Below the pieces are notes generated by a model. That model was not told the origin of the DNA and searched no databases. It saw nothing but the letters and a program-made list of their open reading frames with translations. Positions 1 through 56,528 of a stretch of DNA of 56,528 bases are shown one piece after another. The stretch covers positions 1 to 56,528 of the forward strand of contig JAHHTE010000001.1 in assembly GCA_020024815.1 (NCBI GenBank), read 5' to 3'. The translations under genes and the position numbers were made by a program. How positions within the stretch are numbered: the stretch's first letter is position 1; every line of letters starts with the position of its first letter. The DNA is from Mailhella sp. (GTDB taxonomy: Bacteria > Desulfobacterota > Desulfovibrionia > Desulfovibrionales > Desulfovibrionaceae).

Positions 1-2
1 GC

Positions 3-680
3 TTAGATGTTATTAATCAAATTGTTGAAAACTTTCCTCAAGAACTTTTAACAATTTTATATTCTATTAAAAATAATTCATTTATCACAACTCTTTTTCT
101 TTATTGCCTTTTTCTTCAAAAAATAAATAAAGAGCTTTTAAATAACAATACTGAATTAAGTAAAAATTCAGTTTGTAATATTTTTATAACTGGTTATAAT
201 TATTCCAATTATATTGAAATACTTAAAATTTTATTAAAATATAAAAATCATAATATTCAAATTTTTTGTGATATAACCAAAATTGAACCCAATGAAGCAA
301 TGAAATTACAAGAAATAGGTTCAACTCTTTATGATACTTCAATTAATTTTGTAAAAAATACATTGTCTGAAAAATTTTTATTAAATTTTCTTAAAAAATT
401 CAATGTAATTCTTTGTGGTGATGAAACTATAATGGATTTTAAATTAATACCCTATTGCCTTTTATTAAAGAAAAAAATATTTTTTTCAGATATAAATCTA
501 ATTGAAACATTTACTAATAATGAGTTAATAACATTTAATTCCAATACAATACAAACCTCAAATTTTGAACAATTTACAGTAAATGAAAACGCTACTAACA
601 ATTTTGAAATAGTAAAAAAATTTTTATATGACAAAAATTTTCAAGCAAACTTTGAAAAGAATATCTTTGGCACTCTTTAA
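3..680 (+). CDS. Hypothetical protein, 5'-truncated by the window edge
   Basis: The frame of ORF 300..680 is open back to position 3 (LDVINQIVENFPQELL...); no recognisable motif. Confidence 0.5.
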   Translation, partial: LDVINQIVENFPQELLTILYSIKNNSFITTLFLYCLFLQKINKELLNNNTELSKNSVCNIFITGYNYSNYIEILKILLKYKNHNIQIFCDITKIEPNEAMKLQEIGSTLYDTSINFVKNTLSEKFLLNFLKKFNVILCGDETIMDFKLIPYCLLLKKKIFFSDINLIETFTNNELITFNSNTIQTSNFEQFTVNENATNNFEIVKKFLYDKNFQANFEKNIFGTL

Positions 681-1376
681 TAATGCAAATCACTTTACAT
701 TATTAAACAAAAATTATTAATGGCAAGAAAAGATATTTTTATAACGTATCCTTTTGAAGATTTGGAAAAACTTTTCAAAATTATTACGTTATACTAGAGT
801 TAAACCCACATCAAATAATAAGCGAAAAATTTATTTACTGAAAAAAAAAAAAAAAAATAACTTTTATAGCTCATACAGATAAAAAAGTTATTTTACTGCT
901 CTAGCAGTCAAAACTATCCCCTAATTTACTACTATAACTATAAAAAAATAAATTATTTTTTTCTTATCATTTTCTCTAAAATTTTATTTTTTTAAATTTA
1001 AATTCATAGCAAAATAATATATAATAAGCAAATATATTTTATGTGAGTAAGATATAATTAATAAATGATGAAAAAATTTCATACAATAAGCATACAAAAT
1101 ATTCTCTATCATACTTATTCGCTTATATTAAATTTTATTATTTATTTTTTCTTTTTCATATTCTTAATGCATGTATTTAGCTTATAAGTATACATTATAA
1201 CCTGTTTTTTTCATTTTTTTTTATCTCTTAAAATAAATTAGTTTTGTGAAATAAAAATCTTTCTAAAAAGAAAATATTAATACAACATATTAGAAAAATT
1301 TATCAAAAAAAGACAAAAAAAGTCTAGAAAAGAAATTTTTTCTTGTGCTAGGTTCATAAAAAAATAAGGAGGCACT

Positions 1377-2741
1377 ATGGAAATTTTAATTTCATTTTTA
1401 AACAGTCTTAGTGGTTTTGTTTGGGGACCTGCGATGCTTGTTCTTTTAGTTGGAACAGGCTTATATTTAACCGTAGGATTAAAATTTTTTACTTTTACCC
1501 AAATGCCTAAAGGCTTTATTGGAATTTGGAAAGGCCGTACAAGCTCTGGTGCAGGTGAAATTTCATCATTTAATGCATTAATGACTGCTCTTGCTGGTAC
1601 TATTGGTACTGGGAACATTGCAGGGGTTGCTACTGCAATTTTCTATGGTGGTCCTGGTGCATTATTTTGGATGTGGGTAACAGCACTTGTTGGTATGGCA
1701 ACCAAGTTTTCTGAAATTTTACTTGCTATGTATTATAGAAAACGTACTCCAAGTGGTTACTTTGTTGGTGGAGCTATGTATTTTATTGAACGTGGTCTTG
1801 GAAAAAAATGGAGATTTCTTAGTGTACTCTTTGCAACATTTTGTATTTTAGCGTGCTTTGGTACTGGTAATATGGTTCAAACTAACTCTATTGCAGAATC
1901 ATTAAATGCTAGTTTTGGTGTTCCAAACTGGATTACTGCTATTCTTTTATTTGCATTAGCTGGTTTCGTTTTTATTGGTGGTATCCAAAGAATTGGTATT
2001 GTTGCTGGTAAAATTGTTCCAATAATGGCTCTTATTTATATACTCCTTTGTTTATATGTTCTTTTTAGTTTTTCAGATAGAATTATTGATGTTTTTGTAT
2101 ATGTTGTTCAAGATGCATTTACTCCTACTGCTGCAAAAGGTGGCTTTGCAGGTGCAACGGTTATGATGGCTATTCGTTATGGTATGTCTCGTGGTGTATT
2201 TTCTAACGAAGCAGGTCTTGGTACTGCTCCTATTGCCCATGCAACTGCAACAGCTGATTGTTCCATGAAACAAGCTATACTCGGTATGCTCGATACATTT
2301 ATTGATACCATCATTGTTTGTAGCATGACTGGCTTTACAATCTTAGTTACAGAAATGTGGACTTCTGGGCTTAATGGTGTTGCCTTATCTGCTAGTGCTT
2401 TTAAAATGGTTATGCCCGGTATTGGTGATAAATTAGTTGCTATTTGCTTACTTTTCTTTGCTTTTACAACTATTTTAGGCTGGTGCGTATATGGTGAACG
2501 TTGTGCTATTTATCTTTTTGGTGAAAAAATATTACGTCCTTTCCGTTTCTTCTATACCCTTGCCGTTCCTTTAGGGGCTTTAATTAAGCTTGATCTTGTA
2601 TGGCTTATTGCTGACTGCTCAAATGCTCTTATGGCAATTCCAAACCTTATTGGTATATTACTCCTTAGTCCATTAGTATTCAAACTTGTTACAGAATACA
2701 AACAAACAGGTAAAATTCGTACGTTAGACGAAGAAAAATAA
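1377..2741 (+). CDS. Alanine/glycine:cation symporter (AGCS family)
   Basis: Motifs GTIGTGNIAGVATAI, GGPGALFWMW, RGVFSNEAGLG, FIDTIIVC; many hydrophobic segments; AGGAGG RBS. Confidence 0.95.
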   Translation: MEILISFLNSLSGFVWGPAMLVLLVGTGLYLTVGLKFFTFTQMPKGFIGIWKGRTSSGAGEISSFNALMTALAGTIGTGNIAGVATAIFYGGPGALFWMWVTALVGMATKFSEILLAMYYRKRTPSGYFVGGAMYFIERGLGKKWRFLSVLFATFCILACFGTGNMVQTNSIAESLNASFGVPNWITAILLFALAGFVFIGGIQRIGIVAGKIVPIMALIYILLCLYVLFSFSDRIIDVFVYVVQDAFTPTAAKGGFAGATVMMAIRYGMSRGVFSNEAGLGTAPIAHATATADCSMKQAILGMLDTFIDTIIVCSMTGFTILVTEMWTSGLNGVALSASAFKMVMPGIGDKLVAICLLFFAFTTILGWCVYGERCAIYLFGEKILRPFRFFYTLAVPLGALIKLDLVWLIADCSNALMAIPNLIGILLLSPLVFKLVTEYKQTGKIRTLDEEK

Positions 2742-2755
2742 TTTACTCTTTTTTT

Positions 2756-2805
2756 ACAATAAAAAACTAACGAACTAAAAAAATTGCTCGTTAGTTTTTT
2801 ATTGT
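2756..2805. terminator. Probable intrinsic terminator after the symporter
   Basis: 18-bp perfect inverted repeat ACAATAAAAAACTAACGA / TCGTTAGTTTTTTATTGT. Confidence 0.75.
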
Positions 2806-3006
2806 TATTATAGTTTTTTCCTTATTAAATATTTCATTTTTTAACTGATATATATGTTAATTTCACAAATCATCTAATTTTTAATAAAAAATAATATTTT
2901 AATTCAATGCATTATATCAATATAAATTACAATATCTATCATGCTTTATTTTATCATTATAATAAAACCTCTTGAATAAACACATATAATATGTTACTTA
3001 TTTTAA

Positions 3007-3681
3007 ATGATAAAAAGATACTTTATACCACATCTTTTTAATGCAAACCCTGAATGGAAAAACTATAAAGCATTTAGTAAAAATATCACTGTTACAAATA
3101 CACAACCTTTTTATCCTAAAGATTACGATTTAATCTTTGTTGAAAAAGGATATGTAAAAACTTTTTGCAATACAAATTATAAAAAAGAAATTTTTACTCT
3201 AATAATTGGAGAAAATTCTCTTGCAAATGTTGGTGGAACAATTACAGGTGCTAATCGTTTTTCTAAACTTATAACTGATACAAAAGCAGAAATTAGAATT
3301 TATGATTCTTATTATTTTTGGGATTTACCTTTTATTCAAAATAATCCCAATCTTATGCAAGGATTAGCAAAAACTATTTCTAAATGCATTGAAATACATA
3401 CAACTCGTTCGCATTATAGTTGTTTTTTTGAGTGTTTACCTAGATTATGCAACACTATTTTAGACATAACTACGGATAAACAAATACAATATCAACAATA
3501 TATTAAATCCATAAATCAAATTGAATTATCTCAACTTTGTGGAATGCACCCTGTAACAACCTGTAATATCCTAAAAAAACTACGACAAAATAATATAATA
3601 GGAAAAGTAACTCCACAATATATAGAAATATTAGATCAAGAAACTTTAATCAATATAAGCAATAGCACAATAGAGTTATAA
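3007..3681 (+). CDS. Crp/Fnr family transcriptional regulator
   Basis: Cupin-like N-terminus (FVEKGYVK); C-terminal HTH INQIELSQLCGMHPVTTCNILKKLRQNNII. Confidence 0.85.
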   Translation: MIKRYFIPHLFNANPEWKNYKAFSKNITVTNTQPFYPKDYDLIFVEKGYVKTFCNTNYKKEIFTLIIGENSLANVGGTITGANRFSKLITDTKAEIRIYDSYYFWDLPFIQNNPNLMQGLAKTISKCIEIHTTRSHYSCFFECLPRLCNTILDITTDKQIQYQQYIKSINQIELSQLCGMHPVTTCNILKKLRQNNIIGKVTPQYIEILDQETLINISNSTIEL

Positions 3682-3682
3682 A

Positions 3683-4375
3683 ATGTATCCCACAAGTTTT
3701 GCACAATTATTTTTACGACTTAGCAATATCAATGAAAAATGGAATGAAATTTTACCATCTTTTCATATAACTCAATATAAAAAAGGACGAGAAATCCAAA
3801 CAACAAGCGATTATTTACTTTTTTTAGAAAAAGGAATTATAAAAACTTCATTTATAACATTCTCAGGATTAGAATGGATTTTTATTTTTCAAAAACAAGG
3901 TTGTTTATTTAATGAATTAGCTATTTTTAACAATAAAATAAAATTCCAATACACAGCACATACTGATATAACAATAAGGCAAATTCCACGATCTTTTATT
4001 GAATCAATAGAGTTTATACAAAATTATCCTGAACTTTATGTCAATTTTATAGAAACACTTGCATTAAAAGAATCTATTAGCTATTCATATTTTTCTGATT
4101 TAGCCTATGCGTCAGCTAAAAGCCGTGTATGCCAAGCATTACTTGCTTTATTAAAAGGACAAAATGCAAAAGATTTTAATCCTGAACTAACACAAGCAGA
4201 AATTGGTGCTATGATGGGTTTGCACCAAACAACAGTAGCCCGTGTGATCAAAGAATTACGACAAGAAAATATTATTGGTACTTTTACCAAAAAAAAATTA
4301 CAGATATATGATATTGAAAAATTAGAAGAAATTAGTAAAAACGAACAAGAACCTCTTATCTTTGACTGTAATTAG
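3683..4375 (+). CDS. Crp/Fnr family transcriptional regulator
   Basis: FLEKGIIK...GCLFNE; HTH LTQAEIGAMMGLHQTTVARVIKELRQENII. Confidence 0.9.
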   Translation: MYPTSFAQLFLRLSNINEKWNEILPSFHITQYKKGREIQTTSDYLLFLEKGIIKTSFITFSGLEWIFIFQKQGCLFNELAIFNNKIKFQYTAHTDITIRQIPRSFIESIEFIQNYPELYVNFIETLALKESISYSYFSDLAYASAKSRVCQALLALLKGQNAKDFNPELTQAEIGAMMGLHQTTVARVIKELRQENIIGTFTKKKLQIYDIEKLEEISKNEQEPLIFDCN

Positions 4376-4436
4376 TCTAAGCTATTTTTTTTCCTCTTTT
4401 TTAATGCTATTTTTAGCAAAAATTAGGAGGTAAATT

Positions 4437-4871
4437 ATGAACTCTATTCTTCCAGAACCGTATAAAGTAAGTTATGTTGTAAAAAACATTGAAAATGCCA
4501 AAAAACAATGGCAAATGGCTGGATTTTCTGAATGGACAGAATTTGATTATGAGGGTAAAAAAGAAGATATAACCATAGGTGAACCCTTTGTTGCACATTT
4601 TGCCCAAGCAAGAATTAATAATGGATTAGTTTTTGAACTTATTCAACCAGTTTCAGGTAATTCTATTTGGAAACAACAATTAGATGAAAAAGGTGAAGGC
4701 TATCATCTCATTTCTTTTAGCACACCAAACAATTGGAAAGAAACTGTTGAAAAATTAAAAACAAATGGTGCAAAAATAAAAGTTGAAGCTAATTTCGATG
4801 GATTAATGTGGTGCTATATTAATATTGACGGAATTAATAGAATTGAAGTAACTGAAGAAAAAGTTGACTAA
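4437..4871 (+). CDS. VOC (glyoxalase/methylmalonyl-CoA epimerase-like) family protein
   Basis: VSYVVKNIENA...FELIQPVSGNSIW...GEGYHLISF pattern; AGGAGG RBS. Confidence 0.8.
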   Translation: MNSILPEPYKVSYVVKNIENAKKQWQMAGFSEWTEFDYEGKKEDITIGEPFVAHFAQARINNGLVFELIQPVSGNSIWKQQLDEKGEGYHLISFSTPNNWKETVEKLKTNGAKIKVEANFDGLMWCYINIDGINRIEVTEEKVD

Positions 4872-4876
4872 TATAC

Positions 4877-4931
4877 AAAATAAAACATGATAATATAGTA
4901 TAATTCACAATAAATTATCATGTTTTATTTT
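4877..4931. terminator. Stem-loop/terminator after the VOC gene
   Basis: 18-bp inverted repeat AAAATAAAACATGATAAT / ATTATCATGTTTTATTTT with a 19-nt loop. Confidence 0.55.
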
Positions 4932-4980
4932 TTAATTATGCTATCCTTACAAATCAATCCTATTTTTCTTATTCATTTTT

Positions 4981-5993
4981 TAAATTGTAAAACGAAGTAC
5001 AACAAGTATTAAAAAAAGTAGCCCAATACAAAACCTTTATGTAAAATTATATGTTGGAACAACTACAAGAAGGTTTTACTATTGAACTACACACAGCTTA
5101 CACTAATTGAAAGAGAAAAGCTAATATTTAGCCTTAAATTTTAGTTGTAGAAAAATTGCTAATTTACTTTGACCACATTATTCAACTATTATAAGAGAAA
5201 TAAACAGAAACAAAAAAGATTATTATTTTATAACTACTCAAAATAATTATAGTAATAAAAAAAAGAATAATCTTGGTAATATAAAATTATCACAGGATAT
5301 TATTACTATTATTCAAGAAAAATTACAGTGTACATGATCTCCTGAACAAATTGCAAATACAATATTACATGAAAAAATAAACTCAAATAATCTTCAACTA
5401 TTACTTCATAAAGATAAAAAAAGAAAGGGAGTTGAAAAAAGAGAGATATTTTCAACTGGGACATCAATAAAAGAACATTCAAAGAAAGCAAATAATCGCA
5501 ATGAATTTGGACATTGGGAACTTAACAGTATTCTTTCAAGTAGCGAGGAGAAAGTAAAGGTGTATTTTTACTTATATTGAAAGAAAATCAAGGCTATTAA
5601 CAGCTTTTACAAGTAATGAAAGGACAGCCCATGCCATGAAAAAAGCAATAAGCTATCTTTTTTCTGTACTAATTAAAGAAGCTATGAAATCTATAACTTC
5701 AGATAGAGGAAAGGAATTTGCATGTCATAAGCAAATAAAAGACGAACTAAAAATAGATTTTTCTTTGCAGACGCTTATTTCCCCCAAAAACAATGGGCAA
5801 AGAGGTTGTAATGAAAATGCTAATGATTTATTAAGAAAGTTTTATCTAAAACAAACAAATTTATCTAAGATAACTCAAGAAAAATTACGACAAAAACTAG
5901 AACTCATTAATAATAGACCTAGAAAGTATCTAAATTGGACAACTCCAATTGAAATTTTTCTACAAGAGATATCGCACTTGGATTGACAATTCA
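4981..5993 (+). mobile_element. Degenerate IS30-family insertion sequence (transposase pseudogene)
   Basis: Fragments of IS30 transposase motifs (SPEQIA, FGHWE, ITSDRGKEFA, QRGCNENAN, INNRPRKYL) broken by stops and frameshifts; imperfect terminal IRs TAAATTGTAAAACGAAGTAC vs TGAATTGTCAATCCAAGTGC (reverse complement of right end). Confidence 0.85.
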
Positions 5994-6250
5994 GCTAATT
6001 TATAAAAGTTTCTGTTTTCTTTTTCATAATATATAATTTTTCCATATAGTTACAACTATCATAAAGACAATTATTGTTTTTTATAAAAATGTATTTACCA
6101 TACAGTATTAATTCATTAAATTAACAATATATAATATAGAAATATCCACTTATTTTCCTTATAAAAAAAATTCTTGAAAATCAACTTGAACTAAAATACA
6201 TCGTTTTTGAAAAAAATATTAAATTTTTTTCATTTTTTTGAAAAAAACAT

Positions 6251-6279
6251 TTGACAAAGGATAGCTTTTTACGTAAAAA
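6251..6279 (+). promoter_or_regulatory. Sigma70-type promoter of tRNA-Glu
   Basis: TTGACA-17 bp-TAAAAA just upstream of the tRNA. Confidence 0.6.
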
Positions 6280-6295
6280 TTATTTCACGGCATAC

Positions 6296-6372
6296 GTCTC
6301 CATCGTCTAGCCGGCCCAGGACAGCGGCCTTTCACGCCGTCAACAGGGGTTCAAATCCCCTTGGAGACGCCA
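6296..6372 (+). tRNA. tRNA-Glu(TTC)
   Basis: Cloverleaf: acceptor GTCTCCA/TGGAGAC, anticodon loop CTTTCAC, T-loop TTCAAAT, encoded CCA. Confidence 0.97.
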
Positions 6373-6383
6373 AAATTAAAAAT
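6318..6383 (+). repeat. attL, left copy of 66-bp att direct repeat
   Basis: Matches 56463-56528 except C6328/T56473. Confidence 0.95.
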
Positions 6384-6404
6384 ATAATATTTTGATATAC
6401 TTAT

Positions 6405-6437
6405 AAACTCCCTAAAGGAAATTTAGGGAGTTTTTTT
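6405..6437 (+). terminator. Intrinsic terminator downstream of tRNA-Glu, supplied by the ICE
   Basis: Stem AAACTCCCTAAA/TTTAGGGAGTTT, loop GGAAA, followed by a T-run. Confidence 0.8.
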
Positions 6438-7079
6438 ATGTCTAATTTACAAGGTAAAAAGATATATCTGGCTTTACCTTATTCACATTCAGACCCTTAC
6501 ATCAGAGAAGTGCGATATAAAACTGCAACAAGCGTTGCAGCTTCTCTGATGAAACAAGGGGCTATTGTATTCTCTCCTATTACTTATGGACATCAGTTGT
6601 GCCAATTTGGTATAGATACAGGTTTTGAAACATGGTCAGGTATTGACTACCCAATGATTTCTTGGGCAGATGAATTATGGCTTTTAGAACTTGAAGGTTA
6701 TGATGTTTCTTTTGGCGTAAATGAAGAACTTGAATATGCTATGCGTCAAGGAATACCTGTTGTCCGCATTTCAGAAGATTCTCTTATAAATTTTACTCAG
6801 TATTCCCAACATAACTCTCCCTTAAACGTTGCAACTTCTGCTGTGTTTCCACGCATAGCAGAAGTTCGCTACGAAATTATTGTAAAATCAAAGTACAAGT
6901 ACGGCGATACCATATTTGTTATTAATGAAAACAATGAAATTTTAGAACAAGAAGTATATGAAATAGCTGTTGCTTGTATTCAAGATAGACAGACTATTTC
7001 TTACAACGGCTTCCACAGCAAACTTGTGTTTCCGTCTTATGACGCAGCCAAGAAAGCTCTGGAAGCCACTTTTATTTAA
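6438..7079 (+). CDS. DUF1937-like (nucleoside 2-deoxyribosyltransferase-like fold) phage-type protein with extra C-terminal domain
   Basis: KIYLALPYSH...VFSPITYGH...WADELWLL...SFGVNEELEYAMRQGIPV motif. Confidence 0.75.
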   Translation: MSNLQGKKIYLALPYSHSDPYIREVRYKTATSVAASLMKQGAIVFSPITYGHQLCQFGIDTGFETWSGIDYPMISWADELWLLELEGYDVSFGVNEELEYAMRQGIPVVRISEDSLINFTQYSQHNSPLNVATSAVFPRIAEVRYEIIVKSKYKYGDTIFVINENNEILEQEVYEIAVACIQDRQTISYNGFHSKLVFPSYDAAKKALEATFI

Positions 7080-7098
7080 ATAACAAAGGAGTTTTATA

Positions 7099-7326
7099 AT
7101 GAGAAAAGTGGAAATTAAAGTAAATATCGAAAATAAAATTAGTATATTAAAATTTGAGTTTGAAGAAGAAAATGCAGTAAACACTTTTTTTGAATGTAAA
7201 GATTTTTCTGCAATTGATCTTCTTAATTTATATGTTTTATTAGGTCAATGTGAAAAAAATTGTATTTTAACAAGAACTATGGGTGCATGGATGAAAACTC
7301 TTTCTTTAGCAAACGAAGAGCAATAA
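7099..7326 (+). CDS. Hypothetical protein (75 aa)
   Basis: AAGGAG RBS; co-oriented in an apparent operon. Confidence 0.7.
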   Translation: MRKVEIKVNIENKISILKFEFEEENAVNTFFECKDFSAIDLLNLYVLLGQCEKNCILTRTMGAWMKTLSLANEEQ

Positions 7327-7390
7327 GACGAAACGGTTCGCTAAGAGCCGTCTGCTTGATGTGGTGATCAAGCACTGATGAGTCAGCCAC
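7327..7390 (+). ncRNA. Type II hammerhead ribozyme
   Basis: GAC-GAAA-[CGGTTC gctaa GAGCCG]-TC-[TGCTTGAT gtggtg ATCAAGCA]-CTGATGA-GTC; intact core, GUC cleavage triplet, loop I/3' tail pseudoknot GTGGT:GCCAC. Confidence 0.92.
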
Positions 7391-7442
7391 TCAATTAATT
7401 ACTTCAAAGGATATTTTTGAAAAAAATTTTATAAGAACTATA

Positions 7443-7526
7443 AAAAAGTAAAACCACAAAAACTCGCAATTTTTGTGGTTTAGAAGAACTAAGACGTTTT
7501 ACCGTCCTTTAGTTTTCAAAAAGGAT
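7443..7526 (-). ncRNA. Putative antisense counter-transcript RNA in the rep leader (ends approximate)
   Basis: Minus-strand promoter at 7561-7533 and a terminator hairpin at 7451-7481 followed by a T-run on the minus strand. Confidence 0.6.
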
Positions 7527-7617
7527 GAGTAAAATATACGTCAATCGTGTCCGCTTGTCAAGAGTTAGGGTCTTATTTTTCATACTTTTTTTAGTTTTTC
7601 AAAAAGGAAAAAAGTAA
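7525..7617 (+). CDS. Possible 30-aa leader peptide coupled to rep
   Basis: MSKIYVNRVRLSRVRVLFFILFLVFQKGKK*; stop overlaps the rep start (TAATG); RBS spacing is poor. Confidence 0.35.
   Translation: MSKIYVNRVRLSRVRVLFFILFLVFQKGKK
7533..7561 (-). promoter_or_regulatory. Near-consensus sigma70 promoter, antisense to rep
   Basis: TTGACA (7561-7556), 17 bp spacer, TATATT (7538-7533). Confidence 0.7.
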
Positions 7618-8615
7618 TGGAAAACTTTATTGATTTTGTGCCAAACAAAATGGCTAGAGGTGTGGTTGTGCCAGATTTTATACGAAATGATGAAAGACTA
7701 GGAGCAGAAGCAATACTTATTTTTGCTAATCTATGCTCTTATAGTCGGCATAAAAACTACTGCTTTCCAAGCAAGGAAACACTTATGCTTGAAACGCGTT
7801 GTTCTTTTAACACACTTCAAAAATATTTAAATCAGCTCATTGAATTTGGTTATGTAAAAATCAAAAAAATCAATGGAAGAAATATGTTCTATTTATTTGC
7901 TCCAAAAGAAGAAATAGAACGTATTGAAGAACAAAATCAAATAGATAAACAAAAAAATTTAACTTCTAATTTCAAGGAACTTTCAAAATTTGAAACCGAA
8001 GTTAAAGAATTAAATATTAATATTACCCCCCTACCCCCTAAAAACTCCTCACAAACTTCTTCTAACCCTCTAACCTCTAATGTGGGTGATTTTAATGCTT
8101 TTTTTGAAATTTACCCCAATAAAACCAATAAATATAGAGCCTTAATTATATGCAAACGTCTTCAAAAAAAAGGATTATTGCCCACATTAGATTATTTCAA
8201 AAAAGTTATTGAATATTTTAAAAATACATTTCAATGGAATAAAGAAAATGGAAGATTTATTCCACAATTTGCCAACTTTCTCCTGAATGAAAAATGGAAA
8301 GAAGTTCCATTAGAATATTTTGAACCAAAACAAATGGATACTCATGTAATAGATGAAAAAAAAGCAACAGAAATATGGGAAAAGGAGAAAATGATAATAA
8401 AAAAAGAGAAAAATAATAATATTGATGACGACTTAGAAGTACAATGGAATGAATTTAAAAAGAATTTTAAAACAGACATTTCAATAAGAAGGTTTCAAGC
8501 AAAAGCTAAGTTTTTCCAACTCATAAAAGAAGGTTTTTCTTTTGGAGTTATTCAAAAAAATCTAACTATTACTCCGTTAGAATTTTTACAAAACATAAAA
8601 AATCAAGCTGTCTAA
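7617..8615 (+). CDS. HTH-domain replication initiator-like protein (phage type)
   Basis: N-terminal winged HTH (CFPSKETL...TLQKYLNQLIEFGYV), TPLPP linker, FNAFFEIYPNK and GRFIPQFANFLLNEKW motifs typical of phage replication proteins. Confidence 0.75.
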   Translation: MENFIDFVPNKMARGVVVPDFIRNDERLGAEAILIFANLCSYSRHKNYCFPSKETLMLETRCSFNTLQKYLNQLIEFGYVKIKKINGRNMFYLFAPKEEIERIEEQNQIDKQKNLTSNFKELSKFETEVKELNINITPLPPKNSSQTSSNPLTSNVGDFNAFFEIYPNKTNKYRALIICKRLQKKGLLPTLDYFKKVIEYFKNTFQWNKENGRFIPQFANFLLNEKWKEVPLEYFEPKQMDTHVIDEKKATEIWEKEKMIIKKEKNNNIDDDLEVQWNEFKKNFKTDISIRRFQAKAKFFQLIKEGFSFGVIQKNLTITPLEFLQNIKNQAV

Positions 8616-8646
8616 AAAGCCTGATTTAATGAAAGAGTGAGGTAAA

Positions 8647-9060
8647 ATGACAGAAAATAAAAAATATAACTACAATGGCTCATTTGGTAGGGTACAATTT
8701 CTTGCTAATTTGGAGTTCATCAAAAATGAATTAGAGAAAGGTCGTACCTTTAAATCTATTTATAATGAATTAGTTAATCAAAAAAAAGTAACCTGTTCAT
8801 ATAAAAGTTTATCCAGATATAAGACAATATTTTTAGGTTTCAGCAATAACTGTAAAGGAAAACATGAAATTAATGAAAAACAAAAAACTCAAGCTAAACA
8901 AAAAAAAGTAACCACTGAACAACCCCAGAAAAACAAACAGCAAACAGAACAAGCTAAAAAACATCATACAGAACTTAAAGAAAAAAATGATACTTTTATG
9001 ATGGAAAATTATGACCCTGTGGGTAATTCACAGCAAAACGAAAAAAAGGAGAATAACTGA
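8647..9060 (+). CDS. traK: TraK-family oriT-binding protein
   Basis: GRVQFLANLEFIKNELEKGRTFKSIY motif; position before traL-traM as in IncP plasmids. Confidence 0.7.
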   Translation: MTENKKYNYNGSFGRVQFLANLEFIKNELEKGRTFKSIYNELVNQKKVTCSYKSLSRYKTIFLGFSNNCKGKHEINEKQKTQAKQKKVTTEQPQKNKQQTEQAKKHHTELKEKNDTFMMENYDPVGNSQQNEKKENN

Positions 9061-9062
9061 TA

Positions 9063-9800
9063 ATGGCAACAATTCATTTTATATTGCAAGGAAAAGGTGG
9101 TGTCGGCAAAAGTATGGTCGCTTCCATGATTTTTCAACATTTCATGGAAGAAGGATATAATGTTTTGGGATATGATACTGATCCCGTAAATAAAACTTTA
9201 TCTTCATATAAAGAGTTTCAGAATATTACCTCAATAAACATTTTACAAGATGACGGCAATAATATTGATTCTCGTAAATTTGATTTACTATATGAAGAAC
9301 TTTATGAAAATTCTGATGAAAATACCCATATCATTATTGATAATGGTGCAAGTTCTTTTCTTGCTCTTGGTGCATATATTCGTGATAATAATATGCTTGA
9401 AGAACTAGAACAAAAACACACAGTTTATTTACATACTATTATTACTGGCGGTCAAGCTTTGTTTGATACATTAACAGGGCTTGCTTCTTTAGCTAAAAAC
9501 TTCCCAAACAGTAATATCATCGCATGGCTTAATCCGTATTTCGGCAAAATTGGTACAGATAATTCGCCTACATTTTATGATTTAAATGTTTATCGTGACT
9601 TTGGAGATAAAATAAAATCTGTAATCGAACTGCCTATTGGTAACAAAGATTTAATCGGCAAAGACTTAGAAATGTTGTTTGCCAAAAAACAAAGTTTTCA
9701 ATCTGGCATAAATGGTAGCAACCCCATCGCAGTAAAATCTCGATTAAGAAAATATTGGGCTGATATGAAGAACAGAATTGATAATGCTTATATTTTTTAG
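9063..9800 (+). CDS. traL: Conjugal transfer protein TraL (ParA-like P-loop)
   Basis: IHFILQGKGGVGKS, DTDPVN, IIDNGASSF, LHTIITGGQA motifs. Confidence 0.9.
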   Translation: MATIHFILQGKGGVGKSMVASMIFQHFMEEGYNVLGYDTDPVNKTLSSYKEFQNITSINILQDDGNNIDSRKFDLLYEELYENSDENTHIIIDNGASSFLALGAYIRDNNMLEELEQKHTVYLHTIITGGQALFDTLTGLASLAKNFPNSNIIAWLNPYFGKIGTDNSPTFYDLNVYRDFGDKIKSVIELPIGNKDLIGKDLEMLFAKKQSFQSGINGSNPIAVKSRLRKYWADMKNRIDNAYIF

Positions 9801-9814
9801 TTTTGGAGCTTTAA

Positions 9815-10252
9815 ATGGAAGTAATTAACGATTTACAAGAGCCTAACACAGAAGAAAAAAAAGAAAAGTCAAAGGAAAAAGAATATCATTTGCCTGATGG
9901 TTTCGGATTATCGATTGAAGAAGTTCAAAACATTATCAATCAAAAATGTAGTGTAAGTGTTCCTAAAGATGATCCTATTATGTTAATCGTACCAATTTTA
10001 AATGCTTTTTTATTTGAGCAACAAAAGTTGCAAGAAGATTACAAAGAAGGATTAAAAGAAGTTTACCAAGAAGTTTTAAAAGCTTTTATTGTAGAGTTTG
10101 AAGAAAAAGCAACAAAAGGAATTGATGTAAAAGTAACTCATACTGGGGATAATAAGCAAGGAGATAACAAGCAACTAACTATTATTGTTCAATACGTTCT
10201 TATTGTAGCATTAGCTATTACATTAACAACTATTTATCTTTGGAAATTTTAG
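9815..10252 (+). CDS. traM: Conjugal transfer protein TraM-like
   Basis: VSVPKDDPIMLIVPILN motif, C-terminal TM helix, follows traL. Confidence 0.7.
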   Translation: MEVINDLQEPNTEEKKEKSKEKEYHLPDGFGLSIEEVQNIINQKCSVSVPKDDPIMLIVPILNAFLFEQQKLQEDYKEGLKEVYQEVLKAFIVEFEEKATKGIDVKVTHTGDNKQGDNKQLTIIVQYVLIVALAITLTTIYLWKF

Positions 10253-10253
10253 T

Positions 10254-11207
10254 ATGGATAATAAATTATTAGAACAACTTAAATATGCTTGTGGGGAACA
10301 AATTCTCAATGCATTAGCTAATCCTAATATTGTTGAAATTATGCTTAATCCTGATGGTAAATTATGGATTGAAGAATATGGTAAAGACCAAGAGCATATT
10401 GGAACTATTTCCGAAGCAAGTGCAAAAGTTATTATTAGTCTTGTTGCTGATTCATTGGGAAACGTTGTAAATGCAACAACTCCAATAGTAGAAGGAAACT
10501 TCCCTTTAGACGGATCACGTTTTGAGGGTACATATCCTCCGATTGTGGATAAACCAAGTTTTTCAATCAGAAAAAAAGCAAATAAAATTATTCCATTAGA
10601 TGAATATCTTTCTAAGGGAATTATTAACTTAGATGTTGTGAAAATTATCAATCAAGCAATACTTGAAAGAAAAAATATTGTTGTTTGTGGTGGTACTTCA
10701 TCAGGCAAAACAACATTTGTTAATGCTGTTATTGATGTTCTTTCAGAGCTTTGCCCAAAAGATAGACTTTTGATTTTGGAAGATACTCCAGAGTTGCAAA
10801 GTGCCAGTGAAAACACTGTATTCTTTAAAACAAACGATATTGCAAATATAACCATGCAAAGCCTTACCAAAGTTTGTATGCGTTATGCCCCTAAAAGAAT
10901 AATTGTAGGTGAAGTTCGTGATAAAGCAGCATTAGAGCTTTTAAAAGCATGGAATACAGGACATCCAGGCGGAATAGGAACATTACACGCTAATAGTGCA
11001 GAAGAAGCTCTTATGCGACTTGAGGAACTTGTAGAAGAAGCAGGAAATGGATCAAAACCCAAACTCATTGGTCGAGCTATTGATTTAGTTATTTTTATGG
11101 AAAAAACAAAAGAAAATACAAGGAAACTTACTAAAATTATTGAAGTAAAAAAATATAATCCAACAACACAAAATTATGAAACAAATACATTATATGAGAT
11201 AAATTAA
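10254..11207 (+). CDS. trbB: P-type conjugative transfer ATPase TrbB (VirB11)
   Basis: EIMLNPDGKLW, GGTSSGKTT, IIVGEVR, AWNTGHPGG. Confidence 0.95.
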   Translation: MDNKLLEQLKYACGEQILNALANPNIVEIMLNPDGKLWIEEYGKDQEHIGTISEASAKVIISLVADSLGNVVNATTPIVEGNFPLDGSRFEGTYPPIVDKPSFSIRKKANKIIPLDEYLSKGIINLDVVKIINQAILERKNIVVCGGTSSGKTTFVNAVIDVLSELCPKDRLLILEDTPELQSASENTVFFKTNDIANITMQSLTKVCMRYAPKRIIVGEVRDKAALELLKAWNTGHPGGIGTLHANSAEEALMRLEELVEEAGNGSKPKLIGRAIDLVIFMEKTKENTRKLTKIIEVKKYNPTTQNYETNTLYEIN

Positions 11208-11524
11208 TGAAACTAAAAATAATAAAAACTCTTTTAATTATAGCAGTAGCAAGTGCGTTACCTGATATTGCACTAGCAAGTGGTAGTGTAAGTGAATTTA
11301 CCGAACCTTTAGAAAAGTTTGCTAATTTATTAGGCGGTCCGTGGATAAAAGTAATTGGTATGCTAGGATTTATAATTTCAGGTGCTGGGCTTGTTTTTGC
11401 TCGTGAAAACTTAGAAGACTATGTAGTAAAAATTTTTAAAATTGTTCTTGCTCTTTCAGTAGTGTTAGCAGCGTCAAGCTTTGTTTCTAACTTTTTTGGA
11501 TTTTCAGGAGCAACAATCTTATGA
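11207..11524 (+). CDS. trbC: TrbC/VirB2 pilin
   Basis: Signal peptide, PLEK...GP, two hydrophobic helices, C-terminal FFGFSGA. Confidence 0.85.
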   Translation: MKLKIIKTLLIIAVASALPDIALASGSVSEFTEPLEKFANLLGGPWIKVIGMLGFIISGAGLVFARENLEDYVVKIFKIVLALSVVLAASSFVSNFFGFSGATIL

Positions 11525-11811
11525 GAATAATTTCTAAAGCTCTTGTAAGACAAAACTTTATTATGGGAGCAGAGCCTGAGCTTGTAGGTTCTCTTGCAAT
11601 TCTTTGTGGTTCTGTTGTTTTTGCTAACACAAATATACTCAATATATTTTTTACATCTATTATATGGTTTATCGGAGTATTTTTTTTACGAAGATTAGCT
11701 AAAATAGATCCTATTTATTTCAAAGTTTACCAAAGATATTTAGGCTATCAGAAGTTTTATTTAGCTAAAACTTCTATTTGGAGAAACGGGAATGGATATA
11801 AAGCAAAATAA
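11521..11811 (+). CDS. trbD: TrbD/VirB3
   Basis: GAEPEL...LRRLAKIDP...VYQRYL motif; synteny. Confidence 0.85.
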   Translation: MRIISKALVRQNFIMGAEPELVGSLAILCGSVVFANTNILNIFFTSIIWFIGVFFLRRLAKIDPIYFKVYQRYLGYQKFYLAKTSIWRNGNGYKAK

Positions 11812-11911
11812 ATATGATACCAAATTTTATATCTATTTTTTTAGCATTATTTTTTGCTTTAGCATGGTTTATTGCATTTTTTGTATATTAATTCTTTGGA
11901 GTAAATTTTAA
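11792..11911 (+). CDS. Possible small membrane protein (39 aa)
   Basis: Fills the trbD-trbE gap; hydrophobic; stop overlaps the trbE ATG (TAATG). Confidence 0.35.
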   Translation: MDIKQNKYDTKFYIYFFSIIFCFSMVYCIFCILILWSKF

Positions 11912-14292
11912 TGATAAAATTACAAGATTTTCGTTCAAAAGCAAGAGGTTTTTCCGACCTTCTAACGTATGCAGGATTAGTCGATAATGGGATTATTTTG
12001 CAAAAAGATGGGTCTTTTCTTGTTGCATATGAATATACAGGGAAAGATACTGACAGCTCAACAATGGAAGAATTAGAAAATCTTGTTTCTATAATTAACG
12101 ATGGAGTAAAATTACTTGGAACAGGATTTTGTATTCATGTTGATTCAATAAGAAGTTTTAAAAAAGCATATCCAGCAAGAGAGCTTTGTTTCTTCCCTGA
12201 TAAAATCACACAAATGATTGATGATGAAAGACGTGAGTTTTTTGGATCAGATGTTTGCTTTAAAACAAGAAATATTATTTCCATTACCTATAAACCTACT
12301 GGAATTATAGGAGAAAAAAATATTTTAAGTAATGGTTTAACTTTTTTCAAAAGTACATTGGAAAACTTTGAAGATAAGATTTCTAGTGTTCTTTATATAA
12401 ACAGATTAAAAGAATATGAATTAGAACTTGAACCTGATTTTTCCATTACCCAAAGCGATTTATTTACACATATAAATCAATGCATAACTGGTGAATTTCA
12501 ATGTATACAAGTTCCTAAAATACCCATGTATTTGGATAGTATTTTAGGAAATGAAGATTTTATTGGTGGATTTGCTCCCAAAATAGGAAATAAATTTATT
12601 AGAACAATTAGTATTGACGGATTTCCACAAGAAAGTTTTCCTTGTATGCTATCTATTTTTGATACACTTCCTTTTGAATTTCGATTTAATACACGTTTTT
12701 TGTGTTTAGATAACTTTGACGCTGTCAAAGAAACAGAAAAATATGTGAAAAGTTGGAATAGTAGTGTTCTTGGTTTTTTCGACAAAATATTTAATAACCC
12801 TAACCCAAAAATTAACCAAGACGCTATAATAATGAAAACTGACGCTGAAGAAGTAAAATTGGAAGTGCAATCCAATGATATTTCCGTTGGTTATATGACG
12901 TCTACAATCATCATTTTAGATGAAGAAGAAAATTCTTTAGAAGAAAAAGCAAGAGAAATTAGACGTGTATTACAAAATTTAGGTTTTACTTGCCGATTTG
13001 AAACAATCAATGCGATTGAAGCATATCTTGGTTCATTACCAGGCAATACTTACGCTAATTTGCGTAGACCATTGATAAAAACAAATAATTTAGCTGACTT
13101 ATTACCTTTATCAACTGTTTATGTCGGTGAAATGTATAATCCTTGTCCATTTTACCCTCAAGGATCTAGACCGTTAGCTGTATTTACAACAGATAATACC
13201 ACACCATTTTGGTTTAACATTCACAATGGTGATATTGGGCATACACTTATGCTCGGTCCGACTGGTGCAGGTAAATCAACATTTATTGCATTACTTGTTG
13301 CTCAATTTAGAGGATATAAAAATGCACAGATTTTTGCTTTTGATAAAGGTAACTCATTACTTCCTCTTTGCTATGGAGCAAACGGCTCTCATTATGAAAT
13401 AGGCGTAAATGAAGAGCTTTGCTTTTGTCCTTTACAAAATATTGATGAAAGTCCTGCCGAAATGGCTTTTTGTGAAGAATGGATAGCTATGCTTTTAGAA
13501 TTACAAAGTTATAAACTTACTCCAAAAGCAAAAAATGAAATACACAATGCAATGGAAAATCTTGCTACGCAACCTAAAAATATGCGTTCAATTACTAACT
13601 TTATCTTTTTAGTGCAAGATATTGAGATAAAAGAAGCTCTTAATCCATACTCAAGAAATGGTGTTTATAAAAACTTGATTGATTCAGATAGTGATACATT
13701 AGGCTTATCTTCTTTTATTGTTTTTGAAATGGAAGAAATAATGAATATGGGAGATAAAATTCTTATTCCTATTCTGACGTATATTTTTCATAGAATAGAA
13801 AAATCTTTGAAAGGACAACCCTCTTTACTTGTTCTTGATGAAGCATGGATCATGCTTGGACACCCAGTATTTAGAGCTAAAATAAGAGGATGGCTTAAAG
13901 TTCTTCGTAAAGCAAATTGTGCAGTATTTTTAGCAACACAAAGTTTATCAGATATAAAAAATTCAGGCATTATGGACGTTTTAGTTGAGTCTTGCCCAAC
14001 CAAAATTTTATTACCTAACGCAAACGCAATACAAGAAGAACAATACAAACTTTATAAAGATATTGGTCTTAACGATCGTGAAATAGAAACACTATCAAGA
14101 TACGCATTACCTAAAAAAGATTATTACATTATAAATAGTTATGGTCGTAGATTAGTTCAGTTAGCTTTAGAAAAAAAGACACTCGCTTTTGTAGGTGCAA
14201 GCGATAAAGAAAGCATTGCACGCATAAAAGAACTTAGAGCAGAAGATAACAATAATTGGCAAGATAGATGGATTGCTGAAAGGGTAAGATAG
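11911..14292 (+). CDS. trbE: TrbE/VirB4 ATPase
   Basis: GHTLMLGPTGAGKST, FAFDKG, LDEAW, LRKANCAVFLATQS. Confidence 0.95.
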   Translation: MIKLQDFRSKARGFSDLLTYAGLVDNGIILQKDGSFLVAYEYTGKDTDSSTMEELENLVSIINDGVKLLGTGFCIHVDSIRSFKKAYPARELCFFPDKITQMIDDERREFFGSDVCFKTRNIISITYKPTGIIGEKNILSNGLTFFKSTLENFEDKISSVLYINRLKEYELELEPDFSITQSDLFTHINQCITGEFQCIQVPKIPMYLDSILGNEDFIGGFAPKIGNKFIRTISIDGFPQESFPCMLSIFDTLPFEFRFNTRFLCLDNFDAVKETEKYVKSWNSSVLGFFDKIFNNPNPKINQDAIIMKTDAEEVKLEVQSNDISVGYMTSTIIILDEEENSLEEKAREIRRVLQNLGFTCRFETINAIEAYLGSLPGNTYANLRRPLIKTNNLADLLPLSTVYVGEMYNPCPFYPQGSRPLAVFTTDNTTPFWFNIHNGDIGHTLMLGPTGAGKSTFIALLVAQFRGYKNAQIFAFDKGNSLLPLCYGANGSHYEIGVNEELCFCPLQNIDESPAEMAFCEEWIAMLLELQSYKLTPKAKNEIHNAMENLATQPKNMRSITNFIFLVQDIEIKEALNPYSRNGVYKNLIDSDSDTLGLSSFIVFEMEEIMNMGDKILIPILTYIFHRIEKSLKGQPSLLVLDEAWIMLGHPVFRAKIRGWLKVLRKANCAVFLATQSLSDIKNSGIMDVLVESCPTKILLPNANAIQEEQYKLYKDIGLNDREIETLSRYALPKKDYYIINSYGRRLVQLALEKKTLAFVGASDKESIARIKELRAEDNNNWQDRWIAERVR

Positions 14293-14294
14293 TT

Positions 14295-15155
14295 ATGTGT
14301 AAAGAAACAGGTTTTAAATGGAAAGATATTTATATTTGGGGTGAAAATAACCAAGCTCAGCGTGTTAATACAATCGAACAAGCCTTAAAACAAGGTGATT
14401 TGGGTTGTTATGTAATTTGTGATACAGATGATTATTTTGCGACTGGTTATGGTTATTCACTCGAAGAAGCTCTTGTAGGTTTAATAATTGATTCAGGACT
14501 TCAAGAACATATTCTTGATCAGCAAGAGTGCATTAAATTTAGTGCCTATCTTCCTGAAAAATTGGGAGCAGATTTGTGTGTATATCCTGCGAGTGAACAA
14601 CTAATTAGCGAAGTAGAACATTATTGTTCCGTTCAATGTAAGTTTACAGGAAAAATGGCTGAACGACTTGATAATTCTAGTCTTCAAAGATTTATTGCAC
14701 GATTTAAGCAAGTTATTCAAAGTTATAATTTAAAATATCCTATTATTTCTGTTTATGTTCCTGAAAATGAGAAAGACCCTAAACTTTATTATCCTATGAG
14801 ATATGTAAAAGAATATCTTCCTTTTATAAAAGACCAAGAAGAATTGTATGCTCTTGAAAAAGAACTCGCAACTCAAACAAAAATTTTTATCAAACTTACT
14901 GATAAAAAACATGTTCTATTATTTGAGTTTGTTCTTGTATGCTCTTCTGGAAATAATCTTTTTAATAGCGAAGTATTAGAACTTGATAATGTCCATTATA
15001 TTAAAAATAATTTAATAAGGTATGAAGCGTTAGATTTTATTAATGAAATCTTCTTCAGTGAAGAATTTTCAAAACATTATTATACAAGTCTAGCTCCTGA
15101 ACTCCTGAATTCTTTCAGCTCTGATAATTTTTATTTTCTTCACCCAGTAAAATAG
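14295..15155 (+). CDS. Hypothetical protein, paralog A1
   Basis: Clearly homologous to 15798..16655. Confidence 0.8.
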   Translation: MCKETGFKWKDIYIWGENNQAQRVNTIEQALKQGDLGCYVICDTDDYFATGYGYSLEEALVGLIIDSGLQEHILDQQECIKFSAYLPEKLGADLCVYPASEQLISEVEHYCSVQCKFTGKMAERLDNSSLQRFIARFKQVIQSYNLKYPIISVYVPENEKDPKLYYPMRYVKEYLPFIKDQEELYALEKELATQTKIFIKLTDKKHVLLFEFVLVCSSGNNLFNSEVLELDNVHYIKNNLIRYEALDFINEIFFSEEFSKHYYTSLAPELLNSFSSDNFYFLHPVK

Positions 15156-15167
15156 GAGAGAACGATT

Positions 15168-15605
15168 ATGTCATGGTTTTATTGTTCGGATGATGAAGTC
15201 AGAAAAATTTTAGAAAGAAAATTATCTGATGTTGATACCCTTGTCGAAATTATAAAAGTAAAAGCAAACTCATACGGTTCTCTTTTTGTTCATGTCCCTC
15301 CTCCTGAATATTATTATTTTTCTGATATTATCCTTGAAATAGTAAGCCATGATACAAGAGATTATTTTAAAATTTTACCAAGTAAACAAAATTCATTTTG
15401 TAATATACGAGAAAGAACATATTACAAAAGTACATGTTACAGTTTTATGTATTTTTATAATATATTCCTTGAGGTTAAACTAATAAAAGATTTTGTTAAA
15501 AAAATAATGATGGATAATCATTTTATGGCAAAATCTCTGATAACCATGCAGTTAGGAGCAAAAGGAATGAATGTTATACATGAATTATCATCATTTTTAA
15601 AATGA
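15168..15605 (+). CDS. Hypothetical protein, paralog B1
   Basis: Homologous to 16668..17111; AGGAG RBS. Confidence 0.8.
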   Translation: MSWFYCSDDEVRKILERKLSDVDTLVEIIKVKANSYGSLFVHVPPPEYYYFSDIILEIVSHDTRDYFKILPSKQNSFCNIRERTYYKSTCYSFMYFYNIFLEVKLIKDFVKKIMMDNHFMAKSLITMQLGAKGMNVIHELSSFLK

Positions 15606-15778
15606 GTATATTTTTCAGATAATTCAGTTGGGGTATTACTGATAGTTGGAGTTCCAAATATATAAATATAAAAGTTTTTATTCTGTTCACAATAAGTTTT
15701 CCAATTTTTATGACAATCTTTAATTGCAGATATAAAAGTAGGAGTATTAGTATCAGGATTTACTTTAATAATAACAGG
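15518..15778 (-). pseudogene. 5'-truncated paralog of the 342-aa minus-strand gene
   Basis: Open frame PVIIKVNPDTNTPTF...YIYIFGTPT...PTELS...SCITFIPFAPNCMVIRDFAIK* matches the C-terminus of 17006..18034; cut at the duplication junction. Confidence 0.8.
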
Positions 15779-15797
15779 CTGAAAGGGTAAGATAGTT

Positions 15798-16655
15798 ATG
15801 TGTAAAGAAACAGGTTTTAAATGGAAAGATATTTATGTTTGGGGTGCATTTGACCAAAATCAACGAGTTGACACAATTGAACAAGCTTTTAAAGAAGACC
15901 GCTTAGGTTGCTATATAATTTGTGATGCCAATAACCACATTGTAAAAAGTTTTGGGTATCAACTCGACGAAGCTCTTGTAGGTTTAATAATTGATTCAGG
16001 ACTTCAAGAACATGTTCTTGATCAGCAAGAGTGCATTAAATTTAGCGACCATCTTCCAGAAAAATTGGGAGCTGATTTGTGTGTATATCCTGCAAGTGAA
16101 AAACTAATTTGCGAAGCAGAACATAACTGCTCTGTACAATGTAAATTTACAGGCAAACTAGCTGTTCGAGCAGATAATTTCAGTCTTCAAAAATTTATTG
16201 CACAATTTAAACAATTTATCCAAAGCTATAATTTGGAAAATCCAGTCATTTCTGTTTATGTACCCGAAAATGAAAATGACTCTCTGCTCTATCATCCAAT
16301 GAGATATGTAAAAGAATATCTTCCTGATATAAAAGACTATGAAGAACTGTATGTATATGAAAAAGAACTAGCAACTCAAACAAAAATCTTTATAAAGATT
16401 TGTGATAAAAAGCATGTTTTAATATTTGAATTTGTTCTTGTTTGTTCGTCTAATGAAGTTTTTAATAAAGATATAATAGAAATTGGTAATATTCATTATA
16501 TCAAGAATAATTTAATAAGAAACAATGTCAGAGATTTTATAAAGATAATTTTCTTTGATGAAGAATTTACAGAACATTTTTATACAAGCCTTGCCCCTGA
16601 GCTTTTGAATTCTTTTAGTTCCAATAATTTTTATTTTCTTCACCCGATAAAATAG
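15798..16655 (+). CDS. Hypothetical protein, paralog A2
   Basis: Homologous to 14295..15155. Confidence 0.8.
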   Translation: MCKETGFKWKDIYVWGAFDQNQRVDTIEQAFKEDRLGCYIICDANNHIVKSFGYQLDEALVGLIIDSGLQEHVLDQQECIKFSDHLPEKLGADLCVYPASEKLICEAEHNCSVQCKFTGKLAVRADNFSLQKFIAQFKQFIQSYNLENPVISVYVPENENDSLLYHPMRYVKEYLPDIKDYEELYVYEKELATQTKIFIKICDKKHVLIFEFVLVCSSNEVFNKDIIEIGNIHYIKNNLIRNNVRDFIKIIFFDEEFTEHFYTSLAPELLNSFSSNNFYFLHPIK

Positions 16656-16667
16656 GAGAAAACGATT

Positions 16668-17111
16668 ATGTCATGGTTTTATTGTTCTGATGATGAAGTC
16701 AAAAAAATTATAGAAAAGAAATTATCTGAAGTAGATACCCTTATTGAAATCATAAAAGTAAAAACTAATAATTTGGGTTCACTCTTTGTTTATGTTCCTC
16801 ACACAAAGGACTATGCAAACAAAAATGCTAAAATGATTATTGAAATAACAGCGTGTAATGAAAAAATTTATTTTACAATTTTATTTGATAAAAAAAGTTC
16901 TTTTTTGAATATGAAAGAAAGAACATATTATAAAGGTAGCCGTTATAAGTGCATACATTTTTATAATATATCTCTTTCTGTCAATTTAATAAGAGACTTT
17001 ATAGCTCAATTATTTTCATCTTTTTGTTTTATCTCAAAATCTCTAATAACCATGCAATTGGGAGCAAACGGAGTAAATGTTATACATGATTTACCATATT
17101 TTTTTAAATAA
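16668..17111 (+). CDS. Hypothetical protein, paralog B2
   Basis: Homologous to 15168..15605. Confidence 0.8.
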   Translation: MSWFYCSDDEVKKIIEKKLSEVDTLIEIIKVKTNNLGSLFVYVPHTKDYANKNAKMIIEITACNEKIYFTILFDKKSSFLNMKERTYYKGSRYKCIHFYNISLSVNLIRDFIAQLFSSFCFISKSLITMQLGANGVNVIHDLPYFFK

Positions 17112-18034
17112 TTAAGTTTATTGGATAGTTCTGTAGGAATAGTTCCTAACGTTGGAGTTCCAACTATATAAATATAATAGGATGTTCCGTTTTTTTGATA
17201 TAATTTTCTATCATCATAGCGAGTTCTAATATCATTCATAAAATTACGAGTATTTGTGTTTGGGTCAACAGTAATAATTATTGGAAGACAAATTCCATTA
17301 TAATCGACAGGATAACAAGAGATATAAAATGTATCATCAAATTTATACACAATTGCTTTTTTCCAAAAAATATGAAGTGTGTCATCTAATTTTTTTGATT
17401 CATTCATATCAAAAAATAACTCGTTATACGTACAACGTTTGTCAGGAGGTACCGTTATAAAAACTCTATCTAAGTCGTTATGGTCAGCTAATTCTTTTGC
17501 TTTATCAATAATTTTTGCAAGAGAGTTTGTTCTTCTAGGAGTAGTATAACAATATCTTTGTATTTCTGTTTTTGAAGTACAGTTATTAGCTTTTATTTGT
17601 TGTTTTATTTCAGAATGATAATCTGGAATTTGAGGATTAAAAACTATTTCGTCATAAGCAAAATGAGAACTATCATGAGAAACCTCTTGAACAATATTGT
17701 AAATTGGTTGGTTATTTGCTTGAAGGTTGGCTCTTATTTGTCTTTGATTGGCGATTACTTCCTCAACATTTTGAGAAACAATTGTATAATTGCAGTTTTC
17801 ACTATGTTTATGGTTTGGACATATGGCAAAATAAGGAGAAACTTTATAAGTTTCATTTGGAGTATGTGGGCAAGCACATGCTTTCATGCGAGTTTCAGGG
17901 CATTCATGTCTGCAATCTTCATCGGGGCATAATAATGTAAGAGGTTCAGTATGGTCTTTTGTGTAAGTAATATAATCTTCGGTAGAAATTTCAGTTTGAA
18001 GTTCTTGGCAATAAACAGTTTCAAATTTAGCCAT
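17006..18034 (-). CDS. Hypothetical protein with N-terminal Cys/His (zinc-binding-like) domain
   Basis: LLCPDEDC...PYFAICPNHKHSENC; AAGGAG RBS; 3' end overlaps paralog B2 in antisense. Confidence 0.8.
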   Translation of the reverse strand: MAKFETVYCQELQTEISTEDYITYTKDHTEPLTLLCPDEDCRHECPETRMKACACPHTPNETYKVSPYFAICPNHKHSENCNYTIVSQNVEEVIANQRQIRANLQANNQPIYNIVQEVSHDSSHFAYDEIVFNPQIPDYHSEIKQQIKANNCTSKTEIQRYCYTTPRRTNSLAKIIDKAKELADHNDLDRVFITVPPDKRCTYNELFFDMNESKKLDDTLHIFWKKAIVYKFDDTFYISCYPVDYNGICLPIIITVDPNTNTRNFMNDIRTRYDDRKLYQKNGTSYYIYIVGTPTLGTIPTELSNKLNYLKKYGKSCITFTPFAPNCMVIRDFEIKQKDENN

Positions 18035-18111
18035 ATAAGCTCCTTTGTAAAAATTTAATTATTTTCAATATATTATATGCAAAAATAAAAAAAAGTAAAA
18101 CAAGGTGTATT

Positions 18112-18543
18112 ATGAAAAATAATCAAAGTTATACAAAACTATTAAATACGTTATATTCATACTGTCAGCCTATGTCTGGTTCTCGGTGTCTTTATATATA
18201 TTCCTCGAGAATTAATGAATTTAAAAATAATAAAGGTCAAATTATTATATTAGATGAATTTAGGTCGTCTCAAGGTGGATTTATAATACACCTGGATATA
18301 ACAGAGAAAGACAATATTAAAAAAATTAGTACAGAGACTATTTATGACGGAGAAATGAACAAAATTGATTATCGTCATCAAATTGAGCTTTCACCTCTGA
18401 CAGCTAAGAGGTTTATCTCTCATATATTGTTTTCTGACACGGAATTTTCACAAAAATACTTTGTAACTGTTCCTTCTATAATTTTAACGAAGATTTTGAA
18501 TAACACATTAAAAGAATGTCAATCAGGCAACTATTACAAATAA
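18112..18543 (+). CDS. Hypothetical protein
   Basis: 143-aa ORF with AAGGTG RBS; C-terminus weakly resembles paralogs A and B. Confidence 0.7.
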   Translation: MKNNQSYTKLLNTLYSYCQPMSGSRCLYIYSSRINEFKNNKGQIIILDEFRSSQGGFIIHLDITEKDNIKKISTETIYDGEMNKIDYRHQIELSPLTAKRFISHILFSDTEFSQKYFVTVPSIILTKILNNTLKECQSGNYYK

Positions 18544-18554
18544 AAGGAAAAGCC

Positions 18555-19355
18555 ATGACCAAGAAATTTTTATTAATAGCATTATGTAGTTTTTTTATTG
18601 GAGTTAATGAAGGTAATGCTTTTACAATGTATTGTGTAAATTGTTCTGACAGGTTTATGCAAGCACTTGAAAGGGTTACAAATTTAGAACAACTTAAGCA
18701 ATTATATCTTGATTATGGTGAGTCTGTGCAACAGACTGCACATCAACTCAAAAACGTGCAACAAAATGTGGAAATGATAACGGACATGATCCACAATACT
18801 ACTGCATTACCTCGAAACCTTGTACGCGAAGGTTATAACGAATTAACACGCTTAGCACAAATAACTAACTCTATAAACACCATAAAATCTGACATTATGG
18901 GTTTAGAAAAAATATTTGATGAAAAGTATAAAACACAAGAAGAACTAAATAGAATTGCTAATTTTCCTAATGAGCTTGTAAGTGAAAGAAATATAACAAT
19001 ACGAGCAAATATGAAAATTATGAATGAAAGAATTGACGAAGCAACAAAAGCGACCTTTCAACTTTCAGGTTCACAATTAAAAGAACTTGAAGATAGTGGT
19101 CAATTAGAAGCACATATTAATGCTTTAATGGAAAGTGATGGAAGAAATGGAATTTTAATGGCTGCAAATAAACTTGCTCAAGAACAAATTAAAGAAACAA
19201 GACAATTACGGGAACTTATTGCAACCACTGTTCAATCTAATCTCGCCACGCAAGTGCGTGACGAGAAAGAGAAACAGTTGAGTGATGAAGTTGATAAAAG
19301 AATTACAGATATATATAAAGATCCACCATTAAAAGATTTCCCAAGTCTATATTAA
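18555..19355 (+). CDS. trbJ: TrbJ/VirB5-like protein
   Basis: Signal peptide followed by YCVNCS motif; start placed at ATG 18555 after AAAGGA. Confidence 0.85.
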   Translation: MTKKFLLIALCSFFIGVNEGNAFTMYCVNCSDRFMQALERVTNLEQLKQLYLDYGESVQQTAHQLKNVQQNVEMITDMIHNTTALPRNLVREGYNELTRLAQITNSINTIKSDIMGLEKIFDEKYKTQEELNRIANFPNELVSERNITIRANMKIMNERIDEATKATFQLSGSQLKELEDSGQLEAHINALMESDGRNGILMAANKLAQEQIKETRQLRELIATTVQSNLATQVRDEKEKQLSDEVDKRITDIYKDPPLKDFPSLY

Positions 19356-19768
19356 AAAAGTTTAGGAAACGGTTTTACTTCTGGAGTATTTAAAATGTTT
19401 TTATATTCATCTTCACTAATTCTTATATATTTTTTAGCAGATTTTTCATTTATAATATGTTCTATTGTATTATCATCAATAATTTTAAGTTTAATTATTT
19501 CTTTTTCATTTGGTAATAACAAATTATGTTTACATTCAATTATCCAACAATCATTATCTTTATGTATTTTATTTATTTTACGAACACCAAAATCCCAACT
19601 TTTTGAATATATTTCTTTTTCTGAAATAGTTAGTGATTTGATATATCCAAATGAGTCTCGTTTTTCATTTATATCTTTATAATAACCATATAATTTATCT
19701 GGAGATTCACAAGCTGTAATTGAGGTAATAAAAATGATTGTTAATAAAAAAGTAATAAGTTTTTTCAT
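19352..19768 (-). CDS. Lipoprotein (138 aa), candidate entry-exclusion factor
   Basis: MKKLITFLLTIIFITSITAC lipobox; AAAGGA RBS; lies at the trbK position but inverted. Confidence 0.75.
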   Translation of the reverse strand: MKKLITFLLTIIFITSITACESPDKLYGYYKDINEKRDSFGYIKSLTISEKEIYSKSWDFGVRKINKIHKDNDCWIIECKHNLLLPNEKEIIKLKIIDDNTIEHIINEKSAKKYIRISEDEYKNILNTPEVKPFPKLF

Positions 19769-20903
19769 TTTTTGTATTTTCCTTTCTATTTTTATTTTTG
19801 CAAATAATGCTTTTGCAGAAGAAGTTTCTGTAAATAGTGTATTAGATATTGTTGAAAAAATCAAGGAAAGTACAGATATTTGGTACGAAAGACTTTTATC
19901 TTTTGCAACACAACTCTTTGCATTAATTTTATTATTTGAATTTCTTTGGACAGGGACAAAAGCTGTTATTCAAGAAATGTCTTTGCAAGATATACTTAGA
20001 AATATAGTATGGATTTTATTAGCAGGTATCTTCTTTTTGGCTATTATAAATAATTATCAAGAATGGACACAAGCGATTGTTAATGGACTTTCTAATAAAG
20101 CTACTTCATTAATTGGTAGTGGTTATAGAGATGATAATCCGTTTTTAATAGGTATAAAAATTTATGAAATAATTGAAGAAGCTATTGAACAGGCAAGTTT
20201 TTTAGTTGGAATGATGATGTACCTATGTTCAGGTATTATTATGATTATTTTTGCAATAATTACAGCTAGAGTTATTGTTGTAAAGTGCGAAGTTCTTATA
20301 GGTTTAACTGCTGCTATTTTACTTATTCCCTTTGGGGCAAGTCAAATGTTCAGAGAGTTTGCTATTAATGCGATGAAGTATGTTCTTTCAGTTGGATTTA
20401 AATTATTCACAATCACATTAATTTGTGGAATTACTTTTGAAATTTTTGTTAATTTTAAATTCACTGAAACTGGTTTATTAAAAAATAGTTTCATTCTTAT
20501 TGGAGTATCAATAGTAATTTTAACTATTATTTCAACCTTACCTGAAACAATCGCAAGTCTTATTTCATCAGCTCATGGTGGATCAGGAGCAGGTTTACTC
20601 CAATCAGTTAATACTCTTTCAAATATCGTAACAGCAGGTGCAGCAGGTGCTATTGCTCTTGGTAAAATGGCAGGAGCTCCTATAAAAGCAACACATCAAG
20701 CAATTCGAGCAAAAAATATAGCCAAAGAAAGTGCAGGTGCAGCATGGAATAGTATGGGAAAAATAGGAAAAACAGTTGCAGGTTTTAAAGCTTGGAATGG
20801 AGCAAGACAACAAGCAAATATGAATAGATCTACCATAGGTCAAGAATTAAAGAATAATTACAACCAATTAAAAGCATTAAGAAACATCAATAGAGGGGGA
20901 TAA
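19734..20903 (+). CDS. trbL: TrbL/VirB6
   Basis: Multi-TM; LLIPFGAS...VLSVGFKLF motif; Gly/Ala-rich C-terminus. Confidence 0.9.
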   Translation: MIVNKKVISFFIFCIFLSIFIFANNAFAEEVSVNSVLDIVEKIKESTDIWYERLLSFATQLFALILLFEFLWTGTKAVIQEMSLQDILRNIVWILLAGIFFLAIINNYQEWTQAIVNGLSNKATSLIGSGYRDDNPFLIGIKIYEIIEEAIEQASFLVGMMMYLCSGIIMIIFAIITARVIVVKCEVLIGLTAAILLIPFGASQMFREFAINAMKYVLSVGFKLFTITLICGITFEIFVNFKFTETGLLKNSFILIGVSIVILTIISTLPETIASLISSAHGGSGAGLLQSVNTLSNIVTAGAAGAIALGKMAGAPIKATHQAIRAKNIAKESAGAAWNSMGKIGKTVAGFKAWNGARQQANMNRSTIGQELKNNYNQLKALRNINRGG

Positions 20904-20904
20904 T

Positions 20905-21594
20905 ATGGGATTTTTTAGTAAAAAAGATAAAAATATAAAAGTCAAAGAAATTACAAATCCATACTTAAATGGACGTGAAGAATGGTTTGAAAGATATGGA
21001 AGTTATATCAAACAAAGGGACGGTTGGCGTTTTTTTGCAATTTTGATGACAGTTTTTGCTATTATTGGAGTAACTGGTTCTATTTACTTAGCATCACAAA
21101 ATAAGATTATTCCATACATAGTGGAAGTTGATAAATTAGGACGAGCAAAAGCTATTGCTCCTGTTGATGAAATGCAAAGAGCATCTATGCAAAATGTAAT
21201 ACCTTCAGTAATAGCAATGGTTATCAATGATTGGCGAACTGTTACAGCTGATGTTGAATTACAAAAAAAGATGATAAAACGCTTAAGTTTTTTTACTACT
21301 GGTTCAGCAAAAGGATACTTTAATGACTGGTATAAACTCAATAATCCTTATGAAAGAGGTAAAGAAAACCTTATTACTGTGGAGTTAAAATCCCTTCCAT
21401 TATCCATTACGCAAGATAGTTATAAAGTTGAATGGACAGAACTAATTAGAAGCCATACAGGAAAACTAATAGATAGCTTTCGTTATGAAGCAACAATTTC
21501 TATTCAAATTTCAAATCCTAAGAATGAACAAATGGTTTTATATAATCCCACAGGAGTTTTTATAACTCATATAAACGCAACAAAATTATTTTAA
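20905..21594 (+). CDS. trbF: TrbF/VirB8
   Basis: NPYLNGREEWFERYG, PYIVEVDKLG, NPTGVFI. Confidence 0.92.
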   Translation: MGFFSKKDKNIKVKEITNPYLNGREEWFERYGSYIKQRDGWRFFAILMTVFAIIGVTGSIYLASQNKIIPYIVEVDKLGRAKAIAPVDEMQRASMQNVIPSVIAMVINDWRTVTADVELQKKMIKRLSFFTTGSAKGYFNDWYKLNNPYERGKENLITVELKSLPLSITQDSYKVEWTELIRSHTGKLIDSFRYEATISIQISNPKNEQMVLYNPTGVFITHINATKLF

Positions 21595-21818
21595 TATAAA
21601 TTTCAAGAGGATAAGAAATGAAATTTTATAACGATGAATTAATTATGATCATTATAACAATTATTATGTTTATATTGGTTTTATATAAAATGTTTTTTGA
21701 ATAACTATTTATTGTAATGCAAAATATAATTATCTCTTCTTACAAAAATTATAATAGGAAAAAATATAAAAAATAAATATAAACGCAATAAAATTATTTT
21801 AATATAAATTTCAAGAGG
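21569..21818 (+). repeat. 42-bp direct repeat (21569-21610 and 21777-21818)
   Basis: ATATAAACGCAAyAAAATTATTTTAATATAAATTTCAAGAGG with one mismatch; comprises the trbF 3' end plus the next RBS. Confidence 0.9.
21618..21704 (+). CDS. Possible 28-aa single-TM peptide
   Basis: AGAGGA RBS; MKFYNDELIMIIITIIMFILVLYKMFFE*. Confidence 0.45.
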   Translation: MKFYNDELIMIIITIIMFILVLYKMFFE

Positions 21819-21825
21819 TTATACT

Positions 21826-22719
21826 ATGAAAAAGATAATTGTGGCATTATCTTTGTCTATCTTTGCAACCCAAATTCCAACAAAAAGTTTTGGAATGGAA
21901 GCAAATCAAGACTTACTCAATCAGCTAAAAGTTCCTGGTTTTTCCATGAATTACAACCCAATTCCTTTGCAACCAAAAGAGAAAAAAGCATTAGAATTAT
22001 CCAAAAAATGGATAACAAGAGATAATGCTCCTTTTATCAGTTCAAATGGAAAACTTGTTTATATGTATGGTGCTAGTATGCCTACAATTTTAGCTACTCC
22101 CATGCAAATTTGTGATGTGGAATTACAAGCTGGTGAAATGATAAATTCTATCAATTTAGGTGATACTGCTCGTTGGGAAGTTGTTACAACTACTTCTAAT
22201 GGAAAAGAACATATTATTATAAAACCCCATGATAGCGGAATAGAAACTAATGCCGTTATTACAACAGATAGACGAGTTTATCACCTTCGACTTGTTTCTA
22301 CTGAAGATAGCTTTACGCCTTACGTGGGCTTTGTTTATGCAAATGAAATTGTTGCATACCAAAATCAAGTAAAAAAACAAGAAATAAAAAAAGACCATTT
22401 TAATACATTCAAATCTGATGAAGTGGATAAATCGCTAAATCTTGAAAATTTGAATTTTAATTATGAAGTACGAGGAAAAGCAGACTGGAAACCAGAACGC
22501 GTTTATGATGATAGTTTAAAAACATATATAAAATTACCTAAGCGTACATATACAAGTGAAATGCCTATTTTGCTTGTGTCTAAAGGTGGTGAAATGGTTC
22601 TTGTAAATTACAGAATAAAAAAAACTGCCATGATAGCTGACGGTATTTTTGATGAAATAATTCTTGTTCTTGGCGTTGGTAAAAATAAAGAGCAAATCAA
22701 TATCGTGAGGGTAAAATAA
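21826..22719 (+). CDS. trbG: TrbG/VirB9
   Basis: LGDTARW, ITTDRRVYHLRL, WKPERVYDD..KTYI, LVNYR. Confidence 0.92.
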   Translation: MKKIIVALSLSIFATQIPTKSFGMEANQDLLNQLKVPGFSMNYNPIPLQPKEKKALELSKKWITRDNAPFISSNGKLVYMYGASMPTILATPMQICDVELQAGEMINSINLGDTARWEVVTTTSNGKEHIIIKPHDSGIETNAVITTDRRVYHLRLVSTEDSFTPYVGFVYANEIVAYQNQVKKQEIKKDHFNTFKSDEVDKSLNLENLNFNYEVRGKADWKPERVYDDSLKTYIKLPKRTYTSEMPILLVSKGGEMVLVNYRIKKTAMIADGIFDEIILVLGVGKNKEQINIVRVK

Positions 22720-23165
22720 TGAAATTTGTTCTCGTGATAATGATGTTGCTTTTACCTGCTTGCTCAACTCAAAAATTTCACAGCAATACATCATATATTG
22801 GCGTAACACCTAAAGAAAAAGCTATTTCTCAAGCAATAATCAATGACTTATCATTGTTTATAGCAACTCTTTATGCACCAGGACATACAAGTTTTAATTT
22901 TATTACTCCAATAGATGAAAAGGAAATTGTGATTAATGATGAAATCATAGATAGCTTTTCCACTCTTTTAGAAAATGGTTTGCGTAAACGTGGATTTGAA
23001 ATTTCTAAAAAAGGTATGGGCTTATCCTATACTTTTGATACGCTTGAAGAAAACAATTTTTACACTCAAATTCGTTTTGAAGATAAAAACAATTTTTCTA
23101 GTATTTATAATAAGAAAGGTGAAATTATTTCAAGATCTAGCTTGAAGGAGGATACTTATGAGTAA
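22719..23165 (+). CDS. trbH: TrbH-like lipoprotein
   Basis: LPAC lipobox; D.FSTLLENGLRKRGF motif; lies between trbG and trbI. Confidence 0.7.
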   Translation: MKFVLVIMMLLLPACSTQKFHSNTSYIGVTPKEKAISQAIINDLSLFIATLYAPGHTSFNFITPIDEKEIVINDEIIDSFSTLLENGLRKRGFEISKKGMGLSYTFDTLEENNFYTQIRFEDKNNFSSIYNKKGEIISRSSLKEDTYE

Positions 23166-24357
23166 TTCTCCTGATAAATTAGAAATTGGCAAGAAACCTA
23201 CAATAAATGCTGGTTCAAAAAAGATATTAGTTCTTGTTGCTTTTATTGTTATTTGTTTGATTTTATACGTTTTATTTCAAATAATTGAAAGTGGAAATAA
23301 CCCACAAAAAGAAATTGAGAAAAAATCAGAAGTTCAAGAAATCAAAGTGCAAGAAAGCTCTGATTTTGCACCAAGACCAAAAAGTTCAGGTTTATTACAA
23401 CCAGAACCTAAGCCAGAACCAGAAAAACCAAAAGAAGAAAAAAAGTCTTTTGATGAAATAAAAATTGTTCGTTTGCCAGAACCTGATGAAAACACGAAAA
23501 AATTTATTCAACTTCGTAATCAAAGATACTTTGAAGCGTTACGTTCTTCCTCTGTGGCGTATAAGCAAACTAATACTAATAACTCAAACAATAACAAACA
23601 AACTGCCATTAATACAACAACTGATACAATTCAATTTCCTAATATGCCAAATATGCAACAAAATGAGTACGATTCAAGTGTTGCAAGTGATGTTGATAAA
23701 GAACAGTTTTTTGAGCGTTCTAAACCTGATACAAACTGGATTAACCCCCATGTTAGGACAGCAGGTCAAAAATATGAAATAAAAACTGGCAGTGTTATCC
23801 CCGCAGCAATGGTAACAGGAATTAATTCTGATTTGCCAGGTAATGTAATTGCCCAAGTTTCACAAAATGTTTTTGATACAGCAACAGGAGAATATATTCT
23901 TATTCCTCAAGGTTCTAAACTCTTTGGAGTATATGATAGCCGTGTAATTATGGGTCAGCAAAGAATTTTAGTTGCTTGGAACAGAATTATTTTTCCAGAT
24001 GGATCTGCTATGACTATTCCCTCTATTCCAGGTGTAGATTTATCAGGAAATAGTGGGTTTAACCAAAAAATTAATAACCATTATTTTAGAATTTTCGGAA
24101 CATCTGCTCTTATGGCTTTAATTACAGCAGGAACAGCGTATGCTGTTGATCAAAATTCAAGCAATAATAGTGATGATAATAGCTTACATGCACAATTAAA
24201 TGCTTCCCTTGCCCAACAATTAGGGCAAACAGCGTCAAGTCTTTTACAAAAATATCTTAATATCAAACCAACATTAGAAATAGAACCAGGTTATCAATTC
24301 AACATTGTTTTAACTAAAGATTTAGTTTTTAGCTCTCATTATAGGGGGTGGAGATAA
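23158..24357 (+). CDS. trbI: TrbI/VirB10
   Basis: GSVIPAAMVTGINSDLPG, LIPQGSKLFGVYDS, IKPTLEIEPGYQFNI. Confidence 0.95.
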   Translation: MSNSPDKLEIGKKPTINAGSKKILVLVAFIVICLILYVLFQIIESGNNPQKEIEKKSEVQEIKVQESSDFAPRPKSSGLLQPEPKPEPEKPKEEKKSFDEIKIVRLPEPDENTKKFIQLRNQRYFEALRSSSVAYKQTNTNNSNNNKQTAINTTTDTIQFPNMPNMQQNEYDSSVASDVDKEQFFERSKPDTNWINPHVRTAGQKYEIKTGSVIPAAMVTGINSDLPGNVIAQVSQNVFDTATGEYILIPQGSKLFGVYDSRVIMGQQRILVAWNRIIFPDGSAMTIPSIPGVDLSGNSGFNQKINNHYFRIFGTSALMALITAGTAYAVDQNSSNNSDDNSLHAQLNASLAQQLGQTASSLLQKYLNIKPTLEIEPGYQFNIVLTKDLVFSSHYRGWR

Positions 24358-26282
24358 TGGAAGAATACGGTCTAAAACAAAAAGAGAAAAAGTCAAATAT
24401 ATTGAATTTATTCTTTTTAGGATATTTTCTCCTTGTTTTTATTTTTGCTCTGCACCAAGTAGCTCAATTTTTAGGGCAATATTTCCCAAAAGAAGCAATT
24501 TCACTTTTTGGAGTTCAATTTTATCCCTTTTGGAAAGCTCCTTATTGGTACTATCAAGCAAGATTTTACCCTGCTGGCGATGAAAGCATAAACATATTTT
24601 ATAATTGGTTTATGTATCCTAATTTTCTTGTAGTTTTTTATCTTCTTTATGCAAATTTTCCAAAAGGGAATAAAAAATTACATGGTTCAGCACGTTGGGC
24701 AACTAAAAAAGAAGTTGAAAATATGGGTTATTTTGGTGGCAAAGGTGTTTATGTTGGCGGTTATCAAGATAAAAACACTTTGTATTATCTAAAACATAAC
24801 GGACCAGAACATATTTTAACCTTTGCTCCTACCCGAAGTGGTAAAGGTGTGGGATTAATTATTCCTACACTTTTAGCATGGGAAGGTTCAAGTATTACTT
24901 TAGATATTAAAGGTGAAAACTGGGCTTTGACATCAGGATACCGTCAAAGTTTAGGGCATAAAGTTATCAAATTTGACCCTACTGATAATACTGGAGTAAC
25001 AGCTAAATTCAATCCATTAGAAGAAATAGATTTAACTGATTACAGCTGTATTAAACAAGTTCAAAATATTGCTCTTATGCTTGTTGACCCTGACGGTAAA
25101 GGTTTAACCGATTACTGGAATAAAGCAGGTTATGCCTTTTTATCAGGAGCATTGCTGCATTGTCTTGTTTGCATAAAAACAAGTTCAGCAGATGAACGGA
25201 CAGCAACATTACAAGATTTAGTTCTTATGTTGTCTGGGCAATGTCCTCTTACTGGAAAACCCAAAAGTTTGGAAGAGTTATTTAGAGAAATGCGAAAAAT
25301 GGATCATACTCTTCATCTCGATGATATGTTTACGGATTTCAATAAAGAAATTGGCAAGGAAATACATAGATTTATTGCTTCTTCTGCAACAGAAATGGAA
25401 AATAAAGGCGATCAAGAAGTAAAAGGTGTTGTTTCATCAGCTCTTGTCAATCTTGCGTTATACCGTGATCCAATCATTTCACAAAATATAAAAGATAGTG
25501 ATTTTAAGTTACACGATTTGATGAATTATGATAACCCAGTTGATTTATATATTGTTGTTTCTCCTGCAGAAATTGACAGGTTAAAACCACTTATTCGTCT
25601 TATGACAGATATGATTATCCGTTATATATGCCGTGAAATGGAATTTAAAGACGGGAAAAGTGTGCAAGGATACAAGCACAGAATGTTATTAATGTTTGAT
25701 GAGTTCACAAGCATTGGCAAACTTCCCATTATTGAAAAAGCTATTGCCTATATAGCTGGTTACGGTGGAAAAATGTATTTAATTGTTCAAGATTTAGGGC
25801 AATTAAATGATTGTTACGGAAAAGAAAATGCTCTTATGGCAAACTGCCATGTTCGTATTGCTTATGCTCCAAACAAAGTGGAAACAGCTCAATTACTTTC
25901 TGAAATGACAGGAAAAACAACTGTTGTAGAAAAAAAGACTTCCTATTCTTATTCAAAAGGTGGAAGAACGCGTTCCGTAAATATTGCTGAAACAGCAAGA
26001 CCACTTCTCACTCCCGATGAATGTATGAGATTACCAGGAGCAAAAAAAGATAAAAATGGCAATGTAATAGAAAGTGGCGATATGCTTATTTTTACAGCAG
26101 GTAACCCTACTATTTATGGAAAACAAATTTTATATTTCAAAGACCCTACTTTTATTCAAAGAGCAAAAATAAAAGCTCCAGAAAAATCTGATTCAATTTG
26201 CTTTGCAAAACCTAAACCTACGCAATTAGCTAATCTTCAATTTACTAATTTACAGAATAAAGGAAAAGCAAATGTGGCGTAA
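24357..26282 (+). CDS. traG: Type IV coupling protein TraG/VirD4
   Basis: HGSARWA, APTRSGKGVG, DIKGE, MFDEF, RPLLTPDE. Confidence 0.95.
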   Translation: MEEYGLKQKEKKSNILNLFFLGYFLLVFIFALHQVAQFLGQYFPKEAISLFGVQFYPFWKAPYWYYQARFYPAGDESINIFYNWFMYPNFLVVFYLLYANFPKGNKKLHGSARWATKKEVENMGYFGGKGVYVGGYQDKNTLYYLKHNGPEHILTFAPTRSGKGVGLIIPTLLAWEGSSITLDIKGENWALTSGYRQSLGHKVIKFDPTDNTGVTAKFNPLEEIDLTDYSCIKQVQNIALMLVDPDGKGLTDYWNKAGYAFLSGALLHCLVCIKTSSADERTATLQDLVLMLSGQCPLTGKPKSLEELFREMRKMDHTLHLDDMFTDFNKEIGKEIHRFIASSATEMENKGDQEVKGVVSSALVNLALYRDPIISQNIKDSDFKLHDLMNYDNPVDLYIVVSPAEIDRLKPLIRLMTDMIIRYICREMEFKDGKSVQGYKHRMLLMFDEFTSIGKLPIIEKAIAYIAGYGGKMYLIVQDLGQLNDCYGKENALMANCHVRIAYAPNKVETAQLLSEMTGKTTVVEKKTSYSYSKGGRTRSVNIAETARPLLTPDECMRLPGAKKDKNGNVIESGDMLIFTAGNPTIYGKQILYFKDPTFIQRAKIKAPEKSDSICFAKPKPTQLANLQFTNLQNKGKANVA

Positions 26283-26769
26283 ATTTCTTATTGTATCAAG
26301 TTTTATCATTGCTTGTTTATTTGGAGTATCAAAATTTTATTATTTTGGATTTAATCTTACTCCAAGTATGGAAAAAGGCTTTTATTATCAAGCAATTAAT
26401 CAAAATATCTTACAATATAACGATATTATAACCTTTGAATTAGATAAAGAAACAGCCAAAAAAGTTCATGCAAACCAATATATTAGCGATAATGCTAAGT
26501 TATTGAAATTAGTAGCAGGATTAGCAGGCGACAAAGTAGAAATTATTGAAAATCAAATTTGTGTAACTCCACAAGGGAAAAATATTGCTTGTGTATGGGG
26601 TAAAATAAAAGAAAAAGACAAATACGGAAATAATACAGTAACATTGCTAAATAATTGTATTATTCCAAAAGATAAATGTTTAGCTTTAACAAGCCATGAA
26701 GGAAGCTTTGATAGTCGATACTTTGGGCTTGTAGACATTTCAACAATAACAATAATGAAAAAATTTTAG
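26272..26769 (+). CDS. traF: TraF S26-family pilin-processing peptidase
   Basis: NLTPSM (Ser), LLKLVAGLAGD (Lys), SFDSRYFG. Confidence 0.9.
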   Translation: MWRKFLIVSSFIIACLFGVSKFYYFGFNLTPSMEKGFYYQAINQNILQYNDIITFELDKETAKKVHANQYISDNAKLLKLVAGLAGDKVEIIENQICVTPQGKNIACVWGKIKEKDKYGNNTVTLLNNCIIPKDKCLALTSHEGSFDSRYFGLVDISTITIMKKF

Positions 26770-26779
26770 GAGAATTACT

Positions 26780-26947
26780 ATGGAAAACAAAATGAATTTA
26801 ACCAACGAAGAAATCCTTACAGTAAAAGGAAATGAAGTATTTCGCCAATTAGCTAACAATGAAAACATTAGCATTGCTCTTGAACCTGATCTTGCTGATT
26901 TTTTAGGTGCTTTTGAAGAAAAAGCTCTTAATGAAGAGGATTTATAA
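26780..26947 (+). CDS. traD: TraD-like small acidic protein (55 aa, absent from ORF track)
   Basis: GGAG RBS; IALEPDLADFLGAFEEKALNEED resembles the IncP TraD motif; precedes traC. Confidence 0.65.
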   Translation: MENKMNLTNEEILTVKGNEVFRQLANNENISIALEPDLADFLGAFEEKALNEEDL

Positions 26948-26948
26948 T

Positions 26949-29603
26949 ATGAGCCAACAAACAAAACAAGAGCGTACACCTTTTCATTTATCATTATCTA
27001 AACAAGTAGCGGAACAAATTCGGCGTGGAACAAGTTCTTGGCTTGTTTCACATGAAAATGACGGCAAAAGTATGCCATATAATCCAATTACGGGAAAGAT
27101 ATATACAGCAGTCAATAATCTTTTACTTTCTGCACAAGGTTACAAGGATAATCGTTGGCTTACTTTTGACCAAGCAAGTCAAGAAGGCTATCGAGTAAAA
27201 AAGGGTGAAAAATCAACAGAAATTGTTTTTTATTCCTTTTTTGAAAACAAAAAAAATGAAAACGGTGAAGAAATAAAAGTCCGTTTGCAACAGCCAAAAG
27301 TTAGGACAGTAAAACTTTTTAATGCTGAACAACTTGATGGTATTGAAAAAATGCCAGACAAAACTCCAAATAAAGAACAACTTCTTGAAAAAGTACAAAG
27401 TATTTTTGAAAATTCAGAAGTAAAAATAGTGAATAATCAAAAAGATAAAATGTTTTATCGTACAAAAGAAGACACTATTTATATGCCCAAAAAAGAAGCT
27501 TATAAAGACGAACTTCATTATGGGTCTGCTGCTATTCATGAGCTTTGCCGTTGGGCAGGACATGAAGATCGTATGGATAGTCCATCAGCTCCTTTTGGAA
27601 CAGAAGCATTTGCTCGCGAAAAGCTTAGAACTGAAATTGCAACCTATATGATAACCAAAGAACTTGGTATTGACTACGAACCACAGGGACAAATTTTTAC
27701 TGAACAATGGGCTAATATTATTGAAAAAGATCCTTTTGAAATTTTGAATGCAGCGAAAGACGCTGAAAAGATAAAGGATTATATTATGCAATTTGAAAAT
27801 ACGCTTGAAAAACAGTTAGAACAGGAACAAAATATTATTTCTGAACAAAAAATTCAACAAGAAACAGATCTTGAAGAAGAACCTTTAATTTCTGCAGATG
27901 AACCAAAAAAGACATTTAAAGATTTTGGTATAGCTTTTTATGCTAACAATGGAAATCCAAACAGTCGTCTTCTCGATGAAAAGAAGCTAAAAAAAGAAAT
28001 TTTAAATCGTCTTCCTGAATCAATGGATCCAACTGTTGCCGATTATTTCATGGAAAACATGAAAATTAAAAGAATGAATAATAAGACTTTTGAGTTTTTA
28101 TATAAACTTAATGAGTTTGACCCTGATTTTGAAAAATTTGAAAAACTATCTGACCAAGCAAAAGATGAACTTGATTTGGTTGATCAAAATCTTCATTTCA
28201 TCATGGAAAATATTTCAAGTGAACTTTGGGAAATGGCTAATGCTACTTTACAACAAGATCATCAACCTTCCAAAAACAAACAAGAATTCCCAAAAGAATG
28301 GAAAGAGATGATTTTGCTTGATATTCCTTATGAAGATAAGGAAGAAGCAAAAGCATTAGGTGCAAAATGGTCAAAAAATAAAGGTTCTTGGTATGTTTTA
28401 GAAGGGACAAATTTAGAACCTTTTGCAAAGTGGACAAAAGAAGAACAAAATCAATCTATTGATACTATTGCAGAAAAAAAGACTTTTCTTGCTGTTCCTT
28501 ATACAGAAAAAGAAAAAGCAAAAAAACTTGGAGCAAAATGGGATCAAGATAATAAATCTTGGTTTGTAGAACCAGGTACTAATTTAGAACAATTTTCTAA
28601 ATGGGTTATTGATGAAAAAACTATTACTCCAAGAAAACAAGAAACCATTTCCCCTGAAATTGAATTTACCGAACATTTACGTTCAATGGGCTTTGATGTT
28701 GACCATGCTATTATGGACGGACAAATTCATAGAGTACCACTTATTGGTAAACCACAAAGAAAAGATGGTGCATATTGTGGATTTTTAGATGGTGTTCCAA
28801 ATGGTTGGACACAAAACTATGTAACAGGTGAAAAATCTAAATTTATAGCTTCTGGAGTCAAATTAACAGCAGAAGAAAAAGCTCAACAGCAAGCAGAATT
28901 AGCTCAAAAAAAAATAGAACGTGAAGAAAAAAGACGACAAGATTACGATATTGCAGCCCAAAATGCACAAAAAATTTTTTCTCAAGCAGATGAAACAGTA
29001 AATCACCCTTACATAGAAAAGAAAGGCATACAACCTTATAATGCTAAACAAAATACATTTAATCAACTTGTTATCCCTTTACAAAATATTGAAGGTGAAA
29101 TTCGTGGTGTACAATTTATCAACGAAGACGGAACAAAACAATTTCTTTCAGGAATGGAGAAAAAAGGTAATTTTACATTTCTAAATACAGAACATAAAGA
29201 TTTTTCAAAAGTTCTTCTTTGTGAAGGTTTTGCTACGGGTGCAAGCTTGCATGAAGCAACAAAACTTCCAGTAGCGATTGCCTTTGATGCTGGCAATTTA
29301 GAACCAGTAGCACAAGCCATTTATAATAAATGTAAAAGTGAAATTATTATTTGTGCTGATAACGACCAGTACAAAGATATAAATGTAGGTCTTGAAAAAG
29401 CTCAAGAAGCTGCAAAAGCTGTGAATGGCAAAATTTGTGTTCCAATGTTTACCTCAAAAGAAAAAGAACAAAAACTAACAGATTTTAATGATCTTCATCA
29501 ATCACAAGGTTTAGACGCAGTAAGAAAGCAATTAGGTTTTGCAAAATCATTAACACAAACTGTCGCACAACAACAAACCAAGAAAACTCAACTTACAAGA
29601 TAA
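26949..29603 (+). CDS. traC: TraC-like DNA primase with N-terminal ArdC-like/zincin domain, two DUF5710-like repeats and a Toprim domain
   Basis: MPYNPITGKIY..VN, RWLTFDQA, AIHELCRW, two AKxLGAKW repeats, LCEGFATG, IICADND, TDFNDL. Confidence 0.9.
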   Translation: MSQQTKQERTPFHLSLSKQVAEQIRRGTSSWLVSHENDGKSMPYNPITGKIYTAVNNLLLSAQGYKDNRWLTFDQASQEGYRVKKGEKSTEIVFYSFFENKKNENGEEIKVRLQQPKVRTVKLFNAEQLDGIEKMPDKTPNKEQLLEKVQSIFENSEVKIVNNQKDKMFYRTKEDTIYMPKKEAYKDELHYGSAAIHELCRWAGHEDRMDSPSAPFGTEAFAREKLRTEIATYMITKELGIDYEPQGQIFTEQWANIIEKDPFEILNAAKDAEKIKDYIMQFENTLEKQLEQEQNIISEQKIQQETDLEEEPLISADEPKKTFKDFGIAFYANNGNPNSRLLDEKKLKKEILNRLPESMDPTVADYFMENMKIKRMNNKTFEFLYKLNEFDPDFEKFEKLSDQAKDELDLVDQNLHFIMENISSELWEMANATLQQDHQPSKNKQEFPKEWKEMILLDIPYEDKEEAKALGAKWSKNKGSWYVLEGTNLEPFAKWTKEEQNQSIDTIAEKKTFLAVPYTEKEKAKKLGAKWDQDNKSWFVEPGTNLEQFSKWVIDEKTITPRKQETISPEIEFTEHLRSMGFDVDHAIMDGQIHRVPLIGKPQRKDGAYCGFLDGVPNGWTQNYVTGEKSKFIASGVKLTAEEKAQQQAELAQKKIEREEKRRQDYDIAAQNAQKIFSQADETVNHPYIEKKGIQPYNAKQNTFNQLVIPLQNIEGEIRGVQFINEDGTKQFLSGMEKKGNFTFLNTEHKDFSKVLLCEGFATGASLHEATKLPVAIAFDAGNLEPVAQAIYNKCKSEIIICADNDQYKDINVGLEKAQEAAKAVNGKICVPMFTSKEKEQKLTDFNDLHQSQGLDAVRKQLGFAKSLTQTVAQQQTKKTQLTR

Positions 29604-29618
29604 AAATAGGGGGAATAT

Positions 29619-31772
29619 ATGAATTTATTAATCGTTGAATCACCAGGAAAAATTAACAAATTAAAAGAAATCTTAGGCAGTGGTTGGAATATAAAAGCTA
29701 GTTATGGGCATATAAGAGATTTACCAAGTAATGAACTTGGTATTACTGATAATTTTGAGCCTAACTATATTGTTATTCCTGGAAAAGAAAAAGTAGTTAA
29801 AGAATTACAAGAAGCTGTAAAACAAGCAGATACTATTTATCTTGCTACTGACCCTGACCGTGAGGGAGAAGCTATTGCATGGCATTTAAAAGAATTGCTT
29901 AATTTGTCAAATTATAAACGTGTAACATATACTTCTATTACAAAACAAGCTGTTTTAGATAGTATCAATAATGCTCGTACTATTAATATGGCGTTGGTAA
30001 AAGCTCAAGAAGCACGACGTGTACTTGATAGATTTGTTGGCTTTTCTACAACTCCATCTTTGCGTAATGCACTAAGTGAACAAGTAAGTGCAGGACGAGT
30101 GCAAAGTCCTGCTGTTCGACTTGTAGTTGAAAAAGAAAGAGCTATACGTTCTTTTAGGGTAACACAACATTATGGAGTAGAAGCTCTTTTTGATGAAGTA
30201 GACAATGTACAAGACGGTTGGAAAGCTACTTGGAAAACAGATAATTTTTTAGAACCAGGACAAGAATATATTTTAGATAAAACAGTAGCAGAAAATATAG
30301 CAAAAATACGTTCATTAGAAGTATTAGAGTATGAAGAAAGCGAAAATAAAAAAGCTCCTCCTGCTCCTTTTACAACTTCCACATTACAACAAGCTGCTAG
30401 CCAAAAATTAAAATTAACACCAAAAAATACAATGGCAATAGCACAAAGGCTTTATGAAGCTGGTGTTATTACCTATATGCGAACAGATAGTCCTAATCTT
30501 TCTGATGAAGCTTATGCAGAAATACAATCTTATGCACTAGAGCATAATTTGCCTGTTGCTGATGAAAGAAGGGTTTGGAAAAGTAAGGACGGTTCGCAAG
30601 AAGCCCACGAAGCAATACGTCCTACTGATATTACTGTTGAAGATTTAGAGGCTAACGAAGAGGAACAACAACTTTATAAACTTATTCGTGAGCGTGCTTT
30701 AGCTTGTGTCTTAAAAGACGCTGTATATTTTAGAAAACAAGCAAAACTTAAAGGATTAATTGAAGCAAAAGAAGTTCTTTTTGAAGCAAAAGGAAGTCTT
30801 TTAACGGATAAAGGTTGGCAAGTTATTTATAATGATGATGAAGAAATAGAAGAAAGCAATCCAATACCACAATTAAAGATTGGTAGTATCATTATCATTC
30901 AAACAACTAACGTAACTACAAAACAAACAAAAGCCCCAAGTAGATATACACAAGCTACTCTTATCCGTGAGCTTGAAAAGAAAGGTATAGGCAGACCCGC
31001 TACATATGCAAGTATTTTGTCTAATATTTTAGATAAAGATTATATTAGAGAAGATGATAAAAACAAACTTTCTGCAACAGCATTAGGGGAAAAACTTCTT
31101 GACGCTTTATATGATAATTTTAGTTTTATAGACTTAGATTTTACTAAGGATATGGAACAAGAGCTTGATGATATTGCTGAAAATAAAAGCACTTATCAAG
31201 ACTTAGTAAGTAAAACACATAAAATTCTTACTGAAGAAATAGACGCATACCAAGCTAAAACAGCAATACCATGCCCAAAATGCAACAAACCTTTGAAACA
31301 CCTAAAAGGCACAAGTGATAATACTGGCAAACCCTATGATTTTTTTGTGTGTGAAAGTTGTAACACTTCTTTCAATAATTCTAATGGAAAACCAATAGAA
31401 CGCACACAAAATATAACAGAATTTACTTGTGTAAAATGTGGTGCAAACCTTGTACACCTTCAAGGTAAAAATAAGGAAAATAAACCATACGACTTTTTTA
31501 CATGTTCAAATAAAGAATGTGATGCAACCTATAATAATATTGACGGAAAACCAGTTGAAAAACCTTCTGAAAATAAAGGAAAAATGACAGATTACACTTG
31601 TAAAAAATGTGGAAGTAAGCTTGTGGAAAGACCTACTAAAACTGGTGGTATTTGGTTTCCTTGTAGCAATCGTGATTGCGATGGCAAATACTGGGCAAAA
31701 GATGACGGTACACCTAATTTTGATAATAAACCAACTAAAAAATCAACAACAATAAAAGCAAAGAGAAAATAA
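29619..31772 (+). CDS. traE: Type IA DNA topoisomerase (TraE-like)
   Basis: IVESPGK, LATDPDREGE, SAGRVQS, ITYMRTDS, QEAHEAIRPT; C-terminal Zn ribbons. Confidence 0.93.
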   Translation: MNLLIVESPGKINKLKEILGSGWNIKASYGHIRDLPSNELGITDNFEPNYIVIPGKEKVVKELQEAVKQADTIYLATDPDREGEAIAWHLKELLNLSNYKRVTYTSITKQAVLDSINNARTINMALVKAQEARRVLDRFVGFSTTPSLRNALSEQVSAGRVQSPAVRLVVEKERAIRSFRVTQHYGVEALFDEVDNVQDGWKATWKTDNFLEPGQEYILDKTVAENIAKIRSLEVLEYEESENKKAPPAPFTTSTLQQAASQKLKLTPKNTMAIAQRLYEAGVITYMRTDSPNLSDEAYAEIQSYALEHNLPVADERRVWKSKDGSQEAHEAIRPTDITVEDLEANEEEQQLYKLIRERALACVLKDAVYFRKQAKLKGLIEAKEVLFEAKGSLLTDKGWQVIYNDDEEIEESNPIPQLKIGSIIIIQTTNVTTKQTKAPSRYTQATLIRELEKKGIGRPATYASILSNILDKDYIREDDKNKLSATALGEKLLDALYDNFSFIDLDFTKDMEQELDDIAENKSTYQDLVSKTHKILTEEIDAYQAKTAIPCPKCNKPLKHLKGTSDNTGKPYDFFVCESCNTSFNNSNGKPIERTQNITEFTCVKCGANLVHLQGKNKENKPYDFFTCSNKECDATYNNIDGKPVEKPSENKGKMTDYTCKKCGSKLVERPTKTGGIWFPCSNRDCDGKYWAKDDGTPNFDNKPTKKSTTIKAKRK

Positions 31773-31773
31773 T

Positions 31774-32532
31774 ATGAGAATATTATTAGCCCTTTTTATG
31801 TTTATGGTAATGCCCTTTACGGGCATTGCCCATGAATTTAGTTTTGATAATGTTAGTAAGAAGTATCCAATAGATAGTGAATATTTTGCGTTTAATGCTT
31901 CTCAAGAATTAAGCAAAAAATATTCAAAAGAACTTCCTAATATTATTCTTATTCCTGCTAAAGATAAAAAATTTACAGAAGCTCTTGAAGTTTTTCTTAT
32001 ACGTAGTGGTTTTACTATAAATGGCAATACTGATGGTCTCGTAATGAGTTATACGTTTGATTTTTTAGATAAAAATAGAGCCTATTTAAGACTTGAATTA
32101 TCTGACGGAAATCATATTGGTGTTGTAAGAAAATTAGGGGAAAATACGCCATTTTCTGCTCCTACAACAAAAGTATCAGAAGAAATTATTTCCGAAACTC
32201 CAACAAACGTAGAACAAACAAATGCAGTACAAGAAACACTTACAGAAATACAAAAAAGTCCATTATTAGCTACTCCAATAAAAACTACCCCAACATATTG
32301 GATATTAAAACAAGGTTCTTTAATGAATCAACTTGATGAATGGGCAAAAAAAGAATCATGGAAAGTAATTTGGCAAGCAAATTACGATCTAGACTTAAAT
32401 GCAGAAGCAAGTTTTTCTGGTGATTTTATTAATGTAGTAGAACAAGTATTCAATGCATTACCTAAAAAAAATAATGGGTTACGTATTAATATTTACAAAT
32501 CAAATAGAGTTATTGAAGTTATAGGGGAATAA
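31774..32532 (+). CDS. pilL: PilL-like protein: TrbH-like N-terminal domain plus TcpQ-like C-terminal domain
   Basis: C-terminal WILKQGSLMNQLDEWAKKESWKVIW...AEASFSGDF; first gene of the pil cluster. Confidence 0.75.
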   Translation: MRILLALFMFMVMPFTGIAHEFSFDNVSKKYPIDSEYFAFNASQELSKKYSKELPNIILIPAKDKKFTEALEVFLIRSGFTINGNTDGLVMSYTFDFLDKNRAYLRLELSDGNHIGVVRKLGENTPFSAPTTKVSEEIISETPTNVEQTNAVQETLTEIQKSPLLATPIKTTPTYWILKQGSLMNQLDEWAKKESWKVIWQANYDLDLNAEASFSGDFINVVEQVFNALPKKNNGLRINIYKSNRVIEVIGE

Positions 32533-32535
32533 ACT

Positions 32536-33960
32536 ATGAGGAATATTTTCTTATTATTTATTATAATTATGTTTTTACCTGCTTGCACAACAGTACAAAC
32601 ACATAATTTTAATAAACAAATTAATGAATATGAAAACATAGCAAAATCAAAAACAGTGCAAATTTTTGATAAACCTTATCTTGGATCAAAAATTAGGGAA
32701 TTAGACATAAGAAGTCCTCTTTTTGATAAAAAAGCTTTATTATCTCAAAGAGGTACAATGACAGAAATCGCTCAAAGCATTGAAATGCTTTTTCCGAGCA
32801 TGAGCTTCCAAGTAAATGGTTTTGATACGCAAAACTACAAAATTTTTTATGACGGCAATCTAAAAGGATTGCTTGATAGTATTTCAACGGTAACAGGTTA
32901 TGGTTGGACATTTGCAGATAATACCGTAACTTTTTCAAAAGTTATTTCAAAGACATATACTATTTATGCTATACCAGGAATAAATAGTTATACCAATACA
33001 CTCACCAATAAAAATAAATCAGAAAATAGTGCTTCAAGTAATGGTATTGGACAAACTATATCAAATGGGGATAGCTCTGCTGATACTGCTCAAACAATAA
33101 AAACAAGTTTTCAATATGATACTTTTAAAGAAATAGTAACGGATGTAAAAGGGTTATTGTCTTCAAAAGGAACAGTGACAGCTAATCAAGGTGCGGGAAC
33201 AATTACAATCCGTGATAGTGCGGATAAAATAAAACTTGTCGATGCTTATATTGGTGAAATCAATAAAAAGATGTCTCGACAAGTAGCAATTAATGTTCAA
33301 GTTTGGACATTAGATTTAAATGATGATTCAGAAGTTGGCTTTAATCTAAAAGCATTGTTTGAAAATGCAGATCTAAGTATTATAGCAGGTAATACCACAA
33401 GTTTAGCTAATAATATTACTGCAAGTATTGTATCAGGCAAACTTAAAGGCTCTAATGCTACATTAAGTGCATTGCGTGAGTACGGTAATGCTTCACAGCT
33501 TACGAGTGCTAGCGGAATTGTAATGAGTAATCAACCACTTCCAGCTCTTGCTGTTTCTAAAAATGCATATCTAGCAAGTATGTCAACTTCTGTAACAGAA
33601 TACGGACAAACAACAGATATTCAACCAGGCGAAGTTACAACTGGTTTTAGTATGACTGTTACCCCTCATATTCTTGAAAAAAGAGAAGTAATTTTACAAT
33701 ATAATGTTCATTTATCTTCTTTAGAAGAAATGCAACGCTATTCTTCTAAAGATATTACTGTTGATTTACCCCAAACAAATAATCGTTCTTTTAGGCAAAG
33801 AATGCGTATGAAAATGGGACAAACTCTTGTTTTAGCTGGCTATGCTCAAGAAATAAAAGCCAATAAAACACGTGGTGGTTTTTTATTTGGTGGGAAAAAT
33901 GGCAATGATAAAAAATCAATTTTGATTATCACAATTTCTGTGGAAGGAGCTGATGTATAA
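32536..33960 (+). CDS. pilN: Type IVb pilus secretin lipoprotein PilN
   Basis: LPAC lipobox; RQVAINVQV, VTTGFSMTVTPHIL, GQTLVLAGY. Confidence 0.9.
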   Translation: MRNIFLLFIIIMFLPACTTVQTHNFNKQINEYENIAKSKTVQIFDKPYLGSKIRELDIRSPLFDKKALLSQRGTMTEIAQSIEMLFPSMSFQVNGFDTQNYKIFYDGNLKGLLDSISTVTGYGWTFADNTVTFSKVISKTYTIYAIPGINSYTNTLTNKNKSENSASSNGIGQTISNGDSSADTAQTIKTSFQYDTFKEIVTDVKGLLSSKGTVTANQGAGTITIRDSADKIKLVDAYIGEINKKMSRQVAINVQVWTLDLNDDSEVGFNLKALFENADLSIIAGNTTSLANNITASIVSGKLKGSNATLSALREYGNASQLTSASGIVMSNQPLPALAVSKNAYLASMSTSVTEYGQTTDIQPGEVTTGFSMTVTPHILEKREVILQYNVHLSSLEEMQRYSSKDITVDLPQTNNRSFRQRMRMKMGQTLVLAGYAQEIKANKTRGGFLFGGKNGNDKKSILIITISVEGADV

Positions 33961-35189
33961 TGGCTCGTTTAATAAAAATTGATAAAACAATGTATGCTCT
34001 AGGGTTGAACTGGTATACATATACTTCAAAAAAGCAACTTCCAACAAAAGAAACCAAAACCTTTGACGTGGTTACATGGAACAAAGAACAGTTTGGTTAT
34101 GCTCTTACAGAAAAAAATGAAAAGTTTTTATCTGCTAAAAGTTTAGCAAATCTAATAAAAATAACGACTTCATATCTTGGAGTTTTTACTCTAAAGGATA
34201 TAGAAGATAATGAATTTTTTTGGATTTTTGCTACGCATGATGGAAAAATTCTAGGTATGGGAGATACCGTTTGTAATAGTCAAGAAGAAATAAAAGACGC
34301 TATAAAAACTATCACAGATTTTTCACCTATTCCTATTAATCCTATTTATTTTAAAACTGTTGATGAAAGTATTACTTTTATCAAAGCTAATATAACTTCT
34401 TCTAAATTTTCTAATACCATAAAACCGCTTTATAAAAGTAAACAAAAAGCAAAACAAAATAGAAATATTATGTTAATTGCTTTAGTTCTTATATGTGCTA
34501 GTTATGGTGTAATAAAATATTTAGATATTAAAAATATCCAAGAATTAAAAGAAGCTGCTCTTTTTTCAAAACAAACAACAGAAAATAAAATTAAAAATAT
34601 TTATGCAAATACACATAAATATTTTCCTATGGAGTGGAAACAAAATTATTTCCCTTTGGATATATATTCAGTTTGTAAACCAGCTCTTTTTTCATTGCCT
34701 ATTAATGTGAATGGTTGGGCTTTAGAAAAAGCAATTTGCACTCCAAAAGAAGTTAATTCTTATTGGAAACATCAAAACCAAGCAAGTTTTGTAGATTTGC
34801 CTTTTAATGGCGAACTTACCAAACCAAAAGAAGTTTTTTCACGGCATGAAATAGCAAATATAAAAAATACGCAAAATACCATTGAACATACAGCACTATT
34901 AACACAAGAAGAAGTTTCTAAACTTTTGTATCAAATAACCCAAAATATGGGAGCAAATTTATCATTATCTTTTAGTAAAAGTGCTGTGAAAGAATTTGAA
35001 GAATTAAAAATTTCTATTACTGCTCCTTTTAAACAAGGAAAATTTGAATGGAAAAGTGTACCTTCAAATCTAATTCTCAATTCATCGTTATTTAAAGCAT
35101 TGAATGCAATTCCAAGCTTAGCAGTTAAACAAATTGAATATAACAACGGACAATGGTCTATTAAAGGAGATTTATATGTTAAAGCATAA
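33960..35189 (+). CDS. pilO: Type IVb pilus accessory protein PilO
   Basis: YALGLNW start, central TM, GWALEKAIC; synteny. Confidence 0.8.
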   Translation: MARLIKIDKTMYALGLNWYTYTSKKQLPTKETKTFDVVTWNKEQFGYALTEKNEKFLSAKSLANLIKITTSYLGVFTLKDIEDNEFFWIFATHDGKILGMGDTVCNSQEEIKDAIKTITDFSPIPINPIYFKTVDESITFIKANITSSKFSNTIKPLYKSKQKAKQNRNIMLIALVLICASYGVIKYLDIKNIQELKEAALFSKQTTENKIKNIYANTHKYFPMEWKQNYFPLDIYSVCKPALFSLPINVNGWALEKAICTPKEVNSYWKHQNQASFVDLPFNGELTKPKEVFSRHEIANIKNTQNTIEHTALLTQEEVSKLLYQITQNMGANLSLSFSKSAVKEFEELKISITAPFKQGKFEWKSVPSNLILNSSLFKALNAIPSLAVKQIEYNNGQWSIKGDLYVKA

Positions 35190-35643
35190 AATAATCCTTA
35201 CTTCTTTCCTTTTATGCATAAGCAATATTAATATTGCAAATGCTAATTCCAATGCAACACTTGGATCAATTACTCAACAAAGAGGTATGTTAGAAGATTT
35301 GAGTTTACAGGTACAAATACAAGAACAAAGTCAAAAGTTGAATCAATTACTTATGCCTGTTGCTCCTATTATTCCTCAAAATACTAATGAACTTTCAGCA
35401 AAACAACTTATTGAAAAACTAGAAGTACCAGGAGCAACGAAAGAAAAAAATAGTGAAATAAAAGATGAAGATACAAGAACTTCAAAAGTTATTGCAATTT
35501 ATAGCAATAATAAAACACTAAAAGCAAAAGTAAAATATAAAGGTAAACTTGTTAATCTTACACATGGTCAAATCTGGAATGGGCTGAAAGTACAAATTTT
35601 TCGTGACCATGTATCCATCGGTAATAAAATTTTGGAGTTATAA
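35176..35643 (+). CDS. pilP: PilP-like protein
   Basis: Signal peptide, ATLGSI...coiled coil, C-terminal beta region; between pilO and pilQ. Confidence 0.65.
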   Translation: MLKHKIILTSFLLCISNINIANANSNATLGSITQQRGMLEDLSLQVQIQEQSQKLNQLLMPVAPIIPQNTNELSAKQLIEKLEVPGATKEKNSEIKDEDTRTSKVIAIYSNNKTLKAKVKYKGKLVNLTHGQIWNGLKVQIFRDHVSIGNKILEL

Positions 35644-37178
35644 TGATGTTTTTTAATCAACAAAAACAAAATTTTGAACCATTGAATTTAATACCTAGTA
35701 CATTGAAATCAAGTCTAGCTATTTCTGATAATGTATTATGTATTTCATCAGCTATAAAACATGATCCACTTGTCTTAGAATTATTGAATGATTTAAAATC
35801 ACGAAAAATTGTCGAAGAATATGCATTTTATAGTCCTGCAGAATTTCATGATAAGTATAGTCATTCAACATTATCTAAAATTGAAGTAAAGAATGAAATT
35901 CAAAATTTTGTAAAAGAGTTATTGCAAACAGCTTTTAATGAAAAAGCAAGTGATATCCATATCAAAGACATGGGTACACATGGTCTTATTCGATTTCGAA
36001 TAGATGGAATGCTTATAGACCATAAAATCTATAAAGCAGATTTTTGTAGGGCTGTTATTCGTGCAATATATGGTTCAATGATTCAAAGTGGTGATAGCCA
36101 ATTTTCTTATCGTGAAAGACAAGAAGGAAGAATTGTTAACGATAATTTTTTACCTAAAGGTATGTATTCTGTTCGGGTACATACAGAACCAACAGAAAAA
36201 AAAGATAGTCCTGAAGGTATTGGTTCTTGTATGTATTTGCGTCTGTTATATGACGCCACCAATGCAACAGGATCACTTGAAGAACGTTTAACTAGACTTG
36301 GTTTTCTTAATAACCAAATAGAAAGTATTCGTTATTTAACCACAAGAACAGGATTAAATATTTTATCAGGAGCAACAGGACACGGAAAATCAACAGCACT
36401 AAAACATATTATAGAAAGTATCAAAATTGAAAATCCTCAAAAAGCATTTATGTCAGTAGAAGATCCTCCTGAATTTCATTTAGAAGGGATAGACCAAATC
36501 GCTGTTAGTACAAAAAATGTTGAAAATCGTGGAATAGCCTATACTGACGCAATAGCAGGAGCAATGCGTTCTGATGTTGATTGTCTTTTAATTGGGGAAA
36601 TTCGTTATCTTGAAGCAACAAAAGCAGCAATTAATGGAGCTATGACGGGTCATGCGATATGGGGAACTTTACACGCTAGCGACGCTATTGGGATTATTTT
36701 ACGTATGATTACCATTTTAGAAGAAAAAGGTTCTTCTAACGCAATAAAACATATTTGTGAACCTAGTGTTATTTCAGGCTTAGAATATCAAAGACTTATT
36801 CCTATGCTATGCCCTCATTGCAGTAAAAGATTGCATGATGTGATTGATAGCTACAATGCAAATATGGCTGAAAAAATCAACAGAGCATTAAAAGCAGAAG
36901 ATGAAAATGTGCGTGTTATTGGGTCAGGCTGTGAATATTGCAATTATAAAGGGATAAAAGGACAACAAATTGCAGCTGAAGTAATTACAACAGACGTAGC
37001 ATTTCTTGATTATTTGAAACAAAACAAAATCACAAAAGCAAAAGAATATTGGATAAAAGAAAAAGGAGGAATAAGCCATGTGCAACACGCCCTAAAATAC
37101 GTAAAAGAAGGAAGAGCTGATCCATTTATTACGGAAGATAGACTTGGTTTACCGTTAGATTTTGAGGTAATATCATGA
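35643..37178 (+). CDS. pilQ: Type IVb pilus assembly ATPase PilQ
   Basis: ASDIHI, RFRIDG, GATGHGKST, VEDPPE, IGEIR, TGHAIWGTLHA. Confidence 0.93.
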   Translation: MMFFNQQKQNFEPLNLIPSTLKSSLAISDNVLCISSAIKHDPLVLELLNDLKSRKIVEEYAFYSPAEFHDKYSHSTLSKIEVKNEIQNFVKELLQTAFNEKASDIHIKDMGTHGLIRFRIDGMLIDHKIYKADFCRAVIRAIYGSMIQSGDSQFSYRERQEGRIVNDNFLPKGMYSVRVHTEPTEKKDSPEGIGSCMYLRLLYDATNATGSLEERLTRLGFLNNQIESIRYLTTRTGLNILSGATGHGKSTALKHIIESIKIENPQKAFMSVEDPPEFHLEGIDQIAVSTKNVENRGIAYTDAIAGAMRSDVDCLLIGEIRYLEATKAAINGAMTGHAIWGTLHASDAIGIILRMITILEEKGSSNAIKHICEPSVISGLEYQRLIPMLCPHCSKRLHDVIDSYNANMAEKINRALKAEDENVRVIGSGCEYCNYKGIKGQQIAAEVITTDVAFLDYLKQNKITKAKEYWIKEKGGISHVQHALKYVKEGRADPFITEDRLGLPLDFEVIS

Positions 37179-38209
37179 TAAAATACCTTCTTATATCATT
37201 CTCTTTTAATAATCACTTACGCAAAAAGATTTGGAAAAGAATTGCAACTCAACTAAAATACAATGTTCCGTTAATTCTTATATTTGAAAATTTGAGGGAA
37301 CAATATAAAAAAAATAATATATTATATTCTATCTTTTCAGATGCTTACAATGAATATAGTAAAGCAGAAAAATTATCAAAATCATTAGGAAAATACATTC
37401 CATATGATGAAATGCTTTTGATTGAAAGTTGTGAAAGTAATGGAAAACTTGATGAAGGTTTTCTCTTAGCTGAACGTATTATTGAAGCTAAGGATAATAT
37501 TAAAAATTCACTAAAATCAGCATTAACATATCCAATATTTTTATTTTTCTTGCTTATTATTATGCTTTTAGTTGTTGCTTTTATGTTAATTCCTGCTTTT
37601 ACAGAAGTTAATGATCCAAGTAAATGGCAAGGTTTTGCTAAAATATTATACTATGTATCTATATTTATTAGCTCTATTTATGGATTATTGTTTGGTATTT
37701 TTTTCGCCTTTGCAATAAGTATGATGTTTTTTTCTTTTCCTAATTATACAGGGAAATATAGAACATTTTTAGATAAAATACCGCCGTATTCCATTTATAG
37801 AATGTTAGTAGGCTCAACATGGCTTTTTACTTTTTCTAGTCTTATGAAAGCAGGTAAACAACAAAACGATATACTAAAAGATATGGCAGAATCAGATATT
37901 AACACACCATATCTTCGTAGTAGAGTACAAATTATTTTAGATAATTTTATTGGAAAAAATCTTGGTGAAGCTCTTATTTTATCAGAAACAGGATTTCCTG
38001 ATGAAGAACTTATAAGAGATTTAAATACTTACTCTAATTTACCAGAATTTGAACAAAAACTTTATGAAATTTCTGAAGATTGGATCAAGTATGGGGAGCA
38101 AAAACTCAATGAAAATGCAAAAGTTTTTCAAAACATTTGTTTAATGTTTATAGCTTTAATACTTATATCAATTGGCTTAGCTTATACACAAATTATGCAA
38201 GCATTTTAA
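37175..38209 (+). CDS. pilR: Inner-membrane platform protein PilR (GspF family)
   Basis: SALTYP, LDKIPPYSIYR...GSTWL, TGFPDEELI. Confidence 0.88.
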   Translation: MIKYLLISFSFNNHLRKKIWKRIATQLKYNVPLILIFENLREQYKKNNILYSIFSDAYNEYSKAEKLSKSLGKYIPYDEMLLIESCESNGKLDEGFLLAERIIEAKDNIKNSLKSALTYPIFLFFLLIIMLLVVAFMLIPAFTEVNDPSKWQGFAKILYYVSIFISSIYGLLFGIFFAFAISMMFFSFPNYTGKYRTFLDKIPPYSIYRMLVGSTWLFTFSSLMKAGKQQNDILKDMAESDINTPYLRSRVQIILDNFIGKNLGEALILSETGFPDEELIRDLNTYSNLPEFEQKLYEISEDWIKYGEQKLNENAKVFQNICLMFIALILISIGLAYTQIMQAF

Positions 38210-38221
38210 GGAGAAATAACT

Positions 38222-38740
38222 ATGAAAAAACTTTTATTTAGAAAAAGCAAAGCAGCTTTAGAGGGCTTAAGTTCACAGGCTTTAGGAGCAATAATTGGAA
38301 TTATTGCTATTGTAGGATTAGTATATTTATATAACGATACATCATCAAAAAATGATGTTATATCACTAAAAGAAGGTCTATTACATTTAAATGCAGAAAT
38401 TAATGCATTATTTAATGGACAAACAGGCTATGAAGATTTAACAAATGATATTGTTCTTGAAGCCCAAATTGTTCCTAGTGATTTACGAAAAGGAAAAAAA
38501 ATAATTAATCCTTTTGGTGGTGAAATTAATCTTTATCCAAGTGGAGATGGATCTAGTTTCTTTATAGAAGTAACTGAAATTCCTGATAAAGAATGCATTC
38601 AATTAACAAGTGATCAAAATAGCTCTTGGAAAAGTATAACTGTAAATAATACTAAATTATCTAAAGATAAATCTTCTGTTGAGACAATAAATCTCTGCAC
38701 AAATTCTAATAATAATACTCTAAAATATGAATCTAGGTAA
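38222..38740 (+). CDS. pilS: Type IVb major prepilin PilS
   Basis: N-terminal hydrophobic helix, INPFGGEI, IPDKECIQL and second Cys near the C-terminus. Confidence 0.85.
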   Translation: MKKLLFRKSKAALEGLSSQALGAIIGIIAIVGLVYLYNDTSSKNDVISLKEGLLHLNAEINALFNGQTGYEDLTNDIVLEAQIVPSDLRKGKKIINPFGGEINLYPSGDGSSFFIEVTEIPDKECIQLTSDQNSSWKSITVNNTKLSKDKSSVETINLCTNSNNNTLKYESR

Positions 38741-38745
38741 TTAGT

Positions 38746-39171
38746 ATGAGAATGTTTGCTTTTTTAGCTTTAGGTATAATGCTTCTATCTCTTTATTCTT
38801 TTCCAAAAGAAAAGAATAGTACAGTGGAAGTGCAAGCCATGAATTTTCTTATGTATAGGGATAATGTACGCAATTATGTTTTTAAACTTGATAAAATTAT
38901 TCCTGGAGTAATTTCTGATAAAGATATTGAATTTCCTATTGGTTTTATAAACAAAAAATGGAAAGCTCAAATTGAGAAAAATATTTTATATATCTATGGT
39001 AATGCAACGCAACAAGAAATTAACCAAGTAAAAAAGCAAACACTCTATTCTCATAGTGTGGGTCAAAAAAAGAATGGTCTTTTTTACCCACACTATACTA
39101 AACCTCCAATGGTTTTACCAAACTTTATAAAAGAAGGTGATCTTGTAAGTATTGTGGAGATTGTAGAATGA
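38746..39171 (+). CDS. pilM: PilM-like protein
   Basis: AMNFLMYRDNVRNY, C-terminal LPNFIKEGDLV. Confidence 0.7.
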   Translation: MRMFAFLALGIMLLSLYSFPKEKNSTVEVQAMNFLMYRDNVRNYVFKLDKIIPGVISDKDIEFPIGFINKKWKAQIEKNILYIYGNATQQEINQVKKQTLYSHSVGQKKNGLFYPHYTKPPMVLPNFIKEGDLVSIVEIVE

Positions 39172-40286
39172 GAAAAAGTAAAGCTGAAGGTTTAACTAGT
39201 GTTATGCTTGGATTAATCATTTTATTTGTATTGTTACCGACTATTATCAATCAAATAAATGAGGGATTACTTTATATTCGCAAAAAAGGTGCAAGCAACC
39301 ATTTAAATACTGTAAATATTGCTGTCGGCGAATATATTAAACTTCACCATGCAAAACTTCTTGAAACAACAACTAACACAAAAGGTGTTACTATAACTAT
39401 TCAAGATTTAAAAAAAGATGAACTACTTCCAGAGGGTTTTTCAGAAAAAAATACTTTTCAACAAGGATATAAAGCTTATATTCGTCAGCCTAAAAAAAAT
39501 GAATTACAAGGAATTACACTTACAGAAAGTAATGGAAAAAATTATGACAAAAAATTTATAAATAGCATAATTCCAAGTACAGCAAGTTTATTAGGTGGTG
39601 CTGGTGGATTTGTTCCAAGTGGCGATTTGCCTAATGAATCATCTAATATGATTATAGGTAGTTATGGTTCTTGGAAAATAGAACTTCAAAAATTTGGAAT
39701 ACCTTCGCCAGGTGCAGGACATTTAGCAGCACTTGCTACTTTTGGCAGTAGTGCTTTAGGACTAGATTTTTTATATCGAGTAGCAGTTCCTGGCGAACCA
39801 GAACTTAATGCCATGCAAACAAATTTAGACATGACGGATCACGATATAAACAATCTTAGAAGTATTCAATTAACTTCTCATACTTTTGATGAATTTGTGT
39901 GTACTGATGTTAAAAATGAAAATAGATTATTTTATGACGAAAAAGAAGGAATGTATATTTGTAGGCAAGGTCAAGCTGTTACAATCAATGATACAGGCAA
40001 TAGTATTATGATAAAAAATACAACCATTGCAAGCAATGGTGAATTTATTGAAAAACCTATTTGCCCTTCAGGAACAAACACAAAACCCTATATTTTTACT
40101 TCCCCAAGCATTGTTTCATCAGGAGAAGAAGCTGTTCATTTAGCTTCGTTTCAAACATGGGCTACTGATGTTGATGACACAAAATGGCAAGTCCATCTTC
40201 GTGTTTTAAATAAAAGAGAAGAATGGATTTATCCTGACCCTAATTACAATAAAATGACAGTTATTACACTATGCGGAACTACATAA
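39168..40286 (+). CDS. pilV: PilV-like minor pilin/adhesin (Shufflon_N domain)
   Basis: LPEGFSEKNTFQQGY, GGAGGFV, GHLA, DFLYRVAVPGEPELNAMQTNLDM. Confidence 0.88.
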   Translation: MRKSKAEGLTSVMLGLIILFVLLPTIINQINEGLLYIRKKGASNHLNTVNIAVGEYIKLHHAKLLETTTNTKGVTITIQDLKKDELLPEGFSEKNTFQQGYKAYIRQPKKNELQGITLTESNGKNYDKKFINSIIPSTASLLGGAGGFVPSGDLPNESSNMIIGSYGSWKIELQKFGIPSPGAGHLAALATFGSSALGLDFLYRVAVPGEPELNAMQTNLDMTDHDINNLRSIQLTSHTFDEFVCTDVKNENRLFYDEKEGMYICRQGQAVTINDTGNSIMIKNTTIASNGEFIEKPICPSGTNTKPYIFTSPSIVSSGEEAVHLASFQTWATDVDDTKWQVHLRVLNKREEWIYPDPNYNKMTVITLCGTT

Positions 40287-40771
40287 TTATTACTTTTTTA
40301 TTAATAGTTTTAACTCCATATCAAGCAAAAGCTCAAGTAAAACTTGAGGATTTTATGTTTGCTAGCAAGCATTATAACGTTGCTCCAGAACTTCTTATTG
40401 CTATTGCTCGTACTGAAACAAATTTACACGTTTGGGCAGTAAATGTGCAAGGAAAAGGATATTTTCCTAAAAACAAAGAAGAAGCTCTAAAAATAGCAAA
40501 AAAAGCTTATAACGAACGTAAAAGCTTTGATATTGGAATTATGCAAATTAATGTATGGTGGCTTAGAAAATATAATATTTCCCTTGAAACAGCTATTGAA
40601 CCTAAAAATAACATCATTATTGGTGCATTTATTTTGAAAAACGAAATACTCCGACATGGCTTTAATTGGAAAGCCATTGCAAGCTATCATACTCCAGTTC
40701 ATCGTAACCCTATGCGTGGTAAATATTATGCGTCAAGAGTTATAAAAAATCTTCGAGGAAAAAATGATTAA
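40271..40771 (+). CDS. pilT: Lytic transglycosylase (PilT/TrbN-like)
   Basis: LLIAIARTET, SFDIGIMQIN, AIASYH. Confidence 0.9.
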   Translation: MRNYIIITFLLIVLTPYQAKAQVKLEDFMFASKHYNVAPELLIAIARTETNLHVWAVNVQGKGYFPKNKEEALKIAKKAYNERKSFDIGIMQINVWWLRKYNISLETAIEPKNNIIIGAFILKNEILRHGFNWKAIASYHTPVHRNPMRGKYYASRVIKNLRGKND

Positions 40772-41210
40772 TTTTATAATCTTATTAATTATTTTGATTG
40801 GGTTATCCTATCAAGATCTAAAAGAACATAAAATTTATGATATTATTCCACTTTTTGGAATAGTCATTGGTATAAGTTTAGGCTTTTTTTATAATGATAC
40901 TATAATATCAGCTTGTTATACTATGCTTTTTGGTTTTTTTATTCTTTTTATTCCTTATCTTCTAATTCGTTTTTTAAAAAAACAAGAAGGTATTGGATTT
41001 GGTGATGTGCTTGTTAGTGCTTGTATAGGAGCATTTCTCTCTTTTAATGAAACATATCTTGCAATAATGATTGGATTTTTATCAGCTTTTGTTTTTTGTT
41101 ATTTTATTAAGAAAAACAAAATAGCTCTTGTTCCATTTTTTACCTTTGGAGTAATTCTTACAAAGATTTTAGGAGGTTTTTATGAAATTAATATGTTTAA
41201 TTTTGCTTAA
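40764..41210 (+). CDS. pilU: A24 prepilin peptidase
   Basis: DLKEHKIYD and GIGFGDV aspartate motifs; multi-TM. Confidence 0.88.
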   Translation: MINFIILLIILIGLSYQDLKEHKIYDIIPLFGIVIGISLGFFYNDTIISACYTMLFGFFILFIPYLLIRFLKKQEGIGFGDVLVSACIGAFLSFNETYLAIMIGFLSAFVFCYFIKKNKIALVPFFTFGVILTKILGGFYEINMFNFA

Positions 41211-41736
41211 TATTTTTTTCATTTGTGGAAAAGCACAAGCTTTTACTATACTTGACGCTACTAGCTTTGACCCACAACCAGTTAAAGTAGAAGCAAAAAA
41301 TAATTCTGTTCCAATCGGTACAGTAATAGTATGGACCAAAAATGAAATTCCAGACGGTTGGTTAGAATGCAATGGGCAAGCTGTTAATCACGATTTGTTT
41401 CCTGAACTTTCTATGTTAATGAAAAATGTTCCTGATTATAGAAATAGATTTTTACAAGGGACAAACAACGGAATAGTCGGTGAAAAACTAGAAGCAGGAC
41501 TTCCTAATATAACAGGAAGTTATGACAGTTGGAACAATGGGTTTTCGGCTGGTCTTATTACAGAAGGAGCATTTAAAAATACAAAAACAAGTCGATATAT
41601 TGCAGCAGACATAGCAAGCTTTGGCTTTGGAGTAAATGTTCAGTTTGATGCTTCATTATCTAATTCTATTTATGGAAGTTCTAATACAGTTCAACCACCA
41701 GCAATAACAGTAAAATACATCATAAAAGCAGAATAG
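41182..41736 (+). CDS. Secreted phage tail-collar/tail-fibre-tip domain protein 1
   Basis: Sec signal (AQA); VPIGTVIVW...PDGWLECNGQ...PDYRNRFLQG collar motif; GLPNITG...TVQPPAITVKYIIKA tail. Confidence 0.85.
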   Translation: MKLICLILLNIFFICGKAQAFTILDATSFDPQPVKVEAKNNSVPIGTVIVWTKNEIPDGWLECNGQAVNHDLFPELSMLMKNVPDYRNRFLQGTNNGIVGEKLEAGLPNITGSYDSWNNGFSAGLITEGAFKNTKTSRYIAADIASFGFGVNVQFDASLSNSIYGSSNTVQPPAITVKYIIKAE

Positions 41737-41746
41737 GAGTAATAAA

Positions 41747-42320
41747 ATGAAAAAGAAACTTTTTTGGGCGTCGCTCATATATATATATATATAGCGTAAC
41801 ACCCCAAAATGCTTATGCAATCAAAGATGCAACAAGTTTTAATCCAGAACCAGTTAAAGTAGAAGCAAAAAATAATTCTGTTCCAATCGGAACTGTTATT
41901 GTATGGACCAAAAATGAAATTCCAGAAGGTTGGCTTGAATGTAATGGACAAGCAGTCAATCAAGATTTATATCCAGATTTATTTGCTCTTATGAACAAAA
42001 CACCAAACTATCAAGGATATTTTTTGCGTGGACTTGGTGGAAATAGTGAAAAATTAGGAATTGAACAACAAAATGCAATGCTAGACTTAACTGAAGGAGT
42101 AATTAATGGACCAGTTATGCTTAATGGATTTGGAAATACTGATGGAGCAACAGGAGTTTTTAGTGCAGTTCCTAATAAAACAGCATGGGCAATTAAATAT
42201 GAGTTTGGTTGGACAAATGCAACAAGTATAAAGTTTGATATTCAAAATGCAGGAATTCCTGTTGCTAATGAAATAAGACCAATAAATAAGGCAGTAAAAT
42301 ACATTATAAAAGCAGAATAG
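41747..42320 (+). pseudogene. Secreted tail-collar domain protein 2, frameshifted in an (AT)8A tract (candidate phase-OFF state)
   Basis: ATG 41747 reads to TAG at 41792; the frame from 41793 (SVTPQNAYA|IKDATSF...VKYIIKAE) is intact to 42320. Confidence 0.85.
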
Positions 42321-42330
42321 GAGTAATAAA

Positions 42331-42582
42331 ATGAATATAAAACCAAAAGAAACATTTGAAAATCGTGCTATATATCAAAACAAAGTAGAAGAAAACCATT
42401 GTCCCAATTGTGATGAACCGCTTATTTTTGGTTTAAAAGATAACTACCATGAGTTTTCAATAGGGCTGTCAACTGTATTACAGCTTCTTTTGGTTGCAGA
42501 AAAACAAGGATATGTTCCAAAACTGCCCAGTGAATGGATTGTACAGGTTTTAAATGAATTTTACATGGTAAAAAGGGAGTAA
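42331..42582 (+). CDS. Hypothetical protein (83 aa)
   Basis: AGGAG RBS; contains CPNC. Confidence 0.75.
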   Translation: MNIKPKETFENRAIYQNKVEENHCPNCDEPLIFGLKDNYHEFSIGLSTVLQLLLVAEKQGYVPKLPSEWIVQVLNEFYMVKRE

Positions 42583-42584
42583 TT

Positions 42585-43472
42585 ATGGATTGTTATAAGA
42601 CAATGAATTCTGATAAAATTTATAAAATATCAGTTGAGAACTATCAAAAAGATCCTGGTTTTAATGAGCCGTATTTTATTAATAATATTTGCTATGCGTT
42701 ATGCCCTGCTTGTAATAACCCAATTCAGCTTTGTGCATTGTATAATAGAAATGAAAACTCTCCTAAACCGTATGGCAGACATACAGGAAAAGACATCGCT
42801 GATCTTGCTTCGTTTGATTATCAAAAATATAATTTTTGTCCGTATGCTTCTCATGCAAAAGGGTATAATAATTATGATGAACTGATAAAAGACGACATTG
42901 ATAATTCAGTAATAGAAGCATTGGAAGCATTACGGGATAATTTTGATAAGGTTATTTACTTATTAAAAAAAGAAAGCGGAATAAAAATAAGTAATAATTT
43001 AGCTAAAGAAATGCTTGTTTCATTTTTGGGTAATGGCAATGAAAATGCTGGGTATTTGTTTTATTACTTTAATAAGACAAATTTTCCTTATGTTTTTGCT
43101 AATATGAGCAAAGATTTTTCATTAAGAGGACAATATATCAAACAAGAATTTCCCTTATACAATATATTACAAAAAAGAGGTATAAAATTTTCAAAAGACG
43201 GACAATATATTGCTTCTATGAAAGAAAACCCTAAATTGTATGTTTTTAGTTTCATTCATTACAATATTGAAACAATAGATGGAGATACCCATGAAACTGT
43301 AAAATTTTGTGTTTTTGACGAGCAACGAAATATTATTTTTGAAAAGAAAATTATAGTTGATTTGGCGTATATTAATAATCTTATAAAAATGGAAAATTTT
43401 CAACGCAATGAGGAGCTACTTGATATTGCAAAGGCATTAATTAATAACAGATTGGAACAATTACAAAGATAA
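42585..43472 (+). CDS. Hypothetical protein with N-terminal Cys/His zinc-binding-like motif
   Basis: ALCPACNNPIQL...PYGRH...FCPY; GGGAG RBS. Confidence 0.8.
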   Translation: MDCYKTMNSDKIYKISVENYQKDPGFNEPYFINNICYALCPACNNPIQLCALYNRNENSPKPYGRHTGKDIADLASFDYQKYNFCPYASHAKGYNNYDELIKDDIDNSVIEALEALRDNFDKVIYLLKKESGIKISNNLAKEMLVSFLGNGNENAGYLFYYFNKTNFPYVFANMSKDFSLRGQYIKQEFPLYNILQKRGIKFSKDGQYIASMKENPKLYVFSFIHYNIETIDGDTHETVKFCVFDEQRNIIFEKKIIVDLAYINNLIKMENFQRNEELLDIAKALINNRLEQLQR

Positions 43473-43476
43473 AATA

Positions 43477-43497
43477 GAGGGCATTTTTAATGCCCTC
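43477..43497. terminator. Hairpin between convergent genes
   Basis: GAGGGCATT/AATGCCCTC stem. Confidence 0.5.
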
Positions 43498-43762
43498 CGT
43501 AAATTTTACTTCTGTGTCCTATATCAACAACCAAAATGAGAATTTCATCATCATGGATTTCGCATAAAATTCTATAATCTCCGACCCGAAACCGCCATAT
43601 TTCCGAATATGCGTCACCGATAAGGGCTTTTGCCAAGGTTCTCGGATTTTCTGATGGTTGGACTCTTTTCCGTAAAAAAGCCAAAATCCGTTTAGCTTCG
43701 GCTGTTCCAAGTTTTTTGAGCTTTTTTTCAGCCGAAGGCACAAATTTAATTGTCCATGCCAT
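43487..43762 (-). CDS. relE: RelE/ParE family toxin
   Basis: WRFRVGDYRILCEIHD...VDIGHR motif. Confidence 0.92.
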   Translation of the reverse strand: MAWTIKFVPSAEKKLKKLGTAEAKRILAFLRKRVQPSENPRTLAKALIGDAYSEIWRFRVGDYRILCEIHDDEILILVVDIGHRSKIYGGH

Positions 43763-43970
43763 AATCACTCAAAACCTTTTCAAGAGGAATTGCTTTTTCA
43801 CCACTGCTTTTAAAATCTGTCAGCGTTTTTTGAGCCAAATAATAATCTTCCAAATCTTCAATTTGATTTAAAATTGCTTCACGAGCATAAAAAGTTTTTG
43901 TTCTACCCGTTTCTTTAGCTAAAAAATCAAGCCGTTGTTCTATTTCTGCAGGTAAGCGTATTGCTAACAT
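43746..43970 (-). CDS. relB: RelB-type (RHH) antitoxin
   Basis: MLAIRLPAEIEQRLDFLAKETGRTKTFYAREAI...EDLEDYYLA; AAGGAG RBS; upstream of and overlapping the toxin. Confidence 0.88.
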   Translation of the reverse strand: MLAIRLPAEIEQRLDFLAKETGRTKTFYAREAILNQIEDLEDYYLAQKTLTDFKSSGEKAIPLEKVLSDYGMDN

Positions 43971-44040
43971 AAAATAATCTCCTTTTGTTATACTTGTATA
44001 GCAAATTATAATATATGTCAAATTTCCAAATAGGCAATTT

Positions 44041-44153
44041 TGTAAAAAGGTATACCTTTTTACACAAAACATATCGCTAGATTTCACCTATTGGAAAAAG
44101 GTCTATAAAAAGTAAAAATACATTTTTATAAAAAAGTTATTGACCTTTTTCCA
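44041..44153. promoter_or_regulatory. Palindromic operator-like array
   Basis: Perfect 24-bp palindrome 44041-44064 plus inverted repeat 44092-44103/44142-44153; all share the AAAAAGGT half-site. Confidence 0.55.
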
Positions 44154-44185
44154 GTTTCTATATAACTTATAATCAAGGACATTGT

Positions 44186-47100
44186 ATGCCAAAGAAAAAA
44201 ACACGTCCTACGGGGCAACATAGTCTATTAGATTTTATACCTGATTGTATTGAAAATCTTAGACAAGAAAACGAAAAAGAAGAAGCATATTCAAGAAGTA
44301 TGCTATTAGAAAATCAAACAATAACCAATAAGGAGAATGAACATGAGTATAGAGAGCAATATGTCAGCGGGTCAAATAGCACTACGAATAATGGATATAA
44401 AAATTTATCGATGGCTAGCATACGAAATGGGAATGTTAGGATCAACAACAGCAATGAAAATCTTGGACAGATGGGCATTGAACAATCCAGAGAAATTAAA
44501 AGAACTAGAGAAAAAACGGAATGGGACAGAACTATATTTAAAGTTGACGGAACAGGAGGAGAAAGAAATGGAAGCAATAGAAACAGACAGATATTGGGAT
44601 TTGATAGACAGTGGAATGAGTCATTGGGAAGCATTGAAAATGTTAGGGGTACAGACAGAATTATAGAAACCTATATTATCACTGATAGTGATAATATAGG
44701 TATTGGTACTCCAAAACAAAAGTACCAGGACAATATTAATGCTTTAAAAGTTCTATATAATCTTAGAAAAAATAAGTCTGAACTTGCAACAAAAGAAGAA
44801 CAAGCTATTCTTGTCAAATATGTTGGTTGGGGTGGACTTCCTCAAGCCTTTGATGAAAATAATGAACAATGGCAAAATGAATATAAAGAACTTAAAGCAT
44901 TACTTACAGAAGAAGATTATTCTAATGCTAGACGTTCCACGCAAGACGCCCATTTTACGCCTAAAAATATCATTGATACTATGTATCAAGGTTTGAAACA
45001 ATTTGGAGTAAAAAATACAGTACATATTTTAGAACCATCAGCAGGAATAGGTAATTTTATTGGATTTAAACCACAAAATTTTGATGCTAAATTTACAACT
45101 ATTGAACAAGATACTATTTCTGCTGATATTCTAAATTATCTTTACCCTAAGGAAAAAATATTTTGTAGACCATTTCAAGACATTCCCCAAAAAAATCCTC
45201 ATTTTGATGTAACCATTGGTAATCCACCTTTTGGACAAACAAGACTTTATGATAAAAATTTTCCAGAATTAGATTTTTCAATACATAATTATTTTATTGC
45301 TAAGTCTATGGAATTAGTAAAAGAAGGTGGTCTTGGAGCTTTTGTTGTTAGTCGTTATTTTATGGATAGTGTAAATAATGAACATAGACAATATCTAGCA
45401 CAAAATTCTCACTTTTTAGGAGCAATACGTTTACCTAATACTGCTTTTAAACAAAATGCTCTTACAGAAGTTACAACGGATATAGTCTTTTTTCAAAAGA
45501 AAACCGAGTATGAAAAACAAAATAATATTAGTAAAGGATATACTGATTGGGTACATACAACCGAGAAAGAATTTGAGCATAAAATAAATGTTACTTTTTT
45601 AGATAAGCCAATTCCTACAATAACAAAAACAGCAACAATTAATAAGTATTTTGCTGATAATTCTAAACAAGTTTTAGGTAATTTAGAATTAGGTGGAAAA
45701 TTTGGTAATGAATTAAATTGTATTGGTACTGCTGAAAAAGATATTAATATTGCAATGCAAGAAGCATTGCAAATACTTCCTAAAAATATTTTTAACAATA
45801 CTATTACCTATGAAAACCCATTTGCAGTTAAAGAATATACAGAACTTGAAAAACGTATTCTTAATTCTGAACGATTTAAAAAATTAAAAAAAGATTCTTT
45901 AATCGAAAGTACCAATGGTAAAATTTATAAAAAAACACAAGATGAACTTGGCGAAGATATATTATTAGAAGTTCCACTTGCTCACAAAAATGATGTACAA
46001 CGTATAACTGGTTTAATTCAAATTCGTGATACCTTAAGAACTTTATTTGAATTAGAAAAAAGTCCAGAAAATAATGAAGTTGATATTGAACGTTATCGTA
46101 AACGATTAAATATAAGTTATGATAATTTTGTAAATAAATTTGGACTATTAAATTCAAGTAAAAATAGGATTGTTTTTAAAGAAGATCCAGAAGCAACACT
46201 TATTCAAGCTCTTGAAGTTGACTATGATAAAGGCATAACAAAAAGTGAAGCAATAAAAGAAGATGTTGAAGAAAGAAAAGCAAGTGCAAAAAAAGCAAGC
46301 ATTTTTTCTAAACGGTGCTTTTACTTTATTGAACCAGCTAAGACAGCTGAAACTTCTAAAGAAGGTTTGCTTATTTCTTTACGAGAAAGTGGATCTATTG
46401 ATTTTGAAAGAATATCGCAACTAGTAGGAAAATCAGAACAAGAAGTAAAACAAGAGTTATTGGGAACATTTGTTTTTAAAAATCCATATACACAAAAATA
46501 TGAAGTTGCTGATAAATATCTTACTGGAAATATACGCAAAAAACTTGAGCAAGCAAAAAAAGCTGTTGCAATGAACCCACAATATCAACTCAATATTGAA
46601 GCTCTTGAAAAAGCCATGCCAAAAGATATTGAAGCAGCTGATATTAGTGTTCGTTTTGGCTCTACATGGATACCAGAAAAAGATGTAAAACAATTTATTA
46701 CAGAAGTAATAAGTGAAATAGCATTTTATAATGATGAAGTACATTATATCCCTGAAGTAGGACGATGGACAGTAAGTATCAACTTGCTTAATAGTTCTGC
46801 TAATAACTATATTTTTGGTACAGAAGAATATCCTGCAAGTAGGATTATCAAATCATTACTTGAAAATACACAAATAAAAGTAATGAAAGATACAGGCGAA
46901 AAAGATAGTAATGATAAGCCAATAAAAATTCTTGATACAGAAGCTACTGCTGCTGCAATGGAAAAAGCTGAAAAAATACAAGACGCTTTCCAAAAATGGA
47001 TATGGAGCGATGAAGAAAGACGTAATCGTTTAGCAAAAATTTATAATGAAAAATTTAATACACATGTTCCCGTACAATATGACGGAAGCCATGTTGAATT

Positions 47101-49813
47101 AATTGGGGCATCAACAGGTATTCAATTAAAACCTCATCAAAAAAATGTTATTTGGCGTGCTATTCAAGAAGGAACAGCACTTTATGATCATGTGGTAGGA
47201 GCAGGTAAGACTTTTGAAGCTGTTGGAACAATAATGGAAAGTAAACGATTAGGTTTTATCAAAAAGCCTATGATCACAGTTCCTAATCACTTAGTTTATC
47301 AATGGCGTGATGAATTTTATAAACTTTATCCTGACGCTAATATTTTAGTTGCTGATAAAGTTGATTTTCTCAAAGAAAATAGAGAGCGATTTTTTGGAAA
47401 AATAGCAACTGGAAATTGGGACGCTGTTATTATTCCCCATTCTTCTTTCAAGAAAATTGATATGCCCAAAGACTTTTTAGAGCAGTTTTATAATAAAGAA
47501 ATAGAAAACCTTGAATTAGCTCTTTTAGGCATAGACGCAAGAGAAAAAGGAAATAAAGTTACCATAAAACAATTAGAAAAACGAAAGGAACGTTTACGAG
47601 AAAAACTAAAAAAAGTTCTTGATGATACAAAAAGCAAGAATATTGATTTTTCTGATTTAGGTGTTGACGCTTTATTTGTTGATGAAGCTCATGAATTTAA
47701 AAATCTTGGAATTACAACTTCTTTATCTGTATCAGGTCTAGGAAGTATTGCAGGTTCTGATAAGGCTTTAGATTTATATGTAAAATGTCGCTATTTACAA
47801 GAACAAAATAATGGTAAGGGGATATACTTCTTAACTGGTACACCTATAAGCAACACCATTGCAGAAGTGTATAATATGCAACGATATTTACAAACTGACT
47901 TACTAGAAGAAAAAGGCATTATCCATTTTGACTCTTGGGCTTCTACTTTTGGAAGAATTTCTTCCAACTGGGAACTTGACGCAACTGGAGTAAATTATGC
48001 TTTAAAATCAAGGTTTGCTACTTTTGATAATGTTCCAGAATTACTTTCTATGTATAGGACTTTTGCCGATGTTGTTACACGATCTGATATTGAAGAACAA
48101 CAAAAAAAGAACAATGAAAAATCACTTACTCCCCCTTTACAAGGTGGAAAACCTATAAATATTATTGTTGAAAGAAGTCCATTGCAAGAAGATTATATGA
48201 ATAAAATTATTCATCGTATGGAAAATCTGCCTAAAAATCCTAAAATTGATAATCCATTGAAAATAACCAATGACGCACGAAAAGCTGGGCTTGATTATAG
48301 ATTAATTGATCCAACAGCAGAAGATTTTGAAAACTCAAAAGTAAATGTTTGTGCAAATAAGATAGTTGAAATATGGGAACAATCAAAAGAAGATAAGGGA
48401 ACACAACTTGTTTTTTGTGATCTATCCACACCTAAAGGCATAACAAGAGATGAACTATACTCCAAAAACAAAGAAGAAAAAGAAGAACTAGAAGAAGATG
48501 AAATCAATATGGACGAGCTTCTTTCAATAGGAAGTAATTTTTCTGTATATGAAGATTTAAAAAAGAAACTTATCAATAAAGGTATTCCTGCAAGGGAAAT
48601 TGCTTTTATTCATGACGCTAAAACTGACGCTAAAAAAGAACAATTATTTAGCAAAGTAAAAAATGGTGATGTGCGAGTATTAATAGGATCTACACCTAAA
48701 ATGGGTAGTGGTATGAATGTGCAAGAACGTTTAGTTGCTGCTCATCATTTGGACGCCCCCTGGCGACCTTCTGATTTAGAACAAAGAAACGGACGCATTA
48801 TCCGTCAAGGAAATGAATTATACAAAAAAGATCCTGATAATTTTGAAATTCAAATATATAACTATGCAACTAAACAAACCTATGATGCTAGAATGTGGCA
48901 ATGCATAGAATATAAATCTGCTGCAATAGAACAATTTAGAAAAGGTGATGTTTTACAAAGAAGCATAGAAGATATTCAATCAGAATCAGCCAACGCAGCC
49001 GAAATGAAAGCGGCAGCGTCTGGCAATCCTCTTATTTTGCTTGAAGTAACGTATAAAGCTGAAGTAAAAAAACTTGAGGCTATGTATAACCAATTCCTAA
49101 AAAGTCAACATAGTTTAGAAGATAGAATACGCTATCTTGAAAAAGCTGATGAACGCATAGCTATTGTTGAAGAAAAATATAAAAAAGCTTGTACGTTAAG
49201 AGATAAAAACAAAATAGAAAATCCTGAAATGATAATTGACGGAAAACGTATTACAACAGGAAACTTTGATGTTGTAACCAAAACTATAACAAAAGGTATT
49301 CATGAAATACAAGCATTGTTTACTTCCAAACCTAAAATCGGTGTATATCGAGGTTTTGAAATATCAATACAAAATGCTCCTTGTGATGGAGTAAAAGGTT
49401 TTAAATTTGTTGTTTCTATGCCAAATGGTGGCGAATATACCCCTAAAAACTTAGCATACACTGAAAAGGATAAATTTTCTTTATCAGGCTTTTTTACTCG
49501 GTTAGATAACTTTTTAACCAAAGGTCTAGAAGAAGAATTTCAAAAAGAAAAAACTCTTTTTGAAAATGAAAAAAAAGAACTTGCAACAACGAAAAACCCA
49601 AAAGAACATATATTTGAACAAATAAATGATCTTGAAGTTGCAAAACATAATCATAATGCAGTATTAAGAGAGTTGGAATATATGAAACATAATAAAAATT
49701 ATATTTCAAAGTTTGTTCCACTCACAGTTGATGAGTATAAAAAGAAACAAAACCAAGAACAAAATAAACTTGTTAGCGTAAAGAAAGAGCAATCAAAAGG
49801 TTTATCCTTATAA
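44186..49813 (+). CDS. Large N6-adenine methyltransferase plus SNF2-family helicase (DarB-like)
   Basis: ILEPSAGIGNF and IGNPPF (MTase); HVVGAGKT, FVDEAH, LTGTPISN, QRNGRIIRQGN (helicase). Confidence 0.92.
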   Translation: MPKKKTRPTGQHSLLDFIPDCIENLRQENEKEEAYSRSMLLENQTITNKENEHEYREQYVSGSNSTTNNGYKNLSMASIRNGNVRINNSNENLGQMGIEQSREIKRTREKTEWDRTIFKVDGTGGERNGSNRNRQILGFDRQWNESLGSIENVRGTDRIIETYIITDSDNIGIGTPKQKYQDNINALKVLYNLRKNKSELATKEEQAILVKYVGWGGLPQAFDENNEQWQNEYKELKALLTEEDYSNARRSTQDAHFTPKNIIDTMYQGLKQFGVKNTVHILEPSAGIGNFIGFKPQNFDAKFTTIEQDTISADILNYLYPKEKIFCRPFQDIPQKNPHFDVTIGNPPFGQTRLYDKNFPELDFSIHNYFIAKSMELVKEGGLGAFVVSRYFMDSVNNEHRQYLAQNSHFLGAIRLPNTAFKQNALTEVTTDIVFFQKKTEYEKQNNISKGYTDWVHTTEKEFEHKINVTFLDKPIPTITKTATINKYFADNSKQVLGNLELGGKFGNELNCIGTAEKDINIAMQEALQILPKNIFNNTITYENPFAVKEYTELEKRILNSERFKKLKKDSLIESTNGKIYKKTQDELGEDILLEVPLAHKNDVQRITGLIQIRDTLRTLFELEKSPENNEVDIERYRKRLNISYDNFVNKFGLLNSSKNRIVFKEDPEATLIQALEVDYDKGITKSEAIKEDVEERKASAKKASIFSKRCFYFIEPAKTAETSKEGLLISLRESGSIDFERISQLVGKSEQEVKQELLGTFVFKNPYTQKYEVADKYLTGNIRKKLEQAKKAVAMNPQYQLNIEALEKAMPKDIEAADISVRFGSTWIPEKDVKQFITEVISEIAFYNDEVHYIPEVGRWTVSINLLNSSANNYIFGTEEYPASRIIKSLLENTQIKVMKDTGEKDSNDKPIKILDTEATAAAMEKAEKIQDAFQKWIWSDEERRNRLAKIYNEKFNTHVPVQYDGSHVELIGASTGIQLKPHQKNVIWRAIQEGTALYDHVVGAGKTFEAVGTIMESKRLGFIKKPMITVPNHLVYQWRDEFYKLYPDANILVADKVDFLKENRERFFGKIATGNWDAVIIPHSSFKKIDMPKDFLEQFYNKEIENLELALLGIDAREKGNKVTIKQLEKRKERLREKLKKVLDDTKSKNIDFSDLGVDALFVDEAHEFKNLGITTSLSVSGLGSIAGSDKALDLYVKCRYLQEQNNGKGIYFLTGTPISNTIAEVYNMQRYLQTDLLEEKGIIHFDSWASTFGRISSNWELDATGVNYALKSRFATFDNVPELLSMYRTFADVVTRSDIEEQQKKNNEKSLTPPLQGGKPINIIVERSPLQEDYMNKIIHRMENLPKNPKIDNPLKITNDARKAGLDYRLIDPTAEDFENSKVNVCANKIVEIWEQSKEDKGTQLVFCDLSTPKGITRDELYSKNKEEKEELEEDEINMDELLSIGSNFSVYEDLKKKLINKGIPAREIAFIHDAKTDAKKEQLFSKVKNGDVRVLIGSTPKMGSGMNVQERLVAAHHLDAPWRPSDLEQRNGRIIRQGNELYKKDPDNFEIQIYNYATKQTYDARMWQCIEYKSAAIEQFRKGDVLQRSIEDIQSESANAAEMKAAASGNPLILLEVTYKAEVKKLEAMYNQFLKSQHSLEDRIRYLEKADERIAIVEEKYKKACTLRDKNKIENPEMIIDGKRITTGNFDVVTKTITKGIHEIQALFTSKPKIGVYRGFEISIQNAPCDGVKGFKFVVSMPNGGEYTPKNLAYTEKDKFSLSGFFTRLDNFLTKGLEEEFQKEKTLFENEKKELATTKNPKEHIFEQINDLEVAKHNHNAVLRELEYMKHNKNYISKFVPLTVDEYKKKQNQEQNKLVSVKKEQSKGLSL
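44343..44666 (+). CDS. Overprinted helical protein nested in the +1 frame of the MTase-helicase gene
   Basis: Own AAGGAG RBS before ATG 44343; protein-like sequence (DRWALNNPEKLKELE...GMSHWEALKMLGV). Confidence 0.65.
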   Translation: MSIESNMSAGQIALRIMDIKIYRWLAYEMGMLGSTTAMKILDRWALNNPEKLKELEKKRNGTELYLKLTEQEEKEMEAIETDRYWDLIDSGMSHWEALKMLGVQTEL

Positions 49814-49825
49814 GGAGAAATAATA

Positions 49826-50380
49826 ATGGCTAATGTTGGTTATATTAGAGTAAGCACCACTGACCAAGAAACAGGAAGACAACTTGATAAAGTTGTTCTT
49901 GATAAGGTTTTTGAAGAAAAAATAAGTTCTGCAACACCTAATAGACCAATATTAGCCGAATGTTTAAACTACCTTCGTGAAGGTGATATTTTCTATATTC
50001 ACTCCATAGATAGACTGGCTAGAAATTTGATAGAATTACAAAATATTGTTAGCTCATTGGTAGATAAAGGAGTAGAAGTACGCTTTTACACGGAAAACTT
50101 GACCTTTTCAAAAGGTTCTTCCCCAATGCAAGAACTCATGCTCCAGGTACTTGGTGCGTTCGCCCAATTTGAACGTAAACTCATCAGAGAACGCCAACAA
50201 GAAGGCATAAATAATGCCAAGAAACAAGGAAAATATTTAGGCAGACCTAAGAAACTTTCCGATGAAGACAAAAAACTTATTCTTGAAATGTATAACGACG
50301 GCTGTACTCCAAGCTTTATTGCGAATAAATTTGATGTATCAATTTCTTCAGTATATAAGATAATAAAATATAAATTATAA
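49826..50380 (+). CDS. Serine recombinase (resolvase/invertase family)
   Basis: VGYIRVST, SIDRLARN, FAQFERKLIRERQQEG, GRPKKL, C-terminal HTH. Confidence 0.95.
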   Translation: MANVGYIRVSTTDQETGRQLDKVVLDKVFEEKISSATPNRPILAECLNYLREGDIFYIHSIDRLARNLIELQNIVSSLVDKGVEVRFYTENLTFSKGSSPMQELMLQVLGAFAQFERKLIRERQQEGINNAKKQGKYLGRPKKLSDEDKKLILEMYNDGCTPSFIANKFDVSISSVYKIIKYKL

Positions 50381-50480
50381 AAGAATATGATGATAAAAAA
50401 TTAATTTTAGGAGTAAGGAGCTAGAATAGAAAATTATCAATATTAATATATAGAGATAAAAATTGTTCCCTTTATAACCG

Positions 50481-50532
50481 TTATAAATTGATAGGATTAA
50501 GTTAAAAAACACTTAATTCTATCAATTTATAA
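50481..50532. terminator. 22-bp inverted repeat between convergent recombinase and yoeB genes
   Basis: TTATAAATTGATAGGATTAAGT / ACTTAATTCTATCAATTTATAA with one G-T pair. Confidence 0.65.
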
Positions 50533-50558
50533 AATGATAACACAGTAGATTCTAATAA

Positions 50559-50822
50559 TTAAAATTCATAATGTGTCCACATACTGATTATTTTTACAAC
50601 TTTTTTTTCCTCAAGAATTTCATAAACAAGTCGATGTTTATTATTTATTCTCCGAGAATACGCTTTTTGCAATTTTCCTTGAAGTTTTTCATAGCTTGGC
50701 GGTGTTGCATAAGGATTTTCTTTTAAAATTTCCAATAAATTTTGAGTAATTCTATCTAATTTAGCTGATTTCAGTTTTGGAATATCATTGACTGCTTTTT
50801 TGGTATAAACAAGGGAATACAC
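50559..50822 (-). CDS. yoeB: Txe/YoeB family toxin
   Basis: YEKLQG...YSRRINNKHRLVY...WTHYE. Confidence 0.93.
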   Translation of the reverse strand: MYSLVYTKKAVNDIPKLKSAKLDRITQNLLEILKENPYATPPSYEKLQGKLQKAYSRRINNKHRLVYEILEEKKVVKIISMWTHYEF

Positions 50823-51070
50823 TACCAGTTCACCTCATCTTCCTTGATACATTCTTCTATTGGAGTATTTAAACCTTCAATAATTTTTTCTTCCATCCCT
50901 GGAATTGACATCAAATATAAAGTTTCCTGCAAGCTTCTATATTCATCTTCACTAATTAAAACTGCATTTCCATTTTTAGTATTTATATTTACAGGCTCAT
51001 TATATTTAATTGTTTGCTCTAATAATCCAAAAACATTTTTTCTAAAATTTGTTGCTGTAATTGAAATCAT
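50822..51070 (-). CDS. yefM: Phd/YefM family antitoxin
   Basis: NAVLISEDEYRSLQETLYL motif. Confidence 0.93.
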   Translation of the reverse strand: MISITATNFRKNVFGLLEQTIKYNEPVNINTKNGNAVLISEDEYRSLQETLYLMSIPGMEEKIIEGLNTPIEECIKEDEVNW

Positions 51071-51086
51071 ACTTATAACCTCCGTT

Positions 51087-51125
51087 TATATTATGTACAA
51101 TATCATGTACATAATATAGGGTCAA
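51087..51125 (-). promoter_or_regulatory. yefM-yoeB promoter/operator
   Basis: TTGACC-17 bp-TATTGT on the minus strand, overlapped by two TGTACA palindromes 12 bp apart (51094, 51106), the arrangement known for YefM operators. Confidence 0.75.
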
Positions 51126-51139
51126 GAAAATTATATATC

Positions 51140-53188
51140 TTATCTTGACATTCCTTGTGATTTACGAAGATATTGAGCAGATTTGGCATGAAGAATGTTT
51201 TTATTAATGCCCTTGTTTTGATTAAATTGTAATTTTGGTAATCCATTTTTTACAGAAAAATATTCACTAGCTAAGTCTTTTGCTTGGTCGGTGAAGACTA
51301 TACTTTTACCATCGTCAACGATTTTTCCTTGTGGAGTATTATAAATAATTGCTCCAGTTCGAGAAATTTTATACTCAACTGGTTGTTTAAGGATTGACTC
51401 CATGATTTGAATATCAAGAAGTTTTTTCTTGATTTGATGAGAATAATCTTTTGATTGTAAAATATCTTGCTTTACCTGAATTTGTTCTTTTTTATTGATT
51501 AAGGATTGTTGATACTCTGATGTTTGATGAGTATCTTTATAAATACGTTGTTCGTATTTCAAAATGGATAGTACTTCCTTGTTTCCATTGCTTAGTTCAT
51601 TTTGTAGGTAACGAACAAAGTTTTTTTGATTAACCTCATAATTTTCCTTTAGATCTTGAACTTCTTCTATGTATTGTGCAGGACTAAGGATTTTTCCTTG
51701 CATATCAAGCTTTGCAAGTTTATAGGCAATAGCTTGATCTTGCTCAAAGGATTTCCAAAAAGACGTGCGTATTTCATCATAATTGATAACTTCTTTCTCT
51801 TTTTCTTCTGCTTCTAAAACAGATAAAGCCTTTTCATTCCCATTAGCAATTTCACTCTTAAGATAGCGTGTAAAATTTTCTTGTGTTATAGCATAATCAG
51901 TAGCTAATGCCTTTATTTCTTCTTCTCTTTGCTCTGAAGTAAGAACTTTACCATGCAAGTTATTTTTAGCAAGGTGTAAAGCTTGTTGTTGGTCTTTGAT
52001 AAAAGCAGTCCACAACTCATCTTTATAAGGGATAATCTTCGCCTTCTTTGACTGAAGAACTTTCAATGCAACTTGATCACCTGCAAGAGCTTTGTCTTGC
52101 AAAAATTTAAGCCAGTTTTTTGTTTGTTCTTTGCTTAGCTGTAAGCGAATTGTATTTATTTCTGCACGTTCTTTATTTCGGACAATTTTCATCAATTCAT
52201 TTTTGGTTTTTCTATTTACTCCAAGTAAAACAATTTTCATTTTTTCTTGATAAAATTTATCTTTTATTGCTTGTATTTCTTCTGCTCCATTTTGTTTTAT
52301 GAACTCTTGCCATAAAGCTTTCATTTCTGGATTTTGTTGAGCAGGTTTACGTTTGAACGTCAATTTAGGCTCTATTTTATCAATATCCTTTGGAGCAACA
52401 TATTTGCCAAATTTTTTGGAAAGATTTCCAAGAGAAAAAGCTTTATCAAGTGTACTTGCTTTTATTGTTTGTTTGCCATTAGCATTTTTAATAACCAAAC
52501 CATTGCCATGTGGCTTTAGGCGAAGTCCATACAACGCAAATGCTGTATGAACTTCTTGCCAATCTTTTGCATTATTGACTAAATCAACCAATTCATCATG
52601 TTGATTATGGCAATATCTTTCAAAGCTTTCTTCTCCAGTTTGGGCTTCAACTCGTGCTGATGTATCATTGAGCTTTACGGATATATCCTTTTTGTCAATG
52701 CCATTATCTATGGCTAGATTATATTTTTTCTCTATTTCACGACAAATAGTATCACGGATTTTATAATCACGATATGGCTCATATCGTGTATGCTTGACAG
52801 GGTGAATCATATTATATGCAATATGCATATGCATATTTTCCGTATTAATATGAACACCACAATGCCTTTGATGTTCTTCAAAACCTAAAGCTTTTGCAAA
52901 TTCTTCTTCTATGTTTTTAAAATCTTCTTCTGTAAGTTTTCCTTCGTCTTCCTTGCGAAAACTAATCACTAAATGATAAGTTTTTTCTTTAGTAGTACGA
53001 GTATTCAAGGCTTGTGTAAGCTCCACTTCTGTTATCGAAGATTCATAATCATCATTATCATAACAGCCTGCACTCCAAGACAATAAACACTTTTCTTGTT
53101 TATTAGACTTTTTTGCAGCTGCAATATAATCAGCAAGTCTTTTATAATTATCAGACTTTGCTTTACAATGAATATGCTTACTTATCAT
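51140..53188 (-). CDS. traI: TraI/MobA(P) family relaxase
   Basis: RLADYI, KTYHLVISF, HQRHCGVHINTENMHMHIAYNMIHP. Confidence 0.93.
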   Translation of the reverse strand: MISKHIHCKAKSDNYKRLADYIAAAKKSNKQEKCLLSWSAGCYDNDDYESSITEVELTQALNTRTTKEKTYHLVISFRKEDEGKLTEEDFKNIEEEFAKALGFEEHQRHCGVHINTENMHMHIAYNMIHPVKHTRYEPYRDYKIRDTICREIEKKYNLAIDNGIDKKDISVKLNDTSARVEAQTGEESFERYCHNQHDELVDLVNNAKDWQEVHTAFALYGLRLKPHGNGLVIKNANGKQTIKASTLDKAFSLGNLSKKFGKYVAPKDIDKIEPKLTFKRKPAQQNPEMKALWQEFIKQNGAEEIQAIKDKFYQEKMKIVLLGVNRKTKNELMKIVRNKERAEINTIRLQLSKEQTKNWLKFLQDKALAGDQVALKVLQSKKAKIIPYKDELWTAFIKDQQQALHLAKNNLHGKVLTSEQREEEIKALATDYAITQENFTRYLKSEIANGNEKALSVLEAEEKEKEVINYDEIRTSFWKSFEQDQAIAYKLAKLDMQGKILSPAQYIEEVQDLKENYEVNQKNFVRYLQNELSNGNKEVLSILKYEQRIYKDTHQTSEYQQSLINKKEQIQVKQDILQSKDYSHQIKKKLLDIQIMESILKQPVEYKISRTGAIIYNTPQGKIVDDGKSIVFTDQAKDLASEYFSVKNGLPKLQFNQNKGINKNILHAKSAQYLRKSQGMSR

Positions 53189-53504
53189 TTTTTATGGTAT
53201 CCACTAATGCCTTTAATTCTGCTTGCCTTTGGCGTATTTCTTTAAGTAATGGTTCAACTTTATATTTTTCCATGCCGTTTGAAATTGCCATTTTCAATAA
53301 ACCACCTAAGCGACCTAAGTCAGATGAAAATTTTAATAACTCCAAAGAAGAAGTTATATTGCTTTTGTTTGGAAGTGGCGTACCTAAACAAACATTTTTT
53401 ACAAACTTAGATATTGTTAATCCCGTTGCTTCACTGGCTTGCACAACTTGAGCATATTCTTCATTGGAAAGATAAGATTTTATTATTTTATATTTTTTTT
53501 TCAT
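53178..53504 (-). CDS. traJ: TraJ/MobC-like relaxosome accessory protein
   Basis: RHH-like N-terminus; DLGRLGGLLK motif; directly upstream of the relaxase. Confidence 0.85.
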   Translation of the reverse strand: MKKKYKIIKSYLSNEEYAQVVQASEATGLTISKFVKNVCLGTPLPNKSNITSSLELLKFSSDLGRLGGLLKMAISNGMEKYKVEPLLKEIRQRQAELKALVDTIKNDK

Positions 53505-53507
53505 AAC

Positions 53508-54386
53508 TTAATCATTTTCATTAGGAAGCATTGTAATCATTCCATGATAAATTATAAAAATACCTTTTAAATAGTCTTCTTCTGTTATAATTTCCTCAAT
53601 AAATAAGACTCCTGCTTGATTACAAATATAATTTTTAATTTCTTTTTCTGCTCCTCCTAAAGTCATGCTCCAAAGTTTCATTAGACCATAAAAGGCTTTT
53701 TCTACTAATTCTAACCGATTTGGATTATCAAGCCTTGGAAAAGGATGACGTATAGAAAATTTCCTTGCTTGTAAAATATTTAATATGTCGCGAATATCTT
53801 GATAAAAGAATTTTTCGTAAGACGGTACCCCCATTGTATTAAAGAGATATTCTTTAATACTGTCAGGAGAAGCATTATTAAGAAATGCCATAAAATCAAT
53901 AATACCTTGTATTCCTTCTTTTTCATACTGTGTTAATTGGATTGGTCGAGAAAAAACAGAAGATAATGGTAAGTTATCTTCAACTTCTTTATGGTCTTGC
54001 TTTTTTTTGCTCCGTTTTTGGGATTGTTCCAACAATGCTTTTTCCATAGCATTAAATGCTTCAATATAGGCAATTTTAAATTTCATGGCTTTCTTTCCAG
54101 TAAAACCCATTGCTAATAAAGTAAATGCATCTCTAGTGAGATTGTACATAGGACGTTTTTCACCTTTTGCGTCTGTATATTCAACGCCTTGAAAATTGAG
54201 GGCGTTGAAATCTTCTGGAACATCTTCAAGAAGTTTTTCAATACTTTGTAATACATTAAAATGTTCCTTACCAAAAACCTTAGCAACGTCCAAAGAACTT
54301 GCCACTGGAGTACCTTGTTCAGATATTGTAAGTTGTGGAATTACCATTACTTCTTCAATAGTTTCTTGATTTTCAATGTTACTCAT
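53508..54386 (-). CDS. Rha-family phage regulatory protein with C-terminal extension
   Basis: SSLDVAKVFGKEHFNVLQSIE...RPMYNLTRDAFTLLAMGFTGKKAMKFKIAYIEAFNAME. Confidence 0.92.
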   Translation of the reverse strand: MSNIENQETIEEVMVIPQLTISEQGTPVASSLDVAKVFGKEHFNVLQSIEKLLEDVPEDFNALNFQGVEYTDAKGEKRPMYNLTRDAFTLLAMGFTGKKAMKFKIAYIEAFNAMEKALLEQSQKRSKKKQDHKEVEDNLPLSSVFSRPIQLTQYEKEGIQGIIDFMAFLNNASPDSIKEYLFNTMGVPSYEKFFYQDIRDILNILQARKFSIRHPFPRLDNPNRLELVEKAFYGLMKLWSMTLGGAEKEIKNYICNQAGVLFIEEIITEEDYLKGIFIIYHGMITMLPNEND

Positions 54387-54421
54387 TTTTTTCTCCTAAA
54401 AAAAAATTTATATGATTTTTG

Positions 54422-54516
54422 CGTTGAGCCGAAGGCGAATAAGCTTAAGCTCCATGCAATGGCAGGACGTAAAGTAGTAACACTTTGAAAAAGTGGTACC
54501 ACTTTACCTGTCCTGT
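54422..54516 (+). promoter_or_regulatory. RP4-like origin of transfer (oriT); predicted nic between 54515 and 54516
   Basis: 18-bp imperfect IR (54469-54486/54490-54507) followed by CTGTCCTG^T, mirroring RP4 IR + CTATCCTG^C; upstream CGTTGAGC...GCGAATAAG also resembles RP4 oriT as recalled. Confidence 0.85.
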
Positions 54517-54848
54517 CTTTTTGACAAATTTCATTTTATAACATTTTTTTAGATTATTACAATAACTTTTTATAAATATTGTAAAATCTAAAAAATTCTT
54601 AACTATTCTAAAAAATAGGACAAATTTGCTTCTAACAGCTATAATTGAAAAATTAGCATGGTAATTTTTTATTGGTAAATCAGAAATAAAAATTTCTATG
54701 AATAAAAAACTAGATGAAGTAACCGAACTTGATTTTATAAATAAAAGAAAAAGATAATCTTACACTACTTCTGAGACAGATAAAACAGATGATATTATGC
54801 AATTATTGAATGAGACGTTGCAGGAAATTGAAGGATGGACTTAATAAA

Positions 54849-54881
54849 AAAGCAATGTAACTATGATAATTACATTGCTTT
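54849..54881 (-). terminator. Terminator downstream of brnTA
   Basis: AAAGCAATGTAA/TTACATTGCTTT stem with a T-run on the minus strand. Confidence 0.7.
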
Positions 54882-54909
54882 AATAACATATTTTAATAAT
54901 TGATTAAAA

Positions 54910-55173
54910 TTAATGTGTAACAGCTTGCTCTAATACCAAACGTATATAACGTGTATAAGGTATTCCTTCTGCTTTTGCTTTTACTTTTACAGCCGTTAAA
55001 AGTTGTTTAGGTAAACGCATATTTATTGTTGCTTCTTTTGGTTCAAATTCAAAATTAGCAGTTGTAAATGTTGATAGATCATATTTAGATAAATCAGCAG
55101 TATCTACAAAATATTCAGCTTCTTCATCACTTTCAAAAGAAGGCATTGCTTTAAGATTGAGTTCTTTTTTCAT
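54910..55173 (-). CDS. brnA: BrnA/CopG family antitoxin
   Basis: PSFESDEEAEYF...INMRLPKQLL...GIPYTRYIR. Confidence 0.85.
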   Translation of the reverse strand: MKKELNLKAMPSFESDEEAEYFVDTADLSKYDLSTFTTANFEFEPKEATINMRLPKQLLTAVKVKAKAEGIPYTRYIRLVLEQAVTH

Positions 55174-55447
55174 AATGCTTAATCTCCTTTTCATGCATAT
55201 ATCTTGCACTGATTGGACGTATAAAAGTTTTATTGTCAATTTCACGAAAAGTAAAAACTAAAAAAATATATCTACCCACAGCTGTTTTACCAATAACCCT
55301 TATTCGTGCTTCATAAGGAAAGGGATCAGTCATTATATGTGGGGAAAATAAAAATATTTCCTCTATCTCTTCTTTGGTTACGCCATGCTTATTGCACTTA
55401 GGCCAATTTCCTTTATCCCAGTCAAAACCTGAAACTTTAAAATTCAT
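55151..55447 (-). CDS. brnT: BrnT family toxin
   Basis: FDWDKGN...KHGV...IRPISAR. Confidence 0.92.
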   Translation of the reverse strand: MNFKVSGFDWDKGNWPKCNKHGVTKEEIEEIFLFSPHIMTDPFPYEARIRVIGKTAVGRYIFLVFTFREIDNKTFIRPISARYMHEKEIKHYEKRTQS

Positions 55448-55464
55448 TCACTTTTCTCCATAAT

Positions 55465-55496
55465 TTGTATATACAACAGTATATACAAATTGTCAA
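55465..55496 (-). promoter_or_regulatory. brnTA promoter/operator
   Basis: TTGACA-17 bp-TATATA on the minus strand, overlapped by two GTATATAC palindromes. Confidence 0.65.
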
Positions 55497-55539
55497 TTAT
55501 ATGAAATTACAAAATAAAAAAAATCTAAAAAAATCTTGA

Positions 55540-56400
55540 CTAAATATGATTATTTTGTGTATTAGTTAAAAGTGTAACGGCATACCTGTTCTGATTGGGG
55601 GCTAAGTGAGCATATCTCATGGTCATTTTTAAATCTTTATGACCTAATAGATTGCCCACAACCAATAAAGGAACTCCTTTTTGAACCAACCAAGATGCAA
55701 AAGTATGCCGTAATGTATGAAAAACAACTTTATTTCGGCGGTCAACAATATTTTGATTCAATGACGTTTTCTTAATTGTTTCACGAAATATTTTTGATAC
55801 CTGTAAAATTTGTTTTTCAGAAAAAAGATATTGCATTTGCTTTTTGTAATATTTTACAACAATTTTAAATGCAATATCATTAAGTGGAATTATCCTAGTT
55901 ACATTATTTTTAGTCTCAAATAATGTAATTGTTTTTTGTTCCCAATTTATATTTGTTGACTGCAATGAGAATATCTCACCTGCACGCATTCCAGTATGAA
56001 GAGCGAATAAGGTAATGTCATACCAAAGTTCATTTTTGTTGTGGAGTGCATCCAATAACAAGTCAGCTTCAGCTTGACTTAAAAATCTGACTCGAGCATT
56101 GTTTGTTATTGGCATTTCGAAGTGTGGAAGTTGTATTGACAATAAATCTAATTGAATAGCTCTATTTACAGACCGTCTCAATAATGACAAACAATGTTTA
56201 ATAGATTGTTGACTCAAGTTAGTTTTTGAAAGATATTGTCGATACTTAATTATATCTTTGGCACACAATGTATCAAAATCCTTATTACACCAATAAGGAT
56301 AAATATGACGATTATATCGTTGAATTTCTTTTTTGATACTGTTTGGTTTAAATTCCTTTGTGCCTAGATACAATTCCCATATTTCGTTAATTGTAACCAT
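55540..56400 (-). CDS. int: Tyrosine recombinase/integrase
   Basis: TGMRAGE, FHTLRHTFASW, LLGH...MTMRYAH; adjacent to attR. Confidence 0.95.
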   Translation of the reverse strand: MVTINEIWELYLGTKEFKPNSIKKEIQRYNRHIYPYWCNKDFDTLCAKDIIKYRQYLSKTNLSQQSIKHCLSLLRRSVNRAIQLDLLSIQLPHFEMPITNNARVRFLSQAEADLLLDALHNKNELWYDITLFALHTGMRAGEIFSLQSTNINWEQKTITLFETKNNVTRIIPLNDIAFKIVVKYYKKQMQYLFSEKQILQVSKIFRETIKKTSLNQNIVDRRNKVVFHTLRHTFASWLVQKGVPLLVVGNLLGHKDLKMTMRYAHLAPNQNRYAVTLLTNTQNNHI

Positions 56401-56462
56401 AATATAACTCTCCTTTAAGGGTTTTTATAAAGAGTTATATCGAATAATTATATTTTTAAACA

Positions 56463-56528
56463 AGGACAGCGGTCTTTCACGCCGTCAACAGGGGTTCAAA
56501 TCCCCTTGGAGACGCCAAAATTAAAAAT
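56463..56528 (+). repeat. attR (3' fragment of tRNA-Glu)
   Basis: 65/66 identity to 6318-6383; may extend beyond the window. Confidence 0.95.

Follow-up and report, generated by a model that had tools for sequence, protein, structure and literature searches.

What does a self-cleaving RNA do ahead of a mobile element's replication gene? The question arises from a stretch of 56,528 nucleotides of Mailhella sp. (the window, by which we mean the whole stretch analysed), where a type II hammerhead ribozyme precedes rep, a gene coding for a protein that resembles replication initiators. Most bacterial hammerheads sit among small phage ORFs of unknown function, and no phenotype can be predicted there. 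Type II hammerheads with a pseudoknot are often located near integrase or prophage genes (Perreault et al., 2011; PMC3088659); the same account describes clusters of hammerheads that flank genes in polycistronic RNA, as well as copies that adjoin ardA. A review of 2017 still treated what hammerheads do in prokaryotes as an open question (PMC6155905). As far as these two sources go, they agree with a preliminary description of our locus, according to which type II hammerheads are mainly associated with phages and prophages and play a poorly understood role. Cleavage in vivo has been described for three type II hammerheads of Desulfovibrio vulgaris, again near phage-like genes (Olzog et al., 2021; PMC8782182).

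As an RNA, the ribozyme of the window is an ordinary, regular new member of Hammerhead_II; what is new is its conserved context, and the hypothesis that results from it. The Rfam search that the preliminary description had proposed, run with cmscan, places the family (RF02276) on the plus strand at 57.4 bits, where the gathering score is 37 (E 2.8e-9), which is far beyond chance, and the alignment spans model positions 1-66 of 66, the first of them being A7326. Only two gathering-level Rfam matches were found in the 56.5-kb window, this one and a tRNA; over the whole assembly (2.12 Mb, 243 contigs, 94.9% complete) the result is the same, 7326-7392 being the sole Hammerhead_II match. All invariant core nucleotides are present, namely CUGAUGA and GAA, the pair A7333-U7351 (A15.1-U16.1), C7352 as the non-G residue of position 17, and the pair G7382-C7329 (G10.1-C11.1). 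Loops close stems I and III and stem II is open, which is the type II topology, and loop I can form at least four pairs with the tail that follows stem II. A nested fold recovers stems III and I at -22.8 kcal/mol, a value equalled by 2 of 200 shuffles. The preliminary description had spoken of an intact type II hammerhead with a pseudoknot between loop I and the 3' tail, and the Rfam match and the covariation reported below bear this out; the coordinates it gave for stems, core, GUC triplet and pseudoknot all agree with the sequence, and the ribozyme does begin at the base after the stop codon of the 75-aa ORF (stop at 7324-7326, next base 7327).

The element around it is an integrative conjugative element (ICE) of about 50 kb, bounded by direct repeats of the 3' part of a tRNA-Glu gene, within which are found an integrase, a relaxase, a coupling protein and a type IV secretion system (domains PF00589, PF03432, PF02534, TrbB/C/E/L, VirB3/8, CagX and TrbI). 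There rep opens a tightly packed run of plus-strand genes leading to parA and trbB-trbE; the genes between the repeats further comprise a weakly TraM-like ORF, trbL and virB8/9/10, as well as ArdC-primase and topoisomerase III, a cluster for a type IVb pilus, the relaxase with NikA, and toxin-antitoxin pairs. Domain matches and repeats thus confirm that the ribozyme stands, as had been said, inside an ICE between a first block of two genes and rep. The label 'traKLM' given to genes of this run has the weak TraM-like match (25.4 bits for a cut-off of 139) as its sole basis. No homolog of rep was found by tblastn at E<=1e-5 in annotated collections of 72,556 plasmid and 50,697 phage records. The host encodes RNase E/G and RNase J; RtcB was not found in the 94.9%-complete assembly, to which we give no weight. 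Among the sequencing runs searched, no RNA run contained this stretch and the best DNA run shared 0.41 of its words, a result without bearing on expression. Coordinates are collected in the table.

Features of the window that bear on the ribozyme and its surroundings (positions are those of the window; promoter and terminator calls are consensus matches)
Feature	Position	Strand	Basis or remark
Promoter-like site before tRNA-Glu, TTGACA-18-AAAAAT	6251..6280	+	10/12; consensus match only
tRNA-Glu (anticodon ttc), integration target	6296..6372	+	Rfam/tRNA match
Left copy of 66-nt direct repeat (tRNA 3' part), attL side	6318..6383		98% identical to 56463-56528
Terminator-like hairpin (12 pairs) and T run, just inside the element	6405..6433	+	abuts first ORF
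DUF1937/nucleoside 2-deoxyribosyltransferase-like ORF	6438..7079	+	PF09152 3.2e-13; phrog_355 2.4e-14
75-aa ORF, no known family; stop abuts ribozyme	7099..7326	+	weak homologs in L016, L019
Type II hammerhead ribozyme	7326..7392	+	Rfam 57.4 bits; covariation in relatives; predicted cleavage between C7352 and U7353
Stem II, 3 pairs	G7327-A7328-C7329 with G7382-U7383-C7384	+	sequence
G12-A13-A14	7330-7332	+	sequence; A7333 opens stem III
Stem III, 7 pairs including one U-G	7333-7339/7345-7351	+	sequence
GUC triplet	G7350-U7351-C7352	+	sequence; cleavage predicted 3' of C7352
Stem I, 8 pairs	7353-7360/7367-7374	+	sequence
Core CUGAUGA	7375-7381	+	sequence
Pseudoknot, loop I/tail	7361-7365 with 7386-7390	+	4 Watson-Crick pairs and U7365-G7386
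Hairpin 1, 6-bp stem, GGA in loop	7403..7421	+	hairpin count and alignment
Candidate counter-transcribed RNA, ends approximate	7443..7526	-	terminator hairpin 7481->7451 and T run
Leader 'site 1', first copy of 13-nt repeat	7513..7525	+	complementary to 5' stem-loop of counter-transcript
Promoter of counter-transcript, TTGACA-17-TATATT	7533..7561	-	11/12 consensus positions
Second copy of 13-nt repeat, covering rep Shine-Dalgarno, 8 nt before ATG	7596..7608	+	0/300 shuffles
rep, replication-initiator-like (HTH_36)	7617..8615	+	PF13730; phrog_270 2.9e-23
Tyrosine integrase, far end of element	55540..56400	-	PF00589 4.8e-33
Right copy of tRNA-derived repeat, attR side	56463..56528		reaches window end; right junction incomplete

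Is the neighbourhood of ribozyme and rep a peculiarity of this element? Hammerhead_II matches were found in 26 of 101 genomes of relatives of the window. Within the genus, 6 of 11 other genomes carry the family, with seven matches in total, and every one of the seven stands 194-248 nt upstream of a rep homolog (28-40% protein identity), on the same strand. An alignment of seven rep homologs used as a query gave 80 rep-homolog loci from named genome records, nearly all labelled Mailhella, Desulfovibrio, Bilophila or Desulfovibrionaceae; many come from metagenome bins, some with doubtful taxonomic labels, and, related loci not being independent of one another, the counts that follow describe a distribution and are not statistics. 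Rfam recognises Hammerhead_II at gathering level upstream of rep, on the same strand, in 28 of the 80. With a custom covariance model built from 22 rep-linked copies, which scores the ribozyme of the window at 77.3 bits, the number rises at E<=1 to 43, that is 43 of the 74 assessable loci, the other six having less than 250 nt of upstream sequence; seven of the negative loci are partial matches to the C-terminal domain, from other phyla. At this threshold the model matched neither the opposite strand nor any other place in the 507 kb. The gap between ribozyme and rep is about 190-250 nt, except for L095, L101 and L102, where it extends to ~470-570 nt. Within reach of the 3-kb flanks, 22 of the 43 ribozyme-bearing loci have parA behind rep and 17 have trbB, so that at least those loci share the backbone of the window.

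The habitat of the other copies in this bacterial family is quite different. The 22 best-scoring matches of other genera are found in Mu-like prophages, squeezed in between ORFs that include Mu Gam, Mor, Mu transposase, HU-like proteins and capsid or protease genes, and none of these 22 loci has a match to rep. Rep-linked copies score 37-58 bits with the Rfam model, versus 58-80 bits for the prophage copies. They form a subclass: compared with the prophage copies they have one extra pair in stem II, making three, so that the Rfam alignment has to open an insertion, and their tail, CAGCCRCUC, is conserved. An added stem II pair is described as having lowered activity in one construct (PMC3088659), and the stem II of the window has three pairs. 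One locus of the series, L044, has a second and nearly identical ribozyme at the start of its contig, 26 nt before an HU-like ORF, which suggests that the same unit also serves as an intergenic cutter.

The rep-linked copies are kept as RNA structures. Standard pairs occupy 95.9% of the cells of the 22-sequence alignment, against 29-46% when the 3' partners are slid. Changes on both sides are seen in 12 of 21 pairs (all 8 of stem I, 3 of 5 in stem III and 1 of 3 in stem II, whose middle pair alternates between G-C in 11 copies and A-U in 9), and none of 500 shuffles reached the covariation score. The pseudoknot is paired in 91.8% of cells, one of its column pairs, 50-77, reading UG in 10 copies, UA in 9 and CG in 2. 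G-U pairs make up 55 of 460 cells and would not pair if the other strand were the RNA; the structure is therefore specific to the plus strand. Across a range of 30% to about 70% G+C, GAAAC, GUC and CUGA-GA do not vary; among 44 complete rep-linked copies the core (GAAA, CUGANGA and a non-G at the cleavage site) is intact in 42 and defective in L075 and L101. As far as comparison of sequences can tell, then, the rep-linked copies are under selection as plus-strand RNA.

What lies between ribozyme and rep is just as orderly. A cassette is conserved in which the hammerhead is followed by a hairpin with GGA in its loop, a region antisense to a predicted counter-transcribed RNA of ~70 nt, a Shine-Dalgarno sequence and rep. 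Aligned over 39 loci (L055, L089, L095, L101 and L102 were left out), the leader runs from the GGA hairpin through a run of A and a second hairpin to a minus-strand TAnnnT-17 nt-TTGACA/G motif, phased T runs that on the minus strand resemble an UP element, then the Shine-Dalgarno sequence and the start of rep. The hairpin next to the ribozyme (a stem of at least 5 bp, with a GGA or GAGA loop) is found in 32 of 40 loci as against 17% of shuffles, and its stem covaries. On the minus strand, 46 of 55 loci have a promoter motif TTGACN-17-TAnnnT, and 53 of 55 a terminator hairpin with its T run, with compensatory changes in 6 of the 6 terminator pairs predicted by RNAalifold; the transcript delimited in this way would be 61-86 nt long, with a median near 69. 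An antisense promoter and an intrinsic terminator opposite the rep leader correspond to the working principle of the counter-transcribed RNAs (ctRNAs) that control plasmid replication, the transcript here being predicted from sequence. As to membership in a known ctRNA family, the window itself has no gathering-level match, and a permissive Rfam scan gave ctRNA_pGA1 (RF00236) in L066, on the expected strand and at the expected place, with 25.1 bits (E 0.0077), below the cut-off of 45, so that the unit does not count as a member. This conserved candidate RNA did not figure in the preliminary description.

A particular feature of this unit is the 13-nt repeat of the window, one copy of which faces the 5' stem-loop of the counter-transcript while the other covers the Shine-Dalgarno sequence of rep. 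Other lineages have different repeat strings in the same arrangement (at most 3 of 300 shuffles, in 11 of 55 loci). The target of the stem-loop being repeated over the ribosome-binding site, the counter-transcript could pair directly with this site in those lineages. Relatives that lack the ribozyme and belong to the element-X group discussed below have no repeat at the Shine-Dalgarno sequence. A leader peptide of 30 codons, starting at ATG 7524 and ending in TAATG at the rep start, was considered and rejected, the frame being stopped after 14 codons in L039 (by eye).

Upstream of the ribozyme, by contrast with this constancy, the neighbours vary. The ribozyme may be preceded by a tRNA gene, then DUF1937 and an ORF, by a tRNA gene and a terminator, by a tRNA gene alone, by other small ORFs or by a relaxase region. 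A tRNA gene on the same strand lies within 350 nt in 17 of 43 loci; a crude scan found a terminator-like hairpin with a T run within 160 nt in 20 of 43, and in the remaining loci ORFs extend up to the ribozyme. In five loci (L069, L078, L104, L109 and L061) the terminator comes so close to the ribozyme, ending 17-27 nt ahead of it, that no promoter would fit in between. The window too has a terminator-like hairpin between the tRNA and the ICE genes, a feature on which the preliminary description was silent. Its only plus-strand promoter-like site (at least 9/12) within 6051-7989 is the one that precedes the tRNA, with none in 6281-7989, in a consensus scan that would miss promoters of other sigma factors. 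No conserved plus-strand promoter emerged on either side of the ribozyme from the 39 aligned leaders (by eye), the upstream regions or the consensus scan; TTGAAA-16-TATAAA at 7417-7444, tried in this capacity, exists in the window only, and L052 has about 30 nt in that place. As no promoter is conserved next to the ribozyme, transcription seems to begin farther up, with polymerase either passing the terminator behind the tRNA or coming from the cargo ORFs.

These observations lead us to propose, with somewhat more confidence than doubt, that the ribozyme cuts read-through or operon RNA, so that the rep leader has one constant, hairpin-capped 5'-OH end, insulated from its context. The ribozyme would be the 5' boundary of a conserved replication-control cassette of conjugative elements that integrate at tRNA genes; cleavage in vivo, the origin of the transcript and the effect on rep are what we infer. 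RNA polymerase would arrive from upstream, having read through the terminator behind tRNA-Glu or transcribed the block of DUF1937 and the 75-aa ORF; the ribozyme would then fold and cut after C7352. The stem III hairpin, bearing a 2',3'-cyclic phosphate, would close the upstream RNA, and the rep leader would start at U7353 with a 5'-OH that lies inside the stem I hairpin, itself locked to the tail by the pseudoknot. Whatever the tRNA gene, the cargo ORFs or the state of the element, integrated or excised, the 5' end and the fold of the leader would thereby stay the same, and antisense control of rep as well as the life-time of its mRNA would be insulated from the context, in the manner of RiboJ. 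A ribozyme cannot stop transcription; it sets only where RNAs begin and end. At minimal loci the upstream piece, made of a tRNA trailer and a terminator hairpin, has no evident use and the downstream piece is the rep leader, so that it is the leader which appears as the conserved partner. The preliminary description had suggested that self-cleavage gives the rep leader a defined 5' end, and comparison makes this suggestion stronger, since the place of the ribozyme appears fixed with respect to rep while the upstream side varies. Several features temper the proposal. In 20 of 43 relatives, as in the window, a terminator-like hairpin comes between tRNA and ribozyme, and little read-through RNA may get past it; a promoter between ribozyme and rep would remove the ribozyme from the rep mRNA. 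The three pairs of stem II, the RNase J of the host and the loci that do without a ribozyme also count against it.

Other ways of accounting for the locus must be weighed against this one. The cut might serve to destroy rather than to protect: transcripts that escape the terminator or come from the cargo would be cleaved and their 5'-OH piece degraded, for example by RNase J, rep being expressed only from an unrecognised promoter of its own. Terminator and ribozyme would then act like two barriers in series in the 20 loci where the one precedes the other; the host has an RNase J homolog (465 bits for a cut-off of 400), and in Bacillus subtilis it is RNase J1 that disposes of the 5'-OH RNA left by the glmS ribozyme, which together imply that cleavage could destabilise the leader. 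The excised circle, furthermore, needs expression of rep without the tRNA promoter, and the outward promoter-like sites at the right end of the element are weak (56347-56403, 9/12). Yet polymerase is not stopped by a ribozyme, and a second terminator would be a simpler barrier; the cleaved 5' end, paired in stem I and tied by the pseudoknot, is predicted to be a poor entry point for a 5' exonuclease; and the 39 aligned leaders have no conserved plus-strand promoter between ribozyme and rep, whereas the minus-strand one is conspicuous. We consider this account unlikely. A switch is a further idea, in which a protein, the GGA-loop hairpin or pairing of the conserved CUC tail with sequence downstream would modulate cleavage and distinguish the integrated element from the replicating or transferring one. 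It would give a role to the hairpin, whose GGA loop resembles a Shine-Dalgarno sequence and which comes directly after the ribozyme in 32 of 40 loci (17% of shuffles), and to the conserved tail beyond the pseudoknot, and allosteric control of bacterial hammerheads has been proposed (PMC3088659); the complete ribozyme should, however, fold before the downstream hairpin is transcribed, and inspection of the alignment found no disrupting alternative pairing conserved across AT-rich and GC-rich lineages, which leaves us with strong doubts about it.

One might also look upstream for the beneficiary, and suppose that the ribozyme provides the mRNA of DUF1937 and the 75-aa ORF with a hairpin-capped 3' end carrying a 2',3'-cyclic phosphate, or trims a tRNA precursor. 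The ribozyme of the window starts right after a stop codon, and the Mu-like prophage copies of the same bacterial family mostly overlap or abut the upstream stop as well (a gap of -3 to +14 in 20 of 22). Against this, the would-be partner is not conserved, DUF1937 being present in only 2 of 43 rep-linked loci; many loci would yield nothing upstream but a tRNA trailer and a terminator hairpin; and the distance that is kept is that from the ribozyme to leader and rep, all of which makes service to the upstream RNA very unlikely in our eyes. That the ribozyme is a functionless passenger, the relic of a phage-derived cassette travelling with rep, is the account to which we give the least credence. 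It would accommodate relatives in which the ribozyme is lost or decayed (the core of L082 by eye, the core defects of L075 and L101, and eight full-length loci with none), but an invariant core and compensating stems are maintained at a fixed position across rep proteins down to about 22-30% identity and from 30% to 70% G+C, and the covariation argues against neutral decay of the copies.

Losses of the ribozyme are instructive in another respect. In 16 rep-homolog loci (L058, L063-L068, L071, L072, L074, L076, L077, L084, L086, L106 and L111) its slot is occupied by a conserved, GC-rich sequence of ~110 nt, for instance 2680-2793 of L066, which we name element X and which may be a three-helix RNA. 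These loci retain the hairpin, the counter-transcript unit and rep, and element X again follows a terminator. Eight full-length rep-homolog loci have neither ribozyme nor element X. The comparison therefore indicates that the ribozyme is not indispensable. At E<=10, element X matched no Rfam family, ribozyme families included. Its RNAalifold consensus on a MAFFT alignment is weak (-7.07 kcal/mol); single-sequence folds agree only on one long hairpin, for which L126 has two compensatory changes, and blastn over 401 genomes of the family gave about 10 clear matches, whose likeness to one another precludes testing for covariation. A coding role was considered on account of an HTH-like frame that begins within element X, and rejected in view of indels of 2 nt and 4 nt among relatives.

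How the two kinds of cassette are related was followed on a quick maximum-likelihood tree of rep (N-terminal 240 residues, 63 rows, midpoint root; L052, L056, L080 and L082 were lost because the frame assumed for them ran into a stop, and the input excluded L104, the six loci short of upstream sequence and the seven partial matches). Ribozyme-bearing cassettes are found in all three main groups of the tree, and 15 of the 16 X cassettes fall into a single starred clade (99) that lies within the ribozyme-bearing ones. A single origin is compatible with the starred branches, and the pattern fits a single replacement of the ribozyme by element X in the same slot. Going by genome labels, both kinds share a genome in L061/L084 (Desulfovibrio piger ET209), L096/L063 (D. 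falkowii 13CB8C), L081/L111 and L095/L072. New ribozyme classes were found in the past by searching the places where hammerheads and twisters occur. Should the slot demand a self-processing RNA, the hammerhead would be a natural insulator and element X a new class of self-cleaving ribozyme or some other autonomous processing signal; we offer this as a speculation with little chance of being right.

Several known systems help to situate the locus. RiboJ and similar synthetic insulators work alike: reportedly, in work by Lou and colleagues of 2012, such a hammerhead, placed after variable promoters and 5' sequences, cuts itself off and gives mRNA a constant, hairpin-capped 5' end. RiboJ is synthetic and derives from a type III hammerhead of a satellite RNA, whereas the ribozyme of the window is natural and of type II, and its insulating role is the one we propose. 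The glmS ribozyme is likewise a self-cleaving RNA in the leader of a bacterial mRNA, and what becomes of that mRNA depends on the cut; there the 5'-OH product is degraded and cleavage requires a metabolite. By contrast, nothing in the window indicates a ligand, and the 5' end would be structured after the predicted cleavage. The Hammerhead_II RNAs of Perreault et al. have the same 13-nt core, circular permutation and pseudoknot between loop I and the 3' tail, described as critical for speed (PMC3088659). Compared with hammerheads lodged among phage ORFs, those of the rep-linked subclass stand ~200 nt before the replication-initiator gene of a conjugative element. The D. vulgaris hammerheads belong to the same bacterial and ribozyme families; their 2',3'-cyclic phosphate and 5'-OH ends were captured in vivo by cyPhyRNA-seq, and they are reported near genes for hypothetical, phage-like and DNA-binding proteins (PMC8782182), as in our loci L002-L030, whereas the rep-linked copies are known from sequence. 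The ardA hammerheads, flanking the gene in Agrobacterium tumefaciens and preceding it in Legionella, are likewise directly upstream of a gene typical of transferable elements and cut polycistronic RNA; the gene and the hammerhead types differ, and the account cited mentions no antisense-RNA leader (PMC3088659). Plasmid ctRNAs (ctRNA_pGA1, RF00236; RNAII of pMV158, PMC4485353) resemble the candidate counter-transcript in being short antisense RNAs with a 5' stem-loop, a terminator hairpin and a strong promoter within the rep leader; in several of our lineages the 5' stem-loop is complementary to the Shine-Dalgarno region of rep. In the literature searched, which was short on subscription journals and on the supplements that list hammerheads, we found no paper in which a ribozyme heads the leader of a ctRNA replicon, or in which a hammerhead opens a rep leader, neighbours a counter-transcribed RNA or forms part of an ICE.

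With reference to the biology of these ribozymes, the locus adds conjugative elements to prophages as known habitats of type II hammerheads. The ribozyme is fixed, in many independent lineages, at the head of a circuit of a well-understood type, a replication initiator controlled by an antisense RNA, and several of these lineages are cultured strains by their genome labels (Desulfovibrio piger, D. falkowii and Desulfovibrio sp. ZJ369). A fixed place in a known circuit yields clear predictions, for the 5' end and the stability of the rep mRNA, for copy number, and for insulation from tRNA read-through. The same slot points to an uncharacterised structured RNA, element X, and the context as a whole offers a testable job for this class of bacterial ribozymes.

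The leader that lies between the type II hammerhead ribozyme and rep, the gene of a replication-initiator-like protein, houses a candidate counter-transcribed RNA (Table). Its promoter is a near-consensus match, TTGACA-17-TATATT, and an intrinsic terminator lies at the other end. This unit is kept in 46 to 53 of the 55 relatives, across a span of 30% to 70% G+C. Copy 1 of a 13-nt direct repeat is the leader site antisense to the 5′ stem-loop of the counter-transcript. In other lineages the string differs, while the arrangement, leader site and Shine-Dalgarno, is the same; this pattern of sequences suggests that the antisense RNA pairs directly with the rep ribosome-binding site.

Upstream, the ATG of the first ORF adjoins the T run of a terminator-like hairpin, and no plus-strand promoter-like site was seen from 6281 to 7989 of the window. 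The hairpin that follows the ribozyme shows stem covariation among relatives; at a guess, it is a Shine-Dalgarno-like or CsrA-type site.

Features of the element and of rep cassettes in relatives (window positions unless a locus is named)
Feature	Position	Strand	Remark
Terminator-like hairpin and T run, up to the ATG of the first ORF	6405-6438		supplied by the element, directly 3′ of the regenerated tRNA-Glu
Hairpin with GGA-containing loop	7403-7421		directly 3′ of the ribozyme
Candidate counter-transcribed RNA and promoter	7443-7561	minus	RNA ~80 nt, in the rep leader
13-nt direct repeat	7513-7525 and 7596-7608		copy 2 over the rep Shine-Dalgarno
Repeated segments 3′ of the PilV-like gene	41239-41426 / 41811-41998; 41708-41759 / 42292-42343
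Element X	L066 2680-2793		also L058, L063-L068, L071, L072, L074, L076, L077, L084, L086, L106, L111

Elsewhere in the conjugative element, the transfer region carries a tandem duplication of ~1.4-1.5 kb (14275-15674 / 15778-17180, 79-84% identity), whose ORFs (14295-15605 and 15798-17111) belong to no known family. Within 39168-42582, repeated segments and a tail-collar-domain ORF, perhaps alternative adhesin tips, follow a PilV-like gene that carries a shufflon N-terminal domain; of the recombinase genes seen, the nearest is of the serine resolvase type (49826-50380). Close to the right end, a methylase domain of the Eco57I type and SNF2/helicase domains are combined in an 1875-aa ORF (44186-49813).

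One relative's locus, L044, holds two near-identical hammerheads 1.4 kb apart, one (1-49) 26 nt upstream of an HU-like ORF, the other (1460-1525) upstream of rep. Standing before different genes, they point to a unit reused as an intergenic cutter, cleavage being predicted. In hammerhead-free rep cassettes (Table) the ribozyme's slot is occupied by a conserved, GC-rich structured element of ~110 nt, element X, with invariant motifs CCUCC and GAUGCCCAC and no match in Rfam. The rep proteins of these cassettes form essentially one clade, nested inside the hammerhead-bearing ones. Judging by record titles, both types reside within one genome in four pairs of loci (L061/L084, L096/L063, L081/L111 and L095/L072). 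The counter-transcript loops of such co-resident cassettes differ, as would be expected were incompatibility set by the antisense RNAs.

Follow-up and report, generated by a model that had tools for sequence, protein, structure and literature searches.

In the window (the whole stretch of 56,528 nucleotides of Mailhella sp. DNA that was analysed), a type IVb pil operon ends at its 3' side in two genes homologous to the receptor-binding tips of phage tail fibres. We think it rather probable that the pilus tip is where such proteins dock in trans and that they determine recipient choice there, diversity arising from tandem cassettes and a repeat switch. For conjugative pili, how a recipient is chosen is known from a few enterobacterial plasmids only, in which the shuffled tail of PilV is responsible. 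If our reading is true, a mating pilus can take its specificity part from phages, as a distinct protein open to exchange, non-pilin genes can be targets of shufflons, and a simple repeat switch can gate the tip that is displayed. It would also offer a handle for predicting the recipients of such elements in the gut, and would tie together how the host ranges of phages and plasmids evolve.

Homologues of tail-fibre tips in the pil operon of an ICE

The window carries a ~50-kb tRNA-Glu ICE whose edges are tRNA-Glu repeats. It encodes a T4SS, a relaxase and a coupling protein, with the type IVb pilus genes alongside (Table 1), and its cargo also includes anti-restriction and toxin-antitoxin genes. 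The gene order of the pil operon is that of four related loci (L001-L004), and pilU (40764-41210) matched Pfam Peptidase_A24. The two tandem paralogs that the sequence-only reading placed directly 3' of pilU, here called A and B, are indeed there. Both matched the Pfam Collar domain PF07484 (E 9.3e-9 and 35.6 bits for A, E 1.3e-10 and 41.5 bits for B, against a cut-off of 24), and the proteins are 46% identical (81/176, E 2e-43). Two further ORFs follow, neither with a Pfam match above cut-off, and no convincing terminator was found upstream of 43476. In NCBIfam, A and B were without a family, as were PilV, PilM and the ORF pair downstream, and a plasmid DNA search with 39168-43472 returned 8 Enterococcus records alone, over an irrelevant 83 nt. 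A prophage remnant was considered and rejected, the sole phage trace in the ICE being a Rha-type regulator domain.

Homology to tail-fibre tips, as first proposed, was confirmed by Pfam, profile and fold searches. Against the PDB, the family profile matched the short tail fibre 9cuy (E 1.6e-28) and also 2xgf and 1ocy, with T4 gp37 and gp12 tips among these matches. The best PDB fold matches of the model of A were again tail-fibre tips (9nxk, 2xgf, 5iv5 and 1ocy; probability 0.93-0.99, TM 0.24-0.33); because TM was low throughout our PDB comparisons (0.18-0.33), the fold matches rest on ranking and probability, and low values are to be expected when one chain is taken by itself from an intertwined or multi-domain protein. 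In BFVD the model had 57 matches at E<=1e-3, and the named ones among the 50 listed were tail-fibre, baseplate or collar proteins. Tail-fibre tips such as those of T4 gp12 and gp37 bind bacterial surface structures. Absent from the collar proteins is the part of a fibre that forms the shaft or attaches to the baseplate, the mature protein beginning ~25 residues before the collar domain, behind a Sec-type leader. A phage tail gene position is absent as well, the neighbours of the paralogs being pil and ICE genes. The paralogs lack PF04917 and, unlike shufflon PilV adhesins of the IncI type, are not themselves type IV prepilins.

Table 1. Features at and around the end of the pil operon, in coordinates of the window
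Feature	Position	Strand	Basis or remark
Type IVb pilus operon (PilL/TcpQ-like, PilN secretin, PilO, PilP, PilQ ATPase, PilR, PilS major pilin, PilM, PilV, PilT transglycosylase, PilU prepilin peptidase)	31774..41210	+	Pfam, 11/11 ORFs
PilV minor pilin, 372 aa, constant region without variable C-terminal extension	39168..40286	+	Shufflon_N E 2.3e-25
Collar paralog A, 184 aa, intact	41182..41736	+	start overlaps pilU end by 29 nt
Sec-type leader of A, residues 1-20, ending A-Q-A	41182..41241	+	sequence, heuristic, alignment
Conserved N-terminal peptide of mature A, residues 21-45, core DATSF-x-P; candidate PilV-docking peptide	41242..41316	+	alignment, model
Conserved 5' module of cassette A (direct repeat D1), 188 nt	41239..41426	+	79% identical to 41811-41998
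Conserved 3' junction of cassette A (repeat D2: ORF end, stop, RBS, next ATG), 52 nt	41708..41759	+	92% identical to 42292-42343; contains L001 junction
Paralog B gene as a whole	41747..42320	+	frameshifted
Leader of B: ATG, 15 codons, stop in repeat (OFF)	41747..41794	+	sequence
(AT)8.5 dinucleotide tract, candidate slipped-strand switch	41777..41793	.	repeat scan
Collar frame of B, 176 codons without internal stop, +1 relative to B ATG	41790..42320	+	ORF, Pfam
Conserved 5' module of cassette B (direct repeat D1)	41811..41998	+	
Conserved 3' junction of cassette B (repeat D2)	42292..42343	+	
Two downstream ORFs, 83 aa and 295 aa, no assigned function	42331..43472	+	apparently same transcription unit; kept in L001-L004, L020, L024
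Terminator-like hairpin closing the operon	43476..43498	.	readable on both strands

Signal peptides were called by a home-made heuristic that combines hydrophobicity with an A-x-A motif. Of the Sec-type signal peptides first proposed for both paralogs, that of A stood on this heuristic, whereas the leader of B is broken by a frameshift. A lipoprotein was rejected since relatives have no conserved Cys (lipobox) at the cleavage site. In the peptide that opens mature A, residues D25, T27, S28, F29 and P31 are invariant across 23 aligned sequences, and the model has a mean pLDDT of only 48-54 over residues 21-40. Among the 120 best homologues, 34 short leader-bearing proteins carry a motif of the DATSF-x-P type; the other 86, which are fibre-type proteins or fragments, lack it in their first 60 residues. 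A quick tree of the 60-aa collar core (115 rows) showed three changes between exported and fibre types and did not reject a single exported clade (p-AU 0.19), which makes it too weak for counting domestication events.

The minor pilin PilV is short, as the sequence-only reading had noted. Its sole domain is Shufflon_N (PF04917), in a gene separate from the collar paralogs, and it is short throughout the family (22 ORFs, 362-412 aa). When the PilV model (pLDDT 76.7) was compared with the PDB, all five fold matches at E<=1e-3 were TcpB or CofB (TM 0.18-0.20, whole chain), and they included entries solved with the N-terminal peptide of TcpF or CofJ. By the fold class of its model, the PilV of the window is thus a predicted TcpB/CofB-type minor pilin. 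The reported lack of shufflon repeats and of an Rci gene beside pilV was upheld: a repeat scan of 38000-44200 found no shufflon-like inverted repeats, and no recombinase adjoins pilV or the collar genes, the nearest lying at 49826 and 55540. The first of these, a serine recombinase (49826-50380), was rejected as an inverter of the tips, which are without flanking inverted repeats.

Tandem cassettes and a dinucleotide tract

The identical DNA near the 5' ends of the two paralogs proved slightly longer than first described, with an exact match of 43 nt (41276-41318 and 41848-41890) and a second one of 26 nt (41329-41354 and 41901-41926); the longest match over 100 shuffles averaged 9.6, with a maximum of 12. 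The middles diverge and the 3' ends are alike, again in agreement with the first description, and the stop codon, the ribosome-binding site and the next ATG are common to both as well. Because each cassette is bracketed by conserved 5' and 3' modules, recombination could add, delete or exchange tips. Locus L001 is without cassette B, the boundary falling exactly between the 52-nt repeats, and its aligned flanks are 96-98% identical to the window. The N-modules of A and B are 74% identical, and neither tip occurs in the match list of the other. The idea that the two represent different phage tip types held in so far as there are two sequence subclasses, but both match the same phage tail-fibre genes, at ~35% identity. 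Each of the leader types was found with each of the tip classes in the family, giving four combinations. This variation of the tips points to a role in specificity, as judged from sequence.

Paralog B had been taken for an intact exported protein, which it is not: its signal-peptide codons contain a 17-nt (AT)n tract in which the frame is shifted, and a stop codon lies within the tract at 41792. Since the tract puts the collar frame out of the frame of the ATG, B would be OFF in the window and tip A alone would be made here. The tract is the only period-2 array in 58 TRF rows. Across the window and the 80 related loci there are just three (AT)>=6 tracts, each at the same position of the leader (window B, L003 and L005); L005 is ON, while copy 2 of L003 and window B are OFF with frames otherwise open. 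All three genomic tracts are 17 nt long, and length polymorphism is deduced solely from the protein sequences of relatives. In frame, the tract reads IYIYIY, and an IY repeat is present in 10 of the 34 family proteins, which are 42-78% identical to A. Four ORF calls (P0009, P0011, P0019 and P0039) begin just past the tract or, upstream, in another frame, as is expected of OFF alleles. The locus thus combines two features of contingency genes, a repeat within the 5' coding region by which the frame is determined, and ON and OFF alleles among relatives.

Could B be a dead gene or an assembly error, its AT tract having no role in switching? B is out of frame in the window and the three genomic tracts are equal in length, both of which would fit. 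Such a gene would hardly keep 176 open codons past the tract, and neither the tract's place in the leaders of L003 and L005 nor the IY repeat and the apparent OFF alleles in the family are explained by it; moreover, a 17-nt AT run arose in 0/100 shuffles of the window. We consider decay or error quite improbable. Because relatives retain the tract at the same place, in or out of frame, we read it as a candidate for phase variation. Variation in the window would accordingly come from tandem cassettes plus a putative TA-repeat ON/OFF switch. Outer-membrane adhesin genes of H. pylori, such as oipA with its CT repeats, are described as having a 5' dinucleotide tract that sets the frame in the same manner (PMC10564699). 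Differing from oipA, the repeat here is AT, encodes Ile-Tyr in the hydrophobic core of a leader and sits on a mobile element, and its switching is predicted from sequence. This candidate switch had been missed by the sequence-only reading.

Linkage to conjugation modules and inversion arrays in relatives

We classed 80 related loci into 47 of exported type and 33 of fibre type, and scored pil or ICE genes as markers. In keeping with the first proposal, the exported-type homologues were strongly linked to type IVb pil and ICE genes, markers being present at 39/47 exported-type and 3/33 fibre-type loci. The exported-type loci comprised 26 with pil markers, 13 with ICE markers only and 8 with none, seven of these eight being <=10.3 kb long; 30 of the 33 fibre-type loci were without a marker. 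In the 26 loci the pil genes lie within 10 kb of the collar gene, often directly adjacent to it: the collar gene comes directly after pilU in L001-L004 and directly after pilV in L043, L048 and L050, and in L024 it follows a prepilin peptidase gene. Elsewhere it is found in L005 within the T4SS operon, directly 3' of virB4 and not beside pil genes, and at many Desulfovibrio loci after a topoisomerase gene, several kb from pilV. The position in L005 and those in Desulfovibrio indicate that the collar gene is linked to the conjugation module as a whole. The L005 copy retains the N-terminal motif of the pil-adjacent copies.

Cassettes that encode a C-terminal part only were present in 11 of the 47 exported-type loci. 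In L038 there are at least four inverted cassettes and a tyrosine recombinase, homologues of which adjoin arrays in L023, L016 and L024; at the array of L021 no homologue of the recombinase was found within 9 kb. The expressed tip of L023 is a silent inverted cassette in L038. An arrangement for exchange of C-terminal segments at inverted repeats by a tyrosine recombinase was thus seen for the collar gene in L016, L023, L024 and L038, and not in the window. A predicted shufflon-like inversion array with a tyrosine recombinase therefore acts on a free-standing collar gene in Desulfovibrio and Bilophila relatives. The first proposal, of a possible alternative to the shufflon, is too simple in view of this array on the free-standing gene in relatives.

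Fusions of PilV with a collar domain occur elsewhere. On the K. oxytoca plasmid NZ_CP069944.1, a PilV of 488 aa consists of Shufflon_N and Collar, with a collar segment 46% identical to A; sfx-like inverted repeats lie just before the collar domain and an integrase adjoins. The same fusion under shufflon control is reported for Pectobacterium brasiliense CP084655.1 (Milman 2023, PMC9881135). As far as the fused form is concerned, repurposing of a domain from phage tails to specify recipients is already in print, having been proposed in that paper (PMC9881135). Close relatives of the collar proteins gave no fused forms, PF04917 being found in 0/120 listed longer homologues and 0/42 long representatives scanned. 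In P. brasiliense and K. oxytoca, as in the window, PF04917 and PF07484 modules belong to a type IVb pil cluster. The fused tip, however, is covalently joined to the pilin and inverted at repeats just upstream of the collar domain, whereas in the window a gene of its own encodes the tip, together with a Sec leader and an N-terminal peptide specific to the family, and there is a putative TA-repeat switch in place of inversion.

Proposed docking on the minor pilin and competing readings

In the mechanism we propose, the two genes would encode small Sec-exported, probably trimeric proteins equivalent to the receptor-binding tips of phage fibres without the shaft, each consisting of a collar domain and a variable head. 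The conserved flexible peptide would hook the tip protein onto the PilV trimer in the periplasm, and the protein would pass out by way of the PilN secretin, borne on the end of the ICE's type IVb pilus. There, the variable head would bind a surface structure of potential recipients and choose the cells captured for conjugation, PilV supplying the constant part only and the specificity part coming in trans. Slippage of the AT tract in the leader codons would turn the second cassette ON or OFF. In related elements the same free-standing gene would be diversified by a shufflon-like array with its own tyrosine recombinase, and in Enterobacterales the collar module is fused to PilV and would be shuffled there. 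We infer that the proteins are exported, form trimers, dock on PilV and take part in the choice of recipient, docking by analogy with TcpF/TcpB and CofJ/CofB.

In V. cholerae TCP and ETEC CFA/III, a secreted protein encoded in the pilus operon (TcpF and CofJ, respectively) is described as docking on a trimeric minor pilin (TcpB and CofB), the docking element being an N-terminal peptide that is flexible and has an aromatic residue of key importance (PMC6048534, PMC9565799). The genes of the window resemble these in that A lies in a type IVb operon and has a Sec-type leader by our heuristic, and the minor pilin has the predicted TcpB/CofB fold. The conserved N-terminal peptide, modelled with low confidence and including an invariant Phe, is a candidate counterpart of their docking element. 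No CofJ or TcpF match was found when the collar model was compared with PDB folds, the globular parts being unrelated. The TcpF and CofJ systems serve host colonisation and not conjugation, and cassette or phase variation is not known in them.

As in the window, a thin type IVb pilus stands beside a T4SS in the IncI1/IncI2 plasmids R64 and TP114, for which it is reported that the tip of the minor pilin sets the recipient and that Rci selects C-terminal segments of PilV from several cassettes (PMC12282955, PMC9045228). The variable segments of these classical shufflons lie within PilV and are reported as non-homologous to the collar domain (PMC9881135). The window differs in that its PilV has no variable part, and the Desulfovibrio and Bilophila array would act on a non-pilin gene. 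Alternative tail-fibre tips that change receptor specificity are described for phages Mu (G segment, Gin) and P1 (C segment, Cin) (PMC12282955), and P1-like plasmids were among the matches to paralog A. Those are shafted phage fibres with serine invertases, whereas the collar proteins are shaft-less and predicted to be exported, belong to a conjugative element and have a tyrosine recombinase in relatives.

The fold of PilV could also be read in another manner. The partners of TcpB and CofB are secreted colonisation factors, and the conserved N-terminal peptide would serve equally as a secretion signal, as would be expected if the collar proteins were soluble cargo, secreted by the type IVb pilus like TcpF and acting on the surroundings through aggregation, biofilm or attachment to host mucosa. 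We regard this as unlikely for a pilus that is part of an ICE with full T4SS, relaxase and coupling protein, and the PilV-collar fusions in shufflon loci of conjugative-type pil clusters argue against it, as does the binding of tail-fibre tips to bacterial surfaces. A part in mating-pair formation without PilV, on the T4SS pilus or the donor surface, would suit the virB4-adjacent gene of L005 and the many loci at which the collar gene lies beside topoisomerase and primase genes and not pilV. It is made improbable by the closeness of pil genes at 26/47 exported-type loci, by the covalent fusions and by the shared N-terminal motif of the L005 copy itself. Since they are receptor-binding modules on an ICE that bears other anti-restriction and toxin-antitoxin cargo, the collar proteins might instead be phage-derived cargo for defence or exclusion, for example masking receptors against phages or redundant conjugation. 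That role appears very improbable to us: there are no further phage structural genes nearby, the genes are placed in or beside pil genes and conserve a family-specific N-terminal peptide, and diversification of the shufflon type is typical of adhesins that meet varied targets.

Beyond the docking proposed for the window, it is possible, although we put it forward only tentatively, that conjugative elements of a widespread class equip the type IVb pilus used in mating with phage tips, free-standing and trimeric, whose N-terminal peptide docks them in trans on the trimer of the minor pilin. The module would be diversified in three interchangeable ways, by tandem cassettes with a dinucleotide switch, by a shufflon on a non-pilin gene or by fusion to PilV. 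With clustering at 50% identity, the 150 best representatives would include at least ~55 clusters of this class. If this is true, tips and phage fibres would come out of one pool, and phages and conjugation would for that reason share parts in the evolution of their host ranges in gut Desulfovibrionaceae. Since 'phage tail protein' or 'tail fiber protein' is the label that such genes carry, the inversion arrays of these genes may be taken for prophage features.

Integrative element and its two collar genes

Analysis of the window showed chromosomal genes of an ordinary kind in bases 1-6000 and, between tRNA-Glu repeats, an integrative conjugative element (ICE) of ~50 kb. Since the integrase adjoins the right-hand repeat, the element appears to lie complete within the window. 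In the type IVb pil operon of the ICE, all the products (PilL, N, O, P, Q, R, S, M, V, T and U) matched their Pfam families. The ICE also carries VirB-type T4SS genes (VirB11, B2, B3, B4, B6, B8, B9 and B10), and genes for a VirD4-type coupling protein, a TraF-like peptidase, an ArdC-primase fusion, topoisomerase III, a relaxase with NikA, a tyrosine integrase, a large SNF2/methylase protein and a small serine recombinase. The G+C content was ~30% along the whole window.

Coordinates of features in the window
Feature	Position	Strand	Remarks
tRNA-Glu gene	6296-6372		
tRNA-Glu 3' part, left copy	within 6296-6385		direct repeat, exact over at least 40 nt
ArdC/Toprim fusion	26907-29603		898 aa; ArdC N-terminal domain, zincin-like peptidase, two DUF5710 repeats, Toprim primase domain
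pil operon	31774-41210		
Paralog A	41182-41736		184 aa; first base 29 nt ahead of pilU end
Identical run in A and B	41276-41318, 41848-41890		43 nt
Paralog B, frame from ATG	41747-41794		15 codons, stop at 41792
(AT)n tract	41777-41793		17 nt
Paralog B, collar frame	41790-42320		+1 frame, no stop
Two ORFs	42331-43472		83 aa (Cys-x2-Cys motif) and 295 aa; 3' of collar cassettes
ParE-family toxin gene, upstream partner ORF	43487-44087	minus	just past terminator-like hairpin of operon
SNF2/Eco57I-methylase protein	44186-49813		1875 aa
Serine recombinase	49826-50380		184 aa, Resolvase and HTH_7, Hin/Gin-type invertase size; directly after SNF2/Eco57I-methylase protein
CopG-type antitoxin gene	54910-55245	minus	near integrase end of ICE
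Tyrosine integrase	55540-56400	minus	adjoins right-hand tRNA-Glu repeat
tRNA-Glu 3' part, right copy	56474-56528		reaches window end

The phage tail collar domain (PF07484) was matched by paralog A and paralog B alike. The two are 46% identical overall and 74% identical in their N-modules; the variable C-terminal half (tip) of each was absent from the hit list of the other. The identical DNA described in the sequence-only reading proved real and slightly longer than claimed, and is accompanied by a second identical run of 26 nt; the longest A/B match in 100 shuffles was 12 nt. Conserved sequence flanks each cassette: a 188-nt module on the 5' side and, on the 3' side, a 52-nt junction that takes in the stop codon, ribosome-binding site and following ATG.

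The family profile matched solved phage fibres across the whole mature protein, among them the short tail fibre 9cuy (E 1.6e-28), the T4 gp37 tip and T4 gp12. The best PDB matches of the AlphaFold model of paralog A (mean pLDDT 73.5) were tail-fibre tips, with probabilities of 0.93-0.99 and TM-scores of only 0.24-0.33, low values being expected because a single chain of an intertwined trimer was compared. The viral structure library (BFVD) gave 57 matches to this model at E<=1e-3, and the named entries among the 50 listed were all fibre, baseplate or collar proteins. Both paralogs match the same myophage fibre genes at ~35% identity, and the tip of paralog A is as close to phage-type fibres (~50%) as to most family members. 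Unlike phage fibres, paralogs A and B have no shaft, and the mature chain opens ~25 residues before the collar domain. Their identity as tail-fibre tips, and their pil/ICE context, can be stated with high confidence.

Linkage to pilus genes in related elements

The homologue set consisted of the best 120 of the 827 proteins that matched at E<=1e-3. Of these 120, 34 (all of them short) have a hydrophobic leader and, after it, a conserved motif (core DATSF-x-P). A scan of species-representative genomes gave 106 candidate stretches, 88 of which were confirmed, and the best 80 of these 88 were analysed as related loci (L001 onwards). Those whose collar gene encodes the leader and then the motif were termed exported-type, and all others fibre-type; homologues of the 898-aa ArdC/Toprim fusion served as ICE markers in many of them. 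Among the 47 exported-type loci, 26 had pil markers, 13 ICE markers only and 8 neither, seven of these last being at most 10.3 kb long. The corresponding numbers for the 33 fibre-type loci were 2, 1 and 30, and the two that had pil markers were probably missed by the leader heuristic.

The carriers were mostly Desulfovibrionaceae (Mailhella, Desulfovibrio and Bilophila), with one to three collar copies per locus. The collar gene lies immediately 3' of pilU in L001-L004 and of pilV in L043, L048 and L050. In L024 (Bilophila wadsworthia ATCC 49260) it follows a prepilin peptidase gene, and in many Desulfovibrio loci it follows a topoisomerase gene, with pilV and pilT a few kb away. PilV was short throughout (22 ORFs, 362-412 aa). 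The 83-aa and 295-aa downstream ORFs, which had no family match above the cut-off and no leader, are kept in L001-L004, L020 and L024. When 1.84 billion representatives were searched with the profile, 25,734 proteins matched at E<=1e-3, and 134 reached E<=1e-30; the strict exported-type test was passed by 44 of the best 150, and at least 12 more short proteins among these 150 had an obvious leader with a variant of the motif.

A candidate repeat switch and cassette arrays

Paralog B had been taken for an intact exported protein, and this did not hold, as its frame breaks inside the (AT)n tract. The tract is the sole dinucleotide array in the window, and no 17-nt AT run occurred in 100 dinucleotide-preserving shuffles of it. 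An Ile-Tyr repeat, which on the sequence evidence is the same tract read in frame, was found in the leader of 10 of the 34 short leader-bearing proteins and in none of the other 86 of the best 120 of 827 homologues. Two of the 34, P0003 and P0015, have leaders almost identical to that of paralog B, with one residue different and the repeat one Ile/Tyr step longer. Four further ORF calls (P0009, P0011, P0019 and P0039) start just past the tract or upstream in another frame; judged from the protein calls, these starts are probably what gene callers make of OFF alleles.

Tracts of (AT)>=6 numbered only three in the window and the 80 related loci, all at the same leader position and restricted to the low-G+C lineage. 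One is in L005 (same contig as L004), where an extra collar copy (10001-10573 of that locus) calls for caution over the pilus linkage, as it sits within the T4SS operon, next to the end of virB4; its tract is in frame and the protein intact (200 aa), and the same element's copy after pilU, ~24 kb away, has no tract. In the second copy of L003 the tract is out of frame, with a stop after 29 codons. The reading frame past the tract is open in both OFF copies (paralog B and the second copy of L003). Because the tract is conserved in relatives, paralog B looks switched off and not dead. Our confidence is high in the OFF state in the window, and fairly high in phase variation by the tract as the predicted mechanism. 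The closest loci (the window and L001-L005) are labelled Mailhella (Desulfovibrionaceae), yet their G+C is only 30-39%; in the loci of Desulfovibrio and Bilophila, which are more distant, it is 50-62%.

L001 is 96-98% identical to the window over the aligned stretches on both sides of the cassette and is without cassette B. As the gap falls exactly between two 52-nt junction repeats, cassettes would be gained and lost by recombination between junction ends. Leader types and tip classes occur in all four possible pairings in the homologue set, and such diversification marks the tip as the putative specificity part. In keeping with the sequence-only reading, the window collar genes have no shufflon-like repeats around them and no adjacent recombinase, and there are no inverted repeats near them for the serine recombinase to use. 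Variation in the window would rest on the tandem cassettes and the repeat switch.

In 11 of the 47 exported-type loci, one full gene is followed by cassettes that encode the C-terminal part only and lie on either strand. The collar gene of L038 has at least four such cassettes behind it, all inverted, with a tyrosine recombinase downstream, and the inverted repeats begin at about codon 85, the point at which A and B cease to be alike. Homologues of this recombinase lie beside the arrays of L023 (69% identity), L016 (50%) and L024 (44%); none was found for the L021 array. The arrays of L012, L028, L030 and L037 reach contig ends or nearly so. The expressed tip of L023 corresponds to a silent inverted cassette in L038 (88% identity). 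Arrays and recombinase together indicate that a predicted shufflon acts, in these relatives, on a free-standing non-pilin collar gene.

Proposed docking on PilV and its precedents

The PilV model (pLDDT 76.7) had five PDB matches at E<=1e-3, all TcpB or CofB, with low whole-chain TM-scores of about 0.2. Some of these structures also contain the N-terminal peptide of TcpF or CofJ; the C-terminal half of TcpB came next in the list. Proteins of the TcpF/CofJ class are described as Sec-exported products of the pilus operon that hook the trimeric minor pilin with a flexible N-terminal peptide, in which an aromatic residue is critical, and then travel through the secretin on the pilus tip (PMC6048534; PMC9565799). 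This peptide can be likened to the conserved, flexible-looking N-terminal stretch of the collar family, where D, T, S, F and P are invariant in an alignment of 23 sequences and fall inside a low-confidence stretch of the model (residues 21-40, mean pLDDT 48-54). From the models and this analogy, docking of the collar proteins on PilV is the best reading, with moderate confidence; confidence is likewise moderate that they would set recipient choice.

The 488-aa PilV of a K. oxytoca plasmid (NZ_CP069944.1) joins the PilV constant region (Shufflon_N, PF04917) to a collar domain 46% identical to paralog A, with 19-21-nt inverted repeats immediately ahead of the collar domain; an integrase lies beside it. 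The window PilV ends at about the end of the constant part of this fusion. The same fusion is reported from Pectobacterium brasiliense, with the proposal that a phage domain was repurposed for recipient specificity (Milman et al., PMC9881135), which partly anticipates the core idea for the fused form. In the literature on PilV, shufflons, tail fibres and collar domains, and conjugative pili, this was the only relevant report; we found nothing linking PF07484 with a pilus, nothing on shufflons in Bilophila and, by title, nothing on the topic for Desulfovibrio. The main text of PMC9881135 has no mention of Bilophila, Mailhella, Desulfovibrio or K. oxytoca. It gives 'tail fiber protein' as enriched among target annotations of predicted inversions, and 'tail fiber protein', 'prepilin peptidase' and 'site-specific integrase' among neighbours of the targets, so that these arrays may already be present, unrecognised, in its supplementary tables. 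The finding is real and of more interest than an annotation curiosity: its features are free-standing, predicted exported-type tail-fibre tips linked to the type IVb pilus of a conjugative element, a candidate TA-repeat switch in the window's element, and shufflons on the same collar gene in relatives.

A single collar-like place was detected in the K. oxytoca plasmid locus (5979-7233), and its shufflon region has further repeat-bounded segments, so the collar tip may alternate there with non-collar PilV tails.
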